Sequence record: MK250019.1 | DNA: 64,000 nt | Direction: 5' to 3' (one strand) | Part shown: positions 1 to 64,000 of the stretch, one piece after another | Position numbering within the stretch: position 1 is the first letter of the stretch | Layout of the letters: every line of letters begins with the position of its first letter | Translations under genes and position numbers: made by a program | The notes under the pieces: generated by a model | What the model saw: only the letters and a program-made list of their open reading frames with translations | Told to the model about the DNA's origin: nothing | Databases searched by the model: none

Positions 1-944
1 TTTAATACATAAAAATCTCCTTCTGTATTATGGATTAACCTGTTAATCCCTTTTGATGTATAACCGGTAGATATAAGTAATGCTCTATCTACTAATGTAT
101 TATATTTGTTAAATGGTGTTCTTATTTTTAGATTTAAGACTGTATTGAAATTTGTATCTGATTTTTGTCCAAGTTTTTTAAAGGTACCATCTTTATTAAA
201 TTCACAATCAATTGCAATAGGTGCAGGCATAACATATGTTTTAAAATATTCAGCTTCACCTGTTTCTGAATTACAGAAATAAAAGAAAAATACAGTAGTA
301 ATATTTCGAAGACATGTTTGACATTTATTTTCTTTTATTTCCAACTATCGCATATCATTTAAAATCTAATCAATACCTTTCATTGCATTATTAACTTTAC
401 CCTTAAATGTATTATCATCAAAGAAACTACATAAAACTGATTTAACTTCTATATATGTTTCATCTCCATTTGGATATGTTAATTTAATATCTGGACATTC
501 ATTCCTACCATTTGGTTCATGTTCAATTTTATAACCGTCAGTTTCTGAAAATATTCTATGTACAATATATTCTGATGTATCATGACATAAAGTCATAAGC
601 ATTGAATCTTTATATAACAATTTATTTTCATATGACATAAACTATGTTAATGAACCATTAAATGTAATATTTTCAGTATCCTTATAGATTTCTGTAAAAT
701 TCGGTTCTGGTAATGAAAGTGTTAAATAATAATCATCCATATAAGTATAAATGGAATTATACAATTTATAGAACTATCGTTTATACTCATCATCAGTAGA
801 ATACTCTAACCACTATCGAATACTTTCTTCCAAATCATTTGCTACAAAAATACTATCATCTAATGATGATAGAAACTATCGTCTTTCCTATGGATTATTA
901 ATACATTTAAGAATACGCTACGGACTTTTTGATTTATTTAACAT
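1..944 (-). CDS. PD-(D/E)xK nuclease-like (restriction-endonuclease-like) protein, code 15, 3' end outside window
   Basis: ATG at 944 opens a frame with no TAA/TGA down to base 1 and 8 in-frame TAG; includes track ORF 366..638; motif 'CPDIKLTYPNGDETYIEVKS' fits PD-Xn-(D/E)xK. Confidence 0.6.
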
Positions 945-989
945 TTTTTATTTTAGATTTATTTTAATACATATTATAATGAAACTGTA

Positions 990-1349
990 TTAAAAAGTCT
1001 TTTTAAAATTAATCAAAGATTCAGTTATATTTATAATTGTATCTCCTTTATAAACTGTTTCATTGAAATGATATTCATCTATAAGTTTCCCTTGTTTTGT
1101 CCGTATATTTAATTTCACATTAAAATTTAAAACATCATTATCTTCATCAGACACAATTAAATATTCATCATCAAATTTCATAATTACATGATGTTCAGAA
1201 TGTTCGTCTCCTATTAATACATTTAAATTGGTTATACAATAATTTTTAATTTTATTCTTTACAATAACATTAAATCTTTTATCTGATAATTTTCGCTCAT
1301 TATTTTTATTACCATTAAAAATATTTCTTAATAACGTAATCAATTTCAT
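990..1349 (-). CDS. hypothetical protein (119 aa)
   Basis: ORF ends TAA; co-oriented with neighbours. Confidence 0.65.
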   Translation of the reverse strand: MKLITLLRNIFNGNKNNERKLSDKRFNVIVKNKIKNYCITNLNVLIGDEHSEHHVIMKFDDEYLIVSDEDNDVLNFNVKLNIRTKQGKLIDEYHFNETVYKGDTIINITESLINFKKTF

Positions 1350-1382
1350 TTATTCTTAACAATTTATTTTCACCTAAAAATA

Positions 1383-1420
1383 AAAAGGAATATACTATCA
1401 CAATATATTCCTTTTATTTT
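1383..1420. terminator. intrinsic terminator-like hairpin
   Basis: aaaaggaatata...tatattcctttt inverted repeat with A/T tails. Confidence 0.6.
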
Positions 1421-1434
1421 ATATATTTTGTCTT

Positions 1435-1986
1435 TTATTTATATTTAACCATATAATTAAATACCTGATCAAATGTTGATCCAATTGACCAGAAATTTTT
1501 TATATCTTTTATACTTTCATCTGCTACTATAACTGTTGTATCATAAAATTCATTATCATAAACTTCAGTTAACATTCTTAATTCATCACTTATTATACAA
1601 ATGGTATTTTCTGTTTGAAATTGTCTTGTTAACTTCAATTCTTTATCATCATTATATAAATTATATGGATATTCTTTATAAATATCGATAATAGGATTTA
1701 TAGCAATGAGATTTCCATCATAAAAAGATTGTAACCAGAAGTATGCTGCAGGTCCATCTGTTATAACACATGCATATTTGTCTATACATGCATATATAGT
1801 TTCAGAATCAATTTCCATCTGTATGTTTTCTGGCACATAATTATATTGTTTCTGTATATCATTAAATAGTTTAAAGACTATATCATAATTATCACCATAA
1901 CAAAATTTTATTTGTTCTATAAACATATTATAACGTTTATCAGTATTATAATCATGATCAAGAATAATTAAGATTTTTTGTTTCAT
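1435..1986 (-). CDS. hypothetical protein (183 aa)
   Basis: ORF ends TAA; no motif recognised. Confidence 0.7.
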   Translation of the reverse strand: MKQKILIILDHDYNTDKRYNMFIEQIKFCYGDNYDIVFKLFNDIQKQYNYVPENIQMEIDSETIYACIDKYACVITDGPAAYFWLQSFYDGNLIAINPIIDIYKEYPYNLYNDDKELKLTRQFQTENTICIISDELRMLTEVYDNEFYDTTVIVADESIKDIKNFWSIGSTFDQVFNYMVKYK

Positions 1987-2134
1987 AATTCAAAACATAT
2001 TTTAATTTTAACTATGTTTGACATCGTTTTTAAAAATAAACAATTAATATTTCATTTTTATCCTAATTATTACTAAAAATACATATATAATATTTATTTA
2101 ATAAACAATTGTAAACTTTACACTTATTAAAAAT

Positions 2135-2998
2135 ATGAAGATAATAGATTTTACGCAATATAAAAATGTTTATTTCTTTGGTGATCCACATGGAATAAAC
2201 ATAATTTATGATATATTACGTTCATATGTAAATGAAGATAATATATTAGATAATTCCGTTATATTCTCTTGTGGAGATAACGGTGTCGGTTTTTATGATA
2301 TTAAAACAGATTCTAATAAGTTGAAACTATGTAATGATATATGTGTCAAACATAATATTCAATTAATATTAATACGCGGTAATCATGATAATCCTGATTT
2401 ATATAAAGAATCATCACCTTTGAATAAAAGTAATATATCATTAGTTGATGATTTCACTGTAGTTAAAACAACAGATTATAATATCATATGTATAGGTGGT
2501 GCAATATCAATAGACAGAACAGATCGAGTTCTTAATAAAACATATTGGAAAAATGAAGGAACAAGAATATTAGATGATGAATTAAAAGAAGAAATTAAAT
2601 CATTAGATTTTAATATTGATATTGTTTGTTCACATAATTGTCCTACATATCAGAAACCAAGAGATGAATATCCATTAACATCTGATAATCCTTTGTTTAA
2701 TTGGTCCATATGGGACTCAAAACTTTTAGATGATAACTTTATAGACCGCAGTAATTTGGATGCGATACACAAAGAATTAAGTATGTCTAACAAGATTAAA
2801 TACTGGATCTATGGTCATTTTCATAATCATTATGATTCAATAGAGAATAATCCTAAATTTATTTGTCTTGACATGTATTATAAGAATATAAAAATACTAA
2901 AGAAAACTAATAACTCTTTAATATATAAAACAGGCCCTGATATTTTAGATATACATAATATCGATAAGTTTAATCAAATTAAAATAAAAGAAATTTAA
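2135..2998 (+). CDS. calcineurin-like metallophosphoesterase
   Basis: GDPHG, GDNG, RGNHD, SHNCP, YGHFH motifs. Confidence 0.9.
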   Translation: MKIIDFTQYKNVYFFGDPHGINIIYDILRSYVNEDNILDNSVIFSCGDNGVGFYDIKTDSNKLKLCNDICVKHNIQLILIRGNHDNPDLYKESSPLNKSNISLVDDFTVVKTTDYNIICIGGAISIDRTDRVLNKTYWKNEGTRILDDELKEEIKSLDFNIDIVCSHNCPTYQKPRDEYPLTSDNPLFNWSIWDSKLLDDNFIDRSNLDAIHKELSMSNKIKYWIYGHFHNHYDSIENNPKFICLDMYYKNIKILKKTNNSLIYKTGPDILDIHNIDKFNQIKIKEI

Positions 2999-3005
2999 TA
3001 TACAA

Positions 3006-3377
3006 ATGGTAACAATAAATATACAAATGGTAACAATATTTATAGGATTTATAGGATTTGTATTATGTCTTATACAATTAATCATATTTGATTGGTTCAC
3101 TAAAAAATTTACATATACAAATAAATGGTTTATATATAATAATTTAGAAAAAAGAGAAGATTCAAAGCCAATAAAAATAAAACGGTATTGGTATATCTTA
3201 TATTGTATATGTATGTTAATACCTATAGTTAATTTATTTTTATTCATAATCTGTTTCTTCATGTCATTCATGATGAGAATGGATTATAATTACTATTATA
3301 ATGGAAATAATATTACAGTATTAACATTAATAAAATTTAAAAATAAATTAAAATATTATTTAAATACCGAAGTATAA
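3006..3377 (+). CDS. hypothetical membrane protein
   Basis: two hydrophobic segments; TAA stop. Confidence 0.7.
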   Translation: MVTINIQMVTIFIGFIGFVLCLIQLIIFDWFTKKFTYTNKWFIYNNLEKREDSKPIKIKRYWYILYCICMLIPIVNLFLFIICFFMSFMMRMDYNYYYNGNNITVLTLIKFKNKLKYYLNTEV

Positions 3378-3380
3378 AAA

Positions 3381-3420
3381 TTAAGGTTCTAATCTTATTC
3401 ACAAAAGATTAGAACCTTAA
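3381..3420. terminator. bidirectional terminator hairpin between convergent genes
   Basis: ttaaggttctaatc...gattagaaccttaa perfect 14-bp stem. Confidence 0.8.
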
Positions 3421-3436
3421 TTTTATTTAGTTTTAA

Positions 3437-4255
3437 TTAAATAACACATTTTTCACCACAATATGGACAGAACTTAAATTTTGAATTAAGTTTTCTTCCA
3501 CAATTAGTACAATATATTTTATTCAAATCACTTGTCGTATATGGTTTCCTTGATTTAGGAAGAATCTTTATATATTCTGTTTTAAATGGATAATTTTCAA
3601 ATTCATTATTTACTGTTTCAAATTTCTGATTTGAATAACCACCATTTTCAATTCTACCTGTTTCAATAGTAGTATTATTAACATTAGTTTTATATAAAGC
3701 TTTATTATATGTATTTCCATCAATACTTGCACAACAACAGTTAGTAACATTATTTGTTAATAAAACATTATTATTAGTATCTGAACATGTAACTACAGTA
3801 TCATAACTTGGAACAGTATATGTATTTTGATTAGAAATTAATGGACTCTCTTTCCATAAAACATTTAATGTATTATAAATATTTGTTTTAATTCTTGATG
3901 ATACTCTTTCTTTATAAAACTTTACAGTAATATTACCATTATTTGCAATAGCATGTTTTACCTGCACATCATTATCATCTACTTCATAAGTAGAAAATTT
4001 AAATTTAACCTGATTATCCAAATAACGTTCTAACCATACTCTCTCACCTGGTTTCAAAACTAACATACCATCTATATCTTTACCATTAAATGTAAATGTA
4101 ACACCAATAGTAAACTGTTCAGAATTAAATAACTGAATTTCAAATTCATCATTATTGTCCATATAAACAACACGTGAATCTTCATTTGTAGAATACTCTT
4201 TCAAAAGAGATTTGTTAATAGCTAACTAAGCCATCTTCTTTTCATTAATAATCAT
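3437..4255 (-). CDS. C-terminal zinc-ribbon protein (272 aa, code 15)
   Basis: ATG at 4255 (MIINEKKMAQLAINKSLLKEY; TAG at codon 10) in frame with track ORF; C-terminal CTNCG..FCPYCG. Confidence 0.8.
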
Positions 4256-4645
4256 AAGTCATATATAATTTATTTTAAACTTATCTATTAAACTTTCAAT
4301 TCTATACAAAATTTCAAAAGTACTTGAATAATACTCAGTCTAATAGAAATATCATTATCTAATTTTAATTGTAATAGATATAAATTAAAAAATAATTTTT
4401 CAAATATAAATATCTATCTTTAACTTAATATACTATATTAATTATACTACAATATTTATAAAAAGTTTATATTTACTAATAAATTTTAAAAAATAATTTA
4501 ATGAATAAAAAATATTTACATTTCCGAAAGACTTACCTTACTAAATTCATTAAATTATTAAAAATTATAAATAAATTTTTTACATANNNNNNNNNNNNNN
4601 NNNNNNNNNNNNNNNNNNNNNNNNNNNNNNNNNNNNTGAGTTCTG

Positions 4646-4906
4646 AGAAAAAGTCTACATTTTTCTAAATATTTTTAAATTTCATTAAAAATAATTTATA
4701 ACTAATTAATATTCAATAAATTAAATAAATTAAATAAAATATTTTTCATATAAATTAATATAAAATAAAAATTCAGATCTAAATTATATAAATTTAAATC
4801 TGAATTAAAAATAAAATTTTTTCATATATTATATATAATATCTATCTCAANNNNNNNNNNNNNNNNNNNNNNNNNNNNGAGCTTTCTAGAAAAAGTCTAC
4901 ATTTTT
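4646..4906. repeat. 19-bp direct repeat agaaaaagtctacattttt (4646-4664, 4888-4906) in a ~730 bp non-coding, very AT-rich divergent region
   Basis: two identical copies, each just after an N gap; aaaaa/ttttt arms. Confidence 0.7.
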
Positions 4907-4994
4907 GAGAATTATTTTTTAACTATTTTTAATGATATTTTTTTAAACTTTACAAATAATATCTAATATAACTATAGAAAATTAATTTAATTTA

Positions 4995-5534
4995 ATGGAT
5001 ATGGATTTTAATACTAAAGTATAGTTTACGAGAACACGTAATGTAAAGATGCCTAATAGAGCAAATAAGCATGATGCAGGTACAGATTTTTTTGTGCCTT
5101 ATTATAATTAGGAGTTTCTTGTTGATTTGATTAAGAAGAATACAGGTAATAAGATTTTCTATAAGATTGAGAATGATGATTTGTTTATCACTATTCCGGC
5201 TGGTGAACAGGTAATGATTCCATCAGGAATCAAGGTATGGATTAATGATAAGAGAACATATCTTCAGGCAACTAATAAATCTGGTGTTGCTTCAAAGTAT
5301 CATCTTGATGTTATGGCAAATACTATTGATGCAGATTATCAGGGAGAAGTTCATATTAATCTTTGTAATAATGGTAATACAGACATTACCGTTCAGACCG
5401 GTCAGAAACTTGTACAGTTTATTCATCAGATTTATCTTGATACTGATTGGGTTGAAATGGATGAGAAAGAATATGATGAGATTGAAGCATCAGACAGAGG
5501 TGATGGAATGGCAGGTTCTACCGGAACATTCTAA
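4995..5534 (+). CDS. dut: trimeric dUTPase (179 aa, code 15)
   Basis: read-through of TAG at 5022 and 5109 restores motif 1 'RANKHDAGTDFFVP'; downstream NKSGV, IDADYQGE, RGDGMAGSTG motifs. Confidence 0.95.
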
Positions 5535-5557
5535 AAAAATAAAATATATTTAAGAAT

Positions 5558-6079
5558 ATGAATAAGCTACGTAATTTCGAGTTTGAATATAATGGAGAAA
5601 AATATTGGTATTCACGTTCTATAACAGTTGCAACTTGTATTTTCTGTAAGGATTCAGATGGAAATTGGTGTGCATTAATTAATAAAAGAGGTAAAGGTTG
5701 TCCGACTGCTGTTGGAAAGTGGAATGTGCCTGCAGGATATTTGGATCATGATGAAGATATATGTTCATGTGGTATGAGAGAAACATATGAAGAAACAGGT
5801 CTTATTATTCCAAGGGTATTAATGAATTTTTATGCAATTAATTCAATTCCAGATACAAAACGACAAAATGTAAATGTGATATATTATGTTGTTCTTCCTG
5901 GTGTTATTGATGATTATCAGTTAACAACTGAACATTCAGAACCAGATGAAGTAGATGATATAATGTTTATACCAATATCAATGATATTTACATCTGATAT
6001 ACAAATTGCATTTAATAATGATAACATTTTATTGGACGTGTATAATAAGATTATCATTAATCATAATAAAAGTAAGTAA
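5558..6079 (+). CDS. Nudix hydrolase
   Basis: Nudix box GYLDHDEDICSCGMRETYEETGL. Confidence 0.9.
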   Translation: MNKLRNFEFEYNGEKYWYSRSITVATCIFCKDSDGNWCALINKRGKGCPTAVGKWNVPAGYLDHDEDICSCGMRETYEETGLIIPRVLMNFYAINSIPDTKRQNVNVIYYVVLPGVIDDYQLTTEHSEPDEVDDIMFIPISMIFTSDIQIAFNNDNILLDVYNKIIINHNKSK

Positions 6080-6138
6080 TTTTTTATCCTTGAATTATTT
6101 TATAATAGTTCAAGGATTTTTTATTATAAATTATTTAA

Positions 6139-6148
6139 TGTATCTTTG
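6139..6148 (+). promoter_or_regulatory. Bacteroidota RpoD-type -7 element TGTATCTTTG (copies also at 8941, 9336, 28086, 38452)
   Basis: five identical intergenic 10-mers containing TAnnTTTG, each upstream of a gene start. Confidence 0.75.
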
Positions 6149-6154
6149 TAAAAG

Positions 6155-6183
6155 TAAACAAAATAGTTTTTTAACATTATAAT
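6155..6183 (+). promoter_or_regulatory. TAAAC(A/T)-N17-TATAAT promoter-like motif (also 21549, 30736, 35903, 40140, 44237; AAAACT variants at 24687, 50128)
   Basis: exact 17-nt spacer counted at all eight intergenic sites. Confidence 0.75.
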
Positions 6184-6211
6184 AGTTTATAATGAATATA
6201 AAATAATTATC

Positions 6212-6604
6212 ATGGGACTTAAATTTAAAAATCAAAATCCAATTTCTGATAATAATACATTAAAAGTGTATTTCTGTACACAGACTATAAGTGATGATCC
6301 AAATGATGCATGGTCAGATGATGATATTATTATTGTATATCATATTGCTGCAACAACGGTAGATGAAGCTGTTGATCTTTGGATTGAAAAATATTCTGAT
6401 ATTATATGGAAAGATAAAACAAGAGAAGATTTTACAAGAAAAGATTATTGGGAAGCATGGATAGATCATAATAGAGAAAAAACTTATAATGCATATTTAA
6501 ATAAAATTTCAAAATTAAAAAGGAAACTAAGTAAATCAATGATAGAAATTCCCGGTATTTTTCATATTGGTAAACCTTGTGTACTTTTAAAATCAAAATT
6601 ATGA
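6212..6604 (+). CDS. hypothetical protein
   Basis: 130 aa ORF, TGA stop overlapping next ATG. Confidence 0.7.
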   Translation: MGLKFKNQNPISDNNTLKVYFCTQTISDDPNDAWSDDDIIIVYHIAATTVDEAVDLWIEKYSDIIWKDKTREDFTRKDYWEAWIDHNREKTYNAYLNKISKLKRKLSKSMIEIPGIFHIGKPCVLLKSKL

Positions 6605-6996
6605 AACTAAAAATTAATATAGAAAAATATTCAAACTATTCATCAGATGCTGATAAGGACGTTAGCACGAAGGAAATTGAATTTGATGATAAAATGTTTG
6701 ATGAAATAACAAGACCTTTAAAAACAAAAAAGAAAGTTAAGAAATGTTTATGGTGTGCAACATTTGATGATAGACTTATTGTTAATTATAAAGGTAAACA
6801 TACATATACAAGTGAAAAGAAACTTTATAATGGTATTATAGCAAATTTTGAACAATTATTTAAACATTATAAGATAGATGATTATAAATATGAACCATTA
6901 ACTTATATTCAATATGATTTTAAAGAATTGTTAGATAGACTTTTGAAAGAAAACAGAATAAAGTTTCATAGTATTGTTTTAGAATCAATTGAATAA
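6601..6996 (+). CDS. hypothetical protein
   Basis: ATG at 6601 (ATGA overlap), TAA stop. Confidence 0.7.
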   Translation: MKLKINIEKYSNYSSDADKDVSTKEIEFDDKMFDEITRPLKTKKKVKKCLWCATFDDRLIVNYKGKHTYTSEKKLYNGIIANFEQLFKHYKIDDYKYEPLTYIQYDFKELLDRLLKENRIKFHSIVLESIE

Positions 6997-6999
6997 TAT

Positions 7000-7656
7000 A
7001 TGAAAAATATAGAAATTTATTTACCAGAATATATTAGACAACATTATATCTTATCATTTATGTATGGTTCATATGTTTATGGTACAAATACAGATAAATC
7101 AGATAAAGATATAATTGTTATCGTTGATGATAATATTGAATTAGAAAATTCTGTTAATGGAATTAAGGAAATTTTCGTAACTGATGGAATAACTGAATAT
7201 GATTTTCAGATTATCAATAACAATACATTCAAAAAGATGCTCTACGAACATCATATAATCGCTGTAGAAAGTTTATTTATGTCATCTGATATGTATTCAA
7301 GTATTGAACTTTTTAACTCGTTATACGCGAAATATTTTATTCTTGATAAATGGAAATTGCGTCAGGTTATTTCAAAAATAGTTGGAAATTCTTATGCGAA
7401 ATGTCATAAGAAGTTAACAGTAGAAAAAGATTATGATTTATATAGATCACAAAAATCATTATATCATTGTATACGATTATATATGTTTGGAATTCAAATA
7501 GGAAAAACAGGAAAGATATATGATTATAGTGAAGCAAATCATTATTTAAAAGAAATATTAGATAAAAAATATTCATGGGAACAATATAAAAAAGAATATA
7601 AACCATTACTTAATAAATTAAGAAGTGAAATGGTTTTATATTGTCCTAAACCATAA
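7000..7656 (+). CDS. Pol-beta-superfamily nucleotidyltransferase
   Basis: YGSYVYGTNTDKSDKD = hG[GS]x9-13DxD signature. Confidence 0.8.
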   Translation: MKNIEIYLPEYIRQHYILSFMYGSYVYGTNTDKSDKDIIVIVDDNIELENSVNGIKEIFVTDGITEYDFQIINNNTFKKMLYEHHIIAVESLFMSSDMYSSIELFNSLYAKYFILDKWKLRQVISKIVGNSYAKCHKKLTVEKDYDLYRSQKSLYHCIRLYMFGIQIGKTGKIYDYSEANHYLKEILDKKYSWEQYKKEYKPLLNKLRSEMVLYCPKP

Positions 7657-7803
7657 AAATAAAAAAATATTTGAAAAAAATCATTTAAAAACTAAACTTT
7701 TTAAATGATTTTCAATATTATATATGTTACTTGTGTGAATATCAAGTAATTAATTTTTAATTTTAATATTTTAGTTAATAACAAATTTTAAATTTTTTAA
7801 AGT

Positions 7804-8853
7804 ATGAAGAAGTTTATTTTTATGCTTATTGCAATGTTTACATTTGCAATTGGTTCAATTAACGCACAGACACAGAATGACTATGCAGGTTCTAGTAAGT
7901 TTACTGATAATGTTTCAGTAACACTTCAGGGTGGTGTTCTTACATCATTTGATAATTTTTATAGTGGTCATACTGCAATGGCACCTATTGTTTTGATTGG
8001 TGCAGATAAGTATGTAACCCCTTGGTTAGGATTTGGTGTAGAAGGTCGTACACTTATTGGTACAGGTCATGGTAGTTATAATACATATACTGCTTTTGAT
8101 TATGTTAATGTAAGTGGTCTTGCAAAGGTTAATCTTGCTAATGCATTTAAGTTTGATGGAACACGTAAGTTCTTCGAGCCTGTTGTTTATACAGGTCTTG
8201 GTTGGGGACATCAGACAGCAAGTTATGGAGATAATCACAATAACTGGATGACTTATCGTGCAGGTGCAGAGTTTAATTTTAATCTTGGTGAGGATCGTGC
8301 ATGGGGTATTGTTGTAAATCCATCAGTTGTTTGGAATGACATTGACAATGGTAAGCTTGTAAAGAAGAACGGTAGTTTTGAGATTACAGCAGGTGTTGTT
8401 TATCGTTTCAAGAATTCAAATGGAAAGCGTTCATTTGCTAAGGCACATCTTTATGATGCAGCAGAGGTTGCAGCTCTTAACAAGAAGATTAATGAGCTTG
8501 AATCACGTGAACCTGTTGTAATTGAGAAGATTGTAGAGAAGCCTGTTGCAACTAATACTGTTGCAGGTGTTGGTTCAAATGTATTTGTTGCTCCATTTAA
8601 GTTTAATAGTTCAGTACTTTCTGATAAGTGTAAGTCAGTACTTGATAATATTGCAGAGGGCACAACAGTTGTAATTGATGCATATGCATCTTCTGAGCCA
8701 AAGAGTTCTGCAAAGTATAATACAAAGCTTTCTGTAGAGCGTGCAAATGCAGTTAAGAAGTATCTTGAGTCACGTGGCGTTAAGGTAACAGATACCACAG
8801 GACATGGTATGGATGATGATTTTGGTCGTGTTGCTATTGTTACTGTAAAGTAA
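7804..8853 (+). CDS. OmpA-family outer-membrane protein with signal peptide (Bacteroidota Omp40/41-like architecture)
   Basis: N-terminal signal peptide, beta-barrel-like region ending 'AGVVYRF', linker, C-terminal OmpA-like domain 'YNTKLSVERANAVKKYL'. Confidence 0.85.
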   Translation: MKKFIFMLIAMFTFAIGSINAQTQNDYAGSSKFTDNVSVTLQGGVLTSFDNFYSGHTAMAPIVLIGADKYVTPWLGFGVEGRTLIGTGHGSYNTYTAFDYVNVSGLAKVNLANAFKFDGTRKFFEPVVYTGLGWGHQTASYGDNHNNWMTYRAGAEFNFNLGEDRAWGIVVNPSVVWNDIDNGKLVKKNGSFEITAGVVYRFKNSNGKRSFAKAHLYDAAEVAALNKKINELESREPVVIEKIVEKPVATNTVAGVGSNVFVAPFKFNSSVLSDKCKSVLDNIAEGTTVVIDAYASSEPKSSAKYNTKLSVERANAVKKYLESRGVKVTDTTGHGMDDDFGRVAIVTVK

Positions 8854-8986
8854 TAAAAGTAGTTTAAAGTTTAATAATAATTTAATTTTAGTGTGATTAG
8901 AATTTATTTCTAGTCACACTTTTTTATTTTATAATAATTGTGTATCTTTGTAATATAATATATTGTTTAAACATAAGTTATTTAAT

Positions 8987-9313
8987 ATGATAAAATTTAA
9001 AAATCAAACATCAAATAATACTATATCATCAGATGTAATTAAAGATTTAATAGATACATTACCAACTACAAAATCACCAATATTTAAAACGAAGAATTTT
9101 ACTATTCGTGATTTACGTATTGGAAGTATTATACGTATTCATTTATGTAATGATTCCCGTGGTGATAAAGGATATGTTACAACAGAAATTGTTGCATTAT
9201 TTAATTCAATGGGACAACATATATATAATTCTAATGCAGATTTTGCAATTGTATATGAAGGTATAGTATGGACTGCAAATTGTACACAAATAGATAAAAT
9301 AATTTCGTATTAA
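8987..9313 (+). CDS. hypothetical protein
   Basis: ORF downstream of TGTATCTTTG motif. Confidence 0.65.
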   Translation: MIKFKNQTSNNTISSDVIKDLIDTLPTTKSPIFKTKNFTIRDLRIGSIIRIHLCNDSRGDKGYVTTEIVALFNSMGQHIYNSNADFAIVYEGIVWTANCTQIDKIISY

Positions 9314-9374
9314 TTTTTTTATTCAAAAATAAATGTGTATCTTTGAGATGTAACAAATAAAACAATAGAAAATT

Positions 9375-9800
9375 ATGAATAAGATTTTTATAACATTGAT
9401 TTTTAGTTTTGTATGTATGTTTGCTAATGCAACATCACATAATAAATTACATATCGGATATGATAAAGATATGTGTAGCGATTATTATGTTCTTTCTATA
9501 AAGAAAGATACTGTATACGTTACATATTATGAATATGAACAAGGTACATTTGTATATTATGATGGTTTAAATGATTTTGCATCATCACGCCTTACACCAT
9601 TGATGAATAAATTGGTTAATATTCATACAAAAAAAGTTAATAAGATTAAAAATGAATATGAAAATCTTCTTATTGATATTAATGTAGTAAATCCTACATA
9701 TCATAAATGTAAAAACAATTATATTGCATTTTATGAAATGGGTATATTATATAATAAAATAGGAAATCTTATTGATAAAGTAAAAAAAATTACAAAATAA
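9375..9800 (+). CDS. hypothetical exported protein
   Basis: signal-peptide-like N-terminus ending ANA. Confidence 0.7.
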   Translation: MNKIFITLIFSFVCMFANATSHNKLHIGYDKDMCSDYYVLSIKKDTVYVTYYEYEQGTFVYYDGLNDFASSRLTPLMNKLVNIHTKKVNKIKNEYENLLIDINVVNPTYHKCKNNYIAFYEMGILYNKIGNLIDKVKKITK

Positions 9801-9808
9801 AAATAATT

Positions 9809-9982
9809 ATGGAAGTTAATATTACAGAAGAAAAGTTTAAAGCATATAGAGAATTACAAAATTCTGGAGAAATTAATATGCTTGATTATATTAATGGATG
9901 TAAACTTACTGGTCTTAGTAAAGAAGAGTATATTGATATTATCCATAATTATAATACATATAGAGAAAAATTTAATATTTAA
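9809..9982 (+). CDS. small hypothetical protein (57 aa; below track cutoff)
   Basis: MEVNITEEKFKAYRELQNSGEINMLDY...; ATG to TAA. Confidence 0.6.
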   Translation: MEVNITEEKFKAYRELQNSGEINMLDYINGCKLTGLSKEEYIDIIHNYNTYREKFNI

Positions 9983-10000
9983 TTATAAAAATTATATTTC

Positions 10001-10522
10001 ATGAGTAACGTATTTTATCCTACAAATCTTGGAGGTATGTCAATTAATTGGGTTGACTATCTTGGAAGTACGAAGAATTCTACAAATAAGAGTGAACTGC
10101 TTATTGACCATATTGCAACAATGAGTAATGAAAATAATGGTAAAGATGTTTATATGAATTTCTTTGAAGAGATTGATCGTATAGATGATGAGACTGCACA
10201 GAATCAATATAAGACATTTTTGCGAATTAATATTACAGAAGCTATTAAGCATGATCTTGAGTGGATGGAAATGAATAATAAAAGTATCAATGATCCGACG
10301 AATTCACATTATATTAATCTTGAGTCTTTGAGTATTACTGATATTGATGTTAATGATGATTTTAAGTTCATCCGAATTCATTATGATTTTTGTCAGAATC
10401 ATTTTGCATGTTCATGTAGCCGTCGTAGAATGGTAGGTGCTGTATATCGTTTGCATGCACTAACTTCTAATAAGAATGAATTGTTTGCATGTTCATGGGA
10501 TGGACCTATTGTTTTTTGGTAA
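10001..10522 (+). CDS. hypothetical protein
   Basis: 173 aa ORF. Confidence 0.7.
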   Translation: MSNVFYPTNLGGMSINWVDYLGSTKNSTNKSELLIDHIATMSNENNGKDVYMNFFEEIDRIDDETAQNQYKTFLRINITEAIKHDLEWMEMNNKSINDPTNSHYINLESLSITDIDVNDDFKFIRIHYDFCQNHFACSCSRRRMVGAVYRLHALTSNKNELFACSWDGPIVFW

Positions 10523-10542
10523 AATTAAATTTAAATAGATAT

Positions 10543-10752
10543 ATGATTAACATTAATGATTTAACAGATAACGAAAAATATATTTTTACACAAGGATATG
10601 AACAGGGACAAAAAGAAAGTCTTGAAAATTATGATAATATTGAAAAGATTATAGATGCATATCTTGTAGTAAAACATGAATGTCAAAATAAAGATTTCAT
10701 GGAAAGACATGACTTTATTTCACTTGTTATCGATAAGACAAAACAAATTTAA
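10543..10752 (+). CDS. hypothetical protein
   Basis: ATG at 10543, TAA stop. Confidence 0.55.
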   Translation: MININDLTDNEKYIFTQGYEQGQKESLENYDNIEKIIDAYLVVKHECQNKDFMERHDFISLVIDKTKQI

Positions 10753-10790
10753 GTTAATATAAATTATAGAATTAAAATAAAAGATATATT

Positions 10791-12056
10791 ATGCCTATTA
10801 TTGAGAAAACAAAGTATTCATATAATGATTTGACTATTGAGCCTGCGGTAATTAGTTCAATTAAGAGTAGAAAGGAATGTGATCCATATGAGCGTATGGA
10901 TGTAAATATGAGAGATTATCTTCCGTTGTTTACTGCACCAATGTCTACTATTGCAAATGAACATAATTTTAATATATGGAAGAAGAATAAGATTATGCCT
11001 ATGTTGCCACGAAATATTGGTGCTGATCCAAATGGAAGTATTGATAAACGAATTAGTTATATCAAAGATTTTCTTGATAATGGTGATTGGGTTGCATTGT
11101 CACTTAAGGAATTTGAATATGTTTTTGTAGAACATAAGATGATGAGTCCTGGACAACTCTTTCCTGGTTATAATCGAACATATAGAGTATGTGTAGATTT
11201 GGCTAATGGCCATATGGAATGTCTATATGATACAATTAATAAAGCAAAGGAAATTGCAAGAAATAACAATTATAAACTTATTGTAATGACAGGAAATATT
11301 GCAAATCCTGAAACATATAGATGGATTTGCAAACATGCTGAAGTTGATTATATTAGATTGTCTGTAGGAAGTGGATCAAATTGTATTACGGCTACGCAGA
11401 CCTCTGTTCATTATCCTATTGCATCATTAATTGATGAATGTAAGTATATAAAGAATGTATACGAAGGTAAATCTTATGCTAAATCAACACCTTATATTAT
11501 TGCTGATGGTGGTGTTAGAGGATATGCAGATGTTATTAAGGCTATTGCTCTTGGTGCAGATTATGTAATGATTGGTAGTTTGTTTACAGGATTACTTGAA
11601 TCTGCTGCACCTCTTGATATTGAGTGTTATAATTCACATTATAAGTATGGATATGCAGAAGGTATTATTAATGATGGTATTAATAATATTCTTAATCTTT
11701 GGGATGGTCTTGAAGATGAAGATGATAATGATACATTAGTACCAATTGATAATAAAGAATTGGAGCAGAAGAAGAAAGATTTCATTAAGGATATGAAAGA
11801 TATTGTAAAGGAATCTTATGGTATGTCTACAAAGAAGGCTCAGAAGTTGATTAATCCAAATGCAAAGTCAAAGACTTCTGAAGGATGTACGAAGTATATT
11901 CATGTAAAGGAAACTGTTAAGCAGTGGTCAGATAATATGATAGATTATTTCAGGTCAGCAATGAGTTATACAAATAAGAAATATATTAATGATTTCAGAG
12001 GAAAAGTAGATCTGATTATTAATAGTTCATCTGCAATTCTTGCAGTAAATAAGTAA
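10791..12056 (+). CDS. IMP dehydrogenase / GMP reductase family protein
   Basis: LPLFTAPM, catalytic loop SVGSGSNCIT, IADGG, ALGADYVMIG, SEG, RSAMSY. Confidence 0.9.
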   Translation: MPIIEKTKYSYNDLTIEPAVISSIKSRKECDPYERMDVNMRDYLPLFTAPMSTIANEHNFNIWKKNKIMPMLPRNIGADPNGSIDKRISYIKDFLDNGDWVALSLKEFEYVFVEHKMMSPGQLFPGYNRTYRVCVDLANGHMECLYDTINKAKEIARNNNYKLIVMTGNIANPETYRWICKHAEVDYIRLSVGSGSNCITATQTSVHYPIASLIDECKYIKNVYEGKSYAKSTPYIIADGGVRGYADVIKAIALGADYVMIGSLFTGLLESAAPLDIECYNSHYKYGYAEGIINDGINNILNLWDGLEDEDDNDTLVPIDNKELEQKKKDFIKDMKDIVKESYGMSTKKAQKLINPNAKSKTSEGCTKYIHVKETVKQWSDNMIDYFRSAMSYTNKKYINDFRGKVDLIINSSSAILAVNK

Positions 12057-12152
12057 ATAATTTTATTCATCATTTTAATATTAGGATGAAATACTTAATT
12101 ATGAGTATTTCATCCTTTTTTAATAAATATATAAAAAGAAAAATTACCTAAT

Positions 12153-14342
12153 ATGTCAAAAATAAAGAATTATCAAAAGTTAGATAAAAATTCTGTATTT
12201 AATAATTGTAGTTATGCATAGTCAGCAGGTGTTTATTATAATTAGGAAGGTTTTTCTAATGTAACAAATAAAATTTAGGATATGGGAACATATAATCCTG
12301 ATAAGTATATATTAGGAAATATAACTAAACCAAATAAGAAGACATTTGTTAATTATGATAAACATGAAATAATTAATAAAGGAAATAATACAAAAATTAA
12401 CATTAATAATATAAAGAATAATAAGGAAACATATGCGTATGTTTCTGGTATTATGGTTCCTACTATTGAAGCTGAAGTAAAACCTATTACAGAAATATTA
12501 AAAGAAACTGAAAATAATATTACAAATTCAAAAAATATAGTTATTAATAGTAAAGAATTTAAAGAATTACATAAAGAAGAAAAAGTTATTAATAATAAAG
12601 ACGTTAAACAAGTAAAATGTAAATCATCTGTAAATTTATTTTCTAAAGTATTTGAAAATAAACAATAGAATGATATTAATGATGATAATGTAATATATTT
12701 AAATGGTTGGGTATGGTTAAATAGATTTAATAAACCATATGCACATAATTTTGGTGATGATATAAATTTTTCATTTTTGACAGAAATAACAGGTAAGAAA
12801 CATAAGAAATATGATAATGAATTTGTAACAAATTATTTAATGATTGGAAGTATTTTTATTGATAAGTATATAAATGATTTTACAGAAGTATGGGGTAGTG
12901 GAATGTTAAGACATTAGGTATTATATAAAAAACCAAATAAAGTATATGCAGTTAGAGGTCCAAAAACACGAGAGATCTGTTTAGCATCAAATATAGATTG
13001 TCCGGAAATATATGGAGATCCTGCATTATTAATACCATATTACTATTATCCTTATGTAATGAAAAAATATAAATTAGGAATTATTCCACACCATTCTCAT
13101 ATTAATTCAGATATATTAAATAAATTTAAAGATAATGAAAATATTAAGATTATTAATTTTACAAAATATAATGATTGGAAAGATATAATTAAAGAAATTG
13201 TAGAATGTGAATTTATTATATCTGAAAGTTTACATGGTTTGATTATATCAGAAGCATTTAGAATTCCTAATATATGGATTTCATTAGGAAATAATATAGG
13301 ATAGAATTTGAAATATGAAGATTTCTTTTTATCTATTAATAAACCATTATATGATTCATATTTAGTAAATGAAGATACAACATATGAAGACTTATTAAAA
13401 TTAAAAGATAATTATAATTCAACATTTGAAATAGATTTACAAAAATTAGTTGATGCTTGCCCTATAAAATTAAAGAATTTAAATTTATATAATCAGATTA
13501 AACCATATACAGGAAAAGTATTATTATGCTGTATAGGAAAAATGGAAAATAATTATATACGAGAGTTTGTAGAATATTATAAAACAATAGGATTTGATAA
13601 TATATGTTTATATGATAATAATGATATAGATGGAGAACATTTTGAGGATGTAATAGGTGATTATATAGATTCAGGATTTGTAATATTAAAAAATTGGAGA
13701 GGAAAAGAATTAGCATAGATTCCATCATATACAGATTGTTATAATACATATAAAGATGAATATGATTGGATTGCATATTTTGATATAGATGAATTTTTAG
13801 ATTTAGCTTGTAATAATATAAAAGAATTCTTATCAGATGATATGTATAATGATAGAGGTATAAATTGTATAAGAGTTTGTTGGAAACAATTTACTGATTC
13901 TAATATTATTAAAACAAATGGAAATTATTCAATAACTAAATTTAATCAATATATACCATTAGATAAAGATAAATATTGTGCATAGACAAAAATTATAATT
14001 AAAACGTAGTTAGATAATATCATATTTGATTCACCACATGGTGTTATATATAATAAAGATTGTCATATTACATGTGCAAATACAAATGGTGATTTATGTA
14101 CAAATGATATAATTATAAATAATCCTACATGGGAAAATGCATGTTTAAATCATTATCGTTTTAGAACAATAGAGGAATATGTATTAAATAAAATGGTAAG
14201 ATTATGGCCAACAACATATATGAATGGCGGAAAAATGGGATTAAATTTAAATTTATTTTTCAGATATAATACATTTTCATAGGAAAAATTAGATTATGCA
14301 AATTATCTTTTAGATAAATATAATATAAGTAGAAATGAATAA
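12153..14342 (+). CDS. fused polysaccharide pyruvyltransferase (ExoV-like) and GT92/GT2-like glycosyltransferase (729 aa, code 15)
   Basis: single frame with 10 in-frame TAG and no TAA/TGA; NFGDD, GSI, VWGSG, AVRGPKT, GDPALL, LGIIPH, SESLHGLI; then FDNICLYDNN, WIAYFDIDEF, LNHYRFRTIEEY. Confidence 0.85.
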
Positions 14343-14445
14343 ATGAAAATAAAAGAGCAATTAAATATTTTTATATAGTGCAAAATTATATAGAATATTA
14401 ATTGCTCTTTTTTGATAAATATAAAAAATAACATGTTATATTTAA

Positions 14446-15411
14446 ATGAATAAAGATATACGTCCACCTCAGCATGTATTACATGTTTTCGATCCTAATA
14501 GAAAATGTAGACCACATGATGAAGTTGAGTTTATAGAAGGTCGTTATGTTGATATTGTAAATGCAAAGAATAAGGATCCACATACTTTGTATTTCGGTAA
14601 ATCAAAGAATTCTGAGCTCTTAACAGGTATTTTTTTAGGTGATCTTGAACTTACTTCAAAAGTAAAAGATGTATCTCTTGTTTCTGTTGATGGTGTTGTA
14701 ACATTATCTATTAAATATGTTAATTCTGCTGGTAAACTTGCAACTGTAAAAACAAATTTACCTTCATAGAAACTTGTTGAAGATATTAAAAAATTATTAG
14801 AATCTTTTGATACAAGTATTCTTAATAAAATTAACACATCATTCAGTGATGTATATGATAGATTAAATGTTATCGATTCATCAATAGTTGATATTAATAA
14901 TCATCTTACAGTTATAGATACTTCTGTAGGTGAATTAACAACAAGAGTAGATACATTAGATACATCATTATTAGGATTAATAGATGAACTTGATCATGGT
15001 AAGTATAATTATACAATACATGAAGATCCTGGAACATATGCAAACGGTTTCAAAAAAACATTTACTTTATTTAAAGGTGATGAAGAACAAAAAGATTCAT
15101 CTAAGATTGAAGTAACTGATATGGTGTTGAAATAGTTAAATTATGTTAAAGATAATAATGTAATTGAAGCAAAAGTTTGGCCAGAACCTATTAAGTCAAT
15201 CGATTTAATCGGTGATGTTCTTACATTAAAAGATGGTACAGTTATTAAAGATGTTATTTCATCTCTTGATAAAGATTTAATTAAAACTGTATCATTAGAC
15301 ATGAAAGGTTATGACGAACATATTAATGACTTCATGAATACTGATTCATCTATTAATGACAGATTAACTTTTGTAGAAAACCAATTGAAATGGGAAGAGT
15401 TAGATAAATAA
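14446..15411 (+). CDS. putative virion fibre/structural protein 1 (321 aa, code 15)
   Basis: 2 in-frame TAG; coiled-coil-like D[ST]S repeats; ends LKWEELDK. Confidence 0.7.
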
Positions 15412-15454
15412 AAAAGAGAAAATAAATAATAAAATTAAATCTATTAAATTTAAT

Positions 15455-17029
15455 ATGAATAAAAATATGGTTTATAGTGCTAATGAAGCAACTTCTTTAA
15501 CTGATAAAGTTGCAGATTTTACAAAGGGTAAAAACATTCACTTTGGTTCTGGTGCATTTGAAGAATAGAAAGTTGTTGCTATTGCAACAGCAGCTGAATC
15601 TGATGCAAAGGTTCGTTTCGTATATGATGCAATAGGTGATTCTGGTATGGTATTTGTTGGTAATCAACTTGCATCTTCTAAGATTCTTGACATTACAACA
15701 AATAAAGTAGCAAAGAAACATTTTGATCCTGAAACTGGTAATTATGTAGAATCAACTACAGAAAAAGTTGCAACTAAGGTAACAGTTACATGGTTTGGTT
15801 CTCAGGAAGATCCAAAAGATAATGTTGTAAAGACACAGACATGGACTACTGTATTTGATGTTATTGATACAGATACAGTAAAAGCAATGATTGATAAAGC
15901 TTCAGCAGATTTAAATAAATCAGTTGATGATTTAAAAACAAAGCATGAAGCAGACGTTTTACGTTTAGATACATCAGTTAACGGCATTGAGACACTTCTT
16001 AAGAGCGATGTAGTTTCAGCTGACACGGGTAGTGCACTTACAGTAACTCATACTGCTGCTGATGCAACAGGTTATAAGACTTATAAGGTTGCAGTTAACG
16101 TAGATGATGCAGAAGGTTCAACTATTAAGGTTGTAGATAATAAGATTAAGATTGCAAAGTATGCAATTAAGCAGGTTGCTGCGGATTCTATGGAAAAAGA
16201 TGCAGATACTAATGAAACAAAGTATGCATCTGAATATCAGTTAATGATGACTGATGCTGATGGTGTTACAAAGGCAGTTGGTGATAAGATTAACATTGCA
16301 AAAGACTTCTTAGTAACTAAGGCACATGTATGTACATTTAAGTATGTTGCTGAAAATGGCGCAGAAATTAAGTATGATGTACAACTTGAAGATCAATGGG
16401 GTAATTCTCCAGCAGTTAAATATGGAGATGAAGTAACATCAGAAAATCAGCTTCCATGGTCTAAGAATCAGGATGGTACATGGGAACAAGCACGTCTTGG
16501 TTTCGGTATTAAGTATGGTCATTCATATTTACACTTAGTTATCAATACTAAGCCAACTAATACAAAAGCTGCTAGACTTGATGATGTTTATCTTGATTTT
16601 ACAGAAATCTTTACAACATTCAAGGGTGATGATAAATTCATCAAGGTTGAGAATGGCGTTGTTTCTTTGGATATTGATGCTGTTTCATCTAAAGTTGATG
16701 AAAAACTTAAGGTTAATGATACATTCACAGAACTTAAGGCAAAAGATGAAGCAATTGAAGGTCGTCTTAATGGATTAGATACATCTGTAAGCAATATTGA
16801 GAAATCATATGTAACAGATGCATCTCTTGAAGCGCCAAAGGCAGATAATGCACAGTTCAATACTTTAAAGATTACAAATCATAAAGTTGTTGATGGTGTT
16901 GCAAAAGACACAGAGGTTACTGTAGATGTTGCAAATGAAAAATATTATGCAGGATTAAATACAGCATTAAATACACTTACAGAAAATGATAAACATCTTT
17001 CTGCACTTCTTACATGGGAAGAACTCTAA
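15455..17029 (+). CDS. putative virion fibre/structural protein 2 (524 aa, code 15)
   Basis: ATG 15455 in frame via one TAG; SSKILDITT motif; ends LTWEEL. Confidence 0.75.
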
Positions 17030-17131
17030 TTAATTTTTAATTAACTTTAATAATATAATGGGATAACTGATAATAATTCAATTATCCCATTTTTTAGATA
17101 AATAAAATAAAATATAAACTTTATTAATAAT

Positions 17132-19075
17132 ATGGCTATTACTATTAAAAAGTCAATGATTAATGGTGCTCCAGTTATTTTTGGCGCTCCTGCTGATGCA
17201 GATACTGCAAAAGGTGTAGAAGTAAAATTTGGTTATGGTACACTTGAGAATGTACTTGCAAAAGTTGGTACTGCAGATGACGGCGTAATCTATTTCGGTT
17301 ATGATGATGCTAAATCAACTGGTGCAATTGTTTCACGCGGTAAACTTGTTTCTTCAAAAATTCTTGATATTACAACAACTGCTGCTGTAACAGGAGAAGG
17401 TGGTAAAGTAACAAAAGAAGCATAGATTGTAATTTCTTATATTGATACTGATAAGTCTGTTAAAACATTAGAAATTCCTGTTTCTGCTGATGGTAAATTA
17501 AAAGATCTTGCTGATAAGATTGAAGCTCTTAAAACATTAGTAGGTACAAAGGCAGATACTAAAGATACTGATACAGTATTCGGTGCAATTGCAAAAGAAA
17601 CAGATCGTGCAACTACTAAAGAAACTGCAATTTCCGATCTTCTTGGAACAAAGGATGATGATAAAACAAAAGAAACTGCATTTGGTAAGATTGCTACTGA
17701 AGTAGCGCGTGCAACTGATGCAGAAACAGGATTATCAAATAGAATCAAAACACTTGAAGATAAAAAGTATACAACAGTTAATGCAAAAACAGATGGTCAT
17801 GTAAAAGTTGCTGTTTCTGATGATAATGTTGTAACTGTAACAGAAGATGATATTGCATCTGCTGCACTTCTTGGTACTGTTGATGATGTTGCTGGTACTG
17901 CAACTGCATTTGGAAAGATTGCTAATGAAACAACGCGTGCAACTGATGTTGAAGGTAAGTTAGATACTCGTGTAACTAATATTGAAACACTTATAGGTGA
18001 TGCAGAAAAGCCAGATGAAGATAAAGTAATCAATAAAGTAACTGAAGTAATTGATTGGTTCAAAGGCGTTTCTGAAACCGAAAAAGGTGCAACACTTATT
18101 TCTGATGTTGCTGCTAATAAAACAGCTATTGGTACAAAAACTGTAGAAAATACTAATAGCATTTATAAGAGAATTGAAGATCTTGAAGCAAAGAAACATA
18201 CAAAAAGTGATGTAACTGCTGATGCTGGTAAATGTGTATCAGGTATTCGTGTTGATGAAAATGGTGCATTAACAATTGATCAAGCTGAATTATCTGCTGG
18301 TAATATTAATGCTACTGCAATTGTAGCAGGTGATGATACTGTTGCAGTTGAAGGTGATAAGGTTGCTTCATAGATTGAAAGTTTAGCTAAGTCTATTAAG
18401 ACTGCTACAAAGTCTGCTGATGATGCAATTAAGGCACTTGATGTTACAGATACTGCAGTAGAAGGAAAATATGTTTCTGCTGTTTCTGAAGAAGATGGTA
18501 AGATTACAGTTACACGTGCAGATCTTCCTACACTTTCTGTTAAGACAGGTTCAGAACAATTTGCAGCTGTTAATAACCATGAAGTTGAAATCAAGACTAC
18601 CGCATTAAATACTGTTGGTCTTACAAAGACTGAAGCCGGTAAATGGCAAGCAGGTACTGCTGATGCAAAATCAACTGGTCTTGCAACTGCTGCAGATGTT
18701 GCCGCAGAAATCGTATCAGATGAAGAGGTTATTGCAACAGCTCTTAATGACCATGAAAATCGTTTAAAGACAGTAGAAGGTAAAGAAATTACTGTTTCTT
18801 CTGCTAAGTATGATGTTGCTATTTCTGTTGCAGAAGTAAAAGATAGCGATGTTGTTACTACAGCTGCAACTAATTTCAATGTTACTGGTGGTAAAATTAC
18901 ATTTACTATTCATAATGGTGATAAAGCTGTTGCAGAAACAATTACTGCATATACAGAAGATACTGTTAAATCTCTTGTTGAACTTTATGCAAAGGAAAAA
19001 GCTCGTGCTGAAGCTGCAGAAGCTGATCTTGATAAGAGATTAACTTGGGTTGAATTGAATAAGCAAGACAAATAA
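17132..19075 (+). CDS. putative tail-fibre-like protein 3 (647 aa, code 15)
   Basis: TAG at 17423 and 18371 read through; repeats FGxIAxExxRAT; SSKILDITT; ends LTWVELNKQDK. Confidence 0.75.
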
Positions 19076-19092
19076 TAATTTAACATAAATTT

Positions 19093-19132
19093 AAAATGAG
19101 ACTTAAAGTCAGACTTAAGTCTCATTTTTTTA
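19093..19132 (+). terminator. intrinsic terminator
   Basis: aaaatgagacttaa...ttaagtctcatttt stem followed by T-run. Confidence 0.75.
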
Positions 19133-19177
19133 TATAAACTCTAAACAAACAGTGTTTAATTTTAACATAAGAATATT

Positions 19178-19828
19178 ATGGATCAAATTACAAAAGAAAG
19201 AAATAAACAAGAGTTTATAGAGTTATTGAGAAGTACAAAAAGAGAAGGTATTGAAGATTTAATTAACTGGTTATCAGAGAAGTCTGATTTCTTTGAAGCT
19301 CCATCATCTACAATTTACCATTGTAATTATCCTGGAGGTCTCTGCCAACATTCACTTAACGTTTATTATGCAGCACGAGACTTCTATGAGACTTATAAGA
19401 AACTATCTCTGCCAGAGAAAAATGTAGAGTCCATCCCAATGGAATCTATTATCATAACTGCACTTCTTCATGATTTATGTAAAGCAAATAACTATAAGAT
19501 TGTTGAGAAGTTTAAGAAAGATGAATCAAACCAATGGTTCAAATACTATTCATATCAGATTGATGAAAAACTTCCACTCGGTCATGCTCCAAAATCTATT
19601 TTTATTGCACAAACATTTATCAGACTTTCAGGTGAAGAATTATGCGCGATTATGTGGCATATGGGAATGTCAGATATTGGTGCATGGATGAGTAATTACC
19701 AAAAACCTTCTATGCAAACATCATATACAAAAGTTCCACTTTCTGTATTAATTATGCAAGCAGACTTTTTCGCTTCATACTGTATGGAAAAAGAAGTAGA
19801 TCAAACTGTTGAATGCAGAATTGGTTAA
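19178..19828 (+). CDS. HD-domain phosphohydrolase
   Basis: FFEAPSSTIYH, GGLCQHSLNV, LLHDLCK, WHMG. Confidence 0.85.
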   Translation: MDQITKERNKQEFIELLRSTKREGIEDLINWLSEKSDFFEAPSSTIYHCNYPGGLCQHSLNVYYAARDFYETYKKLSLPEKNVESIPMESIIITALLHDLCKANNYKIVEKFKKDESNQWFKYYSYQIDEKLPLGHAPKSIFIAQTFIRLSGEELCAIMWHMGMSDIGAWMSNYQKPSMQTSYTKVPLSVLIMQADFFASYCMEKEVDQTVECRIG

Positions 19829-19857
19829 AAATAAAAGAGAGATTAAATTGTTGATAT

Positions 19858-21513
19858 TTAATCTCTCTTTTTATATATTAAATATGGTGAATAACATTTT
19901 AAATAATCTTCCCTAATATCATCTTTATTACAATTTAGAAATTCTTTTAACATACTTTTATTAAATCTAAATTCACTACGTTTATAATTATAATAATTTA
20001 ATGTAAATTTAATTTTATCTGATTCTAATTTAAAATTTAATGTTTCATATAATTTTATATTATCAGTTTCTAAATTACAATTAACAATAATAGAATTATA
20101 AGTATAATTACATTTAAAATAATTTAATAATAGTTTTTCACAACCTATCACATATAAATTATTTTTATAACAAATTCTATTTAATATATAATTATTATCT
20201 GATATATTACTAAATGTCATACAACATAATAATTCATTATTCTTAAATAATCCTAATTTTATATCAGACTCAATATAATTATCAATATGATAAGTATTTA
20301 TAAAATCTTTACATATATTTTTATCTAATTCTTTAATGATACAATTATCTGAAAATACTTTCTGCTCAAGATGACAACTTCTTAATATAATATTTTCTAT
20401 TTTATCTATATTATAATGAATATCATCTTCCCAAAATGTTAACATCTATATATCAGTTTTAGATACTAAATCATATTTTACTTTAAATCTATTCTTACCA
20501 TTAATTCCGCAATGCCAATAAATTCCATTACATTCTATTGCAACTTTATAATCAGGTAAATAAAAATCAAATTCACGCGGTGATATTATATATCTAACAT
20601 GTTGTTCAAACTTTATATTATGTCTCTCCAATAATAATCTTATTTTATATTCTATAGACGTCTCTAAATTTTTTTCTGGATTACATATAGGACACATAAC
20701 AATATCTTTCTACTATCTATTAAAAAATGTATAATTCTTTATTGAAAATGGATTATGTATTTTACATTGATTATAAATTATAAATTCATTTTTATTATCT
20801 GAATATTTAATTTCATAACCACGTTTTAACCATTTATTTTCTATTGTTTTATGTTTATTAACTAATTTCTATTTAACATTATTTTCATTCTTATTCGCAC
20901 ATTCATTAGAACAATAATGTCTAAACCCTTCACTGAATCTATAAAACTTAACATATTTTCCACATGTAGGGCATACAGGACTTTTATTAATATGATTCTT
21001 CATTCGATATAAAATCTCCTGTATAACTGATTTATTCCTCTATAAATCATCATACCTATTCATCATGTAATCATATATACCAAATTGCTTTAACTTTTTA
21101 TTTTTACAATATTCAGATATTAATCTGTCATCTTTAATCATTAAATTCAATACATATTCATCATCAATATTTTCTTTCTACTTTACATCAGTTAATTTAT
21201 GTATTTTATTCGGATCATTTAATGAACATTTATATGAACAATATTGATTATAACCATATAAAAATCCTCTGAATAATAAAGGAATCTCTTTACCACATGT
21301 TTTACAATATAAATGTAAATCATCTGGTAATTTATAATATATCCTATATATGATTTCCTGTATATTTTTTACAGATTTAAATCTATTCATTAAATAATCA
21401 TATAAACCATGATCTTTTAACCATGATTCTTTTATTCTACATGTATTTAATTGAATTTTATTGTGTCTAAATACTGTTAATTTATCTATTATAATCTGAT
21501 CTGTTACTTCCAT
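19858..21513 (-). CDS. free-standing zinc-finger plus PD-(D/E)xK (Vsr/DUF559-like, Hef-like) putative homing endonuclease (551 aa, code 15)
   Basis: three track ORFs joined through 6 TAG in one frame; two CxxC...YCSxxC repeats; EFDFYLPDYKVAIECNGIYWH nuclease motif. Confidence 0.75.
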
Positions 21514-21609
21514 ATTTTTTATATTAATAAATGTTAAAAATGTTTTAATAAACAAATAACATATTTTACTATATAATTTAAAATTTGAATTAGAATTTAA
21601 TTGAAAAAC

Positions 21610-22422
21610 ATGGAAGAAAAGAAATATAAATTTTGTCAGATAGATCCAAATAATTGCACTGTTGAAGAACTTGAAGAAGAAGTAGAAAGACTTAAAAACT
21701 TAGGTGATTTTTACGAGACTAAACAGTTGGCACTTAAGAAATTTATTAATAGTGTTTACGGAGCAACCGCGAGCAAGTATTTCATTGCACATAACACAGC
21801 TGTTGCGGAATCTATTACACTTCAGGGACAGGATTTGAATCATTATTCAGAGAATTCTGTTAATGCATATTTTAGTGGTATATTTCAGAATGATACTGAA
21901 TTGCATAAGAAATTGGGTATTGATTCGGAAAAAGCAAAAAAAGTAAGTATTGCCAAGGGTAAAACAACAGAAACAGGTACGTTAGATGGACCCGAGTTTT
22001 CATATCTTGACGGAAACCAATCATTAACCGTGGCTGGTGATACTGACTCAACTAGCTGGAAATCAAGCATTTACGTTGATTCGGTTAAACTAAAGGTTCA
22101 AGATGCATTTAATAAATTTAAATATGAAAATAATGATACTGTATTAAAATTAAATAATGGTCAAGAAATTGTTCCAGTTCATAATCATAATATTTTATCA
22201 TATGTTGATCATGATGCTGAAGCTACATATAGACCGATAAAATATATTATGCGTCATAAAGTATATAATAAATCAAGGTTCAGAATTAAATCTAAATCAG
22301 GTAAAGAATTAGAAGTTACTGGTGATCATAGTATGATGATAATTCGTAATAATGAACTAATTACTGTTAAAGCAAAAGATATTTTAAAAACCGATAAAAT
22401 TATTACAATCGCAGGAGATTAA
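21610..22422 (+). CDS. polB: family B DNA polymerase middle fragment (motif B to GDTD) fused to N-intein
   Basis: KQLALKKFINSVYG (motif B), ITLQGQ, AGDTD, then Ser-initiated intein block A and TGDH block B; TAA stop. Confidence 0.9.
   Translation: MEEKKYKFCQIDPNNCTVEELEEEVERLKNLGDFYETKQLALKKFINSVYGATASKYFIAHNTAVAESITLQGQDLNHYSENSVNAYFSGIFQNDTELHKKLGIDSEKAKKVSIAKGKTTETGTLDGPEFSYLDGNQSLTVAGDTDSTSWKSSIYVDSVKLKVQDAFNKFKYENNDTVLKLNNGQEIVPVHNHNILSYVDHDAEATYRPIKYIMRHKVYNKSRFRIKSKSGKELEVTGDHSMMIIRNNELITVKAKDILKTDKIITIAGD
22048..22419 (+). mobile_element. split intein N-half (124 aa)
   Basis: begins with S right after GDTD; HINT-like 'KELEVTGDHSMMIIRN'. Confidence 0.85.
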
Positions 22423-22443
22423 ATTAAATGACATAACAGAAAT

Positions 22444-22686
22444 ATGATACCATATCGATCTAAAATAACTATTATAAGAAACAGTAATTTTAAAAAGCAT
22501 AATACATTATTAAATACTTTTTTGAAATTGATAGGAAGTAATTATCGTGATTTATATTATGCATTAAATCATGATTTGAATTGTATTACAATGAATGACA
22601 GATCAGAGATAAATGATAATCAAATTATATATGCGAAATATTTAGGTATTGACATTATTGATGAATCACTTAAGAGAATTAGTTAA
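22444..22686 (+). CDS. 80-aa hypothetical gene between split-intein halves
   Basis: ATG to TAA; C-terminus AKYLGIDIIDE weakly BRCT-like. Confidence 0.55.
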   Translation: MIPYRSKITIIRNSNFKKHNTLLNTFLKLIGSNYRDLYYALNHDLNCITMNDRSEINDNQIIYAKYLGIDIIDESLKRIS

Positions 22687-22777
22687 ATAGTATTATCGTG
22701 AAAAGTATTTCAATGAAGAAAATAATAAACTAATATTACAATATATTATATAAAATATATAATTAACAAAAGAAAAG

Positions 22778-22909
22778 ATGAATTACGATATACAAATAGA
22801 AGATATTGATGTAATAGAGCAATTAGAAGATTTCAATGATGAGTATGTATATGATATTGAAGTAGATGATACTCATACATTCTTTGCAAATGATATTCTT
22901 GCTCACAAT
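22778..22909 (+). mobile_element. split intein C-half (44 aa)
   Basis: blocks F/G ending His-Asn, Ser at +1. Confidence 0.9.
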
Positions 22910-23752
22910 TCAATATACGTAGAGTTTGGAAGAATTTGCCAACAATTAGATATTCCAGAGTCTGAATGTGCACAGTTTGTTGTTAATCTTTGGAATTATG
23001 GTTGTGGACCATATATGCAACAGAAATATGAAGAGTATGCGAAGAAATATAATTGTGATGTAAATATTCAGAATTTGGAGTTGGAGAAAATTGCGGATAC
23101 AACAATTTTAACATCAAAGAAACATTATGCAATGGCAGAATGCTTTAAGGAACCTAATATTTTCTTGGAACCAATGGAGGAAGTTGTTTATAAAGGTTTG
23201 GAAATTGTTCAAGGATCTACACCGCCATTTGCACGTGAATGTCAGAAAGATTTTACACGTTATATGTTGCAGTGGTATCAGACACATAAAGAACGTCCAC
23301 CTTATGAAGAAATTATATCTCGTATTAAGGGTTATAAACAGCAATTTTTATTTAAAGATCCTGCCGATATTTCAAAGGGAAGCTCGATAGGAAATTATCA
23401 GAAATTTGTATTGGATGATAAGAATAAGTTAGTGTTTGGTGAACATTGTCCTATTCAGGTTAAAGCTTCAGGAATTGCTAATTTTATTTTAAATCAGCCA
23501 AAGAATAAGAAATATAAGGTTAAATATAATCCTATTAAAACAGCAGATAAAGTAAAGTGGTATTATGCAAAAGATAGAACATATGATTGTTTTGCATTTT
23601 TGCCAGGTGCTTATCCGATTGAGTATGCACCGGAGATTGATTATGATAAGCAGTTTGAGAAAATGATTCTTGAGCCTTGTAATCGTATTATTAAAATTAT
23701 CGGTTATACGACATTAACATCTAATTTATGTTATACTGCTGCACTTTGGTAA
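22778..23752 (+). CDS. polB: C-intein (44 aa) fused to family B DNA polymerase C-terminal fragment
   Basis: VYDIEVDDTHTFFANDILAHN then SIYV; downstream LELE, KKHYA, YKGLEIVQGSTP polB motifs. Confidence 0.9.
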   Translation: MNYDIQIEDIDVIEQLEDFNDEYVYDIEVDDTHTFFANDILAHNSIYVEFGRICQQLDIPESECAQFVVNLWNYGCGPYMQQKYEEYAKKYNCDVNIQNLELEKIADTTILTSKKHYAMAECFKEPNIFLEPMEEVVYKGLEIVQGSTPPFARECQKDFTRYMLQWYQTHKERPPYEEIISRIKGYKQQFLFKDPADISKGSSIGNYQKFVLDDKNKLVFGEHCPIQVKASGIANFILNQPKNKKYKVKYNPIKTADKVKWYYAKDRTYDCFAFLPGAYPIEYAPEIDYDKQFEKMILEPCNRIIKIIGYTTLTSNLCYTAALW

Positions 23753-23779
23753 TTTTTATAATTAAAATATTTTAATAAA

Positions 23780-24205
23780 ATGACGGAAAACGAAATAATA
23801 GATGCTATATCATTTATTAATGCACATAAAGATATAGTTGGATATAATATAGCAAGAAAAGCAACTGAGTTGATTTATAAATATGATGGTTATCCAGATT
23901 TGGATGATATTGAACATAAGAGATTATATGATTTTTATGAAAAACATAAAGAAGTATGTAAAGGTGGAGATTCATATAGATTAATTGAATTATATACATG
24001 TGGATTTACTAATACTTATGTATGTAATGTATGTAATGAATCATATGATTATACTAATTATGATAAAGAATGTTGGTCAGATGGAAAGGGAGAGAAATTA
24101 CCATTTTCGTTTATTGAAGTTGGTACAGGTATCGGACCATGTATAACTATAGTATGTACAGAAAATAATGATTCTAAAGATATTACAGATATTGATTCAT
24201 GGTAA
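23780..24205 (+). CDS. hypothetical protein
   Basis: 141 aa ORF with Cys pairs. Confidence 0.65.
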   Translation: MTENEIIDAISFINAHKDIVGYNIARKATELIYKYDGYPDLDDIEHKRLYDFYEKHKEVCKGGDSYRLIELYTCGFTNTYVCNVCNESYDYTNYDKECWSDGKGEKLPFSFIEVGTGIGPCITIVCTENNDSKDITDIDSW

Positions 24206-24235
24206 TAAAAAATAAATTATTTAATATAAAGATAT

Positions 24236-24496
24236 ATGAGATTAATTAAGATTGGTGCTGAATGGTGTGGTCCATGCGGTGTAATGGATAAGAGATTGGA
24301 AAATTTCAATGCATGCGACTACGTTAAATATGATGTTGATAATGAAGACGAGGAAACACTTGCAGTAATAGATAAGTATAATGTAAGAAATGTTCCGGTT
24401 ATTATTTTGGAAGGTGATAATGGTGATGAACTTAAGAAATGGGTTGGTCTTGTATCACTAAATGATATTAATGCGGAAGTTGAAAAAAATAAGTAA
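24236..24496 (+). CDS. thioredoxin
   Basis: WCGPC active site. Confidence 0.9.
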   Translation: MRLIKIGAEWCGPCGVMDKRLENFNACDYVKYDVDNEDEETLAVIDKYNVRNVPVIILEGDNGDELKKWVGLVSLNDINAEVEKNK

Positions 24497-24500
24497 TAAA

Positions 24501-24656
24501 ATGGGAGAAGAACTCACTAATGAAAATAGTGTTATATGTCAGTATTGTAATAAATCATATTTTTTTCTTTCTATGAAATGCCCATTTTGTGGGAAGTATA
24601 GAAATGATGGTTATTTAATATTTACTGTACCTATTAAAGATAATGAAGGATATTAA
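24501..24656 (+). CDS. small zinc-finger protein
   Basis: CQYC...CPFC. Confidence 0.5.
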   Translation: MGEELTNENSVICQYCNKSYFFLSMKCPFCGKYRNDGYLIFTVPIKDNEGY

Positions 24657-24748
24657 CACGCAGTTAATATCCTTTTCTTATTTAATAAAACTTTTAATTT
24701 ATTATCATGTATAATATGTGTAATAGAATTTTAATTAAACTTTAAATA

Positions 24749-26671
24749 ATGAATATCATAGACAATATTAATGAGAAAATAAATCCATGTGATGACTTTT
24801 ATAATTATGCTACAGGAAATTGGATAAAGAATAATCCACAACCTGATGAATATCCAACATGGAATGTATTTACAAAAATAGAAGAAGATAATATCGATAG
24901 GATTAGAGATATTATTACATCATCAAAAACTGATTCATCTGTAATTAATCACAAGATTAATGATTGTTATAATATTATTATGAATTATGATAAAAGAAAT
25001 AAAGATGGGAAGAAACCATTGATTTCTTATATCAATGAACATGTAAATAATCTTAAAACAAATATGGATGTAATTCTTGAATCTGCACGAAATAATATTG
25101 AAATGTTTTTTGATACATGGTTACAACCAGATAGTAAAGGATCAGGTAAATATGAAGTTGCTATATATCAGGATGGATTAGGTTTAGGAAATAAAGATTA
25201 CTATTTGAAAGATACTGAAGAAAATCAAAAATATATGAATGCATATTCACAATATATTATTGATTTATATGAATATCTGTATAATGATAATAATATTGCG
25301 TTAATGGAAAATAATAAGATATTATCAATAGAAAATTTATTGGCACCTGATTCATATTCAGTAGAAGAACTTCAAGATCCTATACTTAATTATAATAGAA
25401 TATCTGTTAATGAATTATCAGAAAAAACATGTTTTGATTGGCGATTATATTTAGATACATTAGGTTATACAGAAACAAATGAAGTTATTGTAAGTAATAT
25501 TGAATTTTTAAAGTGTGCATGTAAACTTCTCTTAACATTAGATACTTCTTATTTAAAGACTTTTTATGAATGGCAGGTAATTAATATTGCTGCAACAAAA
25601 CTTGATGATAAAATATATGACTTAGTGTTTAAGTATAGTCAGGTATTTACAGGTGCAAAAGTACAGTATCCGAAAGAAAAAAGAGCAATTAATAAGATTA
25701 ATAGTGTTTTTTTCGAAGTCATCGGACAAATTTATGTTAAAAAGTATTTTAATAAAGATTCAAAGAATGATGTTATTAATATTATTGAAAATTTAAAGTC
25801 ATCATTTGAAACTATTATAAATAGTCAAACATGGATGAGTAATGAAACAAAAGAAAAAGCATTAGATAAATTACATGCAATGAAACTTAAAATAGGGTAT
25901 CCAGATAAATTTGAAGATTTTTCTGATATTCCTATTGATATTAATTTAACATATTTTGAAAATTCATTAAATATTCAGGAATATTTTAGAAAGAAAAATA
26001 TGGAAAAACATTATAATAAGGAAATTGATTATAATGAATGGTATATGGATCCTCAGACTATTAATGCTTATTATGATTGTATTCAAAATGAGATTTGTTT
26101 TCCTGCTGGTATTCTTCAATATCCATTTTATGATCCTAATAGAGATCCTGAATATAATTATGGAGCAATAGGTACAATTATAGCACATGAAATGACACAT
26201 GCTTTTGATAATCATGGACGACATTATGATAAACATGGTATACTGAATGACTGGTGGACTGAAAGTGATTCTAATAAATTCAATGAATTAACAGATATAA
26301 CAAAAGAACGATTTAATAATCTTGAAGCTTTACCAGGATTAAAATGTGATGGTTCTTTAACTTTGGGTGAAAATATAGCAGATTATGGTGGATTGAAGAT
26401 TGCATATTATGCATGTAAAAATATTATGAAACATGGAATATGTACAACAAAAATTTGGGAACATAAATTCTTTTTAGCATATGCAAATAATTGGTCTGAA
26501 ATTACAACTGATGAAGCTATTAAGAATCTGGTCGCAAATAATGAACATACTATTAATCGATTACGTGTAAATGGAACATTACCTATGTTTACACCTTGGA
26601 TAGATTATTATAATGTAAAAAAGACAAATAAATTGTATTTGGATATAGACAAACGTGCAAAAATCTGGTAA
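24749..26671 (+). CDS. pepO: M13 family (PepO/neprilysin-like) zinc metalloendopeptidase
   Basis: PCDDFY, NAYY, HEMTH, GENIAD motifs. Confidence 0.95.
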   Translation: MNIIDNINEKINPCDDFYNYATGNWIKNNPQPDEYPTWNVFTKIEEDNIDRIRDIITSSKTDSSVINHKINDCYNIIMNYDKRNKDGKKPLISYINEHVNNLKTNMDVILESARNNIEMFFDTWLQPDSKGSGKYEVAIYQDGLGLGNKDYYLKDTEENQKYMNAYSQYIIDLYEYLYNDNNIALMENNKILSIENLLAPDSYSVEELQDPILNYNRISVNELSEKTCFDWRLYLDTLGYTETNEVIVSNIEFLKCACKLLLTLDTSYLKTFYEWQVINIAATKLDDKIYDLVFKYSQVFTGAKVQYPKEKRAINKINSVFFEVIGQIYVKKYFNKDSKNDVINIIENLKSSFETIINSQTWMSNETKEKALDKLHAMKLKIGYPDKFEDFSDIPIDINLTYFENSLNIQEYFRKKNMEKHYNKEIDYNEWYMDPQTINAYYDCIQNEICFPAGILQYPFYDPNRDPEYNYGAIGTIIAHEMTHAFDNHGRHYDKHGILNDWWTESDSNKFNELTDITKERFNNLEALPGLKCDGSLTLGENIADYGGLKIAYYACKNIMKHGICTTKIWEHKFFLAYANNWSEITTDEAIKNLVANNEHTINRLRVNGTLPMFTPWIDYYNVKKTNKLYLDIDKRAKIW

Positions 26672-26691
26672 ATAAAATAAAAACATATAAT

Positions 26692-26940
26692 ATGAGTACA
26701 ATTATTACTTCAACGTTATTGGTACTATTTGTGTTGTTGTTTATTATGCTTATTGTAATTTCCGGTCGTATGAGACGTGATTATGAAGATAAGTTACAGA
26801 TGGAGGAACAGCAAGGGAAAGAAGCATTTAGTGCTGATGTTATAAAGGAACAAGAGAACTCACATACAATTAATATTTCTTCAGAAGAATTATCTAATGA
26901 AGTAGAGGATGCGAGTATTGTAAATTTTAAGATTAAGTAA
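26692..26940 (+). CDS. hypothetical membrane-anchored protein
   Basis: N-terminal TM helix. Confidence 0.6.
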   Translation: MSTIITSTLLVLFVLLFIMLIVISGRMRRDYEDKLQMEEQQGKEAFSADVIKEQENSHTINISSEELSNEVEDASIVNFKIK

Positions 26941-26976
26941 AACGAGAATTATTAATAATAAAATAAGTTAGAAATT

Positions 26977-27438
26977 ATGATGGAATCTGTTATTGCAATC
27001 AGTGTAGGTTTCTTTATTATGATGTGTATTATTATAAAGTTTATAGTAATTAATAATATTCATGATATTCCTGATATTGTAGATAATACAGATGATGATA
27101 TTTAGAATACCTTGAAATAGGATGTTCAATATAAGAGTGTATAGGATGTTGATAGCATAGATGATATATCTATTAATAGTATTGATGTAAATATTGATAT
27201 TGATATTATTAACCATGATTTAACATTTAATAATAATGATGATGAGACATCTGATGATGATATACAATAGTTAATGCTTTTAATAGAACCTATAGAAGAT
27301 AATATTAAACAAGTTTCTGAGAATAATAGCAATATATTCTCAGAAACTTCTCGTATATTAAATTTTAGTGCAAAACATGAAAAAGAAATAGATTTATCTG
27401 GTACTACTTTAATTTCATTAAGATCTATTAAACAATAA
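26977..27438 (+). CDS. acidic membrane-anchored protein (153 aa, code 15; absent from track)
   Basis: ATG 26977 to TAA 27438 with 4 in-frame TAG; N-terminal TM, Asp-rich body. Confidence 0.6.
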
Positions 27439-27487
27439 TAGTAATTTTTTGTATAATATTTAAATGAAAATCTAATTGAAATTAAAT

Positions 27488-28036
27488 ATGAGTTATACTT
27501 ATAATGAAACACGTACAGATATGCCTGTATATGATGAAGGTACTCGTACGAGAGAAGATAAGGATATTATCTTTGTAACAACTTAGTCTGATACGGTAAA
27601 AACAGATATTGAAGAAGATGAACCTTGTGGTGATCCTGTAGATAAATCTTTTAATGTACCTATTAAAGAAAATAAGCTTTAGCCACTAAAACCTAATAAG
27701 ATTGTATTTAAGGAACAAGCTTAGATTTCTCACAAGAAAGAAGCAAATCCTATTTTTAATACAGATAATTTAAATGTGGTTGAACATCCAAATCATTATG
27801 GCGCAGGAAACGGAGGTTTGCAATGTATTGAAGCAATGCTTTAGACTTTCGGTAAAAATGCAACAATGGATTTTTGTAAATTGAATGCATTTAAATATAT
27901 TTGGAGATCTGATCATAAAGATAAGGAAGTTCAGGATATGGAGAAAGCAAAGAGATACCTTGAGTATTGGCATGTACTTGCAAAACTTAGTGGTAATTCA
28001 GATGATGGTTCATTCCATGCATATCTTAATAATTAA
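27488..28036 (+). CDS. DUF3310 (T7 gp1.7 nucleotide-kinase-like) domain protein (182 aa, code 15; absent from track)
   Basis: 4 in-frame TAG; VEHPNHY..CIEAM..FCKLNAFKYIWR..QDMEKAKRYL. Confidence 0.8.
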
Positions 28037-28144
28037 AATATTTTTTAAATTGTTAATACTTTATTTTTTTATTTAGGAAATATAGTGTATCTTTGTATTG
28101 TAAAAATAATGAATAAAGTATTAACAATTAAATATATAAAAATT

Positions 28145-28282
28145 ATGATAACATTTCTTTTAGGATTTTTCGGTATTATCTTGTTGTTTGCATTTGCATG
28201 TGCAGTAATTCCAGTACTATTTAGTATTATTGGTATGGTATTACAATTCATTTGGGCAATTTTGACAGGTGATATACGATAA
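28145..28282 (+). CDS. small hydrophobic protein
   Basis: 45 aa, downstream of TGTATCTTTG motif. Confidence 0.5.
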   Translation: MITFLLGFFGIILLFAFACAVIPVLFSIIGMVLQFIWAILTGDIR

Positions 28283-28381
28283 AAATAAAGTTTGTTTCAA
28301 ACTATAAATGAAACTGGCGGCCTGTTATATTTTTAAAAATATAACTTGTATAATTAATATAAAAATAAAAACATTTTAATT

Positions 28382-28654
28382 ATGCGTACATGGCTTGATA
28401 AAAAAACGAATCAATGGGTATCAGAAAGACCTGAAATTACATGGACAGGTTTAGTAGATATTAATACTGGTGAAAAAATATTCGAAGATGATACAATTTC
28501 TATTATAGATATTTGTACATATCCTATAAAAAACAGAGGACGTAAAATTATTATATTAAAACCTAATGATAAACATTTTAATATTTGGGCATGTCCTGAA
28601 TATTATCAAGATGAATGTAAACCAATATTAATTAAGAAAGGAGATACCAAATGA
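28382..28654 (+). CDS. hypothetical protein (YopX-like)
   Basis: TGLVDINTGEKIFEDD resembles the YopX motif. Confidence 0.5.
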   Translation: MRTWLDKKTNQWVSERPEITWTGLVDINTGEKIFEDDTISIIDICTYPIKNRGRKIIILKPNDKHFNIWACPEYYQDECKPILIKKGDTK

Positions 28655-29367
28655 CTGTAGAATATAATAAAGGTTCAGAATGGTTAAATACTATTTTTAA
28701 TAAGATTCCTTTTAGCAAAGACTTAGAGAAGTTATGGGATTCAGAAGAGTATTCAAAACATTATAAAACAGATCATGATACTATAGATATTTCTAAATAT
28801 GGTCCGTTTTTTGAGACTATTGAAGATGATATTTATAAGTTTTATGAACTTATGGAATATGGTTGTAATCATTTATGGATGTATTGGCCTTATAATAAAG
28901 AGATTGAAGATAACCTCATAAAGTTGGGTCTTATGTCTGGAAGAAATCGCAATAAACGTTGGTATAATGATCTTACAGAAATTAAGTATGAATATGATTA
29001 TGAGCCGGGATATATGGGAACTCTAATGAATACATTTGGTAATTATAATAAATGTTATTATGATGAAGATTCTATACGATTTTATCATTTTACATATAAT
29101 AGTAATTGTCAGTCATTTGGTGGTGTTGTTTTATTTGTAGATAGATTACATCATGATATTTATATATTTGGTATAGGTGAAGATGATGGTTGGATGTTTC
29201 CAGAAACTACATGGTACTATGATTATGAAAAATATGGTATAAACAAATACGAATTGTGGCAACTTTGTGCAATGGTAAATGATGTACATGTAGATAATTT
29301 TGATAACCAATTGATTATAGAAAAATTGTACAACGAGTATACAAAATATGAACACAAAAACATTTGA
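28651..29367 (+). CDS. hypothetical protein
   Basis: 238 aa ORF, ATGA coupling. Confidence 0.7.
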   Translation: MTVEYNKGSEWLNTIFNKIPFSKDLEKLWDSEEYSKHYKTDHDTIDISKYGPFFETIEDDIYKFYELMEYGCNHLWMYWPYNKEIEDNLIKLGLMSGRNRNKRWYNDLTEIKYEYDYEPGYMGTLMNTFGNYNKCYYDEDSIRFYHFTYNSNCQSFGGVVLFVDRLHHDIYIFGIGEDDGWMFPETTWYYDYEKYGINKYELWQLCAMVNDVHVDNFDNQLIIEKLYNEYTKYEHKNI

Positions 29368-29650
29368 TGAATGGTCAAAGTCGTTGGAAACAATGGACTT
29401 TGACCATTATTCTTTAGAAATGAAAAACACTATTTTAAAAGGTAATCTTCCGGATAATGAAAAGAAACTTTTTGAAATTTGTTTTGATTATGTATATAAA
29501 TTACATAAAGAAAATAAACCATTAGATGTAAAATTACTGCAAATTCATCTTGAACAAATTCATGATTTTGAAGAAGTAAAGATGCAGGATTTTATACGTA
29601 TAGTAATTTTATTAGGATATTGTGGTTTTAATATAACAATGTTGCATTAA
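29348..29650 (+). CDS. hypothetical protein
   Basis: 100 aa ORF. Confidence 0.6.
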   Translation: MNTKTFDEWSKSLETMDFDHYSLEMKNTILKGNLPDNEKKLFEICFDYVYKLHKENKPLDVKLLQIHLEQIHDFEEVKMQDFIRIVILLGYCGFNITMLH

Positions 29651-29710
29651 AATATAAACTTTATTGTAATTTTATAATAAAATATACATAATAAATTAAT
29701 TCAATTTTTA

Positions 29711-30733
29711 ATGGACGTTACTAAAATAAAAACATATTTAGCAAGTAATAAAGTTTGTTTTGTTACAAACTCATTAGCAATGCCGAGTACGTTATTAGTT
29801 TCATCTCTAAAAACATATATAGAATATATTCCTATATAGAATTTCTGGTTAATTCCTGGTATAAGAGATAATAAACCATTTTATGGAATAGATGCATTTC
29901 TTTTAATGTTGAATTATTTCTTATCAAATAAGAATTTTGATTATGTTATCTATATAGATGAAGATTGTTTTATAACTGATTTTTATTCATTAGTAAATGA
30001 ATTTATGAATTTTACAGAAAGTGGTTGTGTATTAGCAGGACCACAAGATGGTGGAGTTTTTTGTCATAGAAATCATAGTCGATTGATGATTAATACTTTC
30101 TTAAGTTTTTGGAATATAAAATTACTTAGAGATAAAAAAATAACATTTAATAATATTATTAATTATATTTCTAATGAATTTAAAAATAATTCCAATACTT
30201 TATATAAAGATTTTATACAGAAATTAATAATTAATAATGATAAATTATTATTTACGTATATGAATGAAAAATCAATGAATATGATAAACGATGTAAAAAC
30301 ATTTCGTGAAAGTAGAGTTGATTTACCAAATCATGAAACACCTTATTGTAAAATAGTAAGAGATGATCCTAACAACAAGATAGAGCCTCATCAAATTCCA
30401 TATAGTTGGGATGACGATGTTGCAGAAATTAATTTTGAACCTTATTATATAATTGAACAAGCATTAATAATATTATCTGATTCACCGATATATTATTTGT
30501 TTGGAACAGACTTATATGATTCAGATTATATAAAGAGAAATGTAACATTTGATACATCAGGATTAACATCTGCAATTTTTTCTTATAAACAAGATAATGA
30601 GTTTTATGATAGAAAATTGATTGCTGTTCATACATGGTTTAGCAGAGCATATACAAAATGGCCTCAAACAGAAGAACAGTTAAATCATACAAAACGAATT
30701 AATTCAATTATTAAGAATTTTTCTAGAATTTAA
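29711..30733 (+). CDS. putative GT-A fold glycosyltransferase (340 aa, code 15)
   Basis: ATG 29711 in frame via one TAG; FDYVIYIDEDCF DxD motif. Confidence 0.6.
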
Positions 30734-30800
30734 TATAAACTTTTTAATTAAATTCAACTATAATTAACATAATAAAAACATTTAATAAAGATTAATAATA

Positions 30801-31679
30801 ATGAATTTAGTTTTTAAAAATAAAGGTACTACTGCTGGATTTGCTGCATGGCTTTCTGCTTTTAAGGAAATTCAAAGTTCACTTCTTATTGAATGTGATT
30901 TGAAAGAGCAATGCTTTGTTTCGAAAGGATTTACTGCAGATCATACAGTTGTAAAGTATTCTAAGATTTCATTTGATAATGCAGGTTTGGAAATTCTCAA
31001 TATTAGAGATAATGATAATGTTGCATATTCAGTGGAAGAATGGAATGAAAAGTATAATGTACGTATTAAGATTGGTATCTTCATGATTCTACCTAAATTT
31101 ATTTCTGTAATTGATATTTTTAAAGATACAGATTTTAATTTTACTGTAGATTTTGATGTATATAAATCACATACTGGTGATGAATTTCATGCACAGGCAA
31201 TTAAGATTAAATCACGTACAAATAGTATGAAGGTAAAGGATTGTAATATCTCCGAGTTTGAACAGGTTTCAGATGATTTGTTCTTTACACGAATTAATGT
31301 GATTGATAAGCCGATGTCATTTGAGATTCCTATGAGTGTATTGAAGAATTTGACAAGTATTTCTGGTATTTTTGTAACAGATGCAAAGAAAGATATTATC
31401 AAATTTTATACAAAAATTGATGAAGGAACAAACAAATGGGGACTTTATGCGTATGATGATACAAATGAGTCTTATGATTATCTCTTAGGCTTTTTGACAA
31501 ATGGTGAAGGTGTAGAGAATAGTGTTCCTATTTATAGAAGTAATTTCTTTACAGCAATTAATTTAAAAGGTGGTGATGATAGTGTTATTATTACATTACC
31601 TGCAGATTCAAAACAGAAAGTACGTGTAGAATCAGTTGATGGTACTTCATATACAGTTTTATCAACTGTAACACAGTAA
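30801..31679 (+). CDS. conserved hypothetical protein, possibly DNA sliding clamp
   Basis: 292 aa, clamp-like size and alternating helix/strand pattern; function is inference only. Confidence 0.45.
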   Translation: MNLVFKNKGTTAGFAAWLSAFKEIQSSLLIECDLKEQCFVSKGFTADHTVVKYSKISFDNAGLEILNIRDNDNVAYSVEEWNEKYNVRIKIGIFMILPKFISVIDIFKDTDFNFTVDFDVYKSHTGDEFHAQAIKIKSRTNSMKVKDCNISEFEQVSDDLFFTRINVIDKPMSFEIPMSVLKNLTSISGIFVTDAKKDIIKFYTKIDEGTNKWGLYAYDDTNESYDYLLGFLTNGEGVENSVPIYRSNFFTAINLKGGDDSVIITLPADSKQKVRVESVDGTSYTVLSTVTQ

Positions 31680-31748
31680 TTAATAAATAATAATTTTAAT
31701 ATTTAATTTTATAAGTTTTTAAGTTTAATTTTTTAAAAATACTTTTTA

Positions 31749-32858
31749 ATGGCAAAATTTAATGAATTGACTCAGCGTTATGAGTGGGACGAACCTAAAG
31801 ATGGTTCATTTAATTGGACTCCATATGAAGATGGATGGAATGGTACTTCACTTAAGGTGAATAAGAATATTAAGACAAAGAATAATGAGAAGGTATTTAG
31901 TCATGAATCTTATGCACAGGAATTGTATGATGCATATGCAAATGTTCATGTAATTGGTAGTAAGGAACTTGTTAAGAATTCACTTGTTCATATTTCTGAT
32001 ATTGATACAATTGATGATGATACATTGATGCTTACTATTAATGGTGGTTCTAATAATGTAGTTGTTGACCTTAATAAGGAACATCAGTTCTTCAACCAGT
32101 TTAATGTTGGTGAAGATAAGACAATGGATAAGGAAATGTTTGTAGAAGCATTGAAGGATCCTAAGTTTAAGGAACAACTTCTTGGTATGGATTTGAATGC
32201 TAAGATTACAGAGGGTGATGTTGAGAAGGCATCTATCTGGAATGGTTATGTTGAAACACTTGAACGTGAGATGAAGGAGCAGATCACTAAGAAGTCTAAG
32301 GCATATTATGCGACAATTATGTCTACTAATAAGGGTGGATTTGTTGTTGATATTATGAATACCGTTAAGGCGTTTATGCCAGGTTCTATGGCTGCTGCAA
32401 ACCGTGTTACTGATTTTGAGAGTATGGTTGGTAAGAAGTTTGAGGTTATGATTGAATCATATGATCCTAATTATGGATTTGTAGTAAGTCGTAAGAAGTT
32501 CTTGAAGACAATGCTTCCTGTTAAGCTTCGTGAACTTGAGGATATGTTGGAAACCGATAAGGACCATGTATTTGAGGGTAAGGTAACAGGTACTACATCA
32601 TTTGGTGTATTCGTAGAGCTTGATGAATTTATTACAGGTATGTTGCATAAGACACTTGTAAAGGATGAGACACGTGAGGCTATGCGTAATAATGAGATTG
32701 TTGCTGGTTCAAATGTACAGGTATATGTACATAAGATTGAGAAGAATCGTGTAATTTTGTCAGATGTTCCATCTGATGAGCGTGATGCGGTTATTGCTCG
32801 CCGTGAGGCTGAAGAGGCAGCAGCAGATGCAGAAAAAGAAGAGAATAAAGTTAATTAA
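31749..32858 (+). CDS. ribosomal protein S1-like protein (two S1 domains)
   Basis: NKGGFVVDIMNTVKAFMPGS and GTTSFGVFVELDEFITGMLH S1 repeats. Confidence 0.85.
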   Translation: MAKFNELTQRYEWDEPKDGSFNWTPYEDGWNGTSLKVNKNIKTKNNEKVFSHESYAQELYDAYANVHVIGSKELVKNSLVHISDIDTIDDDTLMLTINGGSNNVVVDLNKEHQFFNQFNVGEDKTMDKEMFVEALKDPKFKEQLLGMDLNAKITEGDVEKASIWNGYVETLEREMKEQITKKSKAYYATIMSTNKGGFVVDIMNTVKAFMPGSMAAANRVTDFESMVGKKFEVMIESYDPNYGFVVSRKKFLKTMLPVKLRELEDMLETDKDHVFEGKVTGTTSFGVFVELDEFITGMLHKTLVKDETREAMRNNEIVAGSNVQVYVHKIEKNRVILSDVPSDERDAVIARREAEEAAADAEKEENKVN

Positions 32859-33154
32859 TGGAAAATAATAAACTTTTTGGAAACACTGCAGGTAATGTTA
32901 ATATGCCTGCAGTGAATCCTTTAGATTATCCATCTGAAGTATGTCCAAATTGTGGATGCGAAATATTCGTACCAGGTATTATATTTAAGAAAATTCCTGG
33001 TGTATTGATTGGACAAGGTTCAGATGATACACAAGTTCCTTTGAAGATTTTTTATTGTGCTAATTGTAGAGAATTAAGTCCGTATGATAAAAAAATTATT
33101 GAAAAAGGAAAGAAGAAAGTAGAAGAATCAAAAAAATCAAATTTAATTGTTTAA
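32858..33154 (+). CDS. small zinc-binding hypothetical protein
   Basis: CPNCG...CANC. Confidence 0.65.
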   Translation: MENNKLFGNTAGNVNMPAVNPLDYPSEVCPNCGCEIFVPGIIFKKIPGVLIGQGSDDTQVPLKIFYCANCRELSPYDKKIIEKGKKKVEESKKSNLIV

Positions 33155-33160
33155 ATTAAT

Positions 33161-33397
33161 ATGGAAGATATAAAGGTAATGCAACCATCTGATGGTAATA
33201 AGTTCTATATGTGTACCGTTGTAATCGATGCAGAAAATCCTGATAATGGAAAACCTAAGAAGCAAACAGAAGTTCATTTGATTGAAGGTCCAACAGTAGG
33301 TTTTGTTGAGAAAAAGGTAACAGAGCAAATGGCGGGAACTATGTTTTCATGGCATATAAAGAATATAAGTGAGTCAAAGATTCAATTTGTATATTAA
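33161..33397 (+). CDS. hypothetical protein (DUF4494-like)
   Basis: 78 aa; IKNISESKI ending. Confidence 0.55.
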   Translation: MEDIKVMQPSDGNKFYMCTVVIDAENPDNGKPKKQTEVHLIEGPTVGFVEKKVTEQMAGTMFSWHIKNISESKIQFVY

Positions 33398-33469
33398 TAT
33401 AAATTTTATTAACATAAGGATATTATCAAATTTAATTCTTTGATAATATCCTTTTTATTTTTATCTACT

Positions 33470-34282
33470 ATGAAATTTAAAAATTTAGAAGATAGGATGT
33501 TATACCTAAGAAGTTTAACAGACTATAAACTTATTCCAAATGATTATGTTTTAATTATGCTTGATGGCAGATCTTTTTCATCTACAATTAAACGGTATTT
33601 CAAAAAACCATTTGATGATACATTTATTAATATTATGAATGAAACTGCATTATATTTGTGTAATAATGTACAAGGTTGTAAATTTGCATATGTACAATCT
33701 GATGAAATTTCATTAATATTAACAGATTTTGAAACACCAGAAACAGACTCATTTTTTGGATATAGATTAGAAAAAATTTTATCATTATGTGCATCTATTG
33801 CAACATCTAAATTTAATCAATTAATGACAATTGAAGCGATTAATCGTTGTAATAAAGACACATATAATAAAGATGAAATTTTCAATTTAATTATGGATAT
33901 GAAATTGCATCAGTTTGATTGTAAAGCATGGAATGTTTCATCATATAATGATATATTTGCATGGCTACAATATCGTCAAAATGATTGTGAACGAAATAGT
34001 AAACAACAAACAGCAAGAGCATATCTATCTCATAAAGAATGTACAGGTAAACAAGCAGATGAACAAATTTCAGTACTAAAAGATAAGTATAATATTGATT
34101 GGAATGATTTTGATGATGGGGAAAAATATGGACGCTTCATTTATAAAGAGGAAGTTCATATGAAATCAGAGCAGTTTGGAGAGTTTATCAGAGATAAATT
34201 TGTAGTTCACAATGCATGGTTACTGCGTGATGAAAATGGTAAGAAAAACTTCGAAAAACTATCAAAAATTCCACAAAAATGA
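33470..34282 (+). CDS. thg1: tRNA(His) guanylyltransferase Thg1-like 3'-5' polymerase
   Basis: LDGRSFS, KPFD, YVQSDEISL, FDCK, RQNDCERNS. Confidence 0.9.
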   Translation: MKFKNLEDRMLYLRSLTDYKLIPNDYVLIMLDGRSFSSTIKRYFKKPFDDTFINIMNETALYLCNNVQGCKFAYVQSDEISLILTDFETPETDSFFGYRLEKILSLCASIATSKFNQLMTIEAINRCNKDTYNKDEIFNLIMDMKLHQFDCKAWNVSSYNDIFAWLQYRQNDCERNSKQQTARAYLSHKECTGKQADEQISVLKDKYNIDWNDFDDGEKYGRFIYKEEVHMKSEQFGEFIRDKFVVHNAWLLRDENGKKNFEKLSKIPQK

Positions 34283-34405
34283 TTTAAAAATTGAGAAATT
34301 TTTAACTTTTGATAAAAGATATATAAAATTTCTCAATTTTTTAATTGTTAATAAACTTTAATACTTTTATCTACTATAAATTAAAACAAATATAAGAATT
34401 CGTCT

Positions 34406-35902
34406 ATGAATAATACGTATCTTGAAAACGTTATATTCNNNNNNNNNNNNNNNNNNNNNNNNCTTGTTTAGTCATTTAAAGGAAGTTATTTTACTAATCC
34501 TTATTTAAAAACTTTATTTGATATTATTAAACCACATATATTGGAATATAGAGCTGAACCAACTGAACAGCAATCTATAGATTTAGTAAAACTTGCAAAT
34601 AAAGAAGATAAGGTAACAGAAGATCAAATACATGCTTTATGGCAAACAAGAGATATGGTTAGCCAATATACAGATGAATGGTTAAATCAGAATACATAGG
34701 CATTTGGTGAATGGCAAAACCTTATGAGTGGTCTTAGACGTGTTATTGAATATGTAAAAACTATTCAAGCTGATGTTACATTTGAAAATTGTGCAGAGAT
34801 TGTTCAGCATGCGAAATCAATGTTTCAATCAGATACTAATTTTACATTGAACAATTCAAAAGGACATGATTTCTTTGATCCTGTTAATCATAAGCAAACT
34901 GAACTTGAAACTAGAAAGACTGGTTATAATTTTGTTGATCAGTGTTTGAAAGGTGGTTGGGCGAATAAAACATTAAATGTATTTATGGGTTCACCAAAAG
35001 TAGGTAAGTCTATGTGGCTTTGTAATTTATGTGCTAATTCTGTAAGAAATGGAGAGAATTCTGCATATATTACATTGGAGATGGCGTATCAGCTTGTTGC
35101 ACAACGTATCGGTTCAAATCTTTTTAATATTCCTATCGAAGAATATGAAAAAAGTGCTGCAGATGCAAATTTTATGCAACAGAAGATGAAAGAATTTTAT
35201 ATGAATTCACTTATCACACCAGGTAAGTTTATCATAGAAGAATTCCCAACATCATCTGCAACTGTATATGATATAGAATCTTTCTTACTTAAATTAGAGG
35301 AAGAACTTTCTACTGAAGCAAAACCTTTTAAATTTAAGAACATTTTCATTGATTATGTTAATATCATGAAAGATGCGAAGAATCCTAATTCAGAAAGTAC
35401 ATATTTGAAAATTAAGTCTATTTGTGAAGATGTTCGTGCGATGGCACAAAGAAATAACTGGTGTGTTATTTCTTTAACTCAGACAAATAGAACTGCATAT
35501 GATTCAACTGATATTGGTATGAGTAATGTTTCTGAATCTGGTGGTTTGATTGCAACAGTTGATAGTTTATTCGGTATTATTCAATCTTCAATGATGCGTG
35601 TTGATAATACATATTATTTAAAAGCTGTTGCTATTCGAAATTCTGGACATATGGGAGATAAAAAGAAATTTGATTTTAATCCAACATATTTAAGAATTGA
35701 AGAAAATCTTGATGAAAATATTATTCCTGAAAATGTATCACTTGATGGTTTAGTAAAAGATAAACATAAGAATGATAATACAGGAAATAATAATTATCAG
35801 CAATATCCTACAAATGTTGGAGTTCGTCCAAATGTAATAGAATCACCTCAATTAGGATTAACAGAAACACAAATACAGGCACAAGATTTATTTAGCATGT
35901 AA
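34406..35902 (+). CDS. replicative helicase (T4 gp41/DnaB-like), code 15, spans a 24-N gap
   Basis: ATG 34406 in frame via 2 TAG; Walker A GSPKVGKS, ITLEM, IDYVNIM, TQTNR, SESGG. Confidence 0.9.
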
Positions 35903-35968
35903 TAAACATTTTTTAATTTTTATTATATAATTAATATACTAAAAATATCAAACATTATAAAAAGCAAT

Positions 35969-36460
35969 ATGGCAAGAATTAATACTACAAAGATGCTTAG
36001 TAATGATGGGTATTTTTCAAGTAATGACTATAATCCTGATCTTTCTAATCAAACAATGACTGTATCACCTCTTGTGGCAGATTAGTATGACTACGCTATG
36101 ACTGATGATATAGTCTTGTTACATGAAAGAAAAGATACAGAAGAAATATTATATAACATATGGATTAATTCACCATATGCTAAACAATATGAGGTAAATT
36201 CTTCTACTTTTGTCATACCAAAGATACCTAAAGAAGAAACAAGTAAAATCTTTTATTACATGAAAAATAAGCTTGCAGAAGTAAAAACGTTATCTGCATA
36301 TGAAATGGTAATCGCTATAAATGAATTCTTTAATTTTAATTATGATTATGTGGTAAAGAAAGTATTATCACCTAAACTTAAAGCAGAGATATTAGCAGAT
36401 TATTATAACAATGGAATGAAGGAACGAATGGATACTAATGCATCTGTGAAATTATTTTAA
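35969..36460 (+). CDS. hypothetical protein (163 aa, code 15)
   Basis: ATG 35969 in frame via one TAG; promoter motif at 35903. Confidence 0.7.
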
Positions 36461-36479
36461 TATATTATAGCACTATTAT

Positions 36480-36734
36480 ATGAATACAGAGTTATTAGAA
36501 AAACTTAATAAATTACATGAACAAATTCAAACGACAAAAGGCCAAATTGAATCATGTAAAACATTAAAGCATTATCGTAATATAAGATGGATTATGAGAG
36601 GATATGATCATGATTATATCAATATGGTATTAAGTGATGAAGAAATGCGATTAATGGAAGATTTTCTTGATAAATTGATATACAAGAAAGAAAAAGAATT
36701 AAATGTTCTTAAAGAACAATTTGCTAAATATTAA
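36480..36734 (+). CDS. hypothetical protein
   Basis: 84 aa ORF. Confidence 0.6.
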   Translation: MNTELLEKLNKLHEQIQTTKGQIESCKTLKHYRNIRWIMRGYDHDYINMVLSDEEMRLMEDFLDKLIYKKEKELNVLKEQFAKY

Positions 36735-36847
36735 TAATTTTTGTTTATTTTTTATAAAATAAACTGGTGAAAACGTGATATTAAAGTGGAGATTCGAACT
36801 AAGATGACATCAGAAAAATTAATAGTTTAATTTAACAGAAGTTTATT

Positions 36848-38386
36848 ATGAGATTTATTAAGTCAAAGGAAAGCGAATTACATCCTAATTATGTATCAAG
36901 AGTAATTCGCATTAAGGAAGAGGATTTTTCTCCACACCCTCATCCAGATGTAACAAAGTTAAAGTGTTGCAGAATTGGTGGAGATACTATATATAATGTT
37001 ATTGTAAGTATAGATTCAAAACCTGGAAAGTATGTATTTTTCCCTGCAAGTACAAAGATCAATCCTGAATTTTTACGATATGCTAACTTATATCGCGATC
37101 CTGAAATGAATAGTAATCCAAATAAGACAGGATTTTTTGAAGAGAATGGCAGGGTAAAGTCACTTAAATTAAAAGCATCCTATGAAAAAACAGATCCATT
37201 AACGGGAGTAAAGGAAAATATATTTTTACCTAATGGTGTTTCAGATGGATTCTTGATTGAATTACAAGTTGTTCTAAATTTTATATTAGATACGTTTAAT
37301 ATAGAAGTAAATGAAAATGATATACCTGATGATACATGGTTTGATACTATTGAACATGAAGGAAAGGTTTGCTGGTTATCTAAGAAGTTTATTCCTAAAG
37401 TATTTACTGCAAAGAATAAAACAGGTGGTGATCAATCAAGATATAAGAGACGTCAGAAGAAATTAAAGAGGTTTAATAGAGTTATACCTGAACAGTTTAG
37501 ATTTCATTATGATTCAACATTGGTAAAGAAGGTACCATTTGTTGTACAACCTACTGATTATATTCATATTTCGGGTAAAATGCATGGTTCAAGTTCGATT
37601 TTTTCTTATGTTTTATGTAAGAAAAAGTTAAATTGGAAGTAGAAAATTGCAAAGTATTTAACTGGTTATGAATTTAATAAGTATGATTATTTATATGCAT
37701 CTAGAACTGTTATTAAGAATCAATATATCATGAAAGAAGCAGGTAAAACCGGTAATGTTTATCATGTTGGTTTTTATGGATGTGATATATGGGGTGAAGC
37801 ATTTAAAATTGTTAAGCCGCATCTTATTAAGGGAATGTCTGTTTATGCAGAAATTGTAGGATATACATCAACTAATAAGTATATACAAAAAGATTATGAC
37901 TATGGATGTGTTCCATTGAAGGATGGTGAAGATTATACATATGGAAAGCATTTTAAGATTTATGTATATCGTGTAACATTAACAAATGTTGATGGTGAAG
38001 TACATGAATTTTCACCAAGGGAAGTTCAAATATGGTGTAAGAATAATGATCTTATTGCAGTTCCTGAATATTATTATGGTAAAGCAAAAGATTTGTATCC
38101 AGATCTTGATATAACAAATCATTGGCATGAAAATTTCTGGAATCGTATGGCATCTGATAAAAATTTCTATATGGAAATGGATTCACCTGATTGTATAAAT
38201 AAGGTTCCACATGAAGGTGTTGTTATTAAGATAGATGATATGATTCCACGAGCATTCAAACTTAAGTGTTACCGCTTTTGCAATAAGGAAGAGAAAGAGT
38301 TAGATGCTGGTATAACAAATATTGAAGATGCACAATCTGAAAATATTGATAATGATGATTCAAATAGTTATATTGATGAACAATAA
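36848..38386 (+). CDS. ATP-dependent RNA ligase (Rnl2/DRB0094-like) with N-terminal extra domain (512 aa, code 15)
   Basis: motif I GKMHGS before the TAG at 37640; YAEIVG, EGVVIK, FKLK after it in the same frame. Confidence 0.85.
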
Positions 38387-38494
38387 TTAATAAATGATGA
38401 TATTATATTAGAAAAATATGGTATCATCATTTTTTTGTTTTAAAAAATATGTGTATCTTTGTAATGTAATAATTCAATTATAAAAATAAGAAAT

Positions 38495-38755
38495 ATGAAT
38501 ACAACATTAATAGAAATGATTAAAAACGAATATAAGAATCGTTTTAATAAAGAATTGACAGATAATGATACATTAAATACATTAGCTGCAGAAGCATCAT
38601 ATATTCAGCAGGAAACATCTGATCTTATTGTTGATAAGGATGAGTTCACAAAGTTTTCTGTAATGTATGCATTTGATCGTGTATTTAATACAAATACGTG
38701 TATGGATTTTCTTCCATTTGATAATACTATTCTTGATGATGAACTTCCTTTTTAA
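38495..38755 (+). CDS. hypothetical protein
   Basis: 86 aa; after TGTATCTTTG motif. Confidence 0.65.
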   Translation: MNTTLIEMIKNEYKNRFNKELTDNDTLNTLAAEASYIQQETSDLIVDKDEFTKFSVMYAFDRVFNTNTCMDFLPFDNTILDDELPF

Positions 38756-38783
38756 TTGATTGTTTAATAATTAATATATAAAA

Positions 38784-39086
38784 ATGAGTAATATTAAATT
38801 TTTTCCTATGGACCATCCAGATTTTTGGAGTCGTCCACAATATTTGAAGACTGGTTATACATTTCGTAATGGTGGTGGTGAAGGTGATATTGTATTTACA
38901 TTATTGGAAGATTTCGATGAAGAGAAATGTAATGATATAAAAGTATTGTGCCATAATATTCGTACTGGGTTTACACATACAGAAACATGGGATGATACAC
39001 AGTATTTAGAAGCATCATTTCGTAATGGTGAATATTTTCATTATAATAAAAAGTGCGATTGGTTAACAGAATATTATAAAAATTAA
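38784..39086 (+). CDS. hypothetical protein
   Basis: 100 aa ORF. Confidence 0.65.
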   Translation: MSNIKFFPMDHPDFWSRPQYLKTGYTFRNGGGEGDIVFTLLEDFDEEKCNDIKVLCHNIRTGFTHTETWDDTQYLEASFRNGEYFHYNKKCDWLTEYYKN

Positions 39087-39093
39087 AAATAGA

Positions 39094-40137
39094 ATGGAAA
39101 CAATTATAATTTATATGCTGATAGCTATTATTATATCAGCTATTTGTTCTTTGTGTGAAGCTTGTTTGTCTTCAACACCAATGTCGTTTGTATCAACACT
39201 TAAGGGGAAATCAGGCGCTGATATTTTGCGAAATTTTAAAGAGAATATGGATAAACCTTTATCTGCTATTCTTATTATTAATACAATCGCAAATACAGTA
39301 GGTGCATCTATTGTTGGTTCTGCTGCTGCTTCTTATGCTGTTGAGCAAGGTATAGATGGTGCAACATTTATTGGTATTATATCTGCAATATTTACTGTTC
39401 TAATTCTTATGTTTGCAGAAATATTACCAAAAACTATTGGAGCAAATTATTGGAAATCTCTTACATTGTATGTAACTCGTGTAATTAATGTAATGATTTA
39501 TATTACATATCCATTAGTAAAATGCTTGAATTTTATTACACGTCTTATGAGTAATGAAAATGCTGTTTCAATTTCACGAGAAGAAATTATAGCGATGACT
39601 GATGAAGGCGCAAAAGAAGGTGTTATTGATAAGAAGGAAAATATGATTATTCAACGTATATTGAAACTTAATCAATATAAAGCAGAAGATATTATGACAC
39701 CTGCAAGTGTTGTATATTCAGTTGCAGATTATGCAAATCTTTCTAAGAATAGTAGTTTGTATGAGAGTCTTACTGATGGTAGTACATTTTCTCGTATTCC
39801 TGTAATGAATAAAAACAATTATTGTGTTGGGTATATTCTTAAAGATGAGTTGGATTTGAATGATACAGATAATGTAAAGATTTCTAATATTACACATTCA
39901 ATTCATAATTATATTGATTCTACAGATGTCGCAGATATATTTAATGATATGGTAAAAAATCATGAACATATTTCTGCAATTACAGATGAGTATGGAACAT
40001 TTAGAGGTATTGTAACATTAGAAGATGTTATTGAAACAATTTTGAATATTGAAATTGTTGATGAAACAGATGATGTTCAGGATATGCAGGAATATGCAAA
40101 GGAGCAGTATCATGAAGTAATGAAGGATAACATTTAA
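39094..40137 (+). CDS. CNNM/HlyC-CorC family membrane protein (DUF21 plus CBS pair)
   Basis: SLCEACL, ILIINTIAN, FAEILPKTIG, IMTP, FSRIPV, DEYG..GIVTLEDVIE. Confidence 0.92.
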   Translation: METIIIYMLIAIIISAICSLCEACLSSTPMSFVSTLKGKSGADILRNFKENMDKPLSAILIINTIANTVGASIVGSAAASYAVEQGIDGATFIGIISAIFTVLILMFAEILPKTIGANYWKSLTLYVTRVINVMIYITYPLVKCLNFITRLMSNENAVSISREEIIAMTDEGAKEGVIDKKENMIIQRILKLNQYKAEDIMTPASVVYSVADYANLSKNSSLYESLTDGSTFSRIPVMNKNNYCVGYILKDELDLNDTDNVKISNITHSIHNYIDSTDVADIFNDMVKNHEHISAITDEYGTFRGIVTLEDVIETILNIEIVDETDDVQDMQEYAKEQYHEVMKDNI

Positions 40138-40186
40138 TATAAACAAATAGTTACCTAATGAATATAATATAAAAATAATTTTATAT

Positions 40187-40987
40187 ATGAGTAATATTTT
40201 AATTATTCCCGATATACACGGACGTACATTTTGGAAAGAATGTATTAAGTGTTGTGAATATGATGAAATTATATTCTTAGGTGACTATTTGGATCCATAT
40301 AGTTTTGAAGGAATATCAAAGCAAGAAGCATTAGATAATTTTAAGGAGATTTTAAAGTTTAAATCTGATAATTATGATAAGGTAACTTTATTATTAGGTA
40401 ATCATGATATGGAATATATTTCATATAATTTACCACGGGATCGTTATGATAGTAAAAACGGAAAAGAAATAAGACAATTATTTTTAGATAATATTGATAT
40501 GTTTAAGCTTGTAACATATCGTTATATTAAGAATAAATTTATATCATTTAGTCATTCAGTAATTGGTCAATGTTGGATTAATGATATTAAAAATATAGAT
40601 AATAAGATTAATAGTATGAATATTATTGATTTTATTACATACCTTAATGATTTAGTTAAATCTGGTGATGAAAGAAAAATGGGAAATATTTTGAATCATA
40701 TAGGATATTCAAGAGGTGGATATGATCCATATGGTTCTGTTATCTGGGCAGATGAATCAGAAGCAGTGGAATTTTGTTGGGAAGATAAAGAAAAAGTTAA
40801 TAAACCAAAAGAAATTGATTATCAAATATTTGGGCATTCACAACAATATAAATTACCGATTATAACTAAGTATTATGCATGTTTAGATTGTAGAGTAGGT
40901 TTTTTACTTAATTCTGATGGTATAATTAAAAATATAACAAATGCAGAAGAAGAAATTAATGTTTCATTTAATTTAATTGGTAATTAA
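40187..40987 (+). CDS. calcineurin-like metallophosphoesterase
   Basis: PDIHG, GDYLD, GNHD, FGHS. Confidence 0.9.
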   Translation: MSNILIIPDIHGRTFWKECIKCCEYDEIIFLGDYLDPYSFEGISKQEALDNFKEILKFKSDNYDKVTLLLGNHDMEYISYNLPRDRYDSKNGKEIRQLFLDNIDMFKLVTYRYIKNKFISFSHSVIGQCWINDIKNIDNKINSMNIIDFITYLNDLVKSGDERKMGNILNHIGYSRGGYDPYGSVIWADESEAVEFCWEDKEKVNKPKEIDYQIFGHSQQYKLPIITKYYACLDCRVGFLLNSDGIIKNITNAEEEINVSFNLIGN

Positions 40988-40989
40988 TA

Positions 40990-41439
40990 ATGATTGATTA
41001 TAGTGTTAATTATAGACGATATTGGTGGCATAAACGTTATGCAATTGTTTTTGTTACTAAATTAAGCACTATTACTTGTACAGGTACTAAATATACCGAA
41101 GATTATGAAGAAGGTTTTCAAACTAATAGTGTTGATGTATATAAAGAATATTTAAAAACGTTATTAGATAAAAATATAAAATGTTGTGTTATTGATAGAA
41201 AATACAAAAAACTTATATTTAATAATATTAATAATGAATCAGATAATTATAATACATATTCTGATTATTGTATATTGGAAAAATATATTGGTGATAATAA
41301 AACAATTATAGATTTTATGAAGTTTAATTATAGTACTAATATATATTCAACATTATTAAGTAGAAATAAAAATGATATGTATTTTCAAGCTAACATAAAA
41401 TATAAGGAATACTTAAATAAAGTATGGAATAAACATTAA
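40990..41439 (+). CDS. hypothetical protein
   Basis: 149 aa ORF. Confidence 0.6.
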   Translation: MIDYSVNYRRYWWHKRYAIVFVTKLSTITCTGTKYTEDYEEGFQTNSVDVYKEYLKTLLDKNIKCCVIDRKYKKLIFNNINNESDNYNTYSDYCILEKYIGDNKTIIDFMKFNYSTNIYSTLLSRNKNDMYFQANIKYKEYLNKVWNKH

Positions 41440-41527
41440 AAATATACAAAAATACATATTTATTTAAACTTTTTATTGTTTTAATAATATATGAATATAT
41501 AACATATTAATTTTAAAGATATTATAA

Positions 41528-42649
41528 ATGGAAAATTCAAATGTAGCAATGTTTAATGATAAGGGTCAGGTAGAAACCCTTACTCAAAGTCAGTATAACT
41601 ATGATCAGCGAATTGCTGTTATGTCTGCTGATGAGAAAGCAAAGTATTTACAGAAGACGGAGAAGCTGGACCGTCATGATATGACTACAGTAACTTCATA
41701 TGGTAAAGAATTGAGTTCTGTTATTTCCCGGAATGGCGATAATCTTCTTAATTCTGTTCGTGGAGATAATTCGTCTGTGGTTGTACAGCTTACAAATGAA
41801 CTTCTTAGTCAGCTTAATCTTATTGATATTGATGAGATTAATACTAATACTCGATGGAAGAAATTCTGGAGAAACTTCCCTATTATTGGGAAGATGATGA
41901 CTTCTGTTGAGTCTATTATGACTAAGTATGATACTATTAAAGATAGTGTTACAAAGATTGGTGAAAAGATTGATACTGCACGTACAGTTGCATTACGTGA
42001 TAATTCAACACTTAATCAGATTTTTGACGCTAACGTTTCATATATTGAGCAAATTCGTGAACTTATTCTTGCTGCAAAGATTCGTGAACAGTCAGTTAAG
42101 GATGAACTTGAAAACATGAAGGCTCATGCTAATGATTATGAGATGTATGAGATTAATGATACCCAAAATTTCGTTAATCAAATTCAGAAGAAGATTGTTG
42201 ATATGGAAACAACTGAATATGTTTTGACACAGAACCTTCTTCAGATCCGTGCAACACAGCAGAATAATGTTGCAATCGCAGATAAGTCTGATAATATTGT
42301 AAATAATGTTTTGCCATTGTGGAAGAATCAGATTTCTATCAGTATTATTATGAATAATCAGAAGAATTCTATTGAGGCACAGCAAAAGATTACTGATACA
42401 ACTAATAAGATTTTGCGTGAGAATGCAAAGGCACTTCATATGAATTCTGTTAATGTTGCTAAGGCAAGTGAAGAGTCTGTTATTAAGCTTGATACACTTA
42501 AGGACACTACACAGGAACTTATTCAGACAATTCAGGAAGTTAAGAATATTCATGATCGTGGAGCAGAAGAGCGTAAGGAATATGAATCTCATTTGCGTGA
42601 GTTTGCACGTCAACTTGAAATTTCATTAACAGATAACGATAATAAGTAA
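41528..42649 (+). CDS. telA: toxic anion resistance protein (TelA/KlaA family)
   Basis: helical 373 aa with YGK, IRATQQNN, LPLWKNQI, NAKALHMNS patterns. Confidence 0.85.
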   Translation: MENSNVAMFNDKGQVETLTQSQYNYDQRIAVMSADEKAKYLQKTEKLDRHDMTTVTSYGKELSSVISRNGDNLLNSVRGDNSSVVVQLTNELLSQLNLIDIDEINTNTRWKKFWRNFPIIGKMMTSVESIMTKYDTIKDSVTKIGEKIDTARTVALRDNSTLNQIFDANVSYIEQIRELILAAKIREQSVKDELENMKAHANDYEMYEINDTQNFVNQIQKKIVDMETTEYVLTQNLLQIRATQQNNVAIADKSDNIVNNVLPLWKNQISISIIMNNQKNSIEAQQKITDTTNKILRENAKALHMNSVNVAKASEESVIKLDTLKDTTQELIQTIQEVKNIHDRGAEERKEYESHLREFARQLEISLTDNDNK

Positions 42650-42654
42650 ATAGT

Positions 42655-43059
42655 ATGGGATGGTTTTTAATGGAAGCAGAACCAAAGAAAACAGAACTTA
42701 CTACAAATAAGGAACAAGAGCAAGAAGCATATATTGAGCCTTCTGTTGAAGTAACAAAACAGGATGCAAAAAATAATGCTAAAGCTCTTGTAAAAAAGAA
42801 GTTTGTTGTTGGTAAGAAATATATGCTTAGACAGAAATCTGTTTGTGGTTCTAGAGAGATTATAAAGAAATATGTATGTAAGAAATTTATTTATACAGTA
42901 AAAGATGAACTTCTTAATATACTTATTCTTAAGCAGGTAGAAGGTCCAAAAGGAACAATTTTTACATTAAACCGTAATGATTGTAAGCGTTATCATATTA
43001 AATATGAACCAGGCCTTCAAGTATTTTCTATGGAATTTAATTGGATTCCATGTAAGTAA
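42655..43059 (+). CDS. hypothetical protein
   Basis: 134 aa ORF. Confidence 0.7.
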   Translation: MGWFLMEAEPKKTELTTNKEQEQEAYIEPSVEVTKQDAKNNAKALVKKKFVVGKKYMLRQKSVCGSREIIKKYVCKKFIYTVKDELLNILILKQVEGPKGTIFTLNRNDCKRYHIKYEPGLQVFSMEFNWIPCK

Positions 43060-43163
43060 AAAAATAAATTGAAATAATATAGACTTTATTTAAATTATAG
43101 AGTAATATATTAGTAATATATTTACAATTAAGTTAATCAAATAACAAATAAAGAAAATAATTT

Positions 43164-43604
43164 ATGTCAAAAAATAAATTTATTAAGCTTCATTCAAAAG
43201 AAGATAATAGTGTTATTATTGCAAGAATTTCAAAGATTAGTCTTGTAACTACAGATAATGATTATTCTGGTAAAATGACAACTGTATATTTTGATGATGA
43301 AAATATTGATTCAATTACAGTTAATGAAACACCAGAGAAGATTTATCAAAATATTGTAGAGTTGGATAATACAGATTTTTTGAAACTTCATTCAAGTAAT
43401 GATAATGCAGTTATGATTGTAAACACAGAGATTATTTCTGTTATTTCACAATCAGAAGAGGATGGAAAGAATGTAACTACAATGTATTTCAATAATGAAT
43501 CTATTGAATCAGCTTCATTTAATGAATCTCCTGAACGTATTTATAAGATGATGGAGATTACTAATAATGATGTGGTTACATCAGATAATAATGAAACTAA
43601 GTAA
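43164..43604 (+). CDS. protein of two tandem ~65-aa repeats (FlbD-like)
   Basis: FIKLHSKEDN..TTVYFDDENIDSITVNETPEKIY versus FLKLHSSNDN..TTMYFNNESIESASFNESPERIY. Confidence 0.7.
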   Translation: MSKNKFIKLHSKEDNSVIIARISKISLVTTDNDYSGKMTTVYFDDENIDSITVNETPEKIYQNIVELDNTDFLKLHSSNDNAVMIVNTEIISVISQSEEDGKNVTTMYFNNESIESASFNESPERIYKMMEITNNDVVTSDNNETK

Positions 43605-44188
43605 TTATAGTTAAAGATATACGTTTATAAAAAATAGTAGTATAACTGAATCTATAGGCTAAACCAATATGTTTTTATAAACATTCCCTTTATTAGATAA
43701 GTAGCAAATATATTAATAATGAGAATATAGCTATGAATGTATATATGTTTACAATTATAAATAGAATAATTTAGATATAATATAGTAAAAATTATAAATA
43801 AAGTAACATATATATTTCTAATAATTTTTATGAATCTAATAAAAACATGAATTAGATACTATTTATTAGTTACTTCAGTTTATTATGAAGGTATTATTGA
43901 AACTTTAATTTAATAGTACGATGATATTATACCCTCGAAAGTTAATTTGAAGATTGTGAAATAATATATTGGAATTGAAAATGATAAGAATATTATTTAT
44001 AAAGAATATTACATTGTAATATTTAATATCGATATTATAATTTGAAAATGATACGAAAATATATTATGGATCAGTTGGATGATTAATGAGTACAGAATGT
44101 CCCTGTATTGTGGGAGGTTATTTTAAAGTGGAGATTTTATTGGAATTTTAAATTTTGAATAATTATTAAAAACATACTATTAATTTTT

Positions 44189-44224
44189 AAAGGATATAAC
44201 CCTAAAGGTTATATCCTTTTTTAT
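44189..44224 (+). terminator. intrinsic terminator-like hairpin
   Basis: aggatataacc...ggttatatcct plus T-run. Confidence 0.7.
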
Positions 44225-44293
44225 TTAAAAATAAGTTAAACAATTAACATATATTTGAGTATAATAATTAAACAAAAATTGATTTTTTTAAAT

Positions 44294-46333
44294 ATGCAAA
44301 AAGGTAATATTGGAGTTACTAGTTAGGATATTTTTCCATTAATCAAGAAATTTATGTATAATGATCAGGATATTTTTATCCGTGAGATCGTAAGTAATGC
44401 AGTTGACGCATCAGAGAAGTTAATTAAAGTTATTAGTGCAAATGAGTATACAGCAAATCCAGATGATTTAAAAGTTACAGTTACTATTAATCATGAAGAT
44501 AATACTATTACTGTTTCTGATATGGGTATTGGTATGACTGCTGATGAAATAGAAAAGTACATTAATCAGATTGCATTTTCAGGAGCAAATGACTTCTTAG
44601 AGAAATATAAGGATACACAGATTATTGGTCATTTTGGACTTGGATTTTATTCAAGCTTTATGGTAAGTTCAAAAGTTGAAATTGTATCAAAGTCATATAA
44701 AGAGAATTCAAAAGCATGTAGATGGACATGTGAAGGAACTACAGAGTTTACACTTAAGGATGATGATAAAGAATCTGTAGGTACCGATGTAATTATGCAT
44801 ATTTCTGATGAATATAAGGAGTATGTAAATGAAAGTAAACTTATGGAACTTTTAAAGAAGTACGCAGAATATTTACCTATTCAAATTTATCTTAAAGATG
44901 TTCCTGCACCAACTACTGATTCATCTACCGGTGAAGTTACATATCCAGAATCACATGAAACAAAAATTACACGAGATGAACCATTGTGGTTAAAATCTGC
45001 ATCAGAACTTAAAGATGAAGATTATATTAAGTTCTATAAGGAAACATTCCCTAATAGACCTGAACCACTTTTCTGGATTCATATTAATATTGATACACCG
45101 TTTACATTTAAGGGAATTCTTTATTTCCCTGCATTTGATCAGAAACATCCTATTTTTGAGCGTAAGCATCTTAATTTGTATTGTAATCGTGTATTTGTGA
45201 CAGATGATGTAGATGGAGTATTACCAGATTATTTGAGTCTTCTTCATGGTGTAATTGACTCTCCTGATATTCCATTGAATGTTTCTCGTTCAGTTCTTCA
45301 AAATGATGCTAATGTTAAGAAGATTAGTTCACATATTACAAATAAGGTTATGAGTTCACTTCGTACACTTATGAAGAAAGATAGAGAAACATATGAGAAA
45401 AAGTGGGAAACAATTAAAACCTTCATTAATCTAGGCGTTGTAACAGAACCTAATATTTTTGATAAAGCAAAGGATATTATTCTTCTTGTTGATACTGATA
45501 ATAAGATGTATACTTTTGATGAATATTATGATAAAGTATCAGAAACACAGAAAGATAAAGATGGTAAAATTGTATATTTGTATACATATGATACTGCTAC
45601 ACAATATACTTATATCGATGCTTTAAAGAAATACGGTTATAATATTCTGCTGTTTAATAGTCAATATGGAGCATTTGAAGTACATACATTTGAAATGAAA
45701 TTACAAGAAAAGAATGTAACATTTAAACGTATTGATGCAGATGTACCAGAAAACCTTATTAAGAAAGAAGAAGATACAACAAAGAAAGAAAAACCTGTAT
45801 CTGAGAATATCAAGAGTATGTTGGTATCTATGTTTGATTGTATTGAGCTAAATCTTCCTAAAATTACACATCAGTATATTGTTCAGCAAGATGGTAAAGA
45901 TGCACTGCCTATTACTATTGTTGCAGATGAGTTCTTCCGTCGTATGAAGGAAATGTCAATGCTTAATAATGCTGGTATGTATTTGGAAAATAATGCATCT
46001 ATTAAGATTATTATTAATGCAGATTCTAAAGTTGTAAAGAAGATTATTAAGATTGCAGAAAAAGAAATTGGTCAGCAAATTAATGATATTAATGAAAAAG
46101 TTAAAGATATTAATACAAGATTGGAAGCTGCTGATACAGATGATGCAAAGAATTCTATTAAAAAAGAACTTGATAACATTATTGCAGAGAAAAAGGAAAT
46201 TATTAATAAACATGCACATGCAGATAGTCATATTCATGAATTAATTGATATTGGTTTGTTACAGTATGGTTTATTATCAGGTGAAGATTTGGCAGCATTT
46301 GTTAAGAGATCTATAAAGATGATTGAAAAGTAA
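44294..46333 (+). CDS. htpG: Hsp90 chaperone HtpG (679 aa, code 15)
   Basis: MQKGNIGVTS-TAG-DIFPLIKKF matches the Bacteroidota HtpG N-terminus; REIVSNAVDA, DMGIGM, IGHFGLGFYS, LNVSR. Confidence 0.95.
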
Positions 46334-46458
46334 TTCAATATATAAAAGAGAGTATGTTTTGTAAATAACTACTCTCTTTTTACTTTTTACAAAAGTAGAC
46401 AAATAATAAATATTAATATATAAGAAATATATTAACAAATTAAAATTAAATTAACAAA

Positions 46459-46719
46459 ATGTATCGGTATCATAATCCCTTAAAGAATTTTAATCCATTT
46501 GTGATAACAAGTGTATTTGTATTATTTTTAATTGTAATGTTTACATTTGCAATTCCTACATTGATAAATGCGGCATCTACAATGATGAATTTTATTGCCA
46601 TTATTTTTATTTTATTTACAATTTATATATGTATTATTGTAATGAGATATTATAATGATTATTATATACGACATTATCAGAAATACAAGGAAGAAAGAGA
46701 AAAGAAAATTAAAGATTAA
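46459..46719 (+). CDS. two-TM membrane protein
   Basis: two hydrophobic helices. Confidence 0.65.
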   Translation: MYRYHNPLKNFNPFVITSVFVLFLIVMFTFAIPTLINAASTMMNFIAIIFILFTIYICIIVMRYYNDYYIRHYQKYKEEREKKIKD

Positions 46720-46744
46720 TTTATCATTTTAATTATTAAATTAT

Positions 46745-47539
46745 ATGAAGAAAATCGTATTGAATTTGATTGTCATACTAATGACATGTATGAGTTTTGT
46801 ATCTTGTGCTTATGAGAGAGTTGATGCAGGATGTGAAGGTATTTATGTAAATCTTTATGGTGACGATAAAGGTGTAGGTGAAGTTAGTCTATGTACAGGA
46901 GCTGTATGGTATTGTCCATTGACTCATGATGTATTTGAATATCCTACATATATTCAGACTGTAGATTATCCATCATTTGAAGTTAATAGTAAAGACGGTA
47001 CAAAATTTACTGTTGATCCTGCAGTTCTCGTAAAAATAGAAGATGGTAAATCACCACTTATTTTTAAAAAGTATAGAAAGCAGCTTGATGAAATTGTAAA
47101 GAATACTTTATATGTTTATATCAGAGATGCAGCACGTATTGAATTTAATAAGTATACAGCAGACCAGATTGTATCAAATCGTGAAGCAGTAGATAAATCA
47201 TTTGAGGAACGTGTAAGAAAAGGATTTGCAAGTGAACATTTTATTCTTCAGCAATTAACGCCAGGTATTGGTTATCCTAAATCATATGAAGAAGCTATTA
47301 ATGCTAAGAATAAAGCAATTCAAGATGAAATGCGTGTCAGCAATGAGATTCGTGTAGCTGAGGCAGAAGCAAAGAAAAAACTTGTTCTTGCAGAAGCAGA
47401 AGCGAAGGCAAACAAATTGAAAGAACAATCACTTACACCATTGCTTATTCAGAAAATGGCAATTGAAAAGTGGTCAGGAAATTTGCCAGATACATATGTA
47501 GGTAGTCATGGTATTCCTAATTTGATTTTAGGAAAGTAA
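46745..47539 (+). CDS. SPFH/band-7 (prohibitin-like) protein, probable lipoprotein
   Basis: signal with FVSC; RVDAGCEGI; AEAEAKK..AEAEAKAN coiled coil; IEKWSG. Confidence 0.9.
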   Translation: MKKIVLNLIVILMTCMSFVSCAYERVDAGCEGIYVNLYGDDKGVGEVSLCTGAVWYCPLTHDVFEYPTYIQTVDYPSFEVNSKDGTKFTVDPAVLVKIEDGKSPLIFKKYRKQLDEIVKNTLYVYIRDAARIEFNKYTADQIVSNREAVDKSFEERVRKGFASEHFILQQLTPGIGYPKSYEEAINAKNKAIQDEMRVSNEIRVAEAEAKKKLVLAEAEAKANKLKEQSLTPLLIQKMAIEKWSGNLPDTYVGSHGIPNLILGK

Positions 47540-47663
47540 TTTTTATATTTTAATCTCTAATAATTTTCATAATTATTAGAGATTTTTTATTTTTATAAAG
47601 TAAACAAAAAGTTGTTTATCTAATAATATATATAGATTAAATAACTTTTAAATATAATTAATT

Positions 47664-47858
47664 ATGGATTTTACAATTAAAGGAAATAATAATGAAGTAT
47701 CAGTTTCTAAGGATACTATTAAGAAGTTGATAGAGCTTTTACAGCATGTAGATTGTACATGTGTATGGTCAGAACATGATAATCAATATATTAAGGTTAA
47801 TGATATTCCTAATAATATTGTTGATGAACTTATTGTAAAATTGAAATTATCAAAATAA
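47664..47858 (+). CDS. hypothetical protein
   Basis: 64 aa ORF. Confidence 0.5.
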   Translation: MDFTIKGNNNEVSVSKDTIKKLIELLQHVDCTCVWSEHDNQYIKVNDIPNNIVDELIVKLKLSK

Positions 47859-48307
47859 TGGAAGATAATAAAGATATTGAAATTGTTGAACAACCAGTAA
47901 AGAAGAAGAGAGGACGACCACGTAAAGTACATCCTTATGAAGAATTCCAACCATATATTAAAGAAACATTTGCTAATTATCTTAATGATAATTATGATAT
48001 GATATATTTGTTTATGAATGCAAATAAACGAATTGATAAAAGATTTTGGAATGCTATATATGAACATGTAAGAACATTGAATAATAAATTATATGAAGAA
48101 TATTCTTGTGGTTTTAAATTTAATGAATATACATATAGACCAGATGTACAATGGAGAGGTATTGATGAAGTTCGTGAAACTCAACGAAAAAATGCAGTAA
48201 AGCATTTTTATGAAAACGAAAATTTAGATCCTATATATAAAGCATATATGATATTTACTCATATGAAACTTTATATTAGTGAATCTAGTAAAGAAATGAA
48301 AGTATGA
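47858..48307 (+). CDS. hypothetical protein with AT-hook-like KKRGRPRK
   Basis: 149 aa; GRP motif. Confidence 0.6.
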   Translation: MEDNKDIEIVEQPVKKKRGRPRKVHPYEEFQPYIKETFANYLNDNYDMIYLFMNANKRIDKRFWNAIYEHVRTLNNKLYEEYSCGFKFNEYTYRPDVQWRGIDEVRETQRKNAVKHFYENENLDPIYKAYMIFTHMKLYISESSKEMKV

Positions 48308-49107
48308 AAATCATATCAAAATATAAGGATTTCTATGACTCATATGGATTTATTCTTGGTAAACCAGATGAGAGTATAACTTATGTCCGTACAACAGAAG
48401 TTATAGATGATGATAATAAGCAATATAAGTCAATCATCAAGAAAATTTATGATTATGGACATTTGTATTTTCATGTTTATGGATTTAAAGAAGATTATGT
48501 TGCATGGGTAGAAAGTGTTGTATGTGGTATATATCCTTATATATACGTATGTCCTTTTTATGTGATTATGCAACAATTAAATAAAGGTAGAACATTTATA
48601 CCTATTGATTTAAAACCTATACCAATATCAGAAGAATTTGTACATGATAAAAGTAAAAGAGAACATATTTATAATAAGGTACAAACAAAATTTGATGAGT
48701 ATTGCGATAAAAATAATATAAAAGGAAAATTACATATACAAAAAATTAGAGAAACCAATTATTCATGGTCTAATGCAAAATTTAAATTTGAAACGCAAAG
48801 TTGGAAGATAGAGGAACTGGATATATTCAGAGAATTAAATGTACCAACTTTTATGTATGTATGTAAAAATGATGATATTGCAAGATATGTTAAAGATTAT
48901 GGATTAACACTTAATCCTATATTTGTTAAGCAAAATTTTGATGTATTAGGTGCTAATAGAACCAGAATAATTAATGAACAGAATGTTTATATAGATATAG
49001 AAAATTTTTTGTGGGAAATGAAAAAGGAACCTGAATCAATTCCTGATAATAAAACAAAAATTATAAATGCAGGGTTTGATTTGAAAACATCATTTAGAAA
49101 TATGTAA
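48304..49107 (+). CDS. hypothetical protein
   Basis: 267 aa; ATGA coupling. Confidence 0.7.
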   Translation: MKIISKYKDFYDSYGFILGKPDESITYVRTTEVIDDDNKQYKSIIKKIYDYGHLYFHVYGFKEDYVAWVESVVCGIYPYIYVCPFYVIMQQLNKGRTFIPIDLKPIPISEEFVHDKSKREHIYNKVQTKFDEYCDKNNIKGKLHIQKIRETNYSWSNAKFKFETQSWKIEELDIFRELNVPTFMYVCKNDDIARYVKDYGLTLNPIFVKQNFDVLGANRTRIINEQNVYIDIENFLWEMKKEPESIPDNKTKIINAGFDLKTSFRNM

Positions 49108-49116
49108 TATTTTATT

Positions 49117-49374
49117 ATGAGAATAGTAACAGTTAAAAATGATAAAGGTATATACATACCACCATTTATGTCTGACTTTACAAAAGAAGATTCAGACCTT
49201 ATTGGTAAATTATGGGATATATCAACTAAACATGGATACATAGCAGATTCACTAGGTGGTACACAATGTTTAGCATTAATGTATGATGAACTTCCATGTT
49301 ATTTTAAAATTTTATTTAAAAATGTAGAAAGAACTGAAGTATCATATGAAGATTATAAACGAGGTTTTTGGTAA
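49117..49374 (+). CDS. hypothetical protein
   Basis: 85 aa ORF. Confidence 0.6.
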   Translation: MRIVTVKNDKGIYIPPFMSDFTKEDSDLIGKLWDISTKHGYIADSLGGTQCLALMYDELPCYFKILFKNVERTEVSYEDYKRGFW

Positions 49375-49381
49375 TTAATAT

Positions 49382-50098
49382 ATGAAGCAAGAAAGAAAAA
49401 CAGTAGTAGCAGGTCCACATATATTAAAGTTTAATATATCAGATATTAATAGAATATTTTTTACAAGTGATATACATGCAAATCATGCGAATATTATAAA
49501 ATACTGTAATAGACCATTTACAGATGTTAATGAGATGAATCATGTTTTATTTAAGAATTTAAATGATTCATTATCAAGTATAGATAATGCTATACTTATA
49601 AATTGTGGTGATTTTATCTTTAGTAATGTAAGTACATATGATGAAATGGTTAATAACATTAAAGCTGAAAAAGTTTATAATATAATTGGTAATCATGATG
49701 TAAAAAACGTGTTACAGAGAAGAAATATAGTACCTTATAATGAAGAAAGTAAAGTATATTGGAGTACAGAACTTATTGTACAAATATATGATGATTATAA
49801 AGATAAAATACTTCTGCAATTTACAGTATCACATTATCCACATTGTGATGGACAATTCTTAGGTAAATTTAATATTCATGGTCATTTACATACACCAAAA
49901 AATATAGAAGATTATACAGGTACAGATGCGAATATTGCTAAAAAGTTAAAAGAAAAAGCAATGACATATGATGTTGGTGTAGATGGAAATGATTATAAAC
50001 CAGTAAAGTTAACTGATATATTAACAGGAAATTTAATTCAATATCAACTTAGAGATATTGATTTTAATTATTGGAAAAATAAAATTAAAAATATTTAA
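49382..50098 (+). CDS. calcineurin-like phosphoesterase
   Basis: FTSDIHANH, GDF, GNHD, SHYP, IHGHLH, DVGVDG. Confidence 0.9.
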   Translation: MKQERKTVVAGPHILKFNISDINRIFFTSDIHANHANIIKYCNRPFTDVNEMNHVLFKNLNDSLSSIDNAILINCGDFIFSNVSTYDEMVNNIKAEKVYNIIGNHDVKNVLQRRNIVPYNEESKVYWSTELIVQIYDDYKDKILLQFTVSHYPHCDGQFLGKFNIHGHLHTPKNIEDYTGTDANIAKKLKEKAMTYDVGVDGNDYKPVKLTDILTGNLIQYQLRDIDFNYWKNKIKNI

Positions 50099-50234
50099 AA
50101 TATTTAAGTGCTAATAAAGTTTATTGCAAAACTTTATTATCATTTTTTTGTATAATAATTAATTAATATTTTGATATTTCATAGTATCAAAGAATAAATA
50201 AAATACCTAAAATAAAATAGAAAGAAAATTAAAT

Positions 50235-53200
50235 ATGAAGGTAACAAAACGTGATGGTAGTTTTGAGAATTATAGTGTTTAGACAGTTAAACGTGCAGTT
50301 AGAGAAGCGTTTAAGTCAACAAAGACTAAATACTCAAAAGACACAATTTCGAATATTGTAAGTTCTATTACGCCATATGATGGCATTCCTGTAGAAGAAA
50401 TACAGGATCAGATAGAAACAAGTTTGTATTCTCATGATCAGCCTAAAGTTGCAAAAGAATTTATTCTTTATCGCAATAAGAAGAAGGAAATCAGAGAATG
50501 GGTTGCTAATAAAGAAGCATTTATTGAAAGATATAAAAATGCATCAAATACTGCAAATAGTACAATTGATGATAATTCTAACGTATCATCTAAGAACATC
50601 GGTGTATTAAATGCAGAAATTCATAAAGGTGATAATATTCTTGTAAGTAGAGGAATGATTACAAGAAAATTAAAAGATTTATTCCCTGATTTTAAAGCAA
50701 AACAATATCAAAAAGATTTAAAAAATCATATTATCTATAAGAATGATGAATCAAGTTTTGCTGGTGCTATAAGTCCTTATTGTGTTAGTGTATCTATGTA
50801 TCCATTTCTTAATCATGGATTGGAAAAGATTGGAGGATTGTCATGTCATCCACAAAATCTTGATTCCTATTGTGGTATGTATGTAAATCTTGTATTTGCA
50901 GTTGCAGCACAATTTGCAGGAGCAGTAGCAACATCAGAATTCTTGGTATATTTTGATTATTTTGCACGAAAGGAATTTGGAGATGATTACTATTTGCATA
51001 GTAAAGAATTCTATAAGATTGGTCCAAAATATCGTAAGTTACTTAATGAATCTAATTACTGGTGTAAAGATGTAGATACACTTAGAAAACATGATTTTGG
51101 TACAGATGAATTAAATAAATTGAGAGATGAACTTGTTTATAATTCGGAACGACCATTATCTGATGAAGAACTTAAAGAATATGAAACAGAACTTTCTAAA
51201 TATGATGTAGAAGGTTCAATAAAAGATTTTACAAATCCTATTAAGATTGGTGATGGTACAAGAACTATTGGTTCATGTATACAACAATTCTTCCAACAAG
51301 TAGTGTGAATTGAACGCACCCCTAATCGGTGACGATTAGGTAAACTCCATGTGAATTGCAGGGACTCTAAAATAATGAAGAAAATAATTTAATATTTTGA
51401 TTAAAAATATATACAACTTATTATAAATATTAAAATAATAGTATATATTACATGAAAATTACAGATAATAATATAGATGAAATAAAACATATGTATATTG
51501 ATGAACATCGTTCATATCAAGAAATTGCTGATTATTATAATGCAACAATATCATAGGTTAAAAATTTTTTATAGTCTAGATAGATAAAACGAAGATTTGC
51601 GCAAAGTAAATTAAATCAAGAATAGTTTGATAAAATTAAAGATTTATATTTAGGTGATAAAAAATATCCTGTATCTAAAATTTCAAAAATGTTAAATATA
51701 AAAGAATCAATAATAAGAAATTATATATTTGATAATAAATTAACAAGAAAAGAAACAGGAGATGAACGACGTTTAACAATACCATATGAAACACTATATG
51801 ATTTATATATAATTAAAAAGTTAGATAAAAATGAAATTTAGGAAAAATTAAATATATGTCGACAAACTTTAAATAAAAATTTAAAATTTTATAAATTAAC
51901 CAATAAGTATTCAAATTATACAGATAATGATATTTGTAAAATGTATAAAGATGAATATAAAAGTTTATCAGATATAAATAATATTACAAATTTTCCTAAA
52001 TCACGAATAAGATAGATTTTAATAAAAAATAATATATAGTTACGAGATTATCGTTTAAGTTAGATGACAAAAAGTAAAGCATATTTTGAGTATGATATGA
52101 GTTTATTAAATAAGCAATCTTTATTAAAGCGTAATTGCTATAGTTATTTTAAATCTCATATATCAACACAAATAAAGAAAGAACGAAATATGTGTGAATG
52201 TTGCGGTTCAACAGAAAATTTACATTGTCATCATATTAAACCATATTCATTAATTGTTAATGAGATTATAAAAGAAAATAAAAATTTATCTGATACTGAA
52301 TTATATAATGTAATTACTCATGATTCTAGATTTTTAGATACAAATAATATTAAAGTTGTATGTGAAAAATGTCATTATACGATATTTCATTCATACCTTC
52401 ATTATCAAGGGAATCGTGCAGCCAAGCCTAATAATTAGGAAGGTTCAACGACTATCGAAAACATAGAATAAACAAATAAGAGTTTATTTGAAGAAGTGAG
52501 TAGAGTACATAACAAGTGTTATGGAAGTGCATGGCAACTTAATCTAATCAATTAAGTTGGAGAAATAGTCTAAACGAATTTTTAATTCCCTCTATTACTG
52601 AAATGTAATAGTTGTCTATAGAAATATAGAGCAGTTATAAACTGAATATAAATTAACGATTTATATTTAATATATTTGATTCAATTAACCAACCCGCAGC
52701 AAGTCGTGGTCTGCAATCTGCATTTGTAAATTTCTCTTATTTTGATAAGCCTTTCTTTGAAGGTATGTTTGGGGAATTTGTATTTCCAGATGAAGAAGGT
52801 ACAAGACCTTGTTGGGAAAGTGTTTCATGGTTGCAGAAAGATTTTATGATTTGGTTTAATAAAGAGCGCCTTCGTACTATAATCACTTTCCCTGTTGAAA
52901 GTTTTGCATTGGTATATAAGGATGGAAAGTTTGTAGATGAAGATTCTGCAGATTTTGTTGCAGAAGAATATTCTCGTGGTCATTCATTCTTTACTTATAT
53001 GTCAGATACTGTTGATTCATTATCAAGCTGCTGTTTCGATGGTGATACACCATTTATGTTTGTAGAACCTCTTAATATGGAAGAGCATGGTGGTAATAAT
53101 GCATATATGGTTTCAACTATTAAAGATGCATATGAAAAATATAAAGATGATATAATTAATGTATATCATATGAATTTTAATGGTACTACAGGTAAATGTA

Positions 53201-55791
53201 CAGGTGAATGGGTAAATGCAAAATTTGTAAAAGCACAAGCTATTCAGGAAGTACGAATTTATTTTAAACCAGATGATTTCAATCCAGATGAGTCAAGGAA
53301 TGTAATGAGAGTTACGCCGGATCATATATTCCCTGTTATTGATGATAATGGATTTATTACAGATAAAAATGCATATTTATTACAGACTGGAGATCAACTT
53401 ATTTTTGAATATGCACAATATATGGGATTATTTAGAGATGAATTTCCTGATAGAGATCAAGATTTAGTAAAACGTGCTATTTCAAAAGTTGAAATTGTAA
53501 ATCTTGATGAACCAAAGGATTATTATTGTGTAGAGTTATGTGATAAAAATATTGAACCATACTTTTTGTTACCTAATGGAAATATTACACATAACTGTCG
53601 CCTTAAGAATAAGATTCAAACAAAGGAATTTAATTTTACAAATGGTAACTTAGGGATCAACTTGGGTCCTTTATGTGCTTAATTGCTAATCAAGCAATGT
53701 ATTAATATAGCGATATTAATGCATCGGTGAAGCCTAAACATAAGTTGTGAAACTATATGCATGGTAATACCGAACCAAGTTAATAAATATGTTATAATTT
53801 TACATTTATAATATATGAATAATAAAATATTTACAATTTACAAAATATCATTTCCAAATGGAAAAGTATATATTGGTTAGACATATCATTATCATTAGAG
53901 AATTAAAGAACATTTAAATGAAATGAAACATAGTGATTATAAATTATATAGAGCTATGAGGAAATATAATATAAATGAAAATAATTTTTCTATAGTAGAA
54001 GAAAATATTTTAACATAGAACGATGCAGATAATAAAGAAATATATTATATCAATTTATATGATAGTTATAATAATGGATATAATTCTACATTAGGTGGAC
54101 ATGCTGCAACAATAACAAAAATAGGAGAAGAACATCCTAAAGCTATATTAAATGATAATGAATTATTAGAATTAAGAAAAATTAGATATTCTATGAAATA
54201 TACATTTGGAGAAGTATATGATATGTATAAAAATAAAATGTCAAAAAGTGGTTTTTCAAAATATTGGCATTATTATACAAGACCTGAAATCGGAGAAGAA
54301 TATAATACTGATGAAGTAAATAAATTTTATAAATCTGATAGGAGAACAAGAAGAGGTATATTACATGCAAATTCAAGAAATTTATCAGATGAAGAAGTTT
54401 TAAATATAAGAATACGATATTTTGTAAATGGTGAAAAAGAAGATGATATTTTTAAAAAATATAAACACTTATATTCAAAGAGTGGTTTTAATAAAATATT
54501 ATTTGGATAGTCATATATGCATGTAAAAATGCCTATTAAAACAGATAAGTGTAAATAGAAATTACCATAGTTATCAAAAGAAGAAGTAATTTCATTAAGA
54601 GAACAATATAATAATGGTAAGTCTATTAATGAATTAAAAGTTGGAAAATATGAAAAATATTCAATGAATAATTTTAGAAATATGTTAATAGGTAGAACAT
54701 ATAAAAATTATTAATGTGTGTGGAGGTCATCCCCTAAGTGATGAGCAGGAGGAGTAGGGCTACTATTGATACGTAGCAGTATTTTAGGAAACGAAGTACT
54801 TTAAATGCCGAAATAGTGCAATGTTTATTAACATAATAAACATAAGATATGACCCGGACCATATAGAAATATATGGAGAAAACGTCAAACAGGTTCAAAA
54901 TCTGTAATAACATTAAATCTTAGTCGTATAACACAAGATTGGTTTAATAGTGTTAAGAAAACAGGTGTAACAAAAGAAAATGTAGAAGAACATTATGATG
55001 AATTGTGTCATTATTTTGGTGATATTCTTGATAGAGTATACAAATATCATACTGCATATAATGAACTTCTATGGGATATGTATGATGCTGGTTTGCTTCC
55101 GGTATATAAAGCTGGATTTATTAGTTTGAATAAGCAATATTTAACAATTGGATTAAATGGTCTTAATCAAATGGCAGAATTTTTAGGAATTACATGCAAT
55201 ATAAATCCTCATTATGAAAAATTATGTCAAACAATATTTGGATATATTAAGCAGAAGAATCAAGAAGCTGCAGGTATGTTTAACGGACATAAGCTCACGT
55301 TTAATACCGAGTGCGTACCAGCGGAAAGTCTTGCAATAAAAAATTATAATTGGGATAAAGAAGATGGATATTGGGTAAGTGATGATACAAATCTTTATGC
55401 ATCTTATATTTTTAAACCAAATGACAAGAGCTTATCAATTTTCGATAAAATTACATTACATGGTCGTGATTATATCGGAGATTTCTTAGATGGTGGTTCT
55501 GCGGCTCATCTTAATTTATCAGAGCATTTATCTAAGAAACAAATAAAACATATCATGCAATTTGCAGCACAGGTAGGATGTCAGTATTGGACATTTAATG
55601 TACCTAACTGCAAGTGTGAAGATTGTGGTTACATATCTAAAACACCATTTGATAAGTGTCCAAAATGTGGATCAGTTCATATAAGTTTATATGACCGTAT
55701 CATTGGATATTTAACTAAAATTTCGAACTGGTCAGATGGACGTCAACAAGAACAAAAGACACGTGTTTATCTACATAGTGAAAATATTTAA
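50235..55791 (+). CDS. nrdD: anaerobic (class III) ribonucleoside-triphosphate reductase; exons 50235-51306, 52679-53657, 54885-55791; intein 53032-53595; code 15
   Basis: ATP cone MKVTKRDG (TAG at codon 16); spliced exons total 2958 nt in frame (985 aa precursor, 797 aa after intein removal); joins read QQVVYSINQPAA, LSSCCRL, NLGIQTGS; C-terminal CEDC/CPKC and RIIGYL. Confidence 0.93.
51307..52678 (+). mobile_element. group I intron 1 in nrdD (1372 nt)
   Basis: 5' exon ends U, intron ends G; P1 GUGU|G pairs with CGCAC with U.G at the splice site; AAUCGUGCAGCCAAG element; P7 GACUAU (52450) with AUAGUC (52565). Confidence 0.9.
51452..52471 (+). CDS. intron-encoded HNH homing endonuclease with N-terminal helix-turn-helix-like repeats (339 aa, code 15)
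   Basis: 9 in-frame TAG; CECCGSTENLHCHHIKP...NIKVVCEKCH. Confidence 0.85.
53032..53595 (+). mobile_element. cis mini-intein (188 aa) in NrdD between the two Cys of SSCC
   Basis: starts CFDGDT, VTPDH block B, ends ITHN, +1 Cys; removal restores LSSCCRL. Confidence 0.92.
53658..54884 (+). mobile_element. group I intron 2 in nrdD (1227 nt)
   Basis: exon AGGGAU pairs with GUCCUU with U.G at the splice site; terminal G at 54884; P7 GGUCAU (54725) with AUGACC (54849); join gives GGG AT|T CAA (G-I-Q). Confidence 0.88.
53815..54714 (+). CDS. intron-encoded GIY-YIG homing endonuclease (299 aa, code 15)
   Basis: TIYKISFPNGKVYIG-TAG-T, R..EH, E..YI..YDS.NNGYNST.GG; 5 in-frame TAG. Confidence 0.9.
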
Positions 55792-55815
55792 GTTTTTATA
55801 ACCTATTTTATTTTT

Positions 55816-55858
55816 AATAAGTTATAACATATACTTTATGTTATAACTTATTTTTATT
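55816..55858 (+). terminator. intrinsic terminator after nrdD
   Basis: aataagttataacata...tatgttataacttatt plus T-run. Confidence 0.75.
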
Positions 55859-55922
55859 TAATAGTATTAAAGGTTTATCCTATTATTCAATTAGATAAAT
55901 ATTATAAATGAAAATATAATAT

Positions 55923-56984
55923 ATGAATTATAATAAAATTTATAATAATATTATTAATAATGCAAAAAATCGAAATAATATAAACAATCAATACTTTGAA
56001 ATACATCATATTATCCCTAAATGTATAGGAGGAACTGATGATGATAAAAATTTAGTAAAACTTACATTACGTGAACATTTTATATGTCATGAATTATTAG
56101 TTAAAATATATCCAGATATACAATCATTAAAATGCGCATTATGGATTATTTGTATTACGACATTAGAAGCAAAAAAAGAATATATAACAAATAATATAAA
56201 ATATAAAAATAATAAATTACCTATTAATCATAGAGTACAACATTTTTTAAATGATTTTGAAAAACATATTAATATATCTTCAAGAGATTATGAATATTGT
56301 AGAACATTATATTATATAGCAACAAAAGGGAAAAAACGAACTGTTGAGCAATGTAAAAAAATTTCAGATGCGACAAAGCATGCTATGAAAGATCCATCTA
56401 GAGTACAATTAAGAAGAAAAGGTGTATTGGGTAGTAAATTTTATTATGATTTAATAACAAATAAATCTTATAAATGGTTTCCGGGAGATCCAGATATTGA
56501 TTTAAATAAGTATGCGTGGGGTAGAGGAAAGAAAATGAGTTTAAAATCAAAAACATTAATGTCTGAAAATTTATCAAAATATAAAAAAGTATATTATTAT
56601 AATGATAATTTAAAATCATCTACATGCTTTTGTAAAGATTAGATAAAAATATTACCTGATAGTTGGCATTTAGGAAGAAAATTCGGCGGATATAATAAAA
56701 TGAAAATATTTATTATACCATTATTAAGAAATGTACATTTTAAATTAGTATGTAATTAGCATTTTATTGATAATATATTTTATCATATTAATTTATTAAA
56801 CAAATAGGAAATAAGTATAGGTATATTAACGATTAATGAAAAAATATTAAGTGACTTAATACAAAAAAATATTGATATTAATGATGAAAAATATATTACA
56901 ATAATATATAACAATATATTAAATAATATAAACCAAATTAAAACTATTAATAATAGCGTTTATTTAAATAGTGAAAATATTTAA
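55923..56984 (+). CDS. free-standing HNH homing endonuclease (353 aa, code 15)
   Basis: NYNKIY..FEIHHIIPKCIGGTDDDKNLVKLTLREHF; 3 in-frame TAG; ends VYLNSENI. Confidence 0.85.
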
Positions 56985-57015
56985 GTTTTTATAACCTATT
57001 TTATTTTTAAATTTT

Positions 57016-57050
57016 AATGATTCCAGTATACTACTACTGGAATCATTTTT
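57016..57050 (+). terminator. intrinsic terminator after HNH cassette
   Basis: aatgattccagta...tactggaatcatt plus T-run. Confidence 0.8.
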
Positions 57051-57136
57051 TATTGATTTTTTCTAATAAAAATAGATGTTTTAATCAACTTTTTATATGT
57101 TTTTCTATATAATTTTTAAGAAAAAGATTAAATAGT

Positions 57137-57844
57137 ATGAATTTATTTGATAACGAATTTGATGATATAATTGATTCAGAAACTACATCTTCATCTGTTT
57201 CTACAGAGATGAGAGTTAATGAATTTAAAAAATGGAAGCAAGAAGTATTAAGTTTAAAAAAGAGAAAAGATGATATATATAACCGTAGAAATATAGTTCA
57301 TAATATAGATGATATAATATTAGAAGGAAATTCAGTTACTTTAATTTTTGATTCTAATGTTGAGAAAAATGTTATATTATGCCCTATTAATTATATTATA
57401 TCATGCCCTCTACCGATCAATAATATTAATATAGAAAATAATACAGAAAATGATATACGATTAATTTTATATTCACCAAGAAAATATAATGATTCAAAAT
57501 TAGAAGAAGATATTGTGAATAAAGATGATTTAGAAATGTTATCTCTTATTAACTTTAATAATATGAATATAACAGATATATTATTTAGAGGTACATTTTC
57601 TACATTTGATGATTATCATAAGTATCTAGATATTGTAAAGAACAAATTTAATTATGCTACAATATGGATGAATTACGAAACACGTATAGAACATCCTGAT
57701 ACTACTATAAAACCATTAAAAAGAAATAACTGCCATATATCAGCATTATTGAGATATGATGAATTAATAGATACTATTATTTACAATGATACTGTTAATA
57801 TATCATATTGTAATTTTATTAATAGTGGAATATTGCAAAATTAA
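57137..57844 (+). CDS. hypothetical protein
   Basis: 235 aa ORF. Confidence 0.65.
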   Translation: MNLFDNEFDDIIDSETTSSSVSTEMRVNEFKKWKQEVLSLKKRKDDIYNRRNIVHNIDDIILEGNSVTLIFDSNVEKNVILCPINYIISCPLPINNINIENNTENDIRLILYSPRKYNDSKLEEDIVNKDDLEMLSLINFNNMNITDILFRGTFSTFDDYHKYLDIVKNKFNYATIWMNYETRIEHPDTTIKPLKRNNCHISALLRYDELIDTIIYNDTVNISYCNFINSGILQN

Positions 57845-57854
57845 CTAGTTAAAA

Positions 57855-58031
57855 ATGGAAAATAAGAGAAATAAGTTATTTTACGTTATTATTATTGTAC
57901 TTATAGGTGCTTGCATATATTTTGCAAGTGAAAAAACATATTATGAAATGAAGGTACATCAATTGCAAGAAACAGTAGATAGGCAAGCTGGTGCAATAGA
58001 AAGTTTAGAAAGACAAAAGATTAATTATTAA
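57855..58031 (+). CDS. small TM plus coiled-coil protein (58 aa)
   Basis: ATG to TAA, N-terminal hydrophobic helix. Confidence 0.5.
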   Translation: MENKRNKLFYVIIIVLIGACIYFASEKTYYEMKVHQLQETVDRQAGAIESLERQKINY

Positions 58032-58036
58032 AATAT

Positions 58037-59002
58037 ATGGATGACAAATATTTAATTATATATCATAAAGAAGATAATGATGGCTTATTTTCAATGGCTA
58101 TCATTTATAATTATTTAACAGAAGAGAAACATATAAACAGAAATATGATTTCATTATTTGGTGCAGATTATAATATGATGGAGAATATAAATATTCATAC
58201 AGATATTATAGATCAATATGATTATGTATATATTACTGATATTTCATTTGATACTGCAGAAACAATGAGAGAACTTAAGAAAACATATAGCAATAAGCTT
58301 ACATGGTTTGATCATCATGCACCTATGATTAATAAATCAGAAGAGTTACATTTTGATGATATTCCTGGTACAAGAACAACAAAACATTCAGCATTGTATA
58401 ATGCATTTACATATCTATATAATTTTGTTGGTCGAATTCCTGATTTATTTAAGGTATTATCTGCGTGGGATAGTTGGAGTTATGAAGCAGAAAATATTAA
58501 TTTTGATTTTTGTAGATATGTAAATATTGGTGTAAATAACAAATATGATTTAAATATTGAAAAAATTATTAATTATGTATATGATATTATATATACATAT
58601 GAGCCTATTGAATTAACAGCTCAAATTAATGAACTTAAGGATTTAGGTAAACTTGAATGTAATATTATAGATAGAAATAATAAGAATCTTATTAAAACAT
58701 ATGGTGATTTTACATGGACAGTTGGACCTGATAATAGAAGTGCATGTGCATTGTTTATTCAGAAACCTACAAATTCACAAATATTTTCTTCATGTAAAGA
58801 GAGAGTTCAAAATGGTATTGTATTTAAGCGTCTAACTGATGGTATGTGGGCAATATCATTATATAATCCTATTGATACGCATGAATTTCATTGTGGTAAA
58901 TTTTTACAGGAATATTATCATGGTGGTGGACATGAAGGTGCTGCAGGCGCACAAATAGCAGAAGATGAATTTATTAAAATATTAAAAGCTAAACATATTT
59001 AA
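58037..59002 (+). CDS. DHH/DHHA1 phosphoesterase (NrnB/oligoribonuclease-like)
   Basis: YHKEDNDG, TDISF, WFDHH, GGGHEGAAG. Confidence 0.9.
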   Translation: MDDKYLIIYHKEDNDGLFSMAIIYNYLTEEKHINRNMISLFGADYNMMENINIHTDIIDQYDYVYITDISFDTAETMRELKKTYSNKLTWFDHHAPMINKSEELHFDDIPGTRTTKHSALYNAFTYLYNFVGRIPDLFKVLSAWDSWSYEAENINFDFCRYVNIGVNNKYDLNIEKIINYVYDIIYTYEPIELTAQINELKDLGKLECNIIDRNNKNLIKTYGDFTWTVGPDNRSACALFIQKPTNSQIFSSCKERVQNGIVFKRLTDGMWAISLYNPIDTHEFHCGKFLQEYYHGGGHEGAAGAQIAEDEFIKILKAKHI

Positions 59003-59005
59003 ATT

Positions 59006-59047
59006 AAATAGGAGAATAGTTTTTCGTATACTATTCTCCTATTTTTT
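59006..59047. terminator. bidirectional terminator between convergent blocks
   Basis: aaataggagaatagt...actattctcctattt stem. Confidence 0.8.
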
Positions 59048-62000
59048 ATTTGTCATTATTACTATTTGTATCTAATGTATTTTCATCTATATCATTATTA
59101 TTCGAAAATTCTACTTGCTAATTTGTATTTTTAGTCATGTAATTTGTAAATGTTATTAATGTGCCTGGTATTCTATCTGAACCTAATATCGCTTTTACAG
59201 ATTCCCAGAATTCTCTTTGTTTTATTGTATCTGTTCCTATATGATAATGTTTTGTTGTTGCACCTGTATCATCTCGTGCCTATTCTATATAAGCAGATAC
59301 ACCATAATCATAGAATAATTTTAATATAGTAGGACTTTTCATTATAATATTTGTCATAAGTTCAGTAAAATCCATACCGTTATTAATAATATCTATAGCT
59401 TCGCCATATAAATGTCGTGAATTATTCTTTTTAAAATACATTACTTCACCAATAGCATTCATACATTTATAATAATCATATTTTTTTATAAATGCATTAC
59501 CATCAACTTTATTACCATATTCATCTACTGCCCATCTTCTTCCAGATACTAATTTACATTTATTATCAGATTCAGATAAAATAGTTTTATAAATATCCTT
59601 CATAAAAGATTTTAAACCAGTTAATGGTATAGTAGAACCAGCTACATAATCAGATTTCTTTACATATTGATCTATCATATCCATATTAAAATTAACTGCC
59701 TCTACTGTTTCTTTTCCGTGTGCATTATATATAGTACCGGCTTCTTCTTGTTCTTGCTATTGTTCATCAGTTGTAGAACTTATATTCTATTTTCTCTATG
59801 CAGTCACGACTGCATCTTCAGATGTTGGTGCACCTTTAATATGTTCTGCTCCATATCGTTTTAATGCATCATAATATGCCATTCTAGCAAGTTTACCATT
59901 TCCAATATCTACTAATACAATAGTATTTGCTGTTTTTTTATCTATTGTTTTACCTGATTTATCTTTAATTTTAGATGGTACTGGCCATTCTCTTCTAACT
60001 AATTTAACATTTGTTCTCCAATTTGTACCCTAACCCTAATCATTATCAGTATCGAATACCCATTCAATACCATCTATAATATACCAACCAGATTCTGCTT
60101 CATACATGCATTCTTCTATTTTTGTACGTGCTTGACCAGTTCTAATAGCTTGTTCTGCTCTATTTAAATCCATTAAAACAATAGGCATTTTTTCACCACG
60201 AACAATACTTAAGTTTGCACCATTTAATTCAACAAGTAAATACTGTTTTTGTAACTATAATAAATTTCTCATATTATGTTCATATGCAACTTCATAAAAT
60301 CTATGAGTATTTCCAGATGACATCATATTATTTCCGGTTCCTTCAAGATTTGCTGCATCTCCATCAGATTGTTGATTTGTAATTTTCTCTGGTTCATTTT
60401 TATTTGATGATTGAGTTTCTGAAGTAGCCATTGCAGAATCACCACTTGCATATGTCATATTTCTTCCAGGTCCTAATAATACGAAGAAATCATTATCTGC
60501 TCGTGTTGGATCAAATTTTGTTCTATTTAAACATAATGAAAATTCAACACTATAATTAGGATTATTTGGATCTATTAAACCTGTGTTAACTGATGAATAT
60601 TGCATTTTACAATTTAATCCCACAAAATCCTATATTTCCTATGCATTATTAAGTAATCTCCAATTATTAACATGATATACTGTTGCTGCTTCATTATCAT
60701 CTGTAATATTAGTAAATATCTTTGTCTATATATGCGGTTTTACTTTCTATTCTTCATCTGTTTTAGTTGCTGCTTTACCATCAATAGCTCTATTATTAAT
60801 AAATGTATTTGTCCAGAATGTCATATCTATTGATTCATCATAACCACTTTCACCTAATAATCTATTAATATTCATGAAAGATAATCCATATCTCGGATCT
60901 ATCCATGATTCAAAAAATGAATTAGAATCTTTCCATGCATGTGTTGTCAAATCATGTAAAAACATTTCTGGTGATTTACAATTACACCAAACCATTACAT
61001 CGTTTGTATCATCTGGATCACAAAAGAAGAAACTTAATCTTAAACGTTTTGCAAGATCCATCATAGCATCTCGTGATGAACCATTAAAATTATATCTAGA
61101 TTCTTCATTTCTTAAATCTGGTACATATAATTCTCCGGTTATAATCTATGTCTAATATTTCTGATATTGCGTCTAATCCATCTAATCAGAAACAACATTT
61201 GTAATTCTGAAATCACATCTCATAGACTTAATCATTGCATGTCCACTCTGAAAAAATACACTGCATCTATCACCTTGCTTTACAAAATCCTTTTTTAATA
61301 AACCAGGGTCTGATGTAGTTACTATAAGTCTCATCGTAGGTAAAACACCTGTTAATGGCATTTGATAAATTTCATACTCATTATAATTCTTATAATAACC
61401 GGTTTCCATAGAAAAATGCTATATTTCTGTAGATTCAAAATAATGATCATTTATACGAATTATAGGATATACGGCACCTTTATTATACCATTGATTCTCT
61501 TTAATATTAGGACTTGTTACATCCGGTACTGAAATACCAATTACATTGGGATCATCAATATTAGCACCTAATGGTAATGAACTACGAGGATTATCTTTAT
61601 CTTTATTTCCCATTGAATCCTCAAATATACCTTTATTTGAAGAATCTTTAGAACCTTTACCATTGCCATCAGAATCATTTGCGTTATCTCCAGTATGTGA
61701 TGTATTCTTATTTGTTCCTGAAGAATCATTCTCTGACTCATCATTTGTATTAGAATTATCATCATTACTTCCATCAGAATTAGATGTATCTTTATTAGAT
61801 GTATCAACCATATCTAATATTTTATCTTCATCTGATTTTGAATAACAAACACCACCATATTTTCCTGAACCATAATCAATAGTATAATTAAAAAAATCTT
61901 TCTTTATTATCTAATTTGTTGTTACATCTTTATATACTTTTGTTTCTGTATATAATTTTGCATTCTTACCTTTAAATATGATATTATAAGTATTATTTAT

Positions 62001-62087
62001 TGTGTCAGTATAATAATAATGTGTTATAGTTTTATCTGATGATACTTCTCCTTTTTTTAAATATTTAATACCATTTATCGTTAACAT
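59046..62087 (-). CDS. baseplate-hub-like protein with C-terminal peptidase M15-like domain (1013 aa, code 15)
   Basis: five track ORFs share one frame with 18 TAG and no TAA/TGA; 'SGWYIIDG...VKLVRREWPVP' hub-type ending; SRHLYGEAIDI...HYHIG zinc motif. Confidence 0.7.
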
Positions 62088-62089
62088 AA

Positions 62090-63148
62090 TTATTTAGATT
62101 TCTTTGTATTTTTATTTGTATTAGATTTATCTGTACTATTAGTTTTCTTATCTGATTTACCGGTAGATGTATCTTTTTTACCAATGGATGTATCTGCAGT
62201 TTTTTTTGCTACGTCCTCTTTAGTAATACCTTGATTTGCATATTCTATAGCTGGATCATTTGAATTATATGGTATTTTTAATTCATCTAACACAATACAA
62301 GAATCATTTGTAGAATATATACGTGTATGACTACTTGCAAATTGATCTTTTGATGTAAACATTGTTTGTTTAGATGTTGCTGATGCAGTTTGAAATGCAT
62401 TATCTTTTGAATTTTCAAATATATTACCACCTTGACCGGTAAATGTTTGATATTCATCATGTACAGGATATGCATTAGAATTTCCCATACCTGCACCACC
62501 AGTATCACCAAAACCACCACCGTCTAAACCACCGCCAGAAACTTCAGTACCTAATCCTGATAAATCAGCTAAGTTTACAGAACCCATTTTACTTAATACT
62601 GCATTTGCCCATGATGTTCTGCATGTTAGTGCACCAATATATCCATCTTTAAATGTACGTCTGCTACCATCTGCCATATATGATGTTTTACACCATGTAT
62701 ATGATTTCATAGATTGCTATGAACGTAATCTTGTTCCTTTACCTGCAGAACCATTTTCATAACCGCGTAGCACAATATCAGTTGATTGTCCAACTGATGT
62801 AGTTTTTCTTAACAAATTAATAAATGATTCAGAGCATCCTTTTGTTACAATAGCTATTTGCTAATCTAATGACCAATTTTCTATAGGTCTAGAATTATTG
62901 AATTGTCTCTATATTTGACGTTTCCATGCATTAGACCATTGTGCAAGTCCGGCACCATATCCGGAACCATTTGCAGATGAACCTTTAAATCTTCCAGATT
63001 TTTCAGCAGCGTTATATGCTCCAGGATCACAACCAGATTCTTCCATAAAACATCCTGCAAATCCAGCAGCCTAGAAATCTTTAAGATGCCATGTATCCAT
63101 TATTTTCTTTGTTATATAAACACCATTTAATAATTTTTTACCTGCCAT
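62090..63148 (-). CDS. phage tail lysozyme-domain protein (352 aa, code 15)
   Basis: 4 TAG; FQAAGFAGCFMEESG...GAGLAQW...LRGYE pattern of tail lysozymes. Confidence 0.8.
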
Positions 63149-63154
63149 AAATCA

Positions 63155-64000
63155 TTAACCATTAGTTTTAACTGAACTATTTACTATATTTAATGTTGTC
63201 GTATTTGATGAAACACTAGAATCCCAAGGATTTATTGGAATTGATAATTCGTCTAATACGATAGAAGAATCATTTGTTGAATATATACGAGTTGTTTTTA
63301 AATTCATTACTGAAGAATCATTCATCTATTTATATGCTGTAGAATCTGTATATGTTAATCTTAATTTATTTTCACCAACTATTTCAAATACAGATTTTGA
63401 ACCATTACCTGATGCAATAGTTTCATATTCATCATGTACAGGATATGTATTTGAAGTATAATTAAATTGTGAACCTGCACGACCATTAAATGTACCACCA
63501 ATACCATATCCTGTATTCATTTGTTGTTGCATTGTATTTCCATTAACAGAAGAAAAATCTAATGGTGTATCAATGCTTACACCAGAATTTCGCCATATAA
63601 TAGAATATCCTGGTTTAATTGATGTATAACATGGCATACCTGCTCGTTTTTTTCCATTTGGACCTGGTCGTCCATCATGTATATTTCCCCATGCGTATGA
63701 CATAAAAGAAGATCCGTTTTTTCCATAAAATACTTCAACATGACCATTTCTTGCAATTATATCGAATGGCTATAATAGTGTAAATCCTGAAAATCGTAAT
63801 GGAGAGAAACCTGCTTTTTTAAGATACCTTGCAGTTGTACTTGTAGTAGATGCAAATTCATGTGAAGATACAAGATAAGATTTTGGAAACGCACCAAATA
63901 ACTATAAACATGCTGATGTAAAGCCTGAACAATCATCTCCTACACTATTACCTAATAAAGGACATGAATACATACGTCTTGATCCTGTTGCATGTCCAGA
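63155..64000 (-). CDS. NlpC/P60-like cysteine peptidoglycan hydrolase, 5' end outside window, code 15
   Basis: GDDCSGF catalytic Cys and LQPFDIIARNGHVEVF His motif in one frame with 3 TAG; TAA at 63155. Confidence 0.8.

Follow-up and report, generated by a model that had tools for sequence, protein, structure and literature searches.

How does a megaphage obtain an active DNA polymerase when the gene for it is broken into pieces, and what broke it? The question arises at positions 21610-23752 of the DNA analyzed here, a window of 64,000 nucleotides from record MK250019.1 in which two plus-strand genes each carry one part of a family B polymerase and one half of an intein. The source is a gut Prevotella megaphage of the Lak-A2 type, with 100% amino acid identity to Lak-A2 MK250019, and the window corresponds approximately to positions 323866-387865 of the complete Lak-A2 record; the genome of this Bacteroidota-infecting phage is 541 kb long and uses genetic code 15. 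Reading of TAG as glutamine in Lak phages has been published (PMC6784885), and within the window it rejoins ORFs that are fragmented under code 11. A first-pass annotation, made from the letters of the window alone, could see neither the TAG recoding nor the loss of an endonuclease gene from this copy of the locus.

We confirmed the three-gene polymerase and the split intein at the coordinates given below. Our full explanation, to which we assign a probability of about 85%, is that the replicative, T4 gp43-like family B polymerase of Lak-A2-type phages is encoded by three independently translated genes, two of which carry split-intein halves, and that the products would be joined by protein trans-splicing and assembled with a third chain. 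The architecture itself is not new: the same three genes are annotated in the Aeromonas phages Aes123 and Aes508 and in Tenacibaculum phage PTm1.

Three genes for one family B polymerase

Gene 1 (polB-M-IntN; 21610-22422, plus strand) encodes a 146-amino-acid (aa) middle polymerase extein (21610-22047) and, after it, a 124-aa N-intein (IntN) and a TAA stop at 22420-22422. The extein covers the second of the fingers helices, which carries motif B, and the palm strand as far as the A-G-D-T-D of motif C. There are two candidate start codons, TTG at 21601 and ATG at 21610; the ATG appears more likely from sequence comparison, because Lak-B has an ATG at the matching position without the upstream extension. 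Counted from this ATG, the lysine of motif B (K-x-x-x-N-S-x-Y-G) is residue 43, which puts the start of gene 1 about 42 aa ahead of motif B; the first-pass annotation had correctly placed the start near motif B, but its distance of about 35 aa needs a minor correction. Gene 1 matches positions 148-232 of Pfam DNA_pol_B (E = 2.5e-7), and the middle extein was aligned with PTm1 and Aes123 gp43B1.

Gene 2 (IntC-polB-C; 22778-23752, plus strand) begins with an ATG at 22778 and encodes a 44-aa C-intein (IntC) followed by a C-terminal extein of 280 aa plus stop (22910-23752), in which Ser+1-I-Y-V completes motif C ahead of the remaining palm and the thumb. Motif B and the D-T-D of motif C both lie in gene 1, and motif C is complete only once this piece is joined to the S-I-Y-V of gene 2. 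The match of the C extein to positions 261-350 of Pfam DNA_pol_B is weak, at 18 bits versus a cut-off of 23; in a tblastn search the same extein matched 610 phage records annotated as DNA polymerase.

The exonuclease domain and motif A, whose absence from the window had been remarked on and which were to be sought elsewhere in the genome, are encoded by a 515-aa gene at 122983-124503 of Lak-A2, on the opposite strand and 221 kb from the pieces in the window. Its product has matches to both PF03104 and PF00136, and its alignment with RB69 gp43 covers residues 114-501 (E = 3e-30) and includes D-x-x-S-L-Y-P-S. Since phmmer with the middle extein alone found nothing among PDB sequences at E ≤ 0.01, we placed the break between the N-terminal and middle pieces from the N-piece alignment and the position of the motif B lysine. 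By alignment, the break falls at the tip of the fingers, between two antiparallel fingers helices, as in the fingers-domain splits of T4-related phages that the first-pass annotation mentioned; it is intein-free. The gene order is permuted in Lak-B, where the N piece lies approximately 6 kb downstream of the C piece. TAG is the seventh codon of the N-terminal gene and is absent from the middle and C-terminal pieces; thus, the three chains may not be made under the same conditions.

PF00136 matches the complete Lak-A2 genome in only three places, one for each piece, in keeping with the earlier proposal of at least three genes. An intact or second polB, which would have made these pieces look like remnants, was not found in the complete genome. 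Because Lak-A2 has only this one family B polymerase gene, it is likely the replicative enzyme. Among Lak genomes, dN/dS was 0.04 to 0.17 for the middle extein and 0.00 to 0.20 for the C extein, and for IntN it was 0.26 to 0.30 versus other alleles. As for expression, promoter-like sites were no more frequent than chance (16 found versus 20.9 expected in shuffled sequence) and no terminators were found at the locus; we therefore make no claim about transcription units. RNA-library contigs (contigs rather than reads) overlap parts of the locus, although DNA carry-over is possible, so that they do not prove transcription.

The split intein and its proposed splicing

IntN (22048-22422, plus strand; coding part 22048-22419) contains Ser1 (22048-22050), an NX motif (R68-H69), block B (T91-G-D-H94), and the tail T-D-K-I-I-T-I. 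IntC (22778-22909, plus strand) contains block F (V-Y-D-I-E-V) and block G, ending in H43-N44, and is followed by Ser+1 (22910-22912) and I-Y-V. Sequence and alignment indicate that the catalytic motifs of a class-1 Ser intein (Ser1, T-x-x-H, H43-N44, and Ser+1) are all intact, and neither half contains a cysteine. The NX motif lies in I-M-R-H-K-V, which aligns with M-K-H of Aes123; a His after Arg or Lys is a signature of Ser1 inteins (PMC10189870). These readings bear out the layout first proposed: A-G-D-T-D ending at 22047, a 124-aa N-intein closed by a genuine TAA, a 44-aa C-intein ending H-N before S-I-Y-V, and, with support from the alignment, serine at both junctions. So does the charge complementarity described at that time: IntC has 14 Asp/Glu and no Lys/Arg, and IntN has 21 Lys/Arg versus 15 Asp/Glu, with a basic stretch at residues 63-93 (9 Lys/Arg versus 3 Asp/Glu).

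Block A of IntN, S-T-S-W-K-S, is unusual in sequence. A later intein start at S-I-Y-V-D-S would give motif C an insertion of 6 aa; we considered it and rejected it in favor of S-T-S-W-K-S because five other Lak alleles, PTm1, and Aes123 all put Ser1 immediately after D-T-D, at the same distance from the next conserved block. In an alignment of Lak-A1/B/C, PTm1, and Aes123, the exteins are conserved through D-T-D-S and divergence starts there; the D-T-D/S insertion site of motif C as well as Ser1, R-H, T-x-x-H, H-N, and Ser+1 are common to Lak, PTm1, and Aes123.

In the Pfam Intein_splicing family (PF14890), positions 38-94 are matched by IntN (E = 4e-8; 33.7 bits) and positions 117-155 by IntC (E = 9e-5; 22.7 bits), each half alone falling below the gathering cut-off of 35.8 bits; when the genome was searched, matches chained within the frame of the N half scored 37.5 to 40.6 bits and the C half 30.4. 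By phmmer against PDB sequences, IntN matched 9hth (Aes123 PolB1) at E = 2.5e-9, with the best local alignment covering only residues 45-119 of 124, and IntC matched 9hth at E = 4.6e-6, in addition to PolB16 (8cpn) and gp41-1 (6qaz; E = 2.7e-4). Thus, as judged by sequence similarity, the best solved match of the intein is the cysteine-less split intein of Aes123 PolB1, which occupies the same D-T-D/S site. The resemblance of the C half to gp41-1 that the first-pass annotation pointed out is real, but gp41-1 is not the closest relative.

IntN and IntC are predicted to associate. Structure prediction of their complex gave an ipSAE of 0.85 (median of three runs) versus 0.00 for the best control, a score that may be inflated by memory of solved intein structures; of 78 solved complexes 51 reached the mark, as did 2 of 108 mismatched pairs. 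The runs agreed on at least 90% of contacts, partner pLDDT was at least 79, and the C terminus of IntC contacts IntN residues adjoining Ser1 in the model. This IntN is only 57 to 61% identical to the sister-genome alleles that pair with the same IntC, and full compatibility with IntC is therefore an assumption; the predicted interface segments of IntN are the conserved ones.

Taken together, trans-splicing plus a noncovalently bound third chain is the best-supported mechanism in our analysis. The basic IntN and the acidic IntC would associate, folding together into a HINT domain; oxyester splicing would then proceed through an N-O shift at Ser1, attack by Ser+1, and cyclization of Asn44, yielding a 426-aa polypeptide in which motif C is restored as A-G-D-T-D-S-I-Y-V. 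This chain would join the 515-aa N-terminal chain noncovalently, with contacts through the palm and both fingers helices, in the manner of the fingertip-split gp43A/B of Aeromonas phages. Both steps are proposed by homology to tested systems: the Aes123 PolB1 split intein trans-splices very fast (PMC11923092), and gp43A and gp43B of phage 25 copurify and are active (PMC2988022), with further functional precedent for split gp43 (PMC3061061).

Splicing might instead have been lost, with the intein halves retained as a charge-driven, high-affinity dimerization module that holds the middle and C-terminal chains together, comparable to the interaction domains of the fragmented NrdA in phage Aeh1. 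The complex model supports binding rather than chemistry, block A is atypical, the N-lobe of IntN is hypervariable among alleles, and fragmented phage enzymes are known to assemble without ligation (PMC3045599; PMC2988022). Nevertheless, we regard this as unlikely. More than 100 diverged alleles keep R-H, T-x-x-H, H-N, and Ser+1 (position 1 is mostly Ser, with Thr in three and Cys in one), which would not be expected under binding alone; an unspliced 168-aa HINT domain would interrupt the β-hairpin that bears the catalytic aspartates; and the homologous intein of Aes123 does splice.

A still smaller chance attaches to the idea that mobile elements destroyed the polymerase gene and that its pieces are now decaying, with replication carried out by the phage's own split Pol III-like enzyme or by that of the host. 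The three pieces do sit amid homing endonucleases, and a minimal split Pol III α has been reported as an additional enzyme of group 2.2 jumbo phages, Lak included (PMC7824862). However, every polymerase and intein piece is under purifying selection among Lak genomes (dN/dS of 0.00 to 0.30); the ORFs are intact and the catalytic motifs kept in 15 complete genomes and in 353 metagenomic protein clusters, which have the architecture of a middle piece fused to IntN; the complete genome has no other polB; and the same architecture makes an active enzyme in Aeromonas phages.

Finally, the 80-aa ORF between the halves shares the frame of gene 1 and the annotation of Aes508 gp43B-1 includes a group I intron, but it is scarcely credible that the split is an assembly or annotation artifact of a contiguous, cis-splicing mini-intein, or that the halves are rejoined in RNA by an intron: genes 1 and 2 are separate ORFs, and the 355 nt that divide them have stops in all three frames (7, 15, and 19), L013, a 39.9-kb contig obtained independently from another run, shows the same separated halves and endonuclease-less layout, which also answers the earlier concern about misassembly, and sister genomes hold a 1.1-kb endonuclease gene at the same place. 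The intron explanation was dropped because no Rfam family matched the whole window at the gathering threshold and none, including any intron-like RNA, matched positions 21000-24000 at E ≤ 1. A wastewater contig also spans 21494-22450 with three mismatches; it extends 29 nt past the junction, under the 31-nt rule.

Homing endonucleases and the history of the locus

A free-standing, Vsr-like homing endonuclease of 565 aa is encoded on the minus strand at 19858-21555, divergent from and just upstream of the middle piece. Its gene has six in-frame TAG codons, and four code-11 ORFs merge when TAG is read as Gln. The protein matches PHROG phrog_3339 ("homing endonuclease"; E = 1.6e-43), and its Pfam Vsr match is weak; the gene is partly deleted in Lak-C1 and G001.

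A second Vsr-like endonuclease gene lies between the intein halves in all other Lak genomes examined and is deleted here. It encodes 372 aa in Lak-A1, B5, C1, and G001 and 378 aa in L014, and the sister-Lak protein is 35% identical (E = 2e-36) to the VSR endonuclease of Aes123. Because a global MAFFT alignment of Lak-A2 and Lak-A1 put the 1.1-kb gap in the wrong place, we used blastn coordinates, according to which the window from 22422 onward corresponds to a Lak-A1 contig (L006) from 4472 and to L014 from 5472, with approximately 1.1 kb present there and absent here; in contig X2, 1,165 nt are inserted between 22415 and 22422. All that is left in the window is a 26-nt relic (22422-22447, plus strand) comprising the final codons and stop, which overlaps the start of the 80-aa ORF.

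This conserved ORF (22444-22686, plus strand) is represented by 263 protein clusters, most of them exactly 80 aa, with dN/dS of 0.18 to 0.36. It has no Pfam or PHROG family and no Atlas look-alike, and an AlphaFold model of modest confidence (pLDDT 67.8) found no Foldseek match in the PDB at E ≤ 0.001. The idea that it derives from a decayed endonuclease, as its N-terminal module, is unsupported: a BLASTP comparison of the 101-aa version of the ORF from Lak-B with the upstream 565-aa endonuclease gave only E = 3.2. Retained after endonuclease loss, it could be a new accessory factor of the cassette, for example, one conferring immunity to the endonuclease or controlling expression of the IntC gene.

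In the history we propose, homing-endonuclease activity would have fractured the polymerase into three genes, and later loss of the endonuclease would have frozen the split state, corresponding to step IV of the gene-breaking model of Dassa et al. The "fractured genes" described by Dassa et al. in 2009 (gp41-1, NrdJ-1, IMPDH-1, and others) are those in which the halves of a split intein flank a free-standing endonuclease of the GIY-YIG or Vsr-like type. The Lak locus follows the same genomic logic with the same endonuclease family, although the eight enzyme types covered by that study did not include PolB. An endonuclease between the halves is found in Lak-A1, B5, C1, G001, and L014, which are textbook examples; the copy in the window lacks it and represents the derived, endonuclease-deleted state, a later stage that was hypothetical in Dassa et al. 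2009.

IntC is identical in Lak-A1, A2, C1, and G001. IntN, by contrast with this invariance, is approximately 40% diverged in otherwise near-identical Lak genomes, with 66% nucleotide identity between genomes that are 97 to 100% identical. One possible reading, which we hold tentatively and think more doubtful than not, is that the locus is a live homing battlefield: a cassette made up of IntN together with about 30 nt of the N-extein and the greater part of the endonuclease gene would be swapped between Lak genomes, and the window would hold an endonuclease-deleted escape allele. If so, a single 44-aa IntC splices with IntN partners that are only 45 to 65% identical, and the Lak alleles form a natural series for dissecting the promiscuity and orthogonality of split inteins.

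Relation to known split polymerases and significance

The Aeromonas phages offer a close parallel. Aes123 and Aes508 also encode a T4-like PolB in three genes, with a fingertip split and a split intein at D-T-D/S, in the order gp43A, gp43B1 (N-intein), VSR endonuclease, gp43B2 (C-intein). Their inteins share Ser1 and Ser+1, the NX R/K-H pair, the lack of a catalytic cysteine, and halves of approximately 120 aa (IntN) and 40 aa (IntC); the Aes123 PolB1 intein has been solved (PDB 9HTH) and engineered into the variants CL and CLm. In Aes123, however, the endonuclease has been kept and the three genes overlap in one contiguous stretch, whereas in Lak-A2 the endonuclease is deleted, an unrelated 80-aa ORF lies between the halves, and the N gene is 221 kb off on the opposite strand.

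The closest cultured relative of the Lak-A2 polymerase is that of PTm1, at 30 to 34% aa identity; PTm1 and PTm5 carry it as an "intein-containing split DNA polymerase precursor" (ORF236 to ORF241). PTm1 shares both break points and the intein site and has another Vsr-like gene at the first break, but its pieces are collinear within approximately 6 kb, it keeps the Vsr-like endonuclease between the halves, it uses the standard code, and it lacks the 80-aa ORF.

The fingertip break alone is known from the split gp43 (43A/43B) of phages 25, 44RR, 31, 65, and 133, and such a split gives active enzyme, as does engineered split Pfu. As in 43A/43B, the Lak N piece aligns to RB69 up to residues ~501 to 510 and the middle piece begins 42 residues before the equivalent of K560. 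Known phage 43A and 43B cistrons lie 2 bp to 3 kb apart (PMC3061061); the Lak-A2 pieces, in contrast, are 221 kb apart on opposite strands, and those of Lak-B are permuted in order. Natural split inteins with unlinked or endonuclease-separated halves also occur in PolB of Nanoarchaeum equitans and of Pseudomonas jumbo phages MIJ3 and PA5oct, but the former is archaeal and thermophilic with a polymerase in two pieces, and MIJ3 has an HNH rather than a Vsr-like endonuclease and only 22% identity over gene 1. What is particular to the Lak-A2 copy is the combination of a deleted endonuclease, the strongly diverged IntN, and the retained 80-aa ORF.

The novelty implied by the earlier suggestion that this intein is a candidate new ligation tool is not supported, since cysteine-less ligation tools based on PolB split inteins of this allele are already in use. 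Few members of this cysteine-free family have been characterized (Aes123/CL/CLm, PolB16, LCGC14, and CP21), and for protein engineering the Lak intein would probably add one more mesophilic, gut-temperature, cysteine-free split intein with many natural IntN variants, rather than a new class of tool.

For Lak phages, the consequences are more direct. The words "DNA polymerase" are absent from the main text of the founding Lak paper (PMC6784885), and annotation pipelines that assume code 11 or a single polB gene will miscall the Lak polymerase. The Lak set shows the endonuclease-bearing and endonuclease-deleted states of a fractured gene within one population, and divergence of IntN is strikingly decoupled from that of the exteins and IntC. 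The likely replicative polymerase of Lak-A2 would need both protein trans-splicing and a chain encoded 221 kb away.

A DNA polymerase encoded in three pieces

Gene 1 (21610-22422) encodes a middle piece of PolB followed by an N-intein (IntN), and gene 2 (22778-23752) a C-intein (IntC) followed by the C piece; both have Pfam DNA_pol_B and Intein_splicing matches. The gene 1 start is probably the ATG at 21610, because a matching ATG without upstream extension is present in Lak-B. Its 146-aa extein has the motif B lysine at position 43, ends A-G-D-T-D, and is joined to a 124-aa IntN (22048-22419, then TAA), whereas gene 2 opens with a 44-aa IntC (from 22778) ending H-N, after which the C extein begins S-I-Y-V-E-F. 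Both gene structures are as described in the first-pass annotation, borne out by sequence, Pfam, and alignment; that annotation also correctly placed the gene 1 start shortly before motif B, but the distance is 42 residues to the lysine, not ∼35 aa. The gene 1 product is 100% identical only to that of Prevotella phage Lak-A2 (MK250019; 83% for Lak-A1/C1 and 78% for Lak-B), and the gene 2 product is 100% identical to those of both Lak-A2 and Lak-C1.

The exonuclease/motif A gene, expected elsewhere in the genome, was located at 122983-124503 on the minus strand of the complete 541-kb Lak-A2 genome. It encodes 515 aa, carries motif A, aligns with RB69 gp43 over residues 114-501 (E = 3e-30), and lies 221 kb from the middle and C pieces (345475-347614, plus strand); in Lak-B, it is found downstream of the C piece, ∼6 kb away. 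These three pieces account for all PF00136 matches in the Lak-A2 genome. Because the N piece extends ∼9 residues past its match to RB69 residue 501 and the middle piece starts 42 residues ahead of the K560 equivalent, the break between them lies, by alignment, at the fingertip, between the two fingers helices. The gp43A/B pair, split at the fingertip, copurifies and is active (PMC2988022), and Pfu polymerase split there keeps full activity (PMC3061061). A Vsr-like or DUF7487 endonuclease gene comes after the N piece, and a 565-aa homing endonuclease gene (PHROG E = 1.6e-43) adjoins the middle piece. The middle piece-IntN architecture also occurs in 353 metagenomic protein clusters, with an IntN of 119 to 136 aa; the residue following D-T-D is Ser, except for Thr in three clusters and Cys in one.

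The split intein and its partner halves

We aligned the locus with those of Lak-A1, Lak-C1, Lak-B5, the IMG/VR relative G001, Tenacibaculum phage PTm1, and Aeromonas phage Aes123. The exteins are conserved exactly through D-T-D-S, and this Ser and the conserved block that comes next are equally spaced in every allele, in agreement with the proposed intein boundary directly after D-T-D. A later S-I-Y-V-D-S in IntN was ruled out as the true block A by alignment with these Lak and other phage alleles. Conserved features are Ser1, the R/K-H "NX" motif (R68-H69 in the window), described as the signature of Ser1 inteins (PMC10189870), block B T-G-D-H (91-94), and, in the C half, block F V-Y-D-I-E and block G ending H-N, then Ser. 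Neither half contains cysteine. The reported charge complementarity also held: IntC contains 14 acidic residues and no Lys or Arg, and IntN has 21 basic versus 15 acidic residues (9 versus 3 in residues 63-93). Among solved structures, the closest to both halves is 9HTH (E = 2.5e-9 for IntN and 4.6e-6 for IntC), the PolB1 intein of Aes123, a T4-like phage; the likeness of IntC to gp41-1 noted earlier is present, but 9HTH is closer, with PolB16 OarG and gp41-1 next.

A predicted complex of the two halves, to each of which five extein residues were attached, supports their binding: the median ipSAE over three runs was 0.85 versus 0.00 for the best control, with at least 90% of contacts common to runs and a partner pLDDT of at least 79. 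Among solved complexes, 51 of 78 reached that mark, and among mismatched pairs, 2 of 108. The pass for IntN and IntC may partly reflect the model's memory of solved inteins. The modeled interface takes in the residues directly after Ser1 and the IntC C-terminal residues, which fits what an assembled active site requires.

The split-intein observation is confirmed, and its interpretation, that trans-splicing would rebuild motif C in a polymerase completed by a third chain, is supported. Rejoining of the halves at the RNA level is unlikely: an Rfam search found no families, 7 to 19 stops per frame lie between gene 1 and gene 2, and the PolB N piece is encoded on the opposite strand. A "dead" intein that serves only for binding is a less probable alternative and fits poorly with retention of all catalytic residues across highly diverged alleles, and with the position of the intein within the catalytic hairpin. 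That the pieces are decay remnants is contradicted by purifying selection on all of them (extein dN/dS, 0.00 to 0.20) and by the absence from the complete Lak-A2 genome of any other polB; an intact polB elsewhere was named as a refutation in the first-pass annotation. The window's IntN allele is likewise under purifying selection (dN/dS, 0.26 to 0.30).

Endonuclease loss and IntN hypervariability

Directly after IntN, Lak-A1, C1, B5, and G001 have a 372-aa Vsr-like homing endonuclease gene with three to four in-frame TAGs. The window lacks this gene (∼1.1 kb is absent); from 22422 on, it retains the last 26 nt of the endonuclease ORF and everything downstream, at 99% identity to Lak-A1. Since the window's IntN allele, eight residues longer at its C-terminal end, occurs together with a 378-aa endonuclease in three metagenomic contigs (L014, L015, and one from run X2), the window form is a deletion derivative. 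Misassembly, raised earlier as a concern, was ruled out: L013, a 39.9-kb contig of another run, has the identical endonuclease-less layout, and a wastewater contig spans 21494-22450 with three mismatches. The Lak endonuclease is homologous to those between the intein halves of Aes123 (the "VSR endonuclease"; 35% identity, E = 2e-36) and PTm1 (E = 1e-20); therefore, the whole intein-plus-endonuclease cassette represents one mobile-element family. Endonuclease genes at the PolB locus have been gained and lost independently.

Between Lak-A2 and Lak-A1, nucleotide identity is 97 to 98% for the exteins and 100% for IntC, but only 66% for IntN (60% aa; dS saturated). The divergent tract starts at about 22015, taking in ∼30 nt of extein, and stops where the deletion lies, at 22421. 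Metagenome clusters show the same decoupling (extein identity, 95 to 99%; IntN, 56 to 65%). Within IntN, conservation falls in the segments facing IntC in the model (residues about 62-91 and 112-123), and the N-lobe and block A are variable. This pattern looks like endonuclease-driven cassette exchange or coconversion.

Between the intein halves lies an 80-aa ORF (22444-22686) that is genuine insofar as it is conserved: it is found in 263 clusters, mostly at exactly 80 aa, has a dN/dS of 0.18 to 0.36, and was retained despite the endonuclease deletion. Searches of Pfam, PHROGs, Atlas, and Foldseek (with an AlphaFold model) gave no matches. Its Lak-B5 counterpart is 101 aa, and behind it lies an additional ORF of 133 aa that contains a Vsr-like nuclease motif (C-D-F-Y ... 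Y-Q-G-S-F-W-H; L008, 5428-6128 for both ORFs); the intein halves of Lak-B are thus separated by two endonuclease-like genes.

Related systems, neighboring genes, and the genetic code

The Lak locus is a further case of an already known architecture, not the novelty first assumed. Aes123 (GenBank JN377899) is annotated as gp43A, gp43B1 ("includes putative N-intein"), putative VSR endonuclease, and gp43B2 ("includes putative C-intein"), and Aes508, another Aeromonas phage, and PTm1 are annotated in the same way; trans-splicing of the Aes123 intein has been demonstrated and the intein engineered (PMC11923092, PMC12707363). Other PolB examples are CP21 PolB1, LCGC14 PolB2, GOM-OPS-1, and PolB16 OarG, and in MIJ3/PA5oct a split PolB intein is accompanied by an HNH endonuclease. 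In the model of Dassa et al., endonuclease loss and uncoupling of parts are late steps. For Lak phages, a split-intein PolB appears undescribed in the searchable literature, since "DNA polymerase" is not mentioned in the main text of the founding paper (PMC6784885).

Another fractured gene in the window is nrdD (50235-56984), which encodes the anaerobic ribonucleotide reductase. Its N piece (50235-51308; ATP-cone/NrdD), middle piece (52765-53682), and C piece (55003-55791; NRDD, E = 1e-43) are interspersed with an HNH-like gene (51452-52471; nine TAGs) and a GIY-YIG gene (53815-54714; six TAGs) and followed by a possible HNH-like gene, judged by eye from sequence (55923-56984). The middle piece holds an apparent contiguous cis mini-intein (C-F-D-G-D... 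to ...I-T-H-N, then Cys) with a weak Intein_splicing match. Cellular-type genes, unusual for a phage, encode an M13 (neprilysin-like) peptidase, a Thg1-like tRNA-His guanylyltransferase, TelA, and an Hsp90/HtpG homologue (24749-26671, 33440-34282, 41528-42649, and 44255-46333). An N-terminal motif (..S-S-K-I-L-D-I-T-T..) is shared by two large proteins rich in Ala, Thr, Asp, and Lys (524 and 647 aa; 15455-19075), whose genes contain TAG codons; neither protein has a Pfam match, and both are probably structural and made late.

In Lak megaphages, TAG encodes glutamine (PMC6784885). In the window (GC, ∼25%), this code is justified by the genome itself: it fuses four minus-strand fragments (19858-21555) into the single 565-aa endonuclease, with six TAGs, and likewise merges adjoining structural-like genes. 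In Lak-C1 (L007) and G001 (L002), ∼980 bp of this endonuclease gene is missing (window 19883-20863). Gene 1, gene 2, and the 80-aa ORF contain no TAG and end in TAA, so their reading is independent of the code. In-frame TAGs are abundant (three to nine each) in the homing endonuclease genes (19858-21555, 51452-52471, 53815-54714, and Lak-A1 L006 3379-4497), and the window PolB pieces, 80-aa ORF, and NrdD pieces have none or one. The seventh codon of the N-terminal PolB gene is TAG (ATG ATT ATT AAT AAA GAA TAG; L009 2980-3000, about 124504-124524 on the minus strand of the Lak-A2 record); this chain would require TAG suppression or an alternative start, and the middle and C pieces would not. 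In Lak-C1, the second IntN codon is TAG (L007, about 3038-3040), so that a standard-code reading would stop the middle piece right after D-T-D-S, without the intein; Lak-A1 and Lak-B have a sense Gln codon there.

Particular to the Lak locus are the deleted endonuclease, the distant and permuted N-terminal gene, the allelic hypervariability of IntN, and a code-15 context in which TAG occurs in endonuclease genes and is absent from the two window polymerase genes. Endonuclease production would be limited to the late phase of infection if TAG decoding takes place only then.

What the first reader, a model, noticed from the sequence alone, without database searches (positions are those of the whole stretch)
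50235..55791. nrdD invaded by three different self-splicing elements clustered on the active site
Seen: group I intron 1 (51307-52678, HNH), a mini-intein exactly between the Cys-Cys of LSSCCRL (53032-53595) and group I intron 2 only 62 nt later (53658-54884, GIY-YIG). All junctions obey the U|...G rule with P1 U.G pairs, and the exons sum to 2958 nt in frame. Making one 797-aa enzyme needs TAG read-through, two RNA splicing events and one protein splicing event. Established: phage RNR genes are hotspots for introns and inteins; the triple nested load plus recoding is unusual. No nrdG activase is seen in the window.
Basis: partly seen in the sequence, partly recalled or inferred. Interest (0 to 1): 0.78.

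Follow-up and report, generated by a model that had tools for sequence, protein, structure and literature searches.

The report
Lak megaphage nrdD: two introns, one intein
The anaerobic ribonucleotide reductase gene of the gut megaphage Lak-A2 is interrupted by two mobile group I introns and a mini-intein at its catalytic cysteine, a real but already familiar kind of arrangement in phage reductase genes.

Summary
The window is Prevotella phage Lak-A2 (100% identity). Sister genomes give natural deletions: Lak-A1 lacks exactly 51307-52678 and Lak-C1 lacks exactly 53658-54884. Most phage relatives carry an uninterrupted SCCRL motif where Lak has a 188-aa insert.

- **Intron 1:** its ORF-less allele scores 56-61 bits on Rfam Intron_gpI, above the threshold of 50.
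- **Intron 2:** Rfam misses it. It has P1 (U.G), P10, a P7/J8-7 core, a GNRA-capped P9 and a terminal G, with compensatory changes in four lineages.
- **Intein:** the insert folds as an intein. Its +1 Cys is the radical cysteine (T. maritima C330, T4 C290).
- **RNA evidence:** animal gut libraries labelled RNA hold both exon-exon junctions with the intein retained. They also hold separate ORF-less intron contigs that close into circles.

The TAG is ordinary Lak decoding (code 15, TAG=Gln), not a special read-through. nrdG exists about 180 kb away around the circular genome. The elements lie in series and are not nested.

Precedents are close: T4 nrdD, SPbeta nrdE, crAss-like and Jug phages. 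This is a new member of a known kind. The clade as a whole is a strong hotspot, with at least 8 intron sites.

The parts
50235..51306 (+). nrdD exon 1. It holds an ATP-cone and the first part of the barrel, including Cys183, which aligns with T. maritima Cys125. It ends after the first base of codon 358.
   Evidence: TIGR02827 6-176 and PHROG 25611/487. Alignment to 4COI and 8P23. The boundary is fixed by Lak-A1.
50280..50282 (+). In-frame TAG at codon 16, read as Gln under the Lak code.
   Evidence: Conserved in every Lak variant while neighbouring synonymous sites vary. Code 15, tRNA-Sup(CTA) and RF2 are published for Lak. In Lak-C1/B a TAG stands where A2 has CAA in the conserved RGLQS motif.
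51307..52678 (+). Group I intron 1 (1372 nt).
- P1: exon GUGU (51303-51306) plus G51307 pairs with CGCAC (51315-51319), with a U.G wobble at the splice site.
- P10: 51308-51314 pairs with exon 52680-52686.
- The last base, G52678, is the terminal (omega) G.
   Evidence: Precisely absent in Lak-A1. ORF-less alleles 97-99% identical in the core score 56.2 and 61 bits on RF00028, against a threshold of 50. An RNA-labelled contig starts at 51307, and a circle joins 52678 to 51311.
51452..52471 (+). Intron 1 homing endonuclease ORF: HTH repeats plus a C-terminal HNH, 339 aa with 9 TAG=Q codons. It sits in the P5 loop, and its 3' end overlaps the ribozyme core.
   Evidence: PHROG 8446/144 HNH endonuclease. 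TAG count. It is replaced by 17 nt in the ORF-less alleles.
52679..53657 (+). nrdD exon 2, with the intein coding sequence inside it.
   Evidence: TIGR02827 186-300 for 52681-53031. Aligns to T. maritima NrdD 215-329.
53032..53595 (+). Class 1 mini-intein of 188 aa (Cys1 ... TPDH ... THN), followed by Cys+1. It lies between the two Cys of SSC|CRL. The +1 Cys is the thiyl-radical cysteine.
   Evidence: Absent in 63 of 79 relatives, which carry an uninterrupted SCCRL. Allelic inteins of 164-353 aa sit at the same site; C1, block-B His and the C-terminal THN are invariant. The AF2 model's top PDB matches are all inteins. Profile hit to the gp41-1 intein at 4.6e-4. dN/dS is 0.15. SCCR 328-331 corresponds to T4 MGCR 288-291.
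53658..54884 (+). Group I intron 2 (1227 nt), IA-like.
- P1: exon AGGGAU (53652-53657) pairs with GUCCUU (53666-53671), with U.G at the splice site.
- P10: UUGG (53662-53665) pairs with exon UCAA (54885-54888).
- P7: 54725-54730 pairs with 54849-54854, preceded by J8/7 UAAGAUAU.
- P9 has a GAAA loop. The last base, G54884, is the terminal (omega) G.
   Evidence: Precisely absent in Lak-C1. An ORF-less 312-nt allele lies in the DNA contig L099. Covariation: 97% of cells paired and 9 pairs changed on both sides, against 0 of 500 shuffles. It is related to introns in the Enterococcus phage EF1 DNA polymerase gene and in Herelleviridae terminase genes. The junction 53657|54885 appears in 3 RNA-labelled runs, and a full-length circle joins 54884 to 53658. 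RF00028 does not detect it.
53815..54714 (+). Intron 2 homing endonuclease ORF: GIY-YIG, 299 aa with 6 TAG=Q codons, in the P6a loop.
   Evidence: TIGR01453 group I intron endonuclease at 1.5e-6. PHROG 7168/314/5123. The stretch 53786-54700 is missing in ORF-less alleles.
54885..55791 (+). nrdD exon 3. It holds the Zn-Cys4 site and the glycyl-radical motif RIIGY. The Gly codon is 55705-55707, Gly770 of the mature protein.
   Evidence: TIGR02827 323-596. Alignment to 4COI 401-637, including the YMRIVGYL motif.
55923..56984 (+). Free-standing HNH homing endonuclease gene just downstream of nrdD (353 aa, 3 TAG=Q codons). This is context and not part of the split gene.
   Evidence: PHROG 655 homing endonuclease at 1.9e-39. 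TAG count.

Best explanation
The class III ribonucleotide reductase gene nrdD of Prevotella megaphage Lak-A2 carries three independent selfish elements. These are a group I intron with an HNH homing endonuclease, a mini-intein, and a second, unrelated group I intron with a GIY-YIG endonuclease.

Expression would run as follows.
1. The 5.56-kb primary transcript removes both introns by the standard two-step guanosine-initiated reaction: cleavage after the U of a P1 U.G pair, then exon ligation at the terminal G. This gives a 2958-nt reading frame.
2. Ribosomes read the single TAG as Gln, as everywhere in Lak.
3. The 985-aa precursor undergoes class 1 protein splicing: Cys1 acyl shift, transfer to Cys+1, then cyclisation of the terminal Asn. 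This rejoins SSC-CRL and releases the thiyl-radical cysteine, giving a 797-aa NrdD.
4. NrdD is then activated by the distantly encoded NrdG.

The endonucleases spread the introns to empty alleles such as those of Lak-A1 and Lak-C1.

**Shown here:** the element boundaries, the family assignments, the intactness of the catalytic residues, and ligated-exon and circular-intron contigs in RNA-labelled libraries.

**Inferred:** autocatalysis in vitro, actual protein splicing, and endonuclease activity.
For: - **Identity:** 100% to Lak-A2.
- **Boundaries:** exact empty-site alleles exist for both introns.
- **Profile fit:** the NrdD profile runs continuously across all three junctions.
- **Intron 1:** RF00028 scores of 56-61 bits on ORF-less alleles 97-99% identical to the A2 core.
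- **Intron 2:** P1, P10, P7, J8/7, P9 and the terminal G are present, with 9 compensatory pairs across four lineages (0 of 500 shuffles; slid controls 25-42% paired). It is homologous to introns in split EF1 polymerase and Herelleviridae terminase genes.
- **RNA-labelled pig and gut libraries:**
  - A 2973-nt contig at depth 351 joins exon 1, exon 2 (with the intein) and exon 3 at 51306|52679 and 53657|54885.
  - Separate ORF-less intron contigs at depth 374-431 begin at 51307.
  - One closes 54884->53658 and another closes 52678->51311.
- **Intein:**
  - Invariant C1, block-B His and THN.
  - Allelic mini and LAGLIDADG forms.
  - HINT fold hits at E 2e-7 and probability 1.0.
  - dN/dS of 0.15.
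- **Catalytic residues kept:** Cys183, Cys475, Cys476, Gly770 and the Zn cysteines.
- **nrdG:** present in all 15 Lak genomes.
- **Code 15:** published for Lak.
Against: - RF00028 does not detect intron 2 even in its ORF-less form. Its P3/P4 assignment is by eye.
- The RNA evidence consists of assembled contigs from animal-gut relatives. It is neither raw reads nor from Lak-A2 itself.
- The libraries may contain DNA. DNA alleles lacking each intron exist, so a joined contig alone is not proof of splicing.
- The intein model is of moderate confidence (pLDDT 70.6), and neither NCBIfam nor PHROGs has a family matching it.
- No biochemical test is available for ribozyme activity, protein splicing or reductase activity.
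Confidence: 0.9

Rival explanations
1. The exon-exon and intron-only contigs in the RNA-labelled runs come from DNA, meaning intron-free phage alleles plus introns residing elsewhere. On this reading in vivo splicing is not actually shown.
For: DNA alleles lacking intron 1 (Lak-A1) or intron 2 (Lak-C1, L006) exist. The tool warns that DNA can be present in RNA libraries and that contigs cannot show transcripts. The longest contig in X17 is 82 kb.
Against: None of the 21 Lak-type DNA records examined lacks all introns. The intron contigs carry no flanking sequence and close on themselves exactly at the terminal G. One joins the terminal G to intron base 1, the other to a site after a U at base 4. 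DNA would not do this, but it is typical group I circularisation. Their depth matches that of the ligated exons. X11 holds both the spliced and the unspliced form.
Confidence: 0.12
2. Insertion 2 (53658-54884) is a mobile insertion but not an autonomous group I ribozyme. It might depend on a protein or belong to another class.
For: No RF00028 match at E<=10, even for the 312-nt ORF-less allele. The P3/P4 pairing is ambiguous in my hand model.
Against: - It has a contiguous guide sequence forming P1 (U.G) and P10.
- It has the canonical J8/7-P7 element UAAGAUAUGACC, P7.1/P7.2-type hairpins, a GNRA-capped P9 and a terminal G.
- Compensatory changes support five helices.
- Its P4-P6 region matches the phiAGATE terminase intron, which RF00028 scores at E 1.6e-6, and a region of Moonbeam's split terminase gene whose ORFs are annotated 'group I intron'.
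- RF00028 also misses the related EF1 intron.
- It lacks the group II hallmarks: no GUGYG start, no domain V, and it is only 312 nt without its ORF.
Confidence: 0.06
3. The gene is a decaying, non-functional nrdD overrun by selfish elements, for example with an intein that no longer splices.
For: There are three insertions in one gene, and the intein has lost its endonuclease domain. Activity has not been tested.
Against: - The frames are intact in 15 GenBank genomes, 6 IMG/VR contigs and 1 metagenome contig, despite about 15% nucleotide divergence.
- Extein dN/dS is 0.05-0.08 and intein dN/dS is 0.15.
- All catalytic and intein-block residues are kept.
- nrdG is retained in all Lak genomes.
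- The mRNA-like contig is abundant.
Confidence: 0.03

Closest known systems
Phage T4 nrdD (sunY) group I intron encoding I-TevII
   Same: A mobile group I intron with a homing endonuclease inside a phage class III reductase gene. It splices at the RNA level (PMC3653736, PMC1865063).
   Different: T4 has one intron and no intein. Lak-A2 has two unrelated introns (HNH and GIY-YIG) plus an intein. The Lak protein is the SCCR-type NrdD nearest to T. maritima, not the T4 MGCR type. I did not compare insertion sites with T4.
Bacillus phage SPbeta nrdE/nrdF ('lightning strikes twice': intron-intein coincidence)
   Same: [quoted passage not shown]
   Different: SPbeta has a class Ib enzyme, one intron plus one intein in nrdE, and the standard code.
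Jug jumbo gut phages and crAss-like phages
   Same: These are gut Bacteroidota phages whose nrdD, terL and polymerase genes are fragmented by several group I introns, homing endonucleases and inteins. Splicing is confirmed by metatranscriptome reads, and crAss-like phages also recode stop codons (PMC12880540).
   Different: They are different phage lineages, and Jug phages use the standard code. I found no description for Lak: the Lak papers mention only tRNA introns.
Lactococcus phage 949 and Clostridium phage c-st nrdD
   Same: nrdD is interrupted by an intron with intein remnants in phage 949, or by a putative intein in c-st (PMC3653736).
   Different: These carry single or degenerate elements, and I did not compare their sites.
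Group I introns of Herelleviridae (Enterococcus phage EF1 DNA polymerase; phiAGATE and Moonbeam terminase)
   Same: These are ribozyme relatives of intron 2. The EF1 3' core is 91% identical over 87 nt. A 40-50-nt P4-P6 segment is 86-90% identical to the L053 ortholog of intron 2. EF1 also carries a GIY-YIG ORF.
   Different: The host genes and host phyla differ (Firmicutes phages). P7 and several hairpins differ by compensatory changes.
Mini-inteins of known structure (P. horikoshii RadA, TFIIB, gp41-1, NrdJ-1)
   Same: HINT fold, Cys1, block-B His, terminal HN and a Cys+1 nucleophile.
   Different: Sequence identity is only 12-19%. The insertion site is the SCC|CRL radical-cysteine motif of NrdD, flanked by Cys on both sides.

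Membership tests
Group I intron (intron 1, 51307-52678) | Covariance-model match to the conserved P1-P9 core at or above the curated threshold | tested here: met
   RF00028 scores 56.2 bits (L006) and 61 bits (G001) against a threshold of 50, over the full model 1-253. These are ORF-less alleles 97-99% identical to the A2 core. The A2 copy itself, with its 1-kb ORF, is missed.
Group I intron (intron 1) | U at -1 in a P1 U.G pair, a P10 pairing with the 3' exon, and G as the last intron base | tested here: met
   GUGU|G pairs with CGCAC, UUCAAUU pairs with AAUUGAA, and G52678 is the last base.
Group I intron (intron 2, 53658-54884) | Covariance-model match to the group I core | tested here: not met
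   No RF00028 match at E<=10 on the window or on the 312-nt ORF-less allele. There is only an 11.9-bit hit to P4-P6 in Lak-B3. Subgroup-specific models were not available.
Group I intron (intron 2) | P1 U.G, P10, a P7 with the J8/7 consensus, P8/P9, a terminal G, and helices supported by covariation | tested here: met
   The hand model rests. In the pair count, 97.2% of cells pair and 9 pairs change on both sides, against 0 of 500 shuffles; slid controls give 25-42%. The P3/P4 assignment remains uncertain.
Group I intron (both) | Exact exon ligation and intron release or circularisation at the terminal G in RNA | tested here: inconclusive
   RNA-labelled contigs show both junctions and intron circles. 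They are contigs, come from related phages, and DNA carry-over cannot be excluded.
Group I intron (both) | Guanosine-dependent self-splicing in vitro | not testable with these tools
   This needs a bench assay.
Intein (class 1, HINT fold) | Cys/Ser1, block-B TxxH, C-terminal HN, and a Cys/Ser/Thr +1 nucleophile | tested here: met
   C1, TPDH (His98), THN188 and then Cys. All are invariant across 9 allelic inteins.
Intein (class 1, HINT fold) | HINT fold | tested here: met
   The AF2 model has pLDDT 70.6 and pTM 0.72. The first 43 Foldseek PDB matches are all inteins or intein-like BIL domains, led by RadA at E 2e-7 with TM 0.54-0.59.
Intein (class 1, HINT fold) | An in-frame insertion absent from orthologs, at a conserved site of the host protein | tested here: met
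   63 of 79 relatives have an uninterrupted SCCRL. 16 carry an intein at the same site.
Intein | Protein splicing demonstrated | not testable with these tools
   This needs expression and mass spectrometry.
Class III ribonucleotide reductase NrdD (SCCR type, TIGR02827-like) | Glycyl-radical motif, Zn-Cys4 site, radical Cys in SCCR, second active-site Cys, and a partner NrdG | tested here: met
   The three exon pieces score 180, 162 and 269 bits on TIGR02827. No whole-protein score was possible because the spliced sequence was not submitted. RIIGY aligns with the T. maritima glycyl-radical (Gly621) motif, SSCCRL with 328-331, and Cys183 with Cys125. NrdG scores 148 bits on TIGR02826, just under the cut-off of 151.7.
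Homing endonucleases (HNH; GIY-YIG) | Catalytic motif and a family profile match for an ORF inside an intron loop | tested here: met
   PHROG 8446/144 for the HNH. PHROG 7168/314/5123 and TIGR01453 for the GIY-YIG. ORF-less alleles show the ORFs are optional inserts. Cleavage activity was not tested.

The most novel reading that the evidence does not exclude
The layered maturation could act as a conditional switch and not only as parasitic load. The intein has Cys at -1, 1 and +1, at the radical cysteine of an oxygen-sensitive enzyme. It could be held in a disulfide 'redox trap', so that NrdD is completed only under reducing, anoxic conditions. The endonuclease ORFs are rich in TAG (9 and 6 TAG codons against 1 in nrdD), which would confine their translation to the phase when the phage suppressor tRNA is active. 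Nothing here tests the redox idea. The TAG skew is shown, but what it does is inferred.
Probability: 0.1. Interest if true: 0.65.

Novelty: new member of a known kind. Interest (0 to 1): 0.42.

Why it matters
- **Annotation:** the 15 public Lak records seen here carry no gene annotation, and nrdD would otherwise be called as fragments. The finding gives a correct gene model for a core replication gene of the Lak megaphages.
- **Study system:** the Lak clade turns out to be a natural system for intron and intein dynamics. It offers empty and occupied sites, ORF-containing and ORF-less forms, and related introns 45 nt apart. It also has introns next to the radical Cys and the radical Gly, and public RNA data with ligated exons and intron circles.
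- **Biology:** it does not change what is known about how such elements work.

Tried and rejected
**Searches that found nothing**
- Rfam on the whole window at gathering thresholds found nothing. At E<=10 on 50000-57000 it gave only chance snoRNA and miRNA hits.
- This negative proved uninformative. The 1-kb ORFs break the model, and the related EF1 intron is also missed.
- Rfam on Lak-C1, Lak-B3 and Lak-B1 found nothing. RF00028 on the ORF-less intron 2 found nothing either.
- NCBIfam and PHROGs have no family matching the intein.
- An exact-pattern scan of IMG/VR for the ORF-less intron 2 junction gave 0 hits. The metagenome scan gave one, L099.
- The window's own assembly is not held, so I used Lak-A1, Lak-C1, Lak-B3 and G001 instead. 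G001 (61% complete) has no nrdG hit, which is uninformative.

**Method limits**
- RNAalifold on four intron 2 sequences gave a poor consensus, because P3 and P7 form a pseudoknot and the 5' half aligns badly. I used a hand model and a pair count on the 3' half instead.
- P8 could not be counted because the alignment there is not structural.

**Readings considered and rejected**
- *Group II intron:* no GUGYG start, no domain V, and too small.
- *Assembly artefact:* the same architecture recurs in independent genomes.
- *Translational bypass:* the exons are joined in RNA-labelled contigs.
- *A fourth element in the extra ~85 aa at the end of exon 1:* it has no intein blocks, is in frame, and varies in presence among relatives.

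I ran no complex prediction, because I make no binding claim.

Full report
**Identity and observation.** The stretch 50235-55791 is 100% identical to Prevotella phage Lak-A2 (MK250019.1 374100-379656). The other 14 published Lak genomes match in pieces. Read by table 11 the region is a row of fragments. Read with TAG=Gln it gives a 357-aa N-terminal NrdD piece, a 339-aa ORF, a 305-aa piece, a 299-aa ORF and a 262-aa C-terminal piece.

The exon pieces map without a break onto the NrdD profile TIGR02827. Exon 1 covers positions 6-176, 52681-53031 covers 186-300, and exon 3 covers 323-596. The 22 residues between the intein and the matched part of exon 3 account for profile positions 301-322. Every number in the finding is correct.

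**Boundaries from natural alleles.** Lak-A1 is collinear with the window but lacks exactly 51307-52678, reading GTAGTGT|ATTCAATT. No alternative register fits. Lak-C1 lacks exactly 53658-54884, reading GGAAT|TCAAAC. Both insertions are therefore discrete, optional elements at the predicted bases.

**Intron 1.** Rfam finds nothing in the window. That is because a 1024-nt segment holding the HNH ORF sits in the P5 loop.
- IMG/VR Lak contigs L006 and L057 (=G001) carry the same intron with 17 nt in place of that segment. They differ from the A2 core at 5 and 10 positions out of about 365.
- These score 56.2 and 61 bits on RF00028, against a gathering score of 50, over the whole model.
- The alignment gives P1 as GUGU|G paired with CGCAC, with the splice-site U in a U.G pair.
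- By eye, P10 is seven pairs between intron bases 2-8 and exon 2 bases 2-8. The last base is G.
- The ORF is an HTH-repeat plus HNH endonuclease (PHROG 8446/144).

**Intron 2.** RF00028 does not detect it. This holds even for the 312-nt ORF-less allele that lies in nrdD on a DNA metagenome contig, L099, which is one base different from the window's core. The case rests on other evidence.
- *Guide sequence:* UUGG-GUCCUU is contiguous. It pairs with the first four bases of exon 3 (P10) and with the last six of exon 2 (P1, with U.G at the site).
- *Core:* the ORF sits in the loop of a long AU-rich P6a hairpin. The 3' half has P7 (GGUCAU/AUGACC) preceded by the canonical J8/7 UAAGAUAU. It also has two to three hairpins between P7 and P8, as in IA introns, then P8, a GAAA-capped P9 and a terminal G.
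- *Relatives:*
  - An ORF-less ortholog sits at the same codon in a 58%-identical phage NrdD (L053).
  - The Lak-B copy is a second relative.
  - The 3' core of an intron splitting the DNA polymerase gene of Enterococcus phage EF1 is 91% identical over 87 nt.
- *Covariation:* on these four lineages my five helices pair in 97.2% of cells. Nine pairs change on both sides, against 0 of 500 shuffles. Partner columns slid by 1-3 give 25-42% pairing and at most one such pair. Four sequences is a small sample, and the structure was derived from them.
- *P4-P6:* this segment of L053 matches introns in split terminase genes of phiAGATE and Moonbeam. RF00028 scores the phiAGATE intron at 28.4 bits, E 1.6e-6. 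The Moonbeam intron ORFs are annotated 'group I intron'.
- *Open point:* my P3/P4 assignment remains uncertain.
- *ORF:* it is a GIY-YIG endonuclease (TIGR01453, PHROG 7168/314/5123).

**RNA-level evidence.** I laid Logan contigs of four runs on 50100-55900.
- *Ligated exons:* in a pig library on record as metatranscriptomic (X17), one 2973-nt contig at depth 351 runs 50184-51306, then 41 diverged letters replacing the first 41 bases of exon 2, then 52720-53657, then 54885-55760. That is both introns out and the intein in. In X18 the sequence following 51306 reads ATTCAATTAA..., the predicted junction.
- *Free introns:* in X17 the introns appear as separate contigs at similar depth (374-431). 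One begins exactly at 51307 and skips the HNH ORF.
- *Intron 2 circle:* another X17 contig covers 53666-53785 plus 54701-54884 and then continues into 53658-53695. This is a closed 312-nt circle joining the terminal G to intron base 1.
- *Intron 1 circle:* in X18 the intron 1 contig closes 52678->51311, a circle that has lost four 5' bases at a site after a U.
- *Second study:* X11, an RNA-Seq run from another study, holds the 53657|54885 junction and also an unspliced piece.
- *DNA comparison:* X19 (library type not on record) holds intron 2 with its ORF in place.

Ligated exons, free introns and circles at the terminal G are what group I chemistry produces. The caveats are real. These are contigs and not reads, they come from animal-gut relatives of Lak-A2, and the libraries may hold DNA. 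DNA alleles lacking one intron also exist. Against a pure DNA reading, none of the 21 Lak-type DNA records examined lacks all introns, and DNA would not give flankless circles.

**Intein.** In 63 of 79 IMG/VR relatives the motif SCCRL(K/R)N is uninterrupted. In 16, including all six IMG/VR Lak-type loci, an insert beginning CF... follows the first Cys; the GenBank Lak-A1, -C1 and -B loci read the same way.
- Nine allelic inserts, 164-188 aa or 353 aa with LAGLIDADG motifs, share invariant Cys1, the block-B His (TPDH in Lak) and the C-terminal THN, followed by Cys.
- Their profile hits the gp41-1 intein at 4.6e-4.
- The AF2 model (pLDDT 70.6, pTM 0.72) has only inteins or intein-like BIL domains among its first 43 PDB matches, led by RadA at E 2e-7.
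- Between Lak-A2 and Lak-B3 the intein has dN/dS 0.15 at dS 0.77, against 0.05-0.08 for the exteins. It is therefore maintained.
- The N-extein ends at the residue aligned with T. maritima NrdD Cys329, so the +1 Cys is Cys330.
- Aurelius et al. 2015 align tmNrdD 328-SCCR-331 with T4 288-MGCR-291, the radical cysteine. They show that C329A and C330A are both inactive (PMC4493059).

The catalytic cysteine doubles as the splicing nucleophile.

**The mature enzyme, the code and NrdG.**
- The spliced protein keeps Cys183 (aligned with Tm Cys125), Cys475 and Cys476, the Zn cysteines, and RIIGY with Gly770 aligned with the Tm YMRIVGYL (Gly621) motif. It also has an N-terminal ATP-cone.
- The TAG at codon 16 is conserved in all Lak variants.
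- Lak-C1 and Lak-B use TAG where A2 has CAA in the conserved RGLQS motif.
- Lak phages were described as using code 15 with tRNA-Sup(CTA) and RF2 (PMC6784885). The TAG is therefore ordinary decoding.
- nrdG is absent from the window. It lies at MK250019.1 12729-13310 and is present in all 15 Lak genomes.

**Clade picture.** Lak-type nrdD alleles differ widely in their load.

| Allele | Elements in nrdD |
|---|---|
| Lak-A1 | intein, intron 2 |
| Lak-A2 | intron 1, intein, intron 2 |
| Lak-C1 | a related intron 45 nt downstream of site 1, intein |
| Lak-B | four or five introns, intein |
| L099 | five introns, intein |

At least eight intron sites are used. One lies one base after the glycyl-radical codon. 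All but one of the additional junctions examined (the ~846 site in Lak-B1) have T at -1 and G at the intron end. The long forms encode HNH or GIY-YIG enzymes.

**Comparison and verdict.** Group I introns in phage nrdD (T4) are textbook or recently published cases. So are intron plus intein in one RNR gene (SPbeta, phage 949) and multiply split nrdD confirmed by RNA reads in gut jumbo and crAss-like phages. The Lak papers I could read mention only tRNA introns. This is therefore an undescribed but ordinary member of a known kind. It comes with an unusually rich set of natural alleles and public RNA support.

Noticed in passing
window 52723|52724 (site 1b); L002 2618-4021; L003 2618-4025: Lak-C1, all Lak-B, L017 and L099 have no intron at site 1. 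Instead they carry a related intron 45 nt downstream. Its 3' core is 73-91% identical to intron 1, and its HNH enzyme is in the same PHROG at 24% identity. The six exon codons between the two sites are fully synonymously recoded, including TAG for CAA. This looks like site switching, with target-site immunity or co-conversion.
   Followed up: partly
window 52895/6, 55319/20, ~55370-55384, 55494|55495, 55708|55709 (seen in L003, L004, L017, L057, L099): Five further intron sites are used in other Lak-type nrdD alleles. All but the ~846 site have T at -1 and G at the intron end. Two get weak RF00028 hits (29-31 bits). The long forms encode HNH or GIY-YIG enzymes. L099 carries five introns plus the intein. 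The 55708|55709 site lies one base after the glycyl-radical codon.
   Followed up: partly
window 51452-52471, 53815-54714, 55923-56984 versus the nrdD exons: TAG codons are concentrated in the homing endonuclease ORFs: 9 of 339, 6 of 299 and 3 of 353 codons. The nrdD frame has 1 of 983. This fits the idea of Borges et al. that recoding delays endonuclease translation until the suppressor tRNA is active.
   Followed up: partly
window 51311/52678 and 53658/54884 (runs X17, X18): Intron-only contigs in RNA-labelled pig libraries close into circles. Intron 2 forms a full-length circle, and intron 1 forms one lacking its first four bases. Their depth is similar to that of the ligated exons.
   Followed up: partly
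window 50990-51260 (exon 1 residues ~253-341): An in-frame segment of about 85 aa has no counterpart in T. maritima NrdD, in TIGR02827, or in many phage relatives. It is present in some relatives, such as L013. It has no intein motifs and looks like a lineage-variable surface insert.
   Followed up: partly
window 55923-56984: A free-standing HNH homing endonuclease gene (PHROG 655, E 1.9e-39) lies directly downstream of nrdD.
   Followed up: partly
L012 from 6285; L053 from 5057: In two non-Lak relatives the intein at the same SCC|CRL site loses its frame after about 120 aa. It may be decayed, or itself interrupted by another element.
   Followed up: no
Lak-A1 MK250015.1 209334-209571 (L094): A further RF00028 match (46.2 bits, E 2.8e-11) lies outside nrdD, so other Lak genes probably carry group I introns too.
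   Followed up: no
window 52917-52999: A weak Rfam hit to yeast snoRNA snR75 (25 bits, below its threshold of 40) lies inside the nrdD coding sequence and recurs in all Lak copies. It is a chance match.
   Followed up: yes
window 49382-50098: The ORF upstream of nrdD shows metallophosphoesterase-like motifs (DIH...GD...GNHD) by eye.
   Followed up: no

What the first reader, a model, noticed from the sequence alone, without database searches (positions are those of the whole stretch)
55765..57010. HNH cassette flanked by a 43-bp perfect duplication of the nrdD stop region; the nuclease has captured NrdD's last residues
Seen: the 3' end of nrdD (VYLHSENI-stop plus 26 nt) recurs 1193 bp downstream as the 3' end of the HNH gene (VYLNSENI-stop), visible only in code 15. 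Each copy is followed by a different terminator hairpin. Inference: insertion by long target duplication or circle integration rather than classical homing. The cassette (terminator, late-type promoter, HNH) could excise precisely by recombination between the repeats without harming nrdD, suggesting a distinct mobility mode.
Basis: partly seen in the sequence, partly recalled or inferred. Interest (0 to 1): 0.75.

Follow-up and report, generated by a model that had tools for sequence, protein, structure and literature searches.

The report
Homing nuclease between duplicated nrdD ends
A selfish nuclease gene sits just behind the anaerobic ribonucleotide reductase gene (nrdD) of a Lak megaphage, between two copies of that gene's last 53 bases. 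Relatives with the empty site exist, and this layout is known from fungal mitochondria but I found no report of it in phages.

Summary
Window 55765-55817 and 56958-57010 are a 53-nt direct repeat with 2 mismatches; the last 43 nt are perfect. The repeat brackets a 1193-bp cassette: hairpin, short leader and a 353-aa HNH gene read with TAG=Gln. The window is Prevotella phage Lak-A2.

Empty-site alleles exist. They carry one repeat copy followed directly by the 57016 terminator. They occur in a close relative (L045) and in Lak-B phages.

The nuclease is Mob-like (T4 family). Its relatives, down to about 40% identity, all lie at the 3' end of nrdD. Its last helix ends at a family-conserved Tyr (Y347), and the LNSENI tail beyond it is NrdD-derived.

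The duplication is old, not an insertion footprint:
- More distant relatives (L107, L111) keep a longer right copy behind an HNH gene with its own stop.
- Other Lak lineages have diverged copies.
- A2's perfect 43 nt comes from a recent left-to-right gene conversion.

The cassette's phylogeny conflicts with that of its flanks, and the cassette is itself mosaic. It therefore moves by recombination.

The best model is a free-standing homing nuclease bracketed by a working and a displaced host-gene end, as in fungal mitochondrial mORFs. Loss by recombination between the repeats is plausible but not shown. Fresh long target duplication and circle integration are not supported.

The parts
54885..55791 (+). 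Last exon of nrdD (anaerobic ribonucleoside-triphosphate reductase), stop at 55789-55791. It contains no in-frame TAG.
   Evidence: NCBIfam TIGR02827 6.7e-76, matching profile positions 353-596 of 596. The exon boundary at 54885 comes from Lak-C1, which lacks the upstream insertion.
55765..55817 (+). Left repeat copy: the last 8 codons of the working nrdD (VYLHSENI), the stop, and 26 nt of 3'UTR.
55816..55852 (+). Cassette-borne hairpin (16-bp perfect stem, 5-nt loop) followed by a T-run. It is the likely terminator for nrdD in filled alleles.
   Evidence: dG -16.2 kcal/mol, z -5.5. A hairpin occupies this position in every cassette variant except L109.
55853..55922 (+). Leader of the HNH gene, with the conserved motif GATAAATATTATAAAT at 55894-55909.
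   Evidence: The motif is kept in A2, L048, L112, L007, L104, L107 and L111 upstream of the ATG. It is not enriched elsewhere in the window. Promoter function is not shown.
55923..56984 (+). Mob-like HNH homing endonuclease gene, 353 aa. In-frame TAG=Gln at 56640, 56757 and 56805. HNH motif at about 55998-56090. Family-specific C-terminal domain at about 56628-56963. The last 6 codons plus stop come from the nrdD tail.
   Evidence: phrog_655 1.9e-39. T4-type Mob hits. Invariant H28 H29 N43 H52 H56 in 19 homologues. C-terminal domain model pLDDT 88, with the last helix ending at Y347.
56958..57010 (+). Right repeat copy: the displaced nrdD end, fused in frame to the HNH gene and still joined to the native terminator.
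   Evidence: In L048 and L007 this copy is identical to the empty-site allele of L045.
57016..57047 (+). Native nrdD terminator hairpin plus T-run. In empty-site alleles it directly follows the single repeat copy.
55818..57010 (+). The 1193 bp that are present in filled alleles and absent from empty-site alleles. An equivalent reading is 55765-56957.
   Evidence: Alignments with L045 (about 5845-5893) and Lak-B3/B1 (L002 about 7113-7160).

Best explanation
This is a free-standing homing-endonuclease cassette of the T4 Mob (HNH) type that lives at the 3' end of nrdD.

Architecture. In the Lak clade the cassette is bracketed by two copies of the nrdD end. The left copy completes the working gene and is followed by a terminator hairpin that belongs to the cassette. 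The right copy is a displaced nrdD end, still attached to the native terminator and the downstream gene.

Origin of the captured tail. The original right copy was longer, from about the NWSDGR codons to the stop, and lay behind an HNH gene with its own stop, as still seen in L107 and L111. In the ancestor of the Lak A/B/C-type cassettes, a deletion of roughly 60-70 nt between the HNH gene's own terminal Val/Ile-Tyr codons and the Val-Tyr codons of the right copy fused the nuclease frame to the last six NrdD codons.

Movement. The cassette spreads and is reshuffled by recombinational repair. nrdD serves as the left homology arm. The right copy, the terminator and the downstream gene serve as the right arm. 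The break is presumably triggered by the nuclease nicking or cutting cassette-free nrdD alleles.

Repeat dynamics. The two copies also recombine with each other. In the A1/A2/C1 lineage, a left-to-right gene conversion of the 3'UTR part produced the perfect 43 bp. Crossing-over between the copies would delete the cassette precisely.

Timing. In-frame TAGs should delay full-length nuclease until the phage's code switch.

Shown: the architecture, the empty sites, the family position, the non-native tail, the conversion, the mosaicism, and the conflict between the cassette's phylogeny and that of its flanks.
Inferred: the cleavage, the deletion-fusion step, the direction of spread, and excision.
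For: - Empty sites: a single copy followed by the native terminator in L045 (94-97% identical flanks) and in Lak-B1/B3, L008 and L009.
- Patchy distribution: only 2 of 80 nrdD-bearing viral contigs carry the gene.
- Family position: every homologue examined, from 95% down to 41% identity and including non-recoded phages, lies directly 3' of nrdD. In L109 it lies between nrdD and a radical-SAM activase.
- Catalytic HNH residues are invariant.
- The tail is not native. Family C-termini share ..IKxxNxxxY and then vary. The predicted last helix ends at Y347 and residues 351-353 have pLDDT below 50. In L110 the tail has decayed to AYLC-stop.
- Older, longer duplication: L107 has a 66-nt right copy with 5 mismatches directly after the HNH stop. 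L111 has a comparable right copy, cut off by the contig end. L106 has none.
- Diverged copies in relatives (left/right tail): L112 PSDNI/NSENI, L105 PSDNI/NDENI, L104 NKESI/SKDNI.
- Gene conversion: the right copies of L048 and L007 match the L045 empty allele, while the right copy of A2/A1/C1 matches its own left copy up to the repeat boundary.
- Horizontal exchange: compared with A2, L105 has flanks at 89-93% identity but HNH at 82-84%. L101 and L104 have flanks at 69-87% but HNH at 87-88%. The 5' half of the HNH gene occurs as two alleles about 13% apart in genomes whose 3' half is 98% identical.
- Precedents: fungal mitochondrial mORFs with an inserted C-terminus plus a displaced native C-terminus (PMC3630166). 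T4 mobC at nrdG/nrdD, and nicking by MobA and MobE (PMC2988022).
Against: - No cleavage site or nuclease activity is known.
- If the target lies inside the repeat or at the intact IGY|LTK region, filled genomes should cut themselves. How they would be immune is unexplained.
- Which copy travels with the nuclease cannot be settled. The right copy is fused to HNH, and the HNH 3' half is 98% identical in four genomes whose left tails differ.
- In L101 both copies carry the Lak-B-type tail (PKENI). This needs either a same-lineage donor or a further conversion.
- The deletion-fusion step is a parsimony argument.
Confidence: 0.6

Rival explanations
1. Long target-site duplication made afresh at each insertion. 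Two staggered nicks about 50 nt apart in the nrdD end are filled in, so both copies are the recipient's own sequence.
For: In A2 and in L101 both copies carry the lineage-specific tail and 3'UTR. Mob-type HNH enzymes are nickases (PMC2988022).
Against: The copies differ in L048, L007, L112, L105, L104 and L107, and the right one equals the empty allele. The right junction (HNH ..NNS-VY|L..) is the same in all Lak-type cassettes. The duplication is longer in L107 and L111. A2's identity is explained by a conversion that happened after its split from L048. The right tail is part of the nuclease ORF, so it is inherited with it.
Confidence: 0.07
2. The cassette moves as a circle. It excises by recombination between the repeats and re-integrates Campbell-style through the single repeat it then carries.
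For: The repeats are direct and demonstrably interact. Empty alleles equal the expected excision product. The chimeric pattern in L007 and L048 is compatible with a crossover inside the repeat.
Against: The 1193 bp contain no recombinase or replication function. No circle-junction or A2-type excision-junction sequence was found in IMG/VR (low power). Flank-homology recombination explains the mosaics, whose endpoints lie inside the HNH gene. Homologues without any duplication sit at the same site (L106, L108).
Confidence: 0.1
3. Origin by release from a group I intron. The nuclease was once encoded at the 3' end of the intron that sits at the IGY|LTK site of nrdD, and the right copy is the former exon 2. 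An intron-less nrdD end was later placed upstream.
For: In L107 and L111 the right copy starts at or just upstream of the NWSDG codons, close to the site where ORF-less introns sit in Lak-B and L107. Among the Lak-B-like genomes examined, the intron-bearing ones (B1, B3, L008, L009) lack the cassette and the intron-less L101 has it.
Against: No cassette has intron core sequence directly upstream of HNH. Rfam finds no intron in the window. The most distant family members are free-standing behind an uninterrupted nrdD end.
Confidence: 0.15
4. Assembly artefact or chance repeat.
For: None beyond the AT-richness of the sequence.
Against: The same structure is present in the curated Lak-A1, A2 and C1 genomes and at least 7 independent assemblies. 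It is the only such repeat in the window.
Confidence: 0.01

Closest known systems
T4 Mob family of free-standing HNH homing endonucleases (MobA-E; mobC lies between nrdG and nrdD; MobA and MobE nick)
   Same: HNH N-terminal nuclease followed by a distinct C-terminal region. A free-standing ORF beside a ribonucleotide reductase gene. Patchy presence among close relatives. About 35% identity to T-even Mob-like genes (PMC2988022).
   Different: The best T-even match is mobB-like, not mobC. The roughly 110-aa C-terminal domain is specific to the nrdD-associated family and has no PDB match. The review of T4 mobile elements I read (PMC2988022) mentions no host-gene-end duplication or host-derived tail for T4 mob genes; I did not inspect the T4 sequences myself. 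This gene needs TAG read-through.
Fungal mitochondrial mobile ORFs (mORFs) with carboxy-terminal duplication (Allomyces macrogynus atp6; Glomus atp6, atp9, cox2, nad3)
   Same: An endonuclease ORF at the 3' end of a host gene. The upstream copy of the gene end completes the gene, and the native end is displaced downstream. The copies can differ and come from different lineages. The ORF is sometimes in phase with the native end (PMC3630166, PMC6279837).
   Different: Those are LAGLIDADG or GIY-YIG enzymes in organelles, whereas this is an HNH enzyme in a phage. Here the duplication is short (53 nt; 66 nt in L107), includes the stop and 3'UTR, and the cassette brings its own terminator. The copies are homogenised by gene conversion in some lineages. 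Which copy is foreign is unresolved.
Collaborative homing: free-standing F-CphI beside psbA with an ORF-less intron in cyanophage S-PM2 (recalled from memory, not checked here)
   Same: A free-standing nuclease just downstream of the target gene, and an ORF-less group I-like insertion near that gene's 3' end in some relatives (Lak-B, L107).
   Different: No evidence here that the nuclease cuts the intron insertion site. A2 has the nuclease but no intron at that site.
Recoded intron endonuclease in Agate phages (bioRxiv 10.1101/2021.08.26.457843)
   Same: A homing endonuclease inside an early gene region carries in-frame recoded stops, which are proposed to delay its synthesis.
   Different: That case is TGA=Trp and intron-borne. 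Here it is TAG=Gln and free-standing, alongside two further recoded nuclease genes within nrdD.

Membership tests
HNH homing endonuclease, Mob-like (PHROG 655) | HNH catalytic motif (His...Asn...His) intact | tested here: met
   phrog_655 1.9e-39 over residues 1-240. H28, H29, N43, H52 and H56 are invariant in 19 homologues.
HNH homing endonuclease, Mob-like (PHROG 655) | Free-standing ORF next to a conserved target gene, at the same site in different genomes | tested here: met
   All 13 family contexts examined lie directly 3' of nrdD.
HNH homing endonuclease, Mob-like (PHROG 655) | Presence/absence polymorphism among close relatives, and a phylogeny that conflicts with the flanks | tested here: met
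   Empty alleles in L045 and Lak-B. Only 2 of 80 loci are filled. The rank order of identities reverses between HNH and flanks.
HNH homing endonuclease, Mob-like (PHROG 655) | Site-specific nicking or cleavage of the cassette-free allele, and biased inheritance in mixed infection | not testable with these tools
   Needs enzyme assays or phage crosses. No Lak phage is in culture, to my knowledge.
mORF-type element with host-gene C-terminal duplication | Two copies of the host gene's 3' end bracket the endonuclease ORF, and the upstream copy completes the gene | tested here: met
mORF-type element with host-gene C-terminal duplication | The downstream copy is the native end (matches the empty allele of relatives) and decays | tested here: met
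   The right copies of L048 and L007 equal the L045 empty allele. The right copy carries a CAG>TAG change in L107, short deletions in L111 and a premature stop in L110.
mORF-type element with host-gene C-terminal duplication | The upstream copy is foreign and arrived with the element | tested here: inconclusive
   In L112 (A-like flanks) the left tail is PSDNI, while its right tail and the A-like empty allele are NSENI. However, the right tail is fused to HNH, and the HNH 3' half is 98% identical across genomes with different left tails.
Transposon-type insertion with target-site duplication | Duplication created at insertion, so identical at birth and independent at each event, plus a transposase | tested here: not met
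   No transposase. The copies are unequal in most relatives. The junction is shared across lineages. The older form is longer.
Integrative circle (Campbell-type) | A recombinase, and detectable circle or excision junctions | tested here: not met
   No recombinase gene in the cassette. There were 0 hits for the junction patterns in IMG/VR.
Group I intron-encoded endonuclease | The ORF lies within a self-splicing intron that interrupts the gene | tested here: not met
   The cassette lies after the nrdD stop codon. No Rfam intron match.

The most novel reading that the evidence does not exclude
The duplicated gene end is a working part of the element, not a scar. It would be a phage counterpart of mitochondrial mORFs, in which a free-standing nuclease carries a spare end and a terminator for its host gene. 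That would let it sit at, or invade, the coding 3' end without an intron or intein. The two copies would also give it a built-in route to precise, reversible loss and to self-homogenisation, possibly driven by the nuclease cutting its own repeats.
Probability: 0.3. Interest if true: 0.7.

Novelty: new variant of a known kind. Interest (0 to 1): 0.55.

Why it matters
Homing endonuclease genes are thought to stay harmless in three ways: hiding in introns, hiding in inteins, or sitting between genes. A gene-end duplication is a fourth way, so far documented in fungal mitochondria. Finding it in a half-megabase gut phage, in several evolutionary stages, has three consequences:
- The solution is general. 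The stages run from a long duplicate, to a fused tail, to homogenised repeats, to the empty site.
- It gives a natural series for studying how such elements are gained, maintained and lost.
- It explains a mis-annotation trap: a nuclease that appears to share its C-terminus with NrdD.

It also adds to evidence that recoded stops gate selfish nucleases to late infection.

Tried and rejected
- Reads. The look-up of sequencing runs found 19 holder runs, all kept as Logan contigs. No read-level test of excision, circles or heterogeneity was therefore possible. Later searches used P0001:1-84, P0001:106-353, P0001:236-353 or other family members. One local MAFFT alignment in the Python box included the whole gene. 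The genome search fetched locus L115, whose last bases overlap those places; that locus was not sent to any tool.
- Junction patterns. Exact patterns for an A2-type excision junction and for a circle junction gave 0 hits in IMG/VR. A pattern for A-like empty alleles found only the L045 contig again.
- The metagenome scan gave one truncated hit.
- Paralogues in Lak-A2. The HNH gene and the two other nrdD-borne nucleases are each single-copy. The only other weak HNH hit has no flanking repeat. So 'other HNH genes ending in neighbouring gene ends' could not be tested within this genome.
- 'Late-type promoter'. The conserved leader motif occurs once exactly in the window and is not enriched. The sigma-70 scan is no better than shuffles.
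- Rfam finds no group I intron in the window.
- The C-terminal domain has no convincing PDB match (Foldseek E > 7; VIA-align best Z 3.9).
- Whether the L045 and Lak-B empty alleles are never-invaded or excision products cannot be decided, because both predict the same sequence.
Full report
**What is there**

The window is Prevotella phage Lak-A2: positions 52700-57200 match MK250019.1 at 100% identity. At 55765-55817 and 56958-57010 there is a 53-nt direct repeat with two mismatches near its 5' end and a perfect last 43 nt, spaced 1193 bp. No comparable repeat exists elsewhere in the 64 kb.

The left copy holds the last eight codons of nrdD, the stop and 26 nt of 3'UTR. The ORF 55003-55791 matches NrdD models to the very end of the profile, which stops at the Tyr of RVY. 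The LHSENI tail therefore lies beyond conserved NrdD.

The right copy closes a 353-aa ORF (55923-56984). This ORF is open only if three TAGs are read as Gln. That reading is warranted for three reasons:
- Lak phages are published TAG-recoded phages (PMC6784885).
- A neighbouring 1013-aa ORF has 18 in-frame TAGs.
- The sequence behind the TAGs is conserved in homologues, some of which come from phages that need no recoding.

Each copy is followed by its own strong hairpin and T-run.

**What the gene is**

The ORF is an HNH homing endonuclease of the T4 Mob type:
- It matches phrog_655 at 1.9e-39.
- It has about 35% identity to T-even Mob-like genes, and the best match is mobB-like in RB32.
- The catalytic His/Asn/His positions are invariant.

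A database search found full-length relatives of 335-356 aa, down to 36% identity. The last ~110 residues, behind the first TAG, form a conserved domain. A model of that domain is confident (pLDDT 88, pTM 0.82) and mostly helical, but has no convincing PDB match.

The last helix of the model ends at Y347, the family-conserved Tyr of ..IKxxNxxxY. The six residues after it (LNSENI) are poorly predicted and are not conserved in the family.

**Where the family lives**

Every family member whose contig I fetched lies directly 3' of nrdD. This covers 13 contexts, from 99% down to 41% identity. It includes non-recoded phages, among them one where the gene lies between nrdD and a radical-SAM activase. 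That is the position of T4 mobC (PMC2988022).

The gene is single-copy in Lak-A2. It is present in only 2 of 80 nrdD-bearing IMG/VR loci.

**Empty sites**

Lak-B1 and Lak-B3 (and L008, L009) carry one copy of the repeat, followed directly by the 57016-type terminator and the downstream gene. A much closer relative, L045, does the same; its flanks are 94-97% identical to A2.

**The duplication is old, not a fresh footprint**

- In L107 (HNH 59% identical) the nuclease has its own stop. It is followed by a 66-nt copy of the nrdD end (NWSDGR... to the stop) that differs at 5 positions from the working end upstream.
- L111 (71% identical) has a comparable right copy, with small deletions and cut off by the contig end.
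- L106 (65% identical) has no right copy.
- In the Lak-type cassettes the right copy starts at the Val-Tyr codons and is fused in frame to the nuclease.

The simplest path from the long form to the fused form is a 60-70-nt deletion. It would run between the nuclease's own terminal Val/Ile-Tyr codons and the Val-Tyr codons of the right copy. This step is inferred.

The fused tail is dispensable. In L110 it has decayed to AYLC-stop.

The two copies often differ:

| Genome | Left tail | Right tail |
|---|---|---|
| L112 | PSDNI | NSENI |
| L105 | PSDNI | NDENI |
| L104 | NKESI | SKDNI |

**Why A2's copies are identical**

L048 is 98.7% identical to A2. In L048 and in L007 the right copy has the 3'UTR version seen in the empty L045 allele. 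The left copy has a different version, with two substitutions and an extra T.

In A2, A1 and C1 the right copy carries the left-copy version up to the exact end of the repeat. The two 5' mismatches remain. L112 and L105 also have the L045-type right copy.

So A2's perfect 43 nt is a recent left-to-right gene conversion. This is direct evidence that the repeats recombine with each other.

**Mobility**

Cassette and flanks disagree:

| Genome | Flank identity to A2 | HNH identity to A2 |
|---|---|---|
| L105 | 89-93% | 82-84% |
| L101, L104 | 69-87% | 87-88% |

Within the A-like group the 3' half of the HNH gene is 98% identical. The hairpin, the leader and the first ~155 codons occur as two alleles about 13% apart, and L112 is intermediate. 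The cassette is therefore exchanged and recombined among co-circulating Lak phages, and some tract ends fall inside the gene. Extensive homologous recombination in Lak-B has been reported (PMC6784885).

**Mechanism proposed**

I propose a free-standing homing nuclease whose neighbourhood supplies both homology arms. nrdD is the left arm; the right copy, the native terminator and the downstream gene form the right arm.

The cassette brings a terminator for nrdD, and the left copy keeps nrdD intact. This is the layout of fungal mitochondrial mORFs, which have an inserted C-terminus plus a displaced native C-terminus (PMC3630166, PMC6279837).

Crossing-over between the copies would delete the cassette precisely. 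This is plausible given the conversion, but it is unproven.

Three points remain open:
- Which copy travels with the nuclease.
- Where the enzyme cuts.
- How filled genomes avoid self-cleavage.

**Rivals**

- Fresh long target duplication and circle integration are disfavoured. The copies are unequal in most relatives, all Lak-type cassettes share one junction, an older and longer form exists, and the cassette has no recombinase. No junction sequences were found, although that search had low power.
- An origin by release from the group I-like intron at the IGY|LTK site is possible. ORF-less copies of that intron sit there in Lak-B and L107. The most distant family members do not support this origin.

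**Limits**

I worked beside those positions afterwards.

**Novelty**

The Lak papers I searched do not mention these nucleases. Full-text searches found gene-end duplications with homing nucleases only in organelles. I rate this a new variant of a known kind, of moderate interest.

Noticed in passing
window 50235-55791: nrdD is a mosaic of at least three further selfish elements. (a) An insertion of about 51309-52764 carries an HNH ORF (51452-52471, 9 in-frame TAGs). (b) A 188-aa mini-intein at 53032-53595 (CFDGD...THN|C) sits inside the SSCC/RL motif. (c) An insertion of about 53654-54884 carries a GIY-YIG ORF (53815-54714, 6 TAGs) and is absent from Lak-C1, L007 and L048. The exon ends in T and the insert ends in G, as in group I introns, but Rfam gives no intron hit.
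   Followed up: partly
window 51452-52471, 53815-54714, 55923-56984: All three nuclease genes in or next to nrdD carry in-frame TAGs, while the two nrdD ORFs checked (52765-53682 and 55003-55791) carry none. The first-exon ORF (50235-51308) has one TAG, probably beyond the exon end. The host gene can be translated under the standard code. Full-length nucleases should appear only after the phage's TAG=Gln switch. The same idea was proposed for an Agate-phage intron endonuclease (bioRxiv 10.1101/2021.08.26.457843).
   Followed up: partly
L002 6813-7049 (Lak-B3), L107 about 3593-3836; equivalent to window about 55715: An ORF-less, group I-like insertion of about 240 nt sits in the Tyr codon of ..DRIIGY|LTKIS.., 75 nt before the nrdD stop. 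Among the Lak-B-like genomes examined, the intron-bearing ones (B1, B3, L008, L009) lack the HNH cassette and the intron-less L101 has it. L107 has both. This may reflect interplay between the two, such as protection or co-conversion.
   Followed up: partly
window 55494/55495 (L048 4493-4777; L045 4493-5574) and about 55370/55384 (Lak-B1, L003 6474-7235): Relatives have further variable insertions in the last nrdD exon: 285 nt in L048, 1083 nt in L045 and about 760 nt in Lak-B1. Part of each of the first two resembles window 53703-53772, the start of the GIY-YIG insertion.
   Followed up: no
window 44294-46333 (+): A phage-encoded HtpG/Hsp90 chaperone. NCBIfam NF003555 scores 559 bits, above the curated cut-off of 371, with full-length coverage.
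   Followed up: partly
window 8917-8960, 9312-9355, 28062-28105, 38428-38471: A four-copy 44-nt motif: a T-run followed by ..GTGTATCTTTGTAATGTAATA. It contains TAnnTTTG, which resembles the Bacteroidetes -7 promoter element, so these may be host-polymerase (early) promoters.
   Followed up: no
window 55607-55645: A2 shares a patch of synonymous variants with the empty-site relative L045, against its closest relatives C1, L048 and L007. This small recombination patch in nrdD lies about 150 nt upstream of the cassette.
   Followed up: no
window about 4599-4640, 4851-4878, 34439-34462: Runs of N (masked or gaps). They create spurious repeat families in the repeat finder. I left them untouched.
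   Followed up: no
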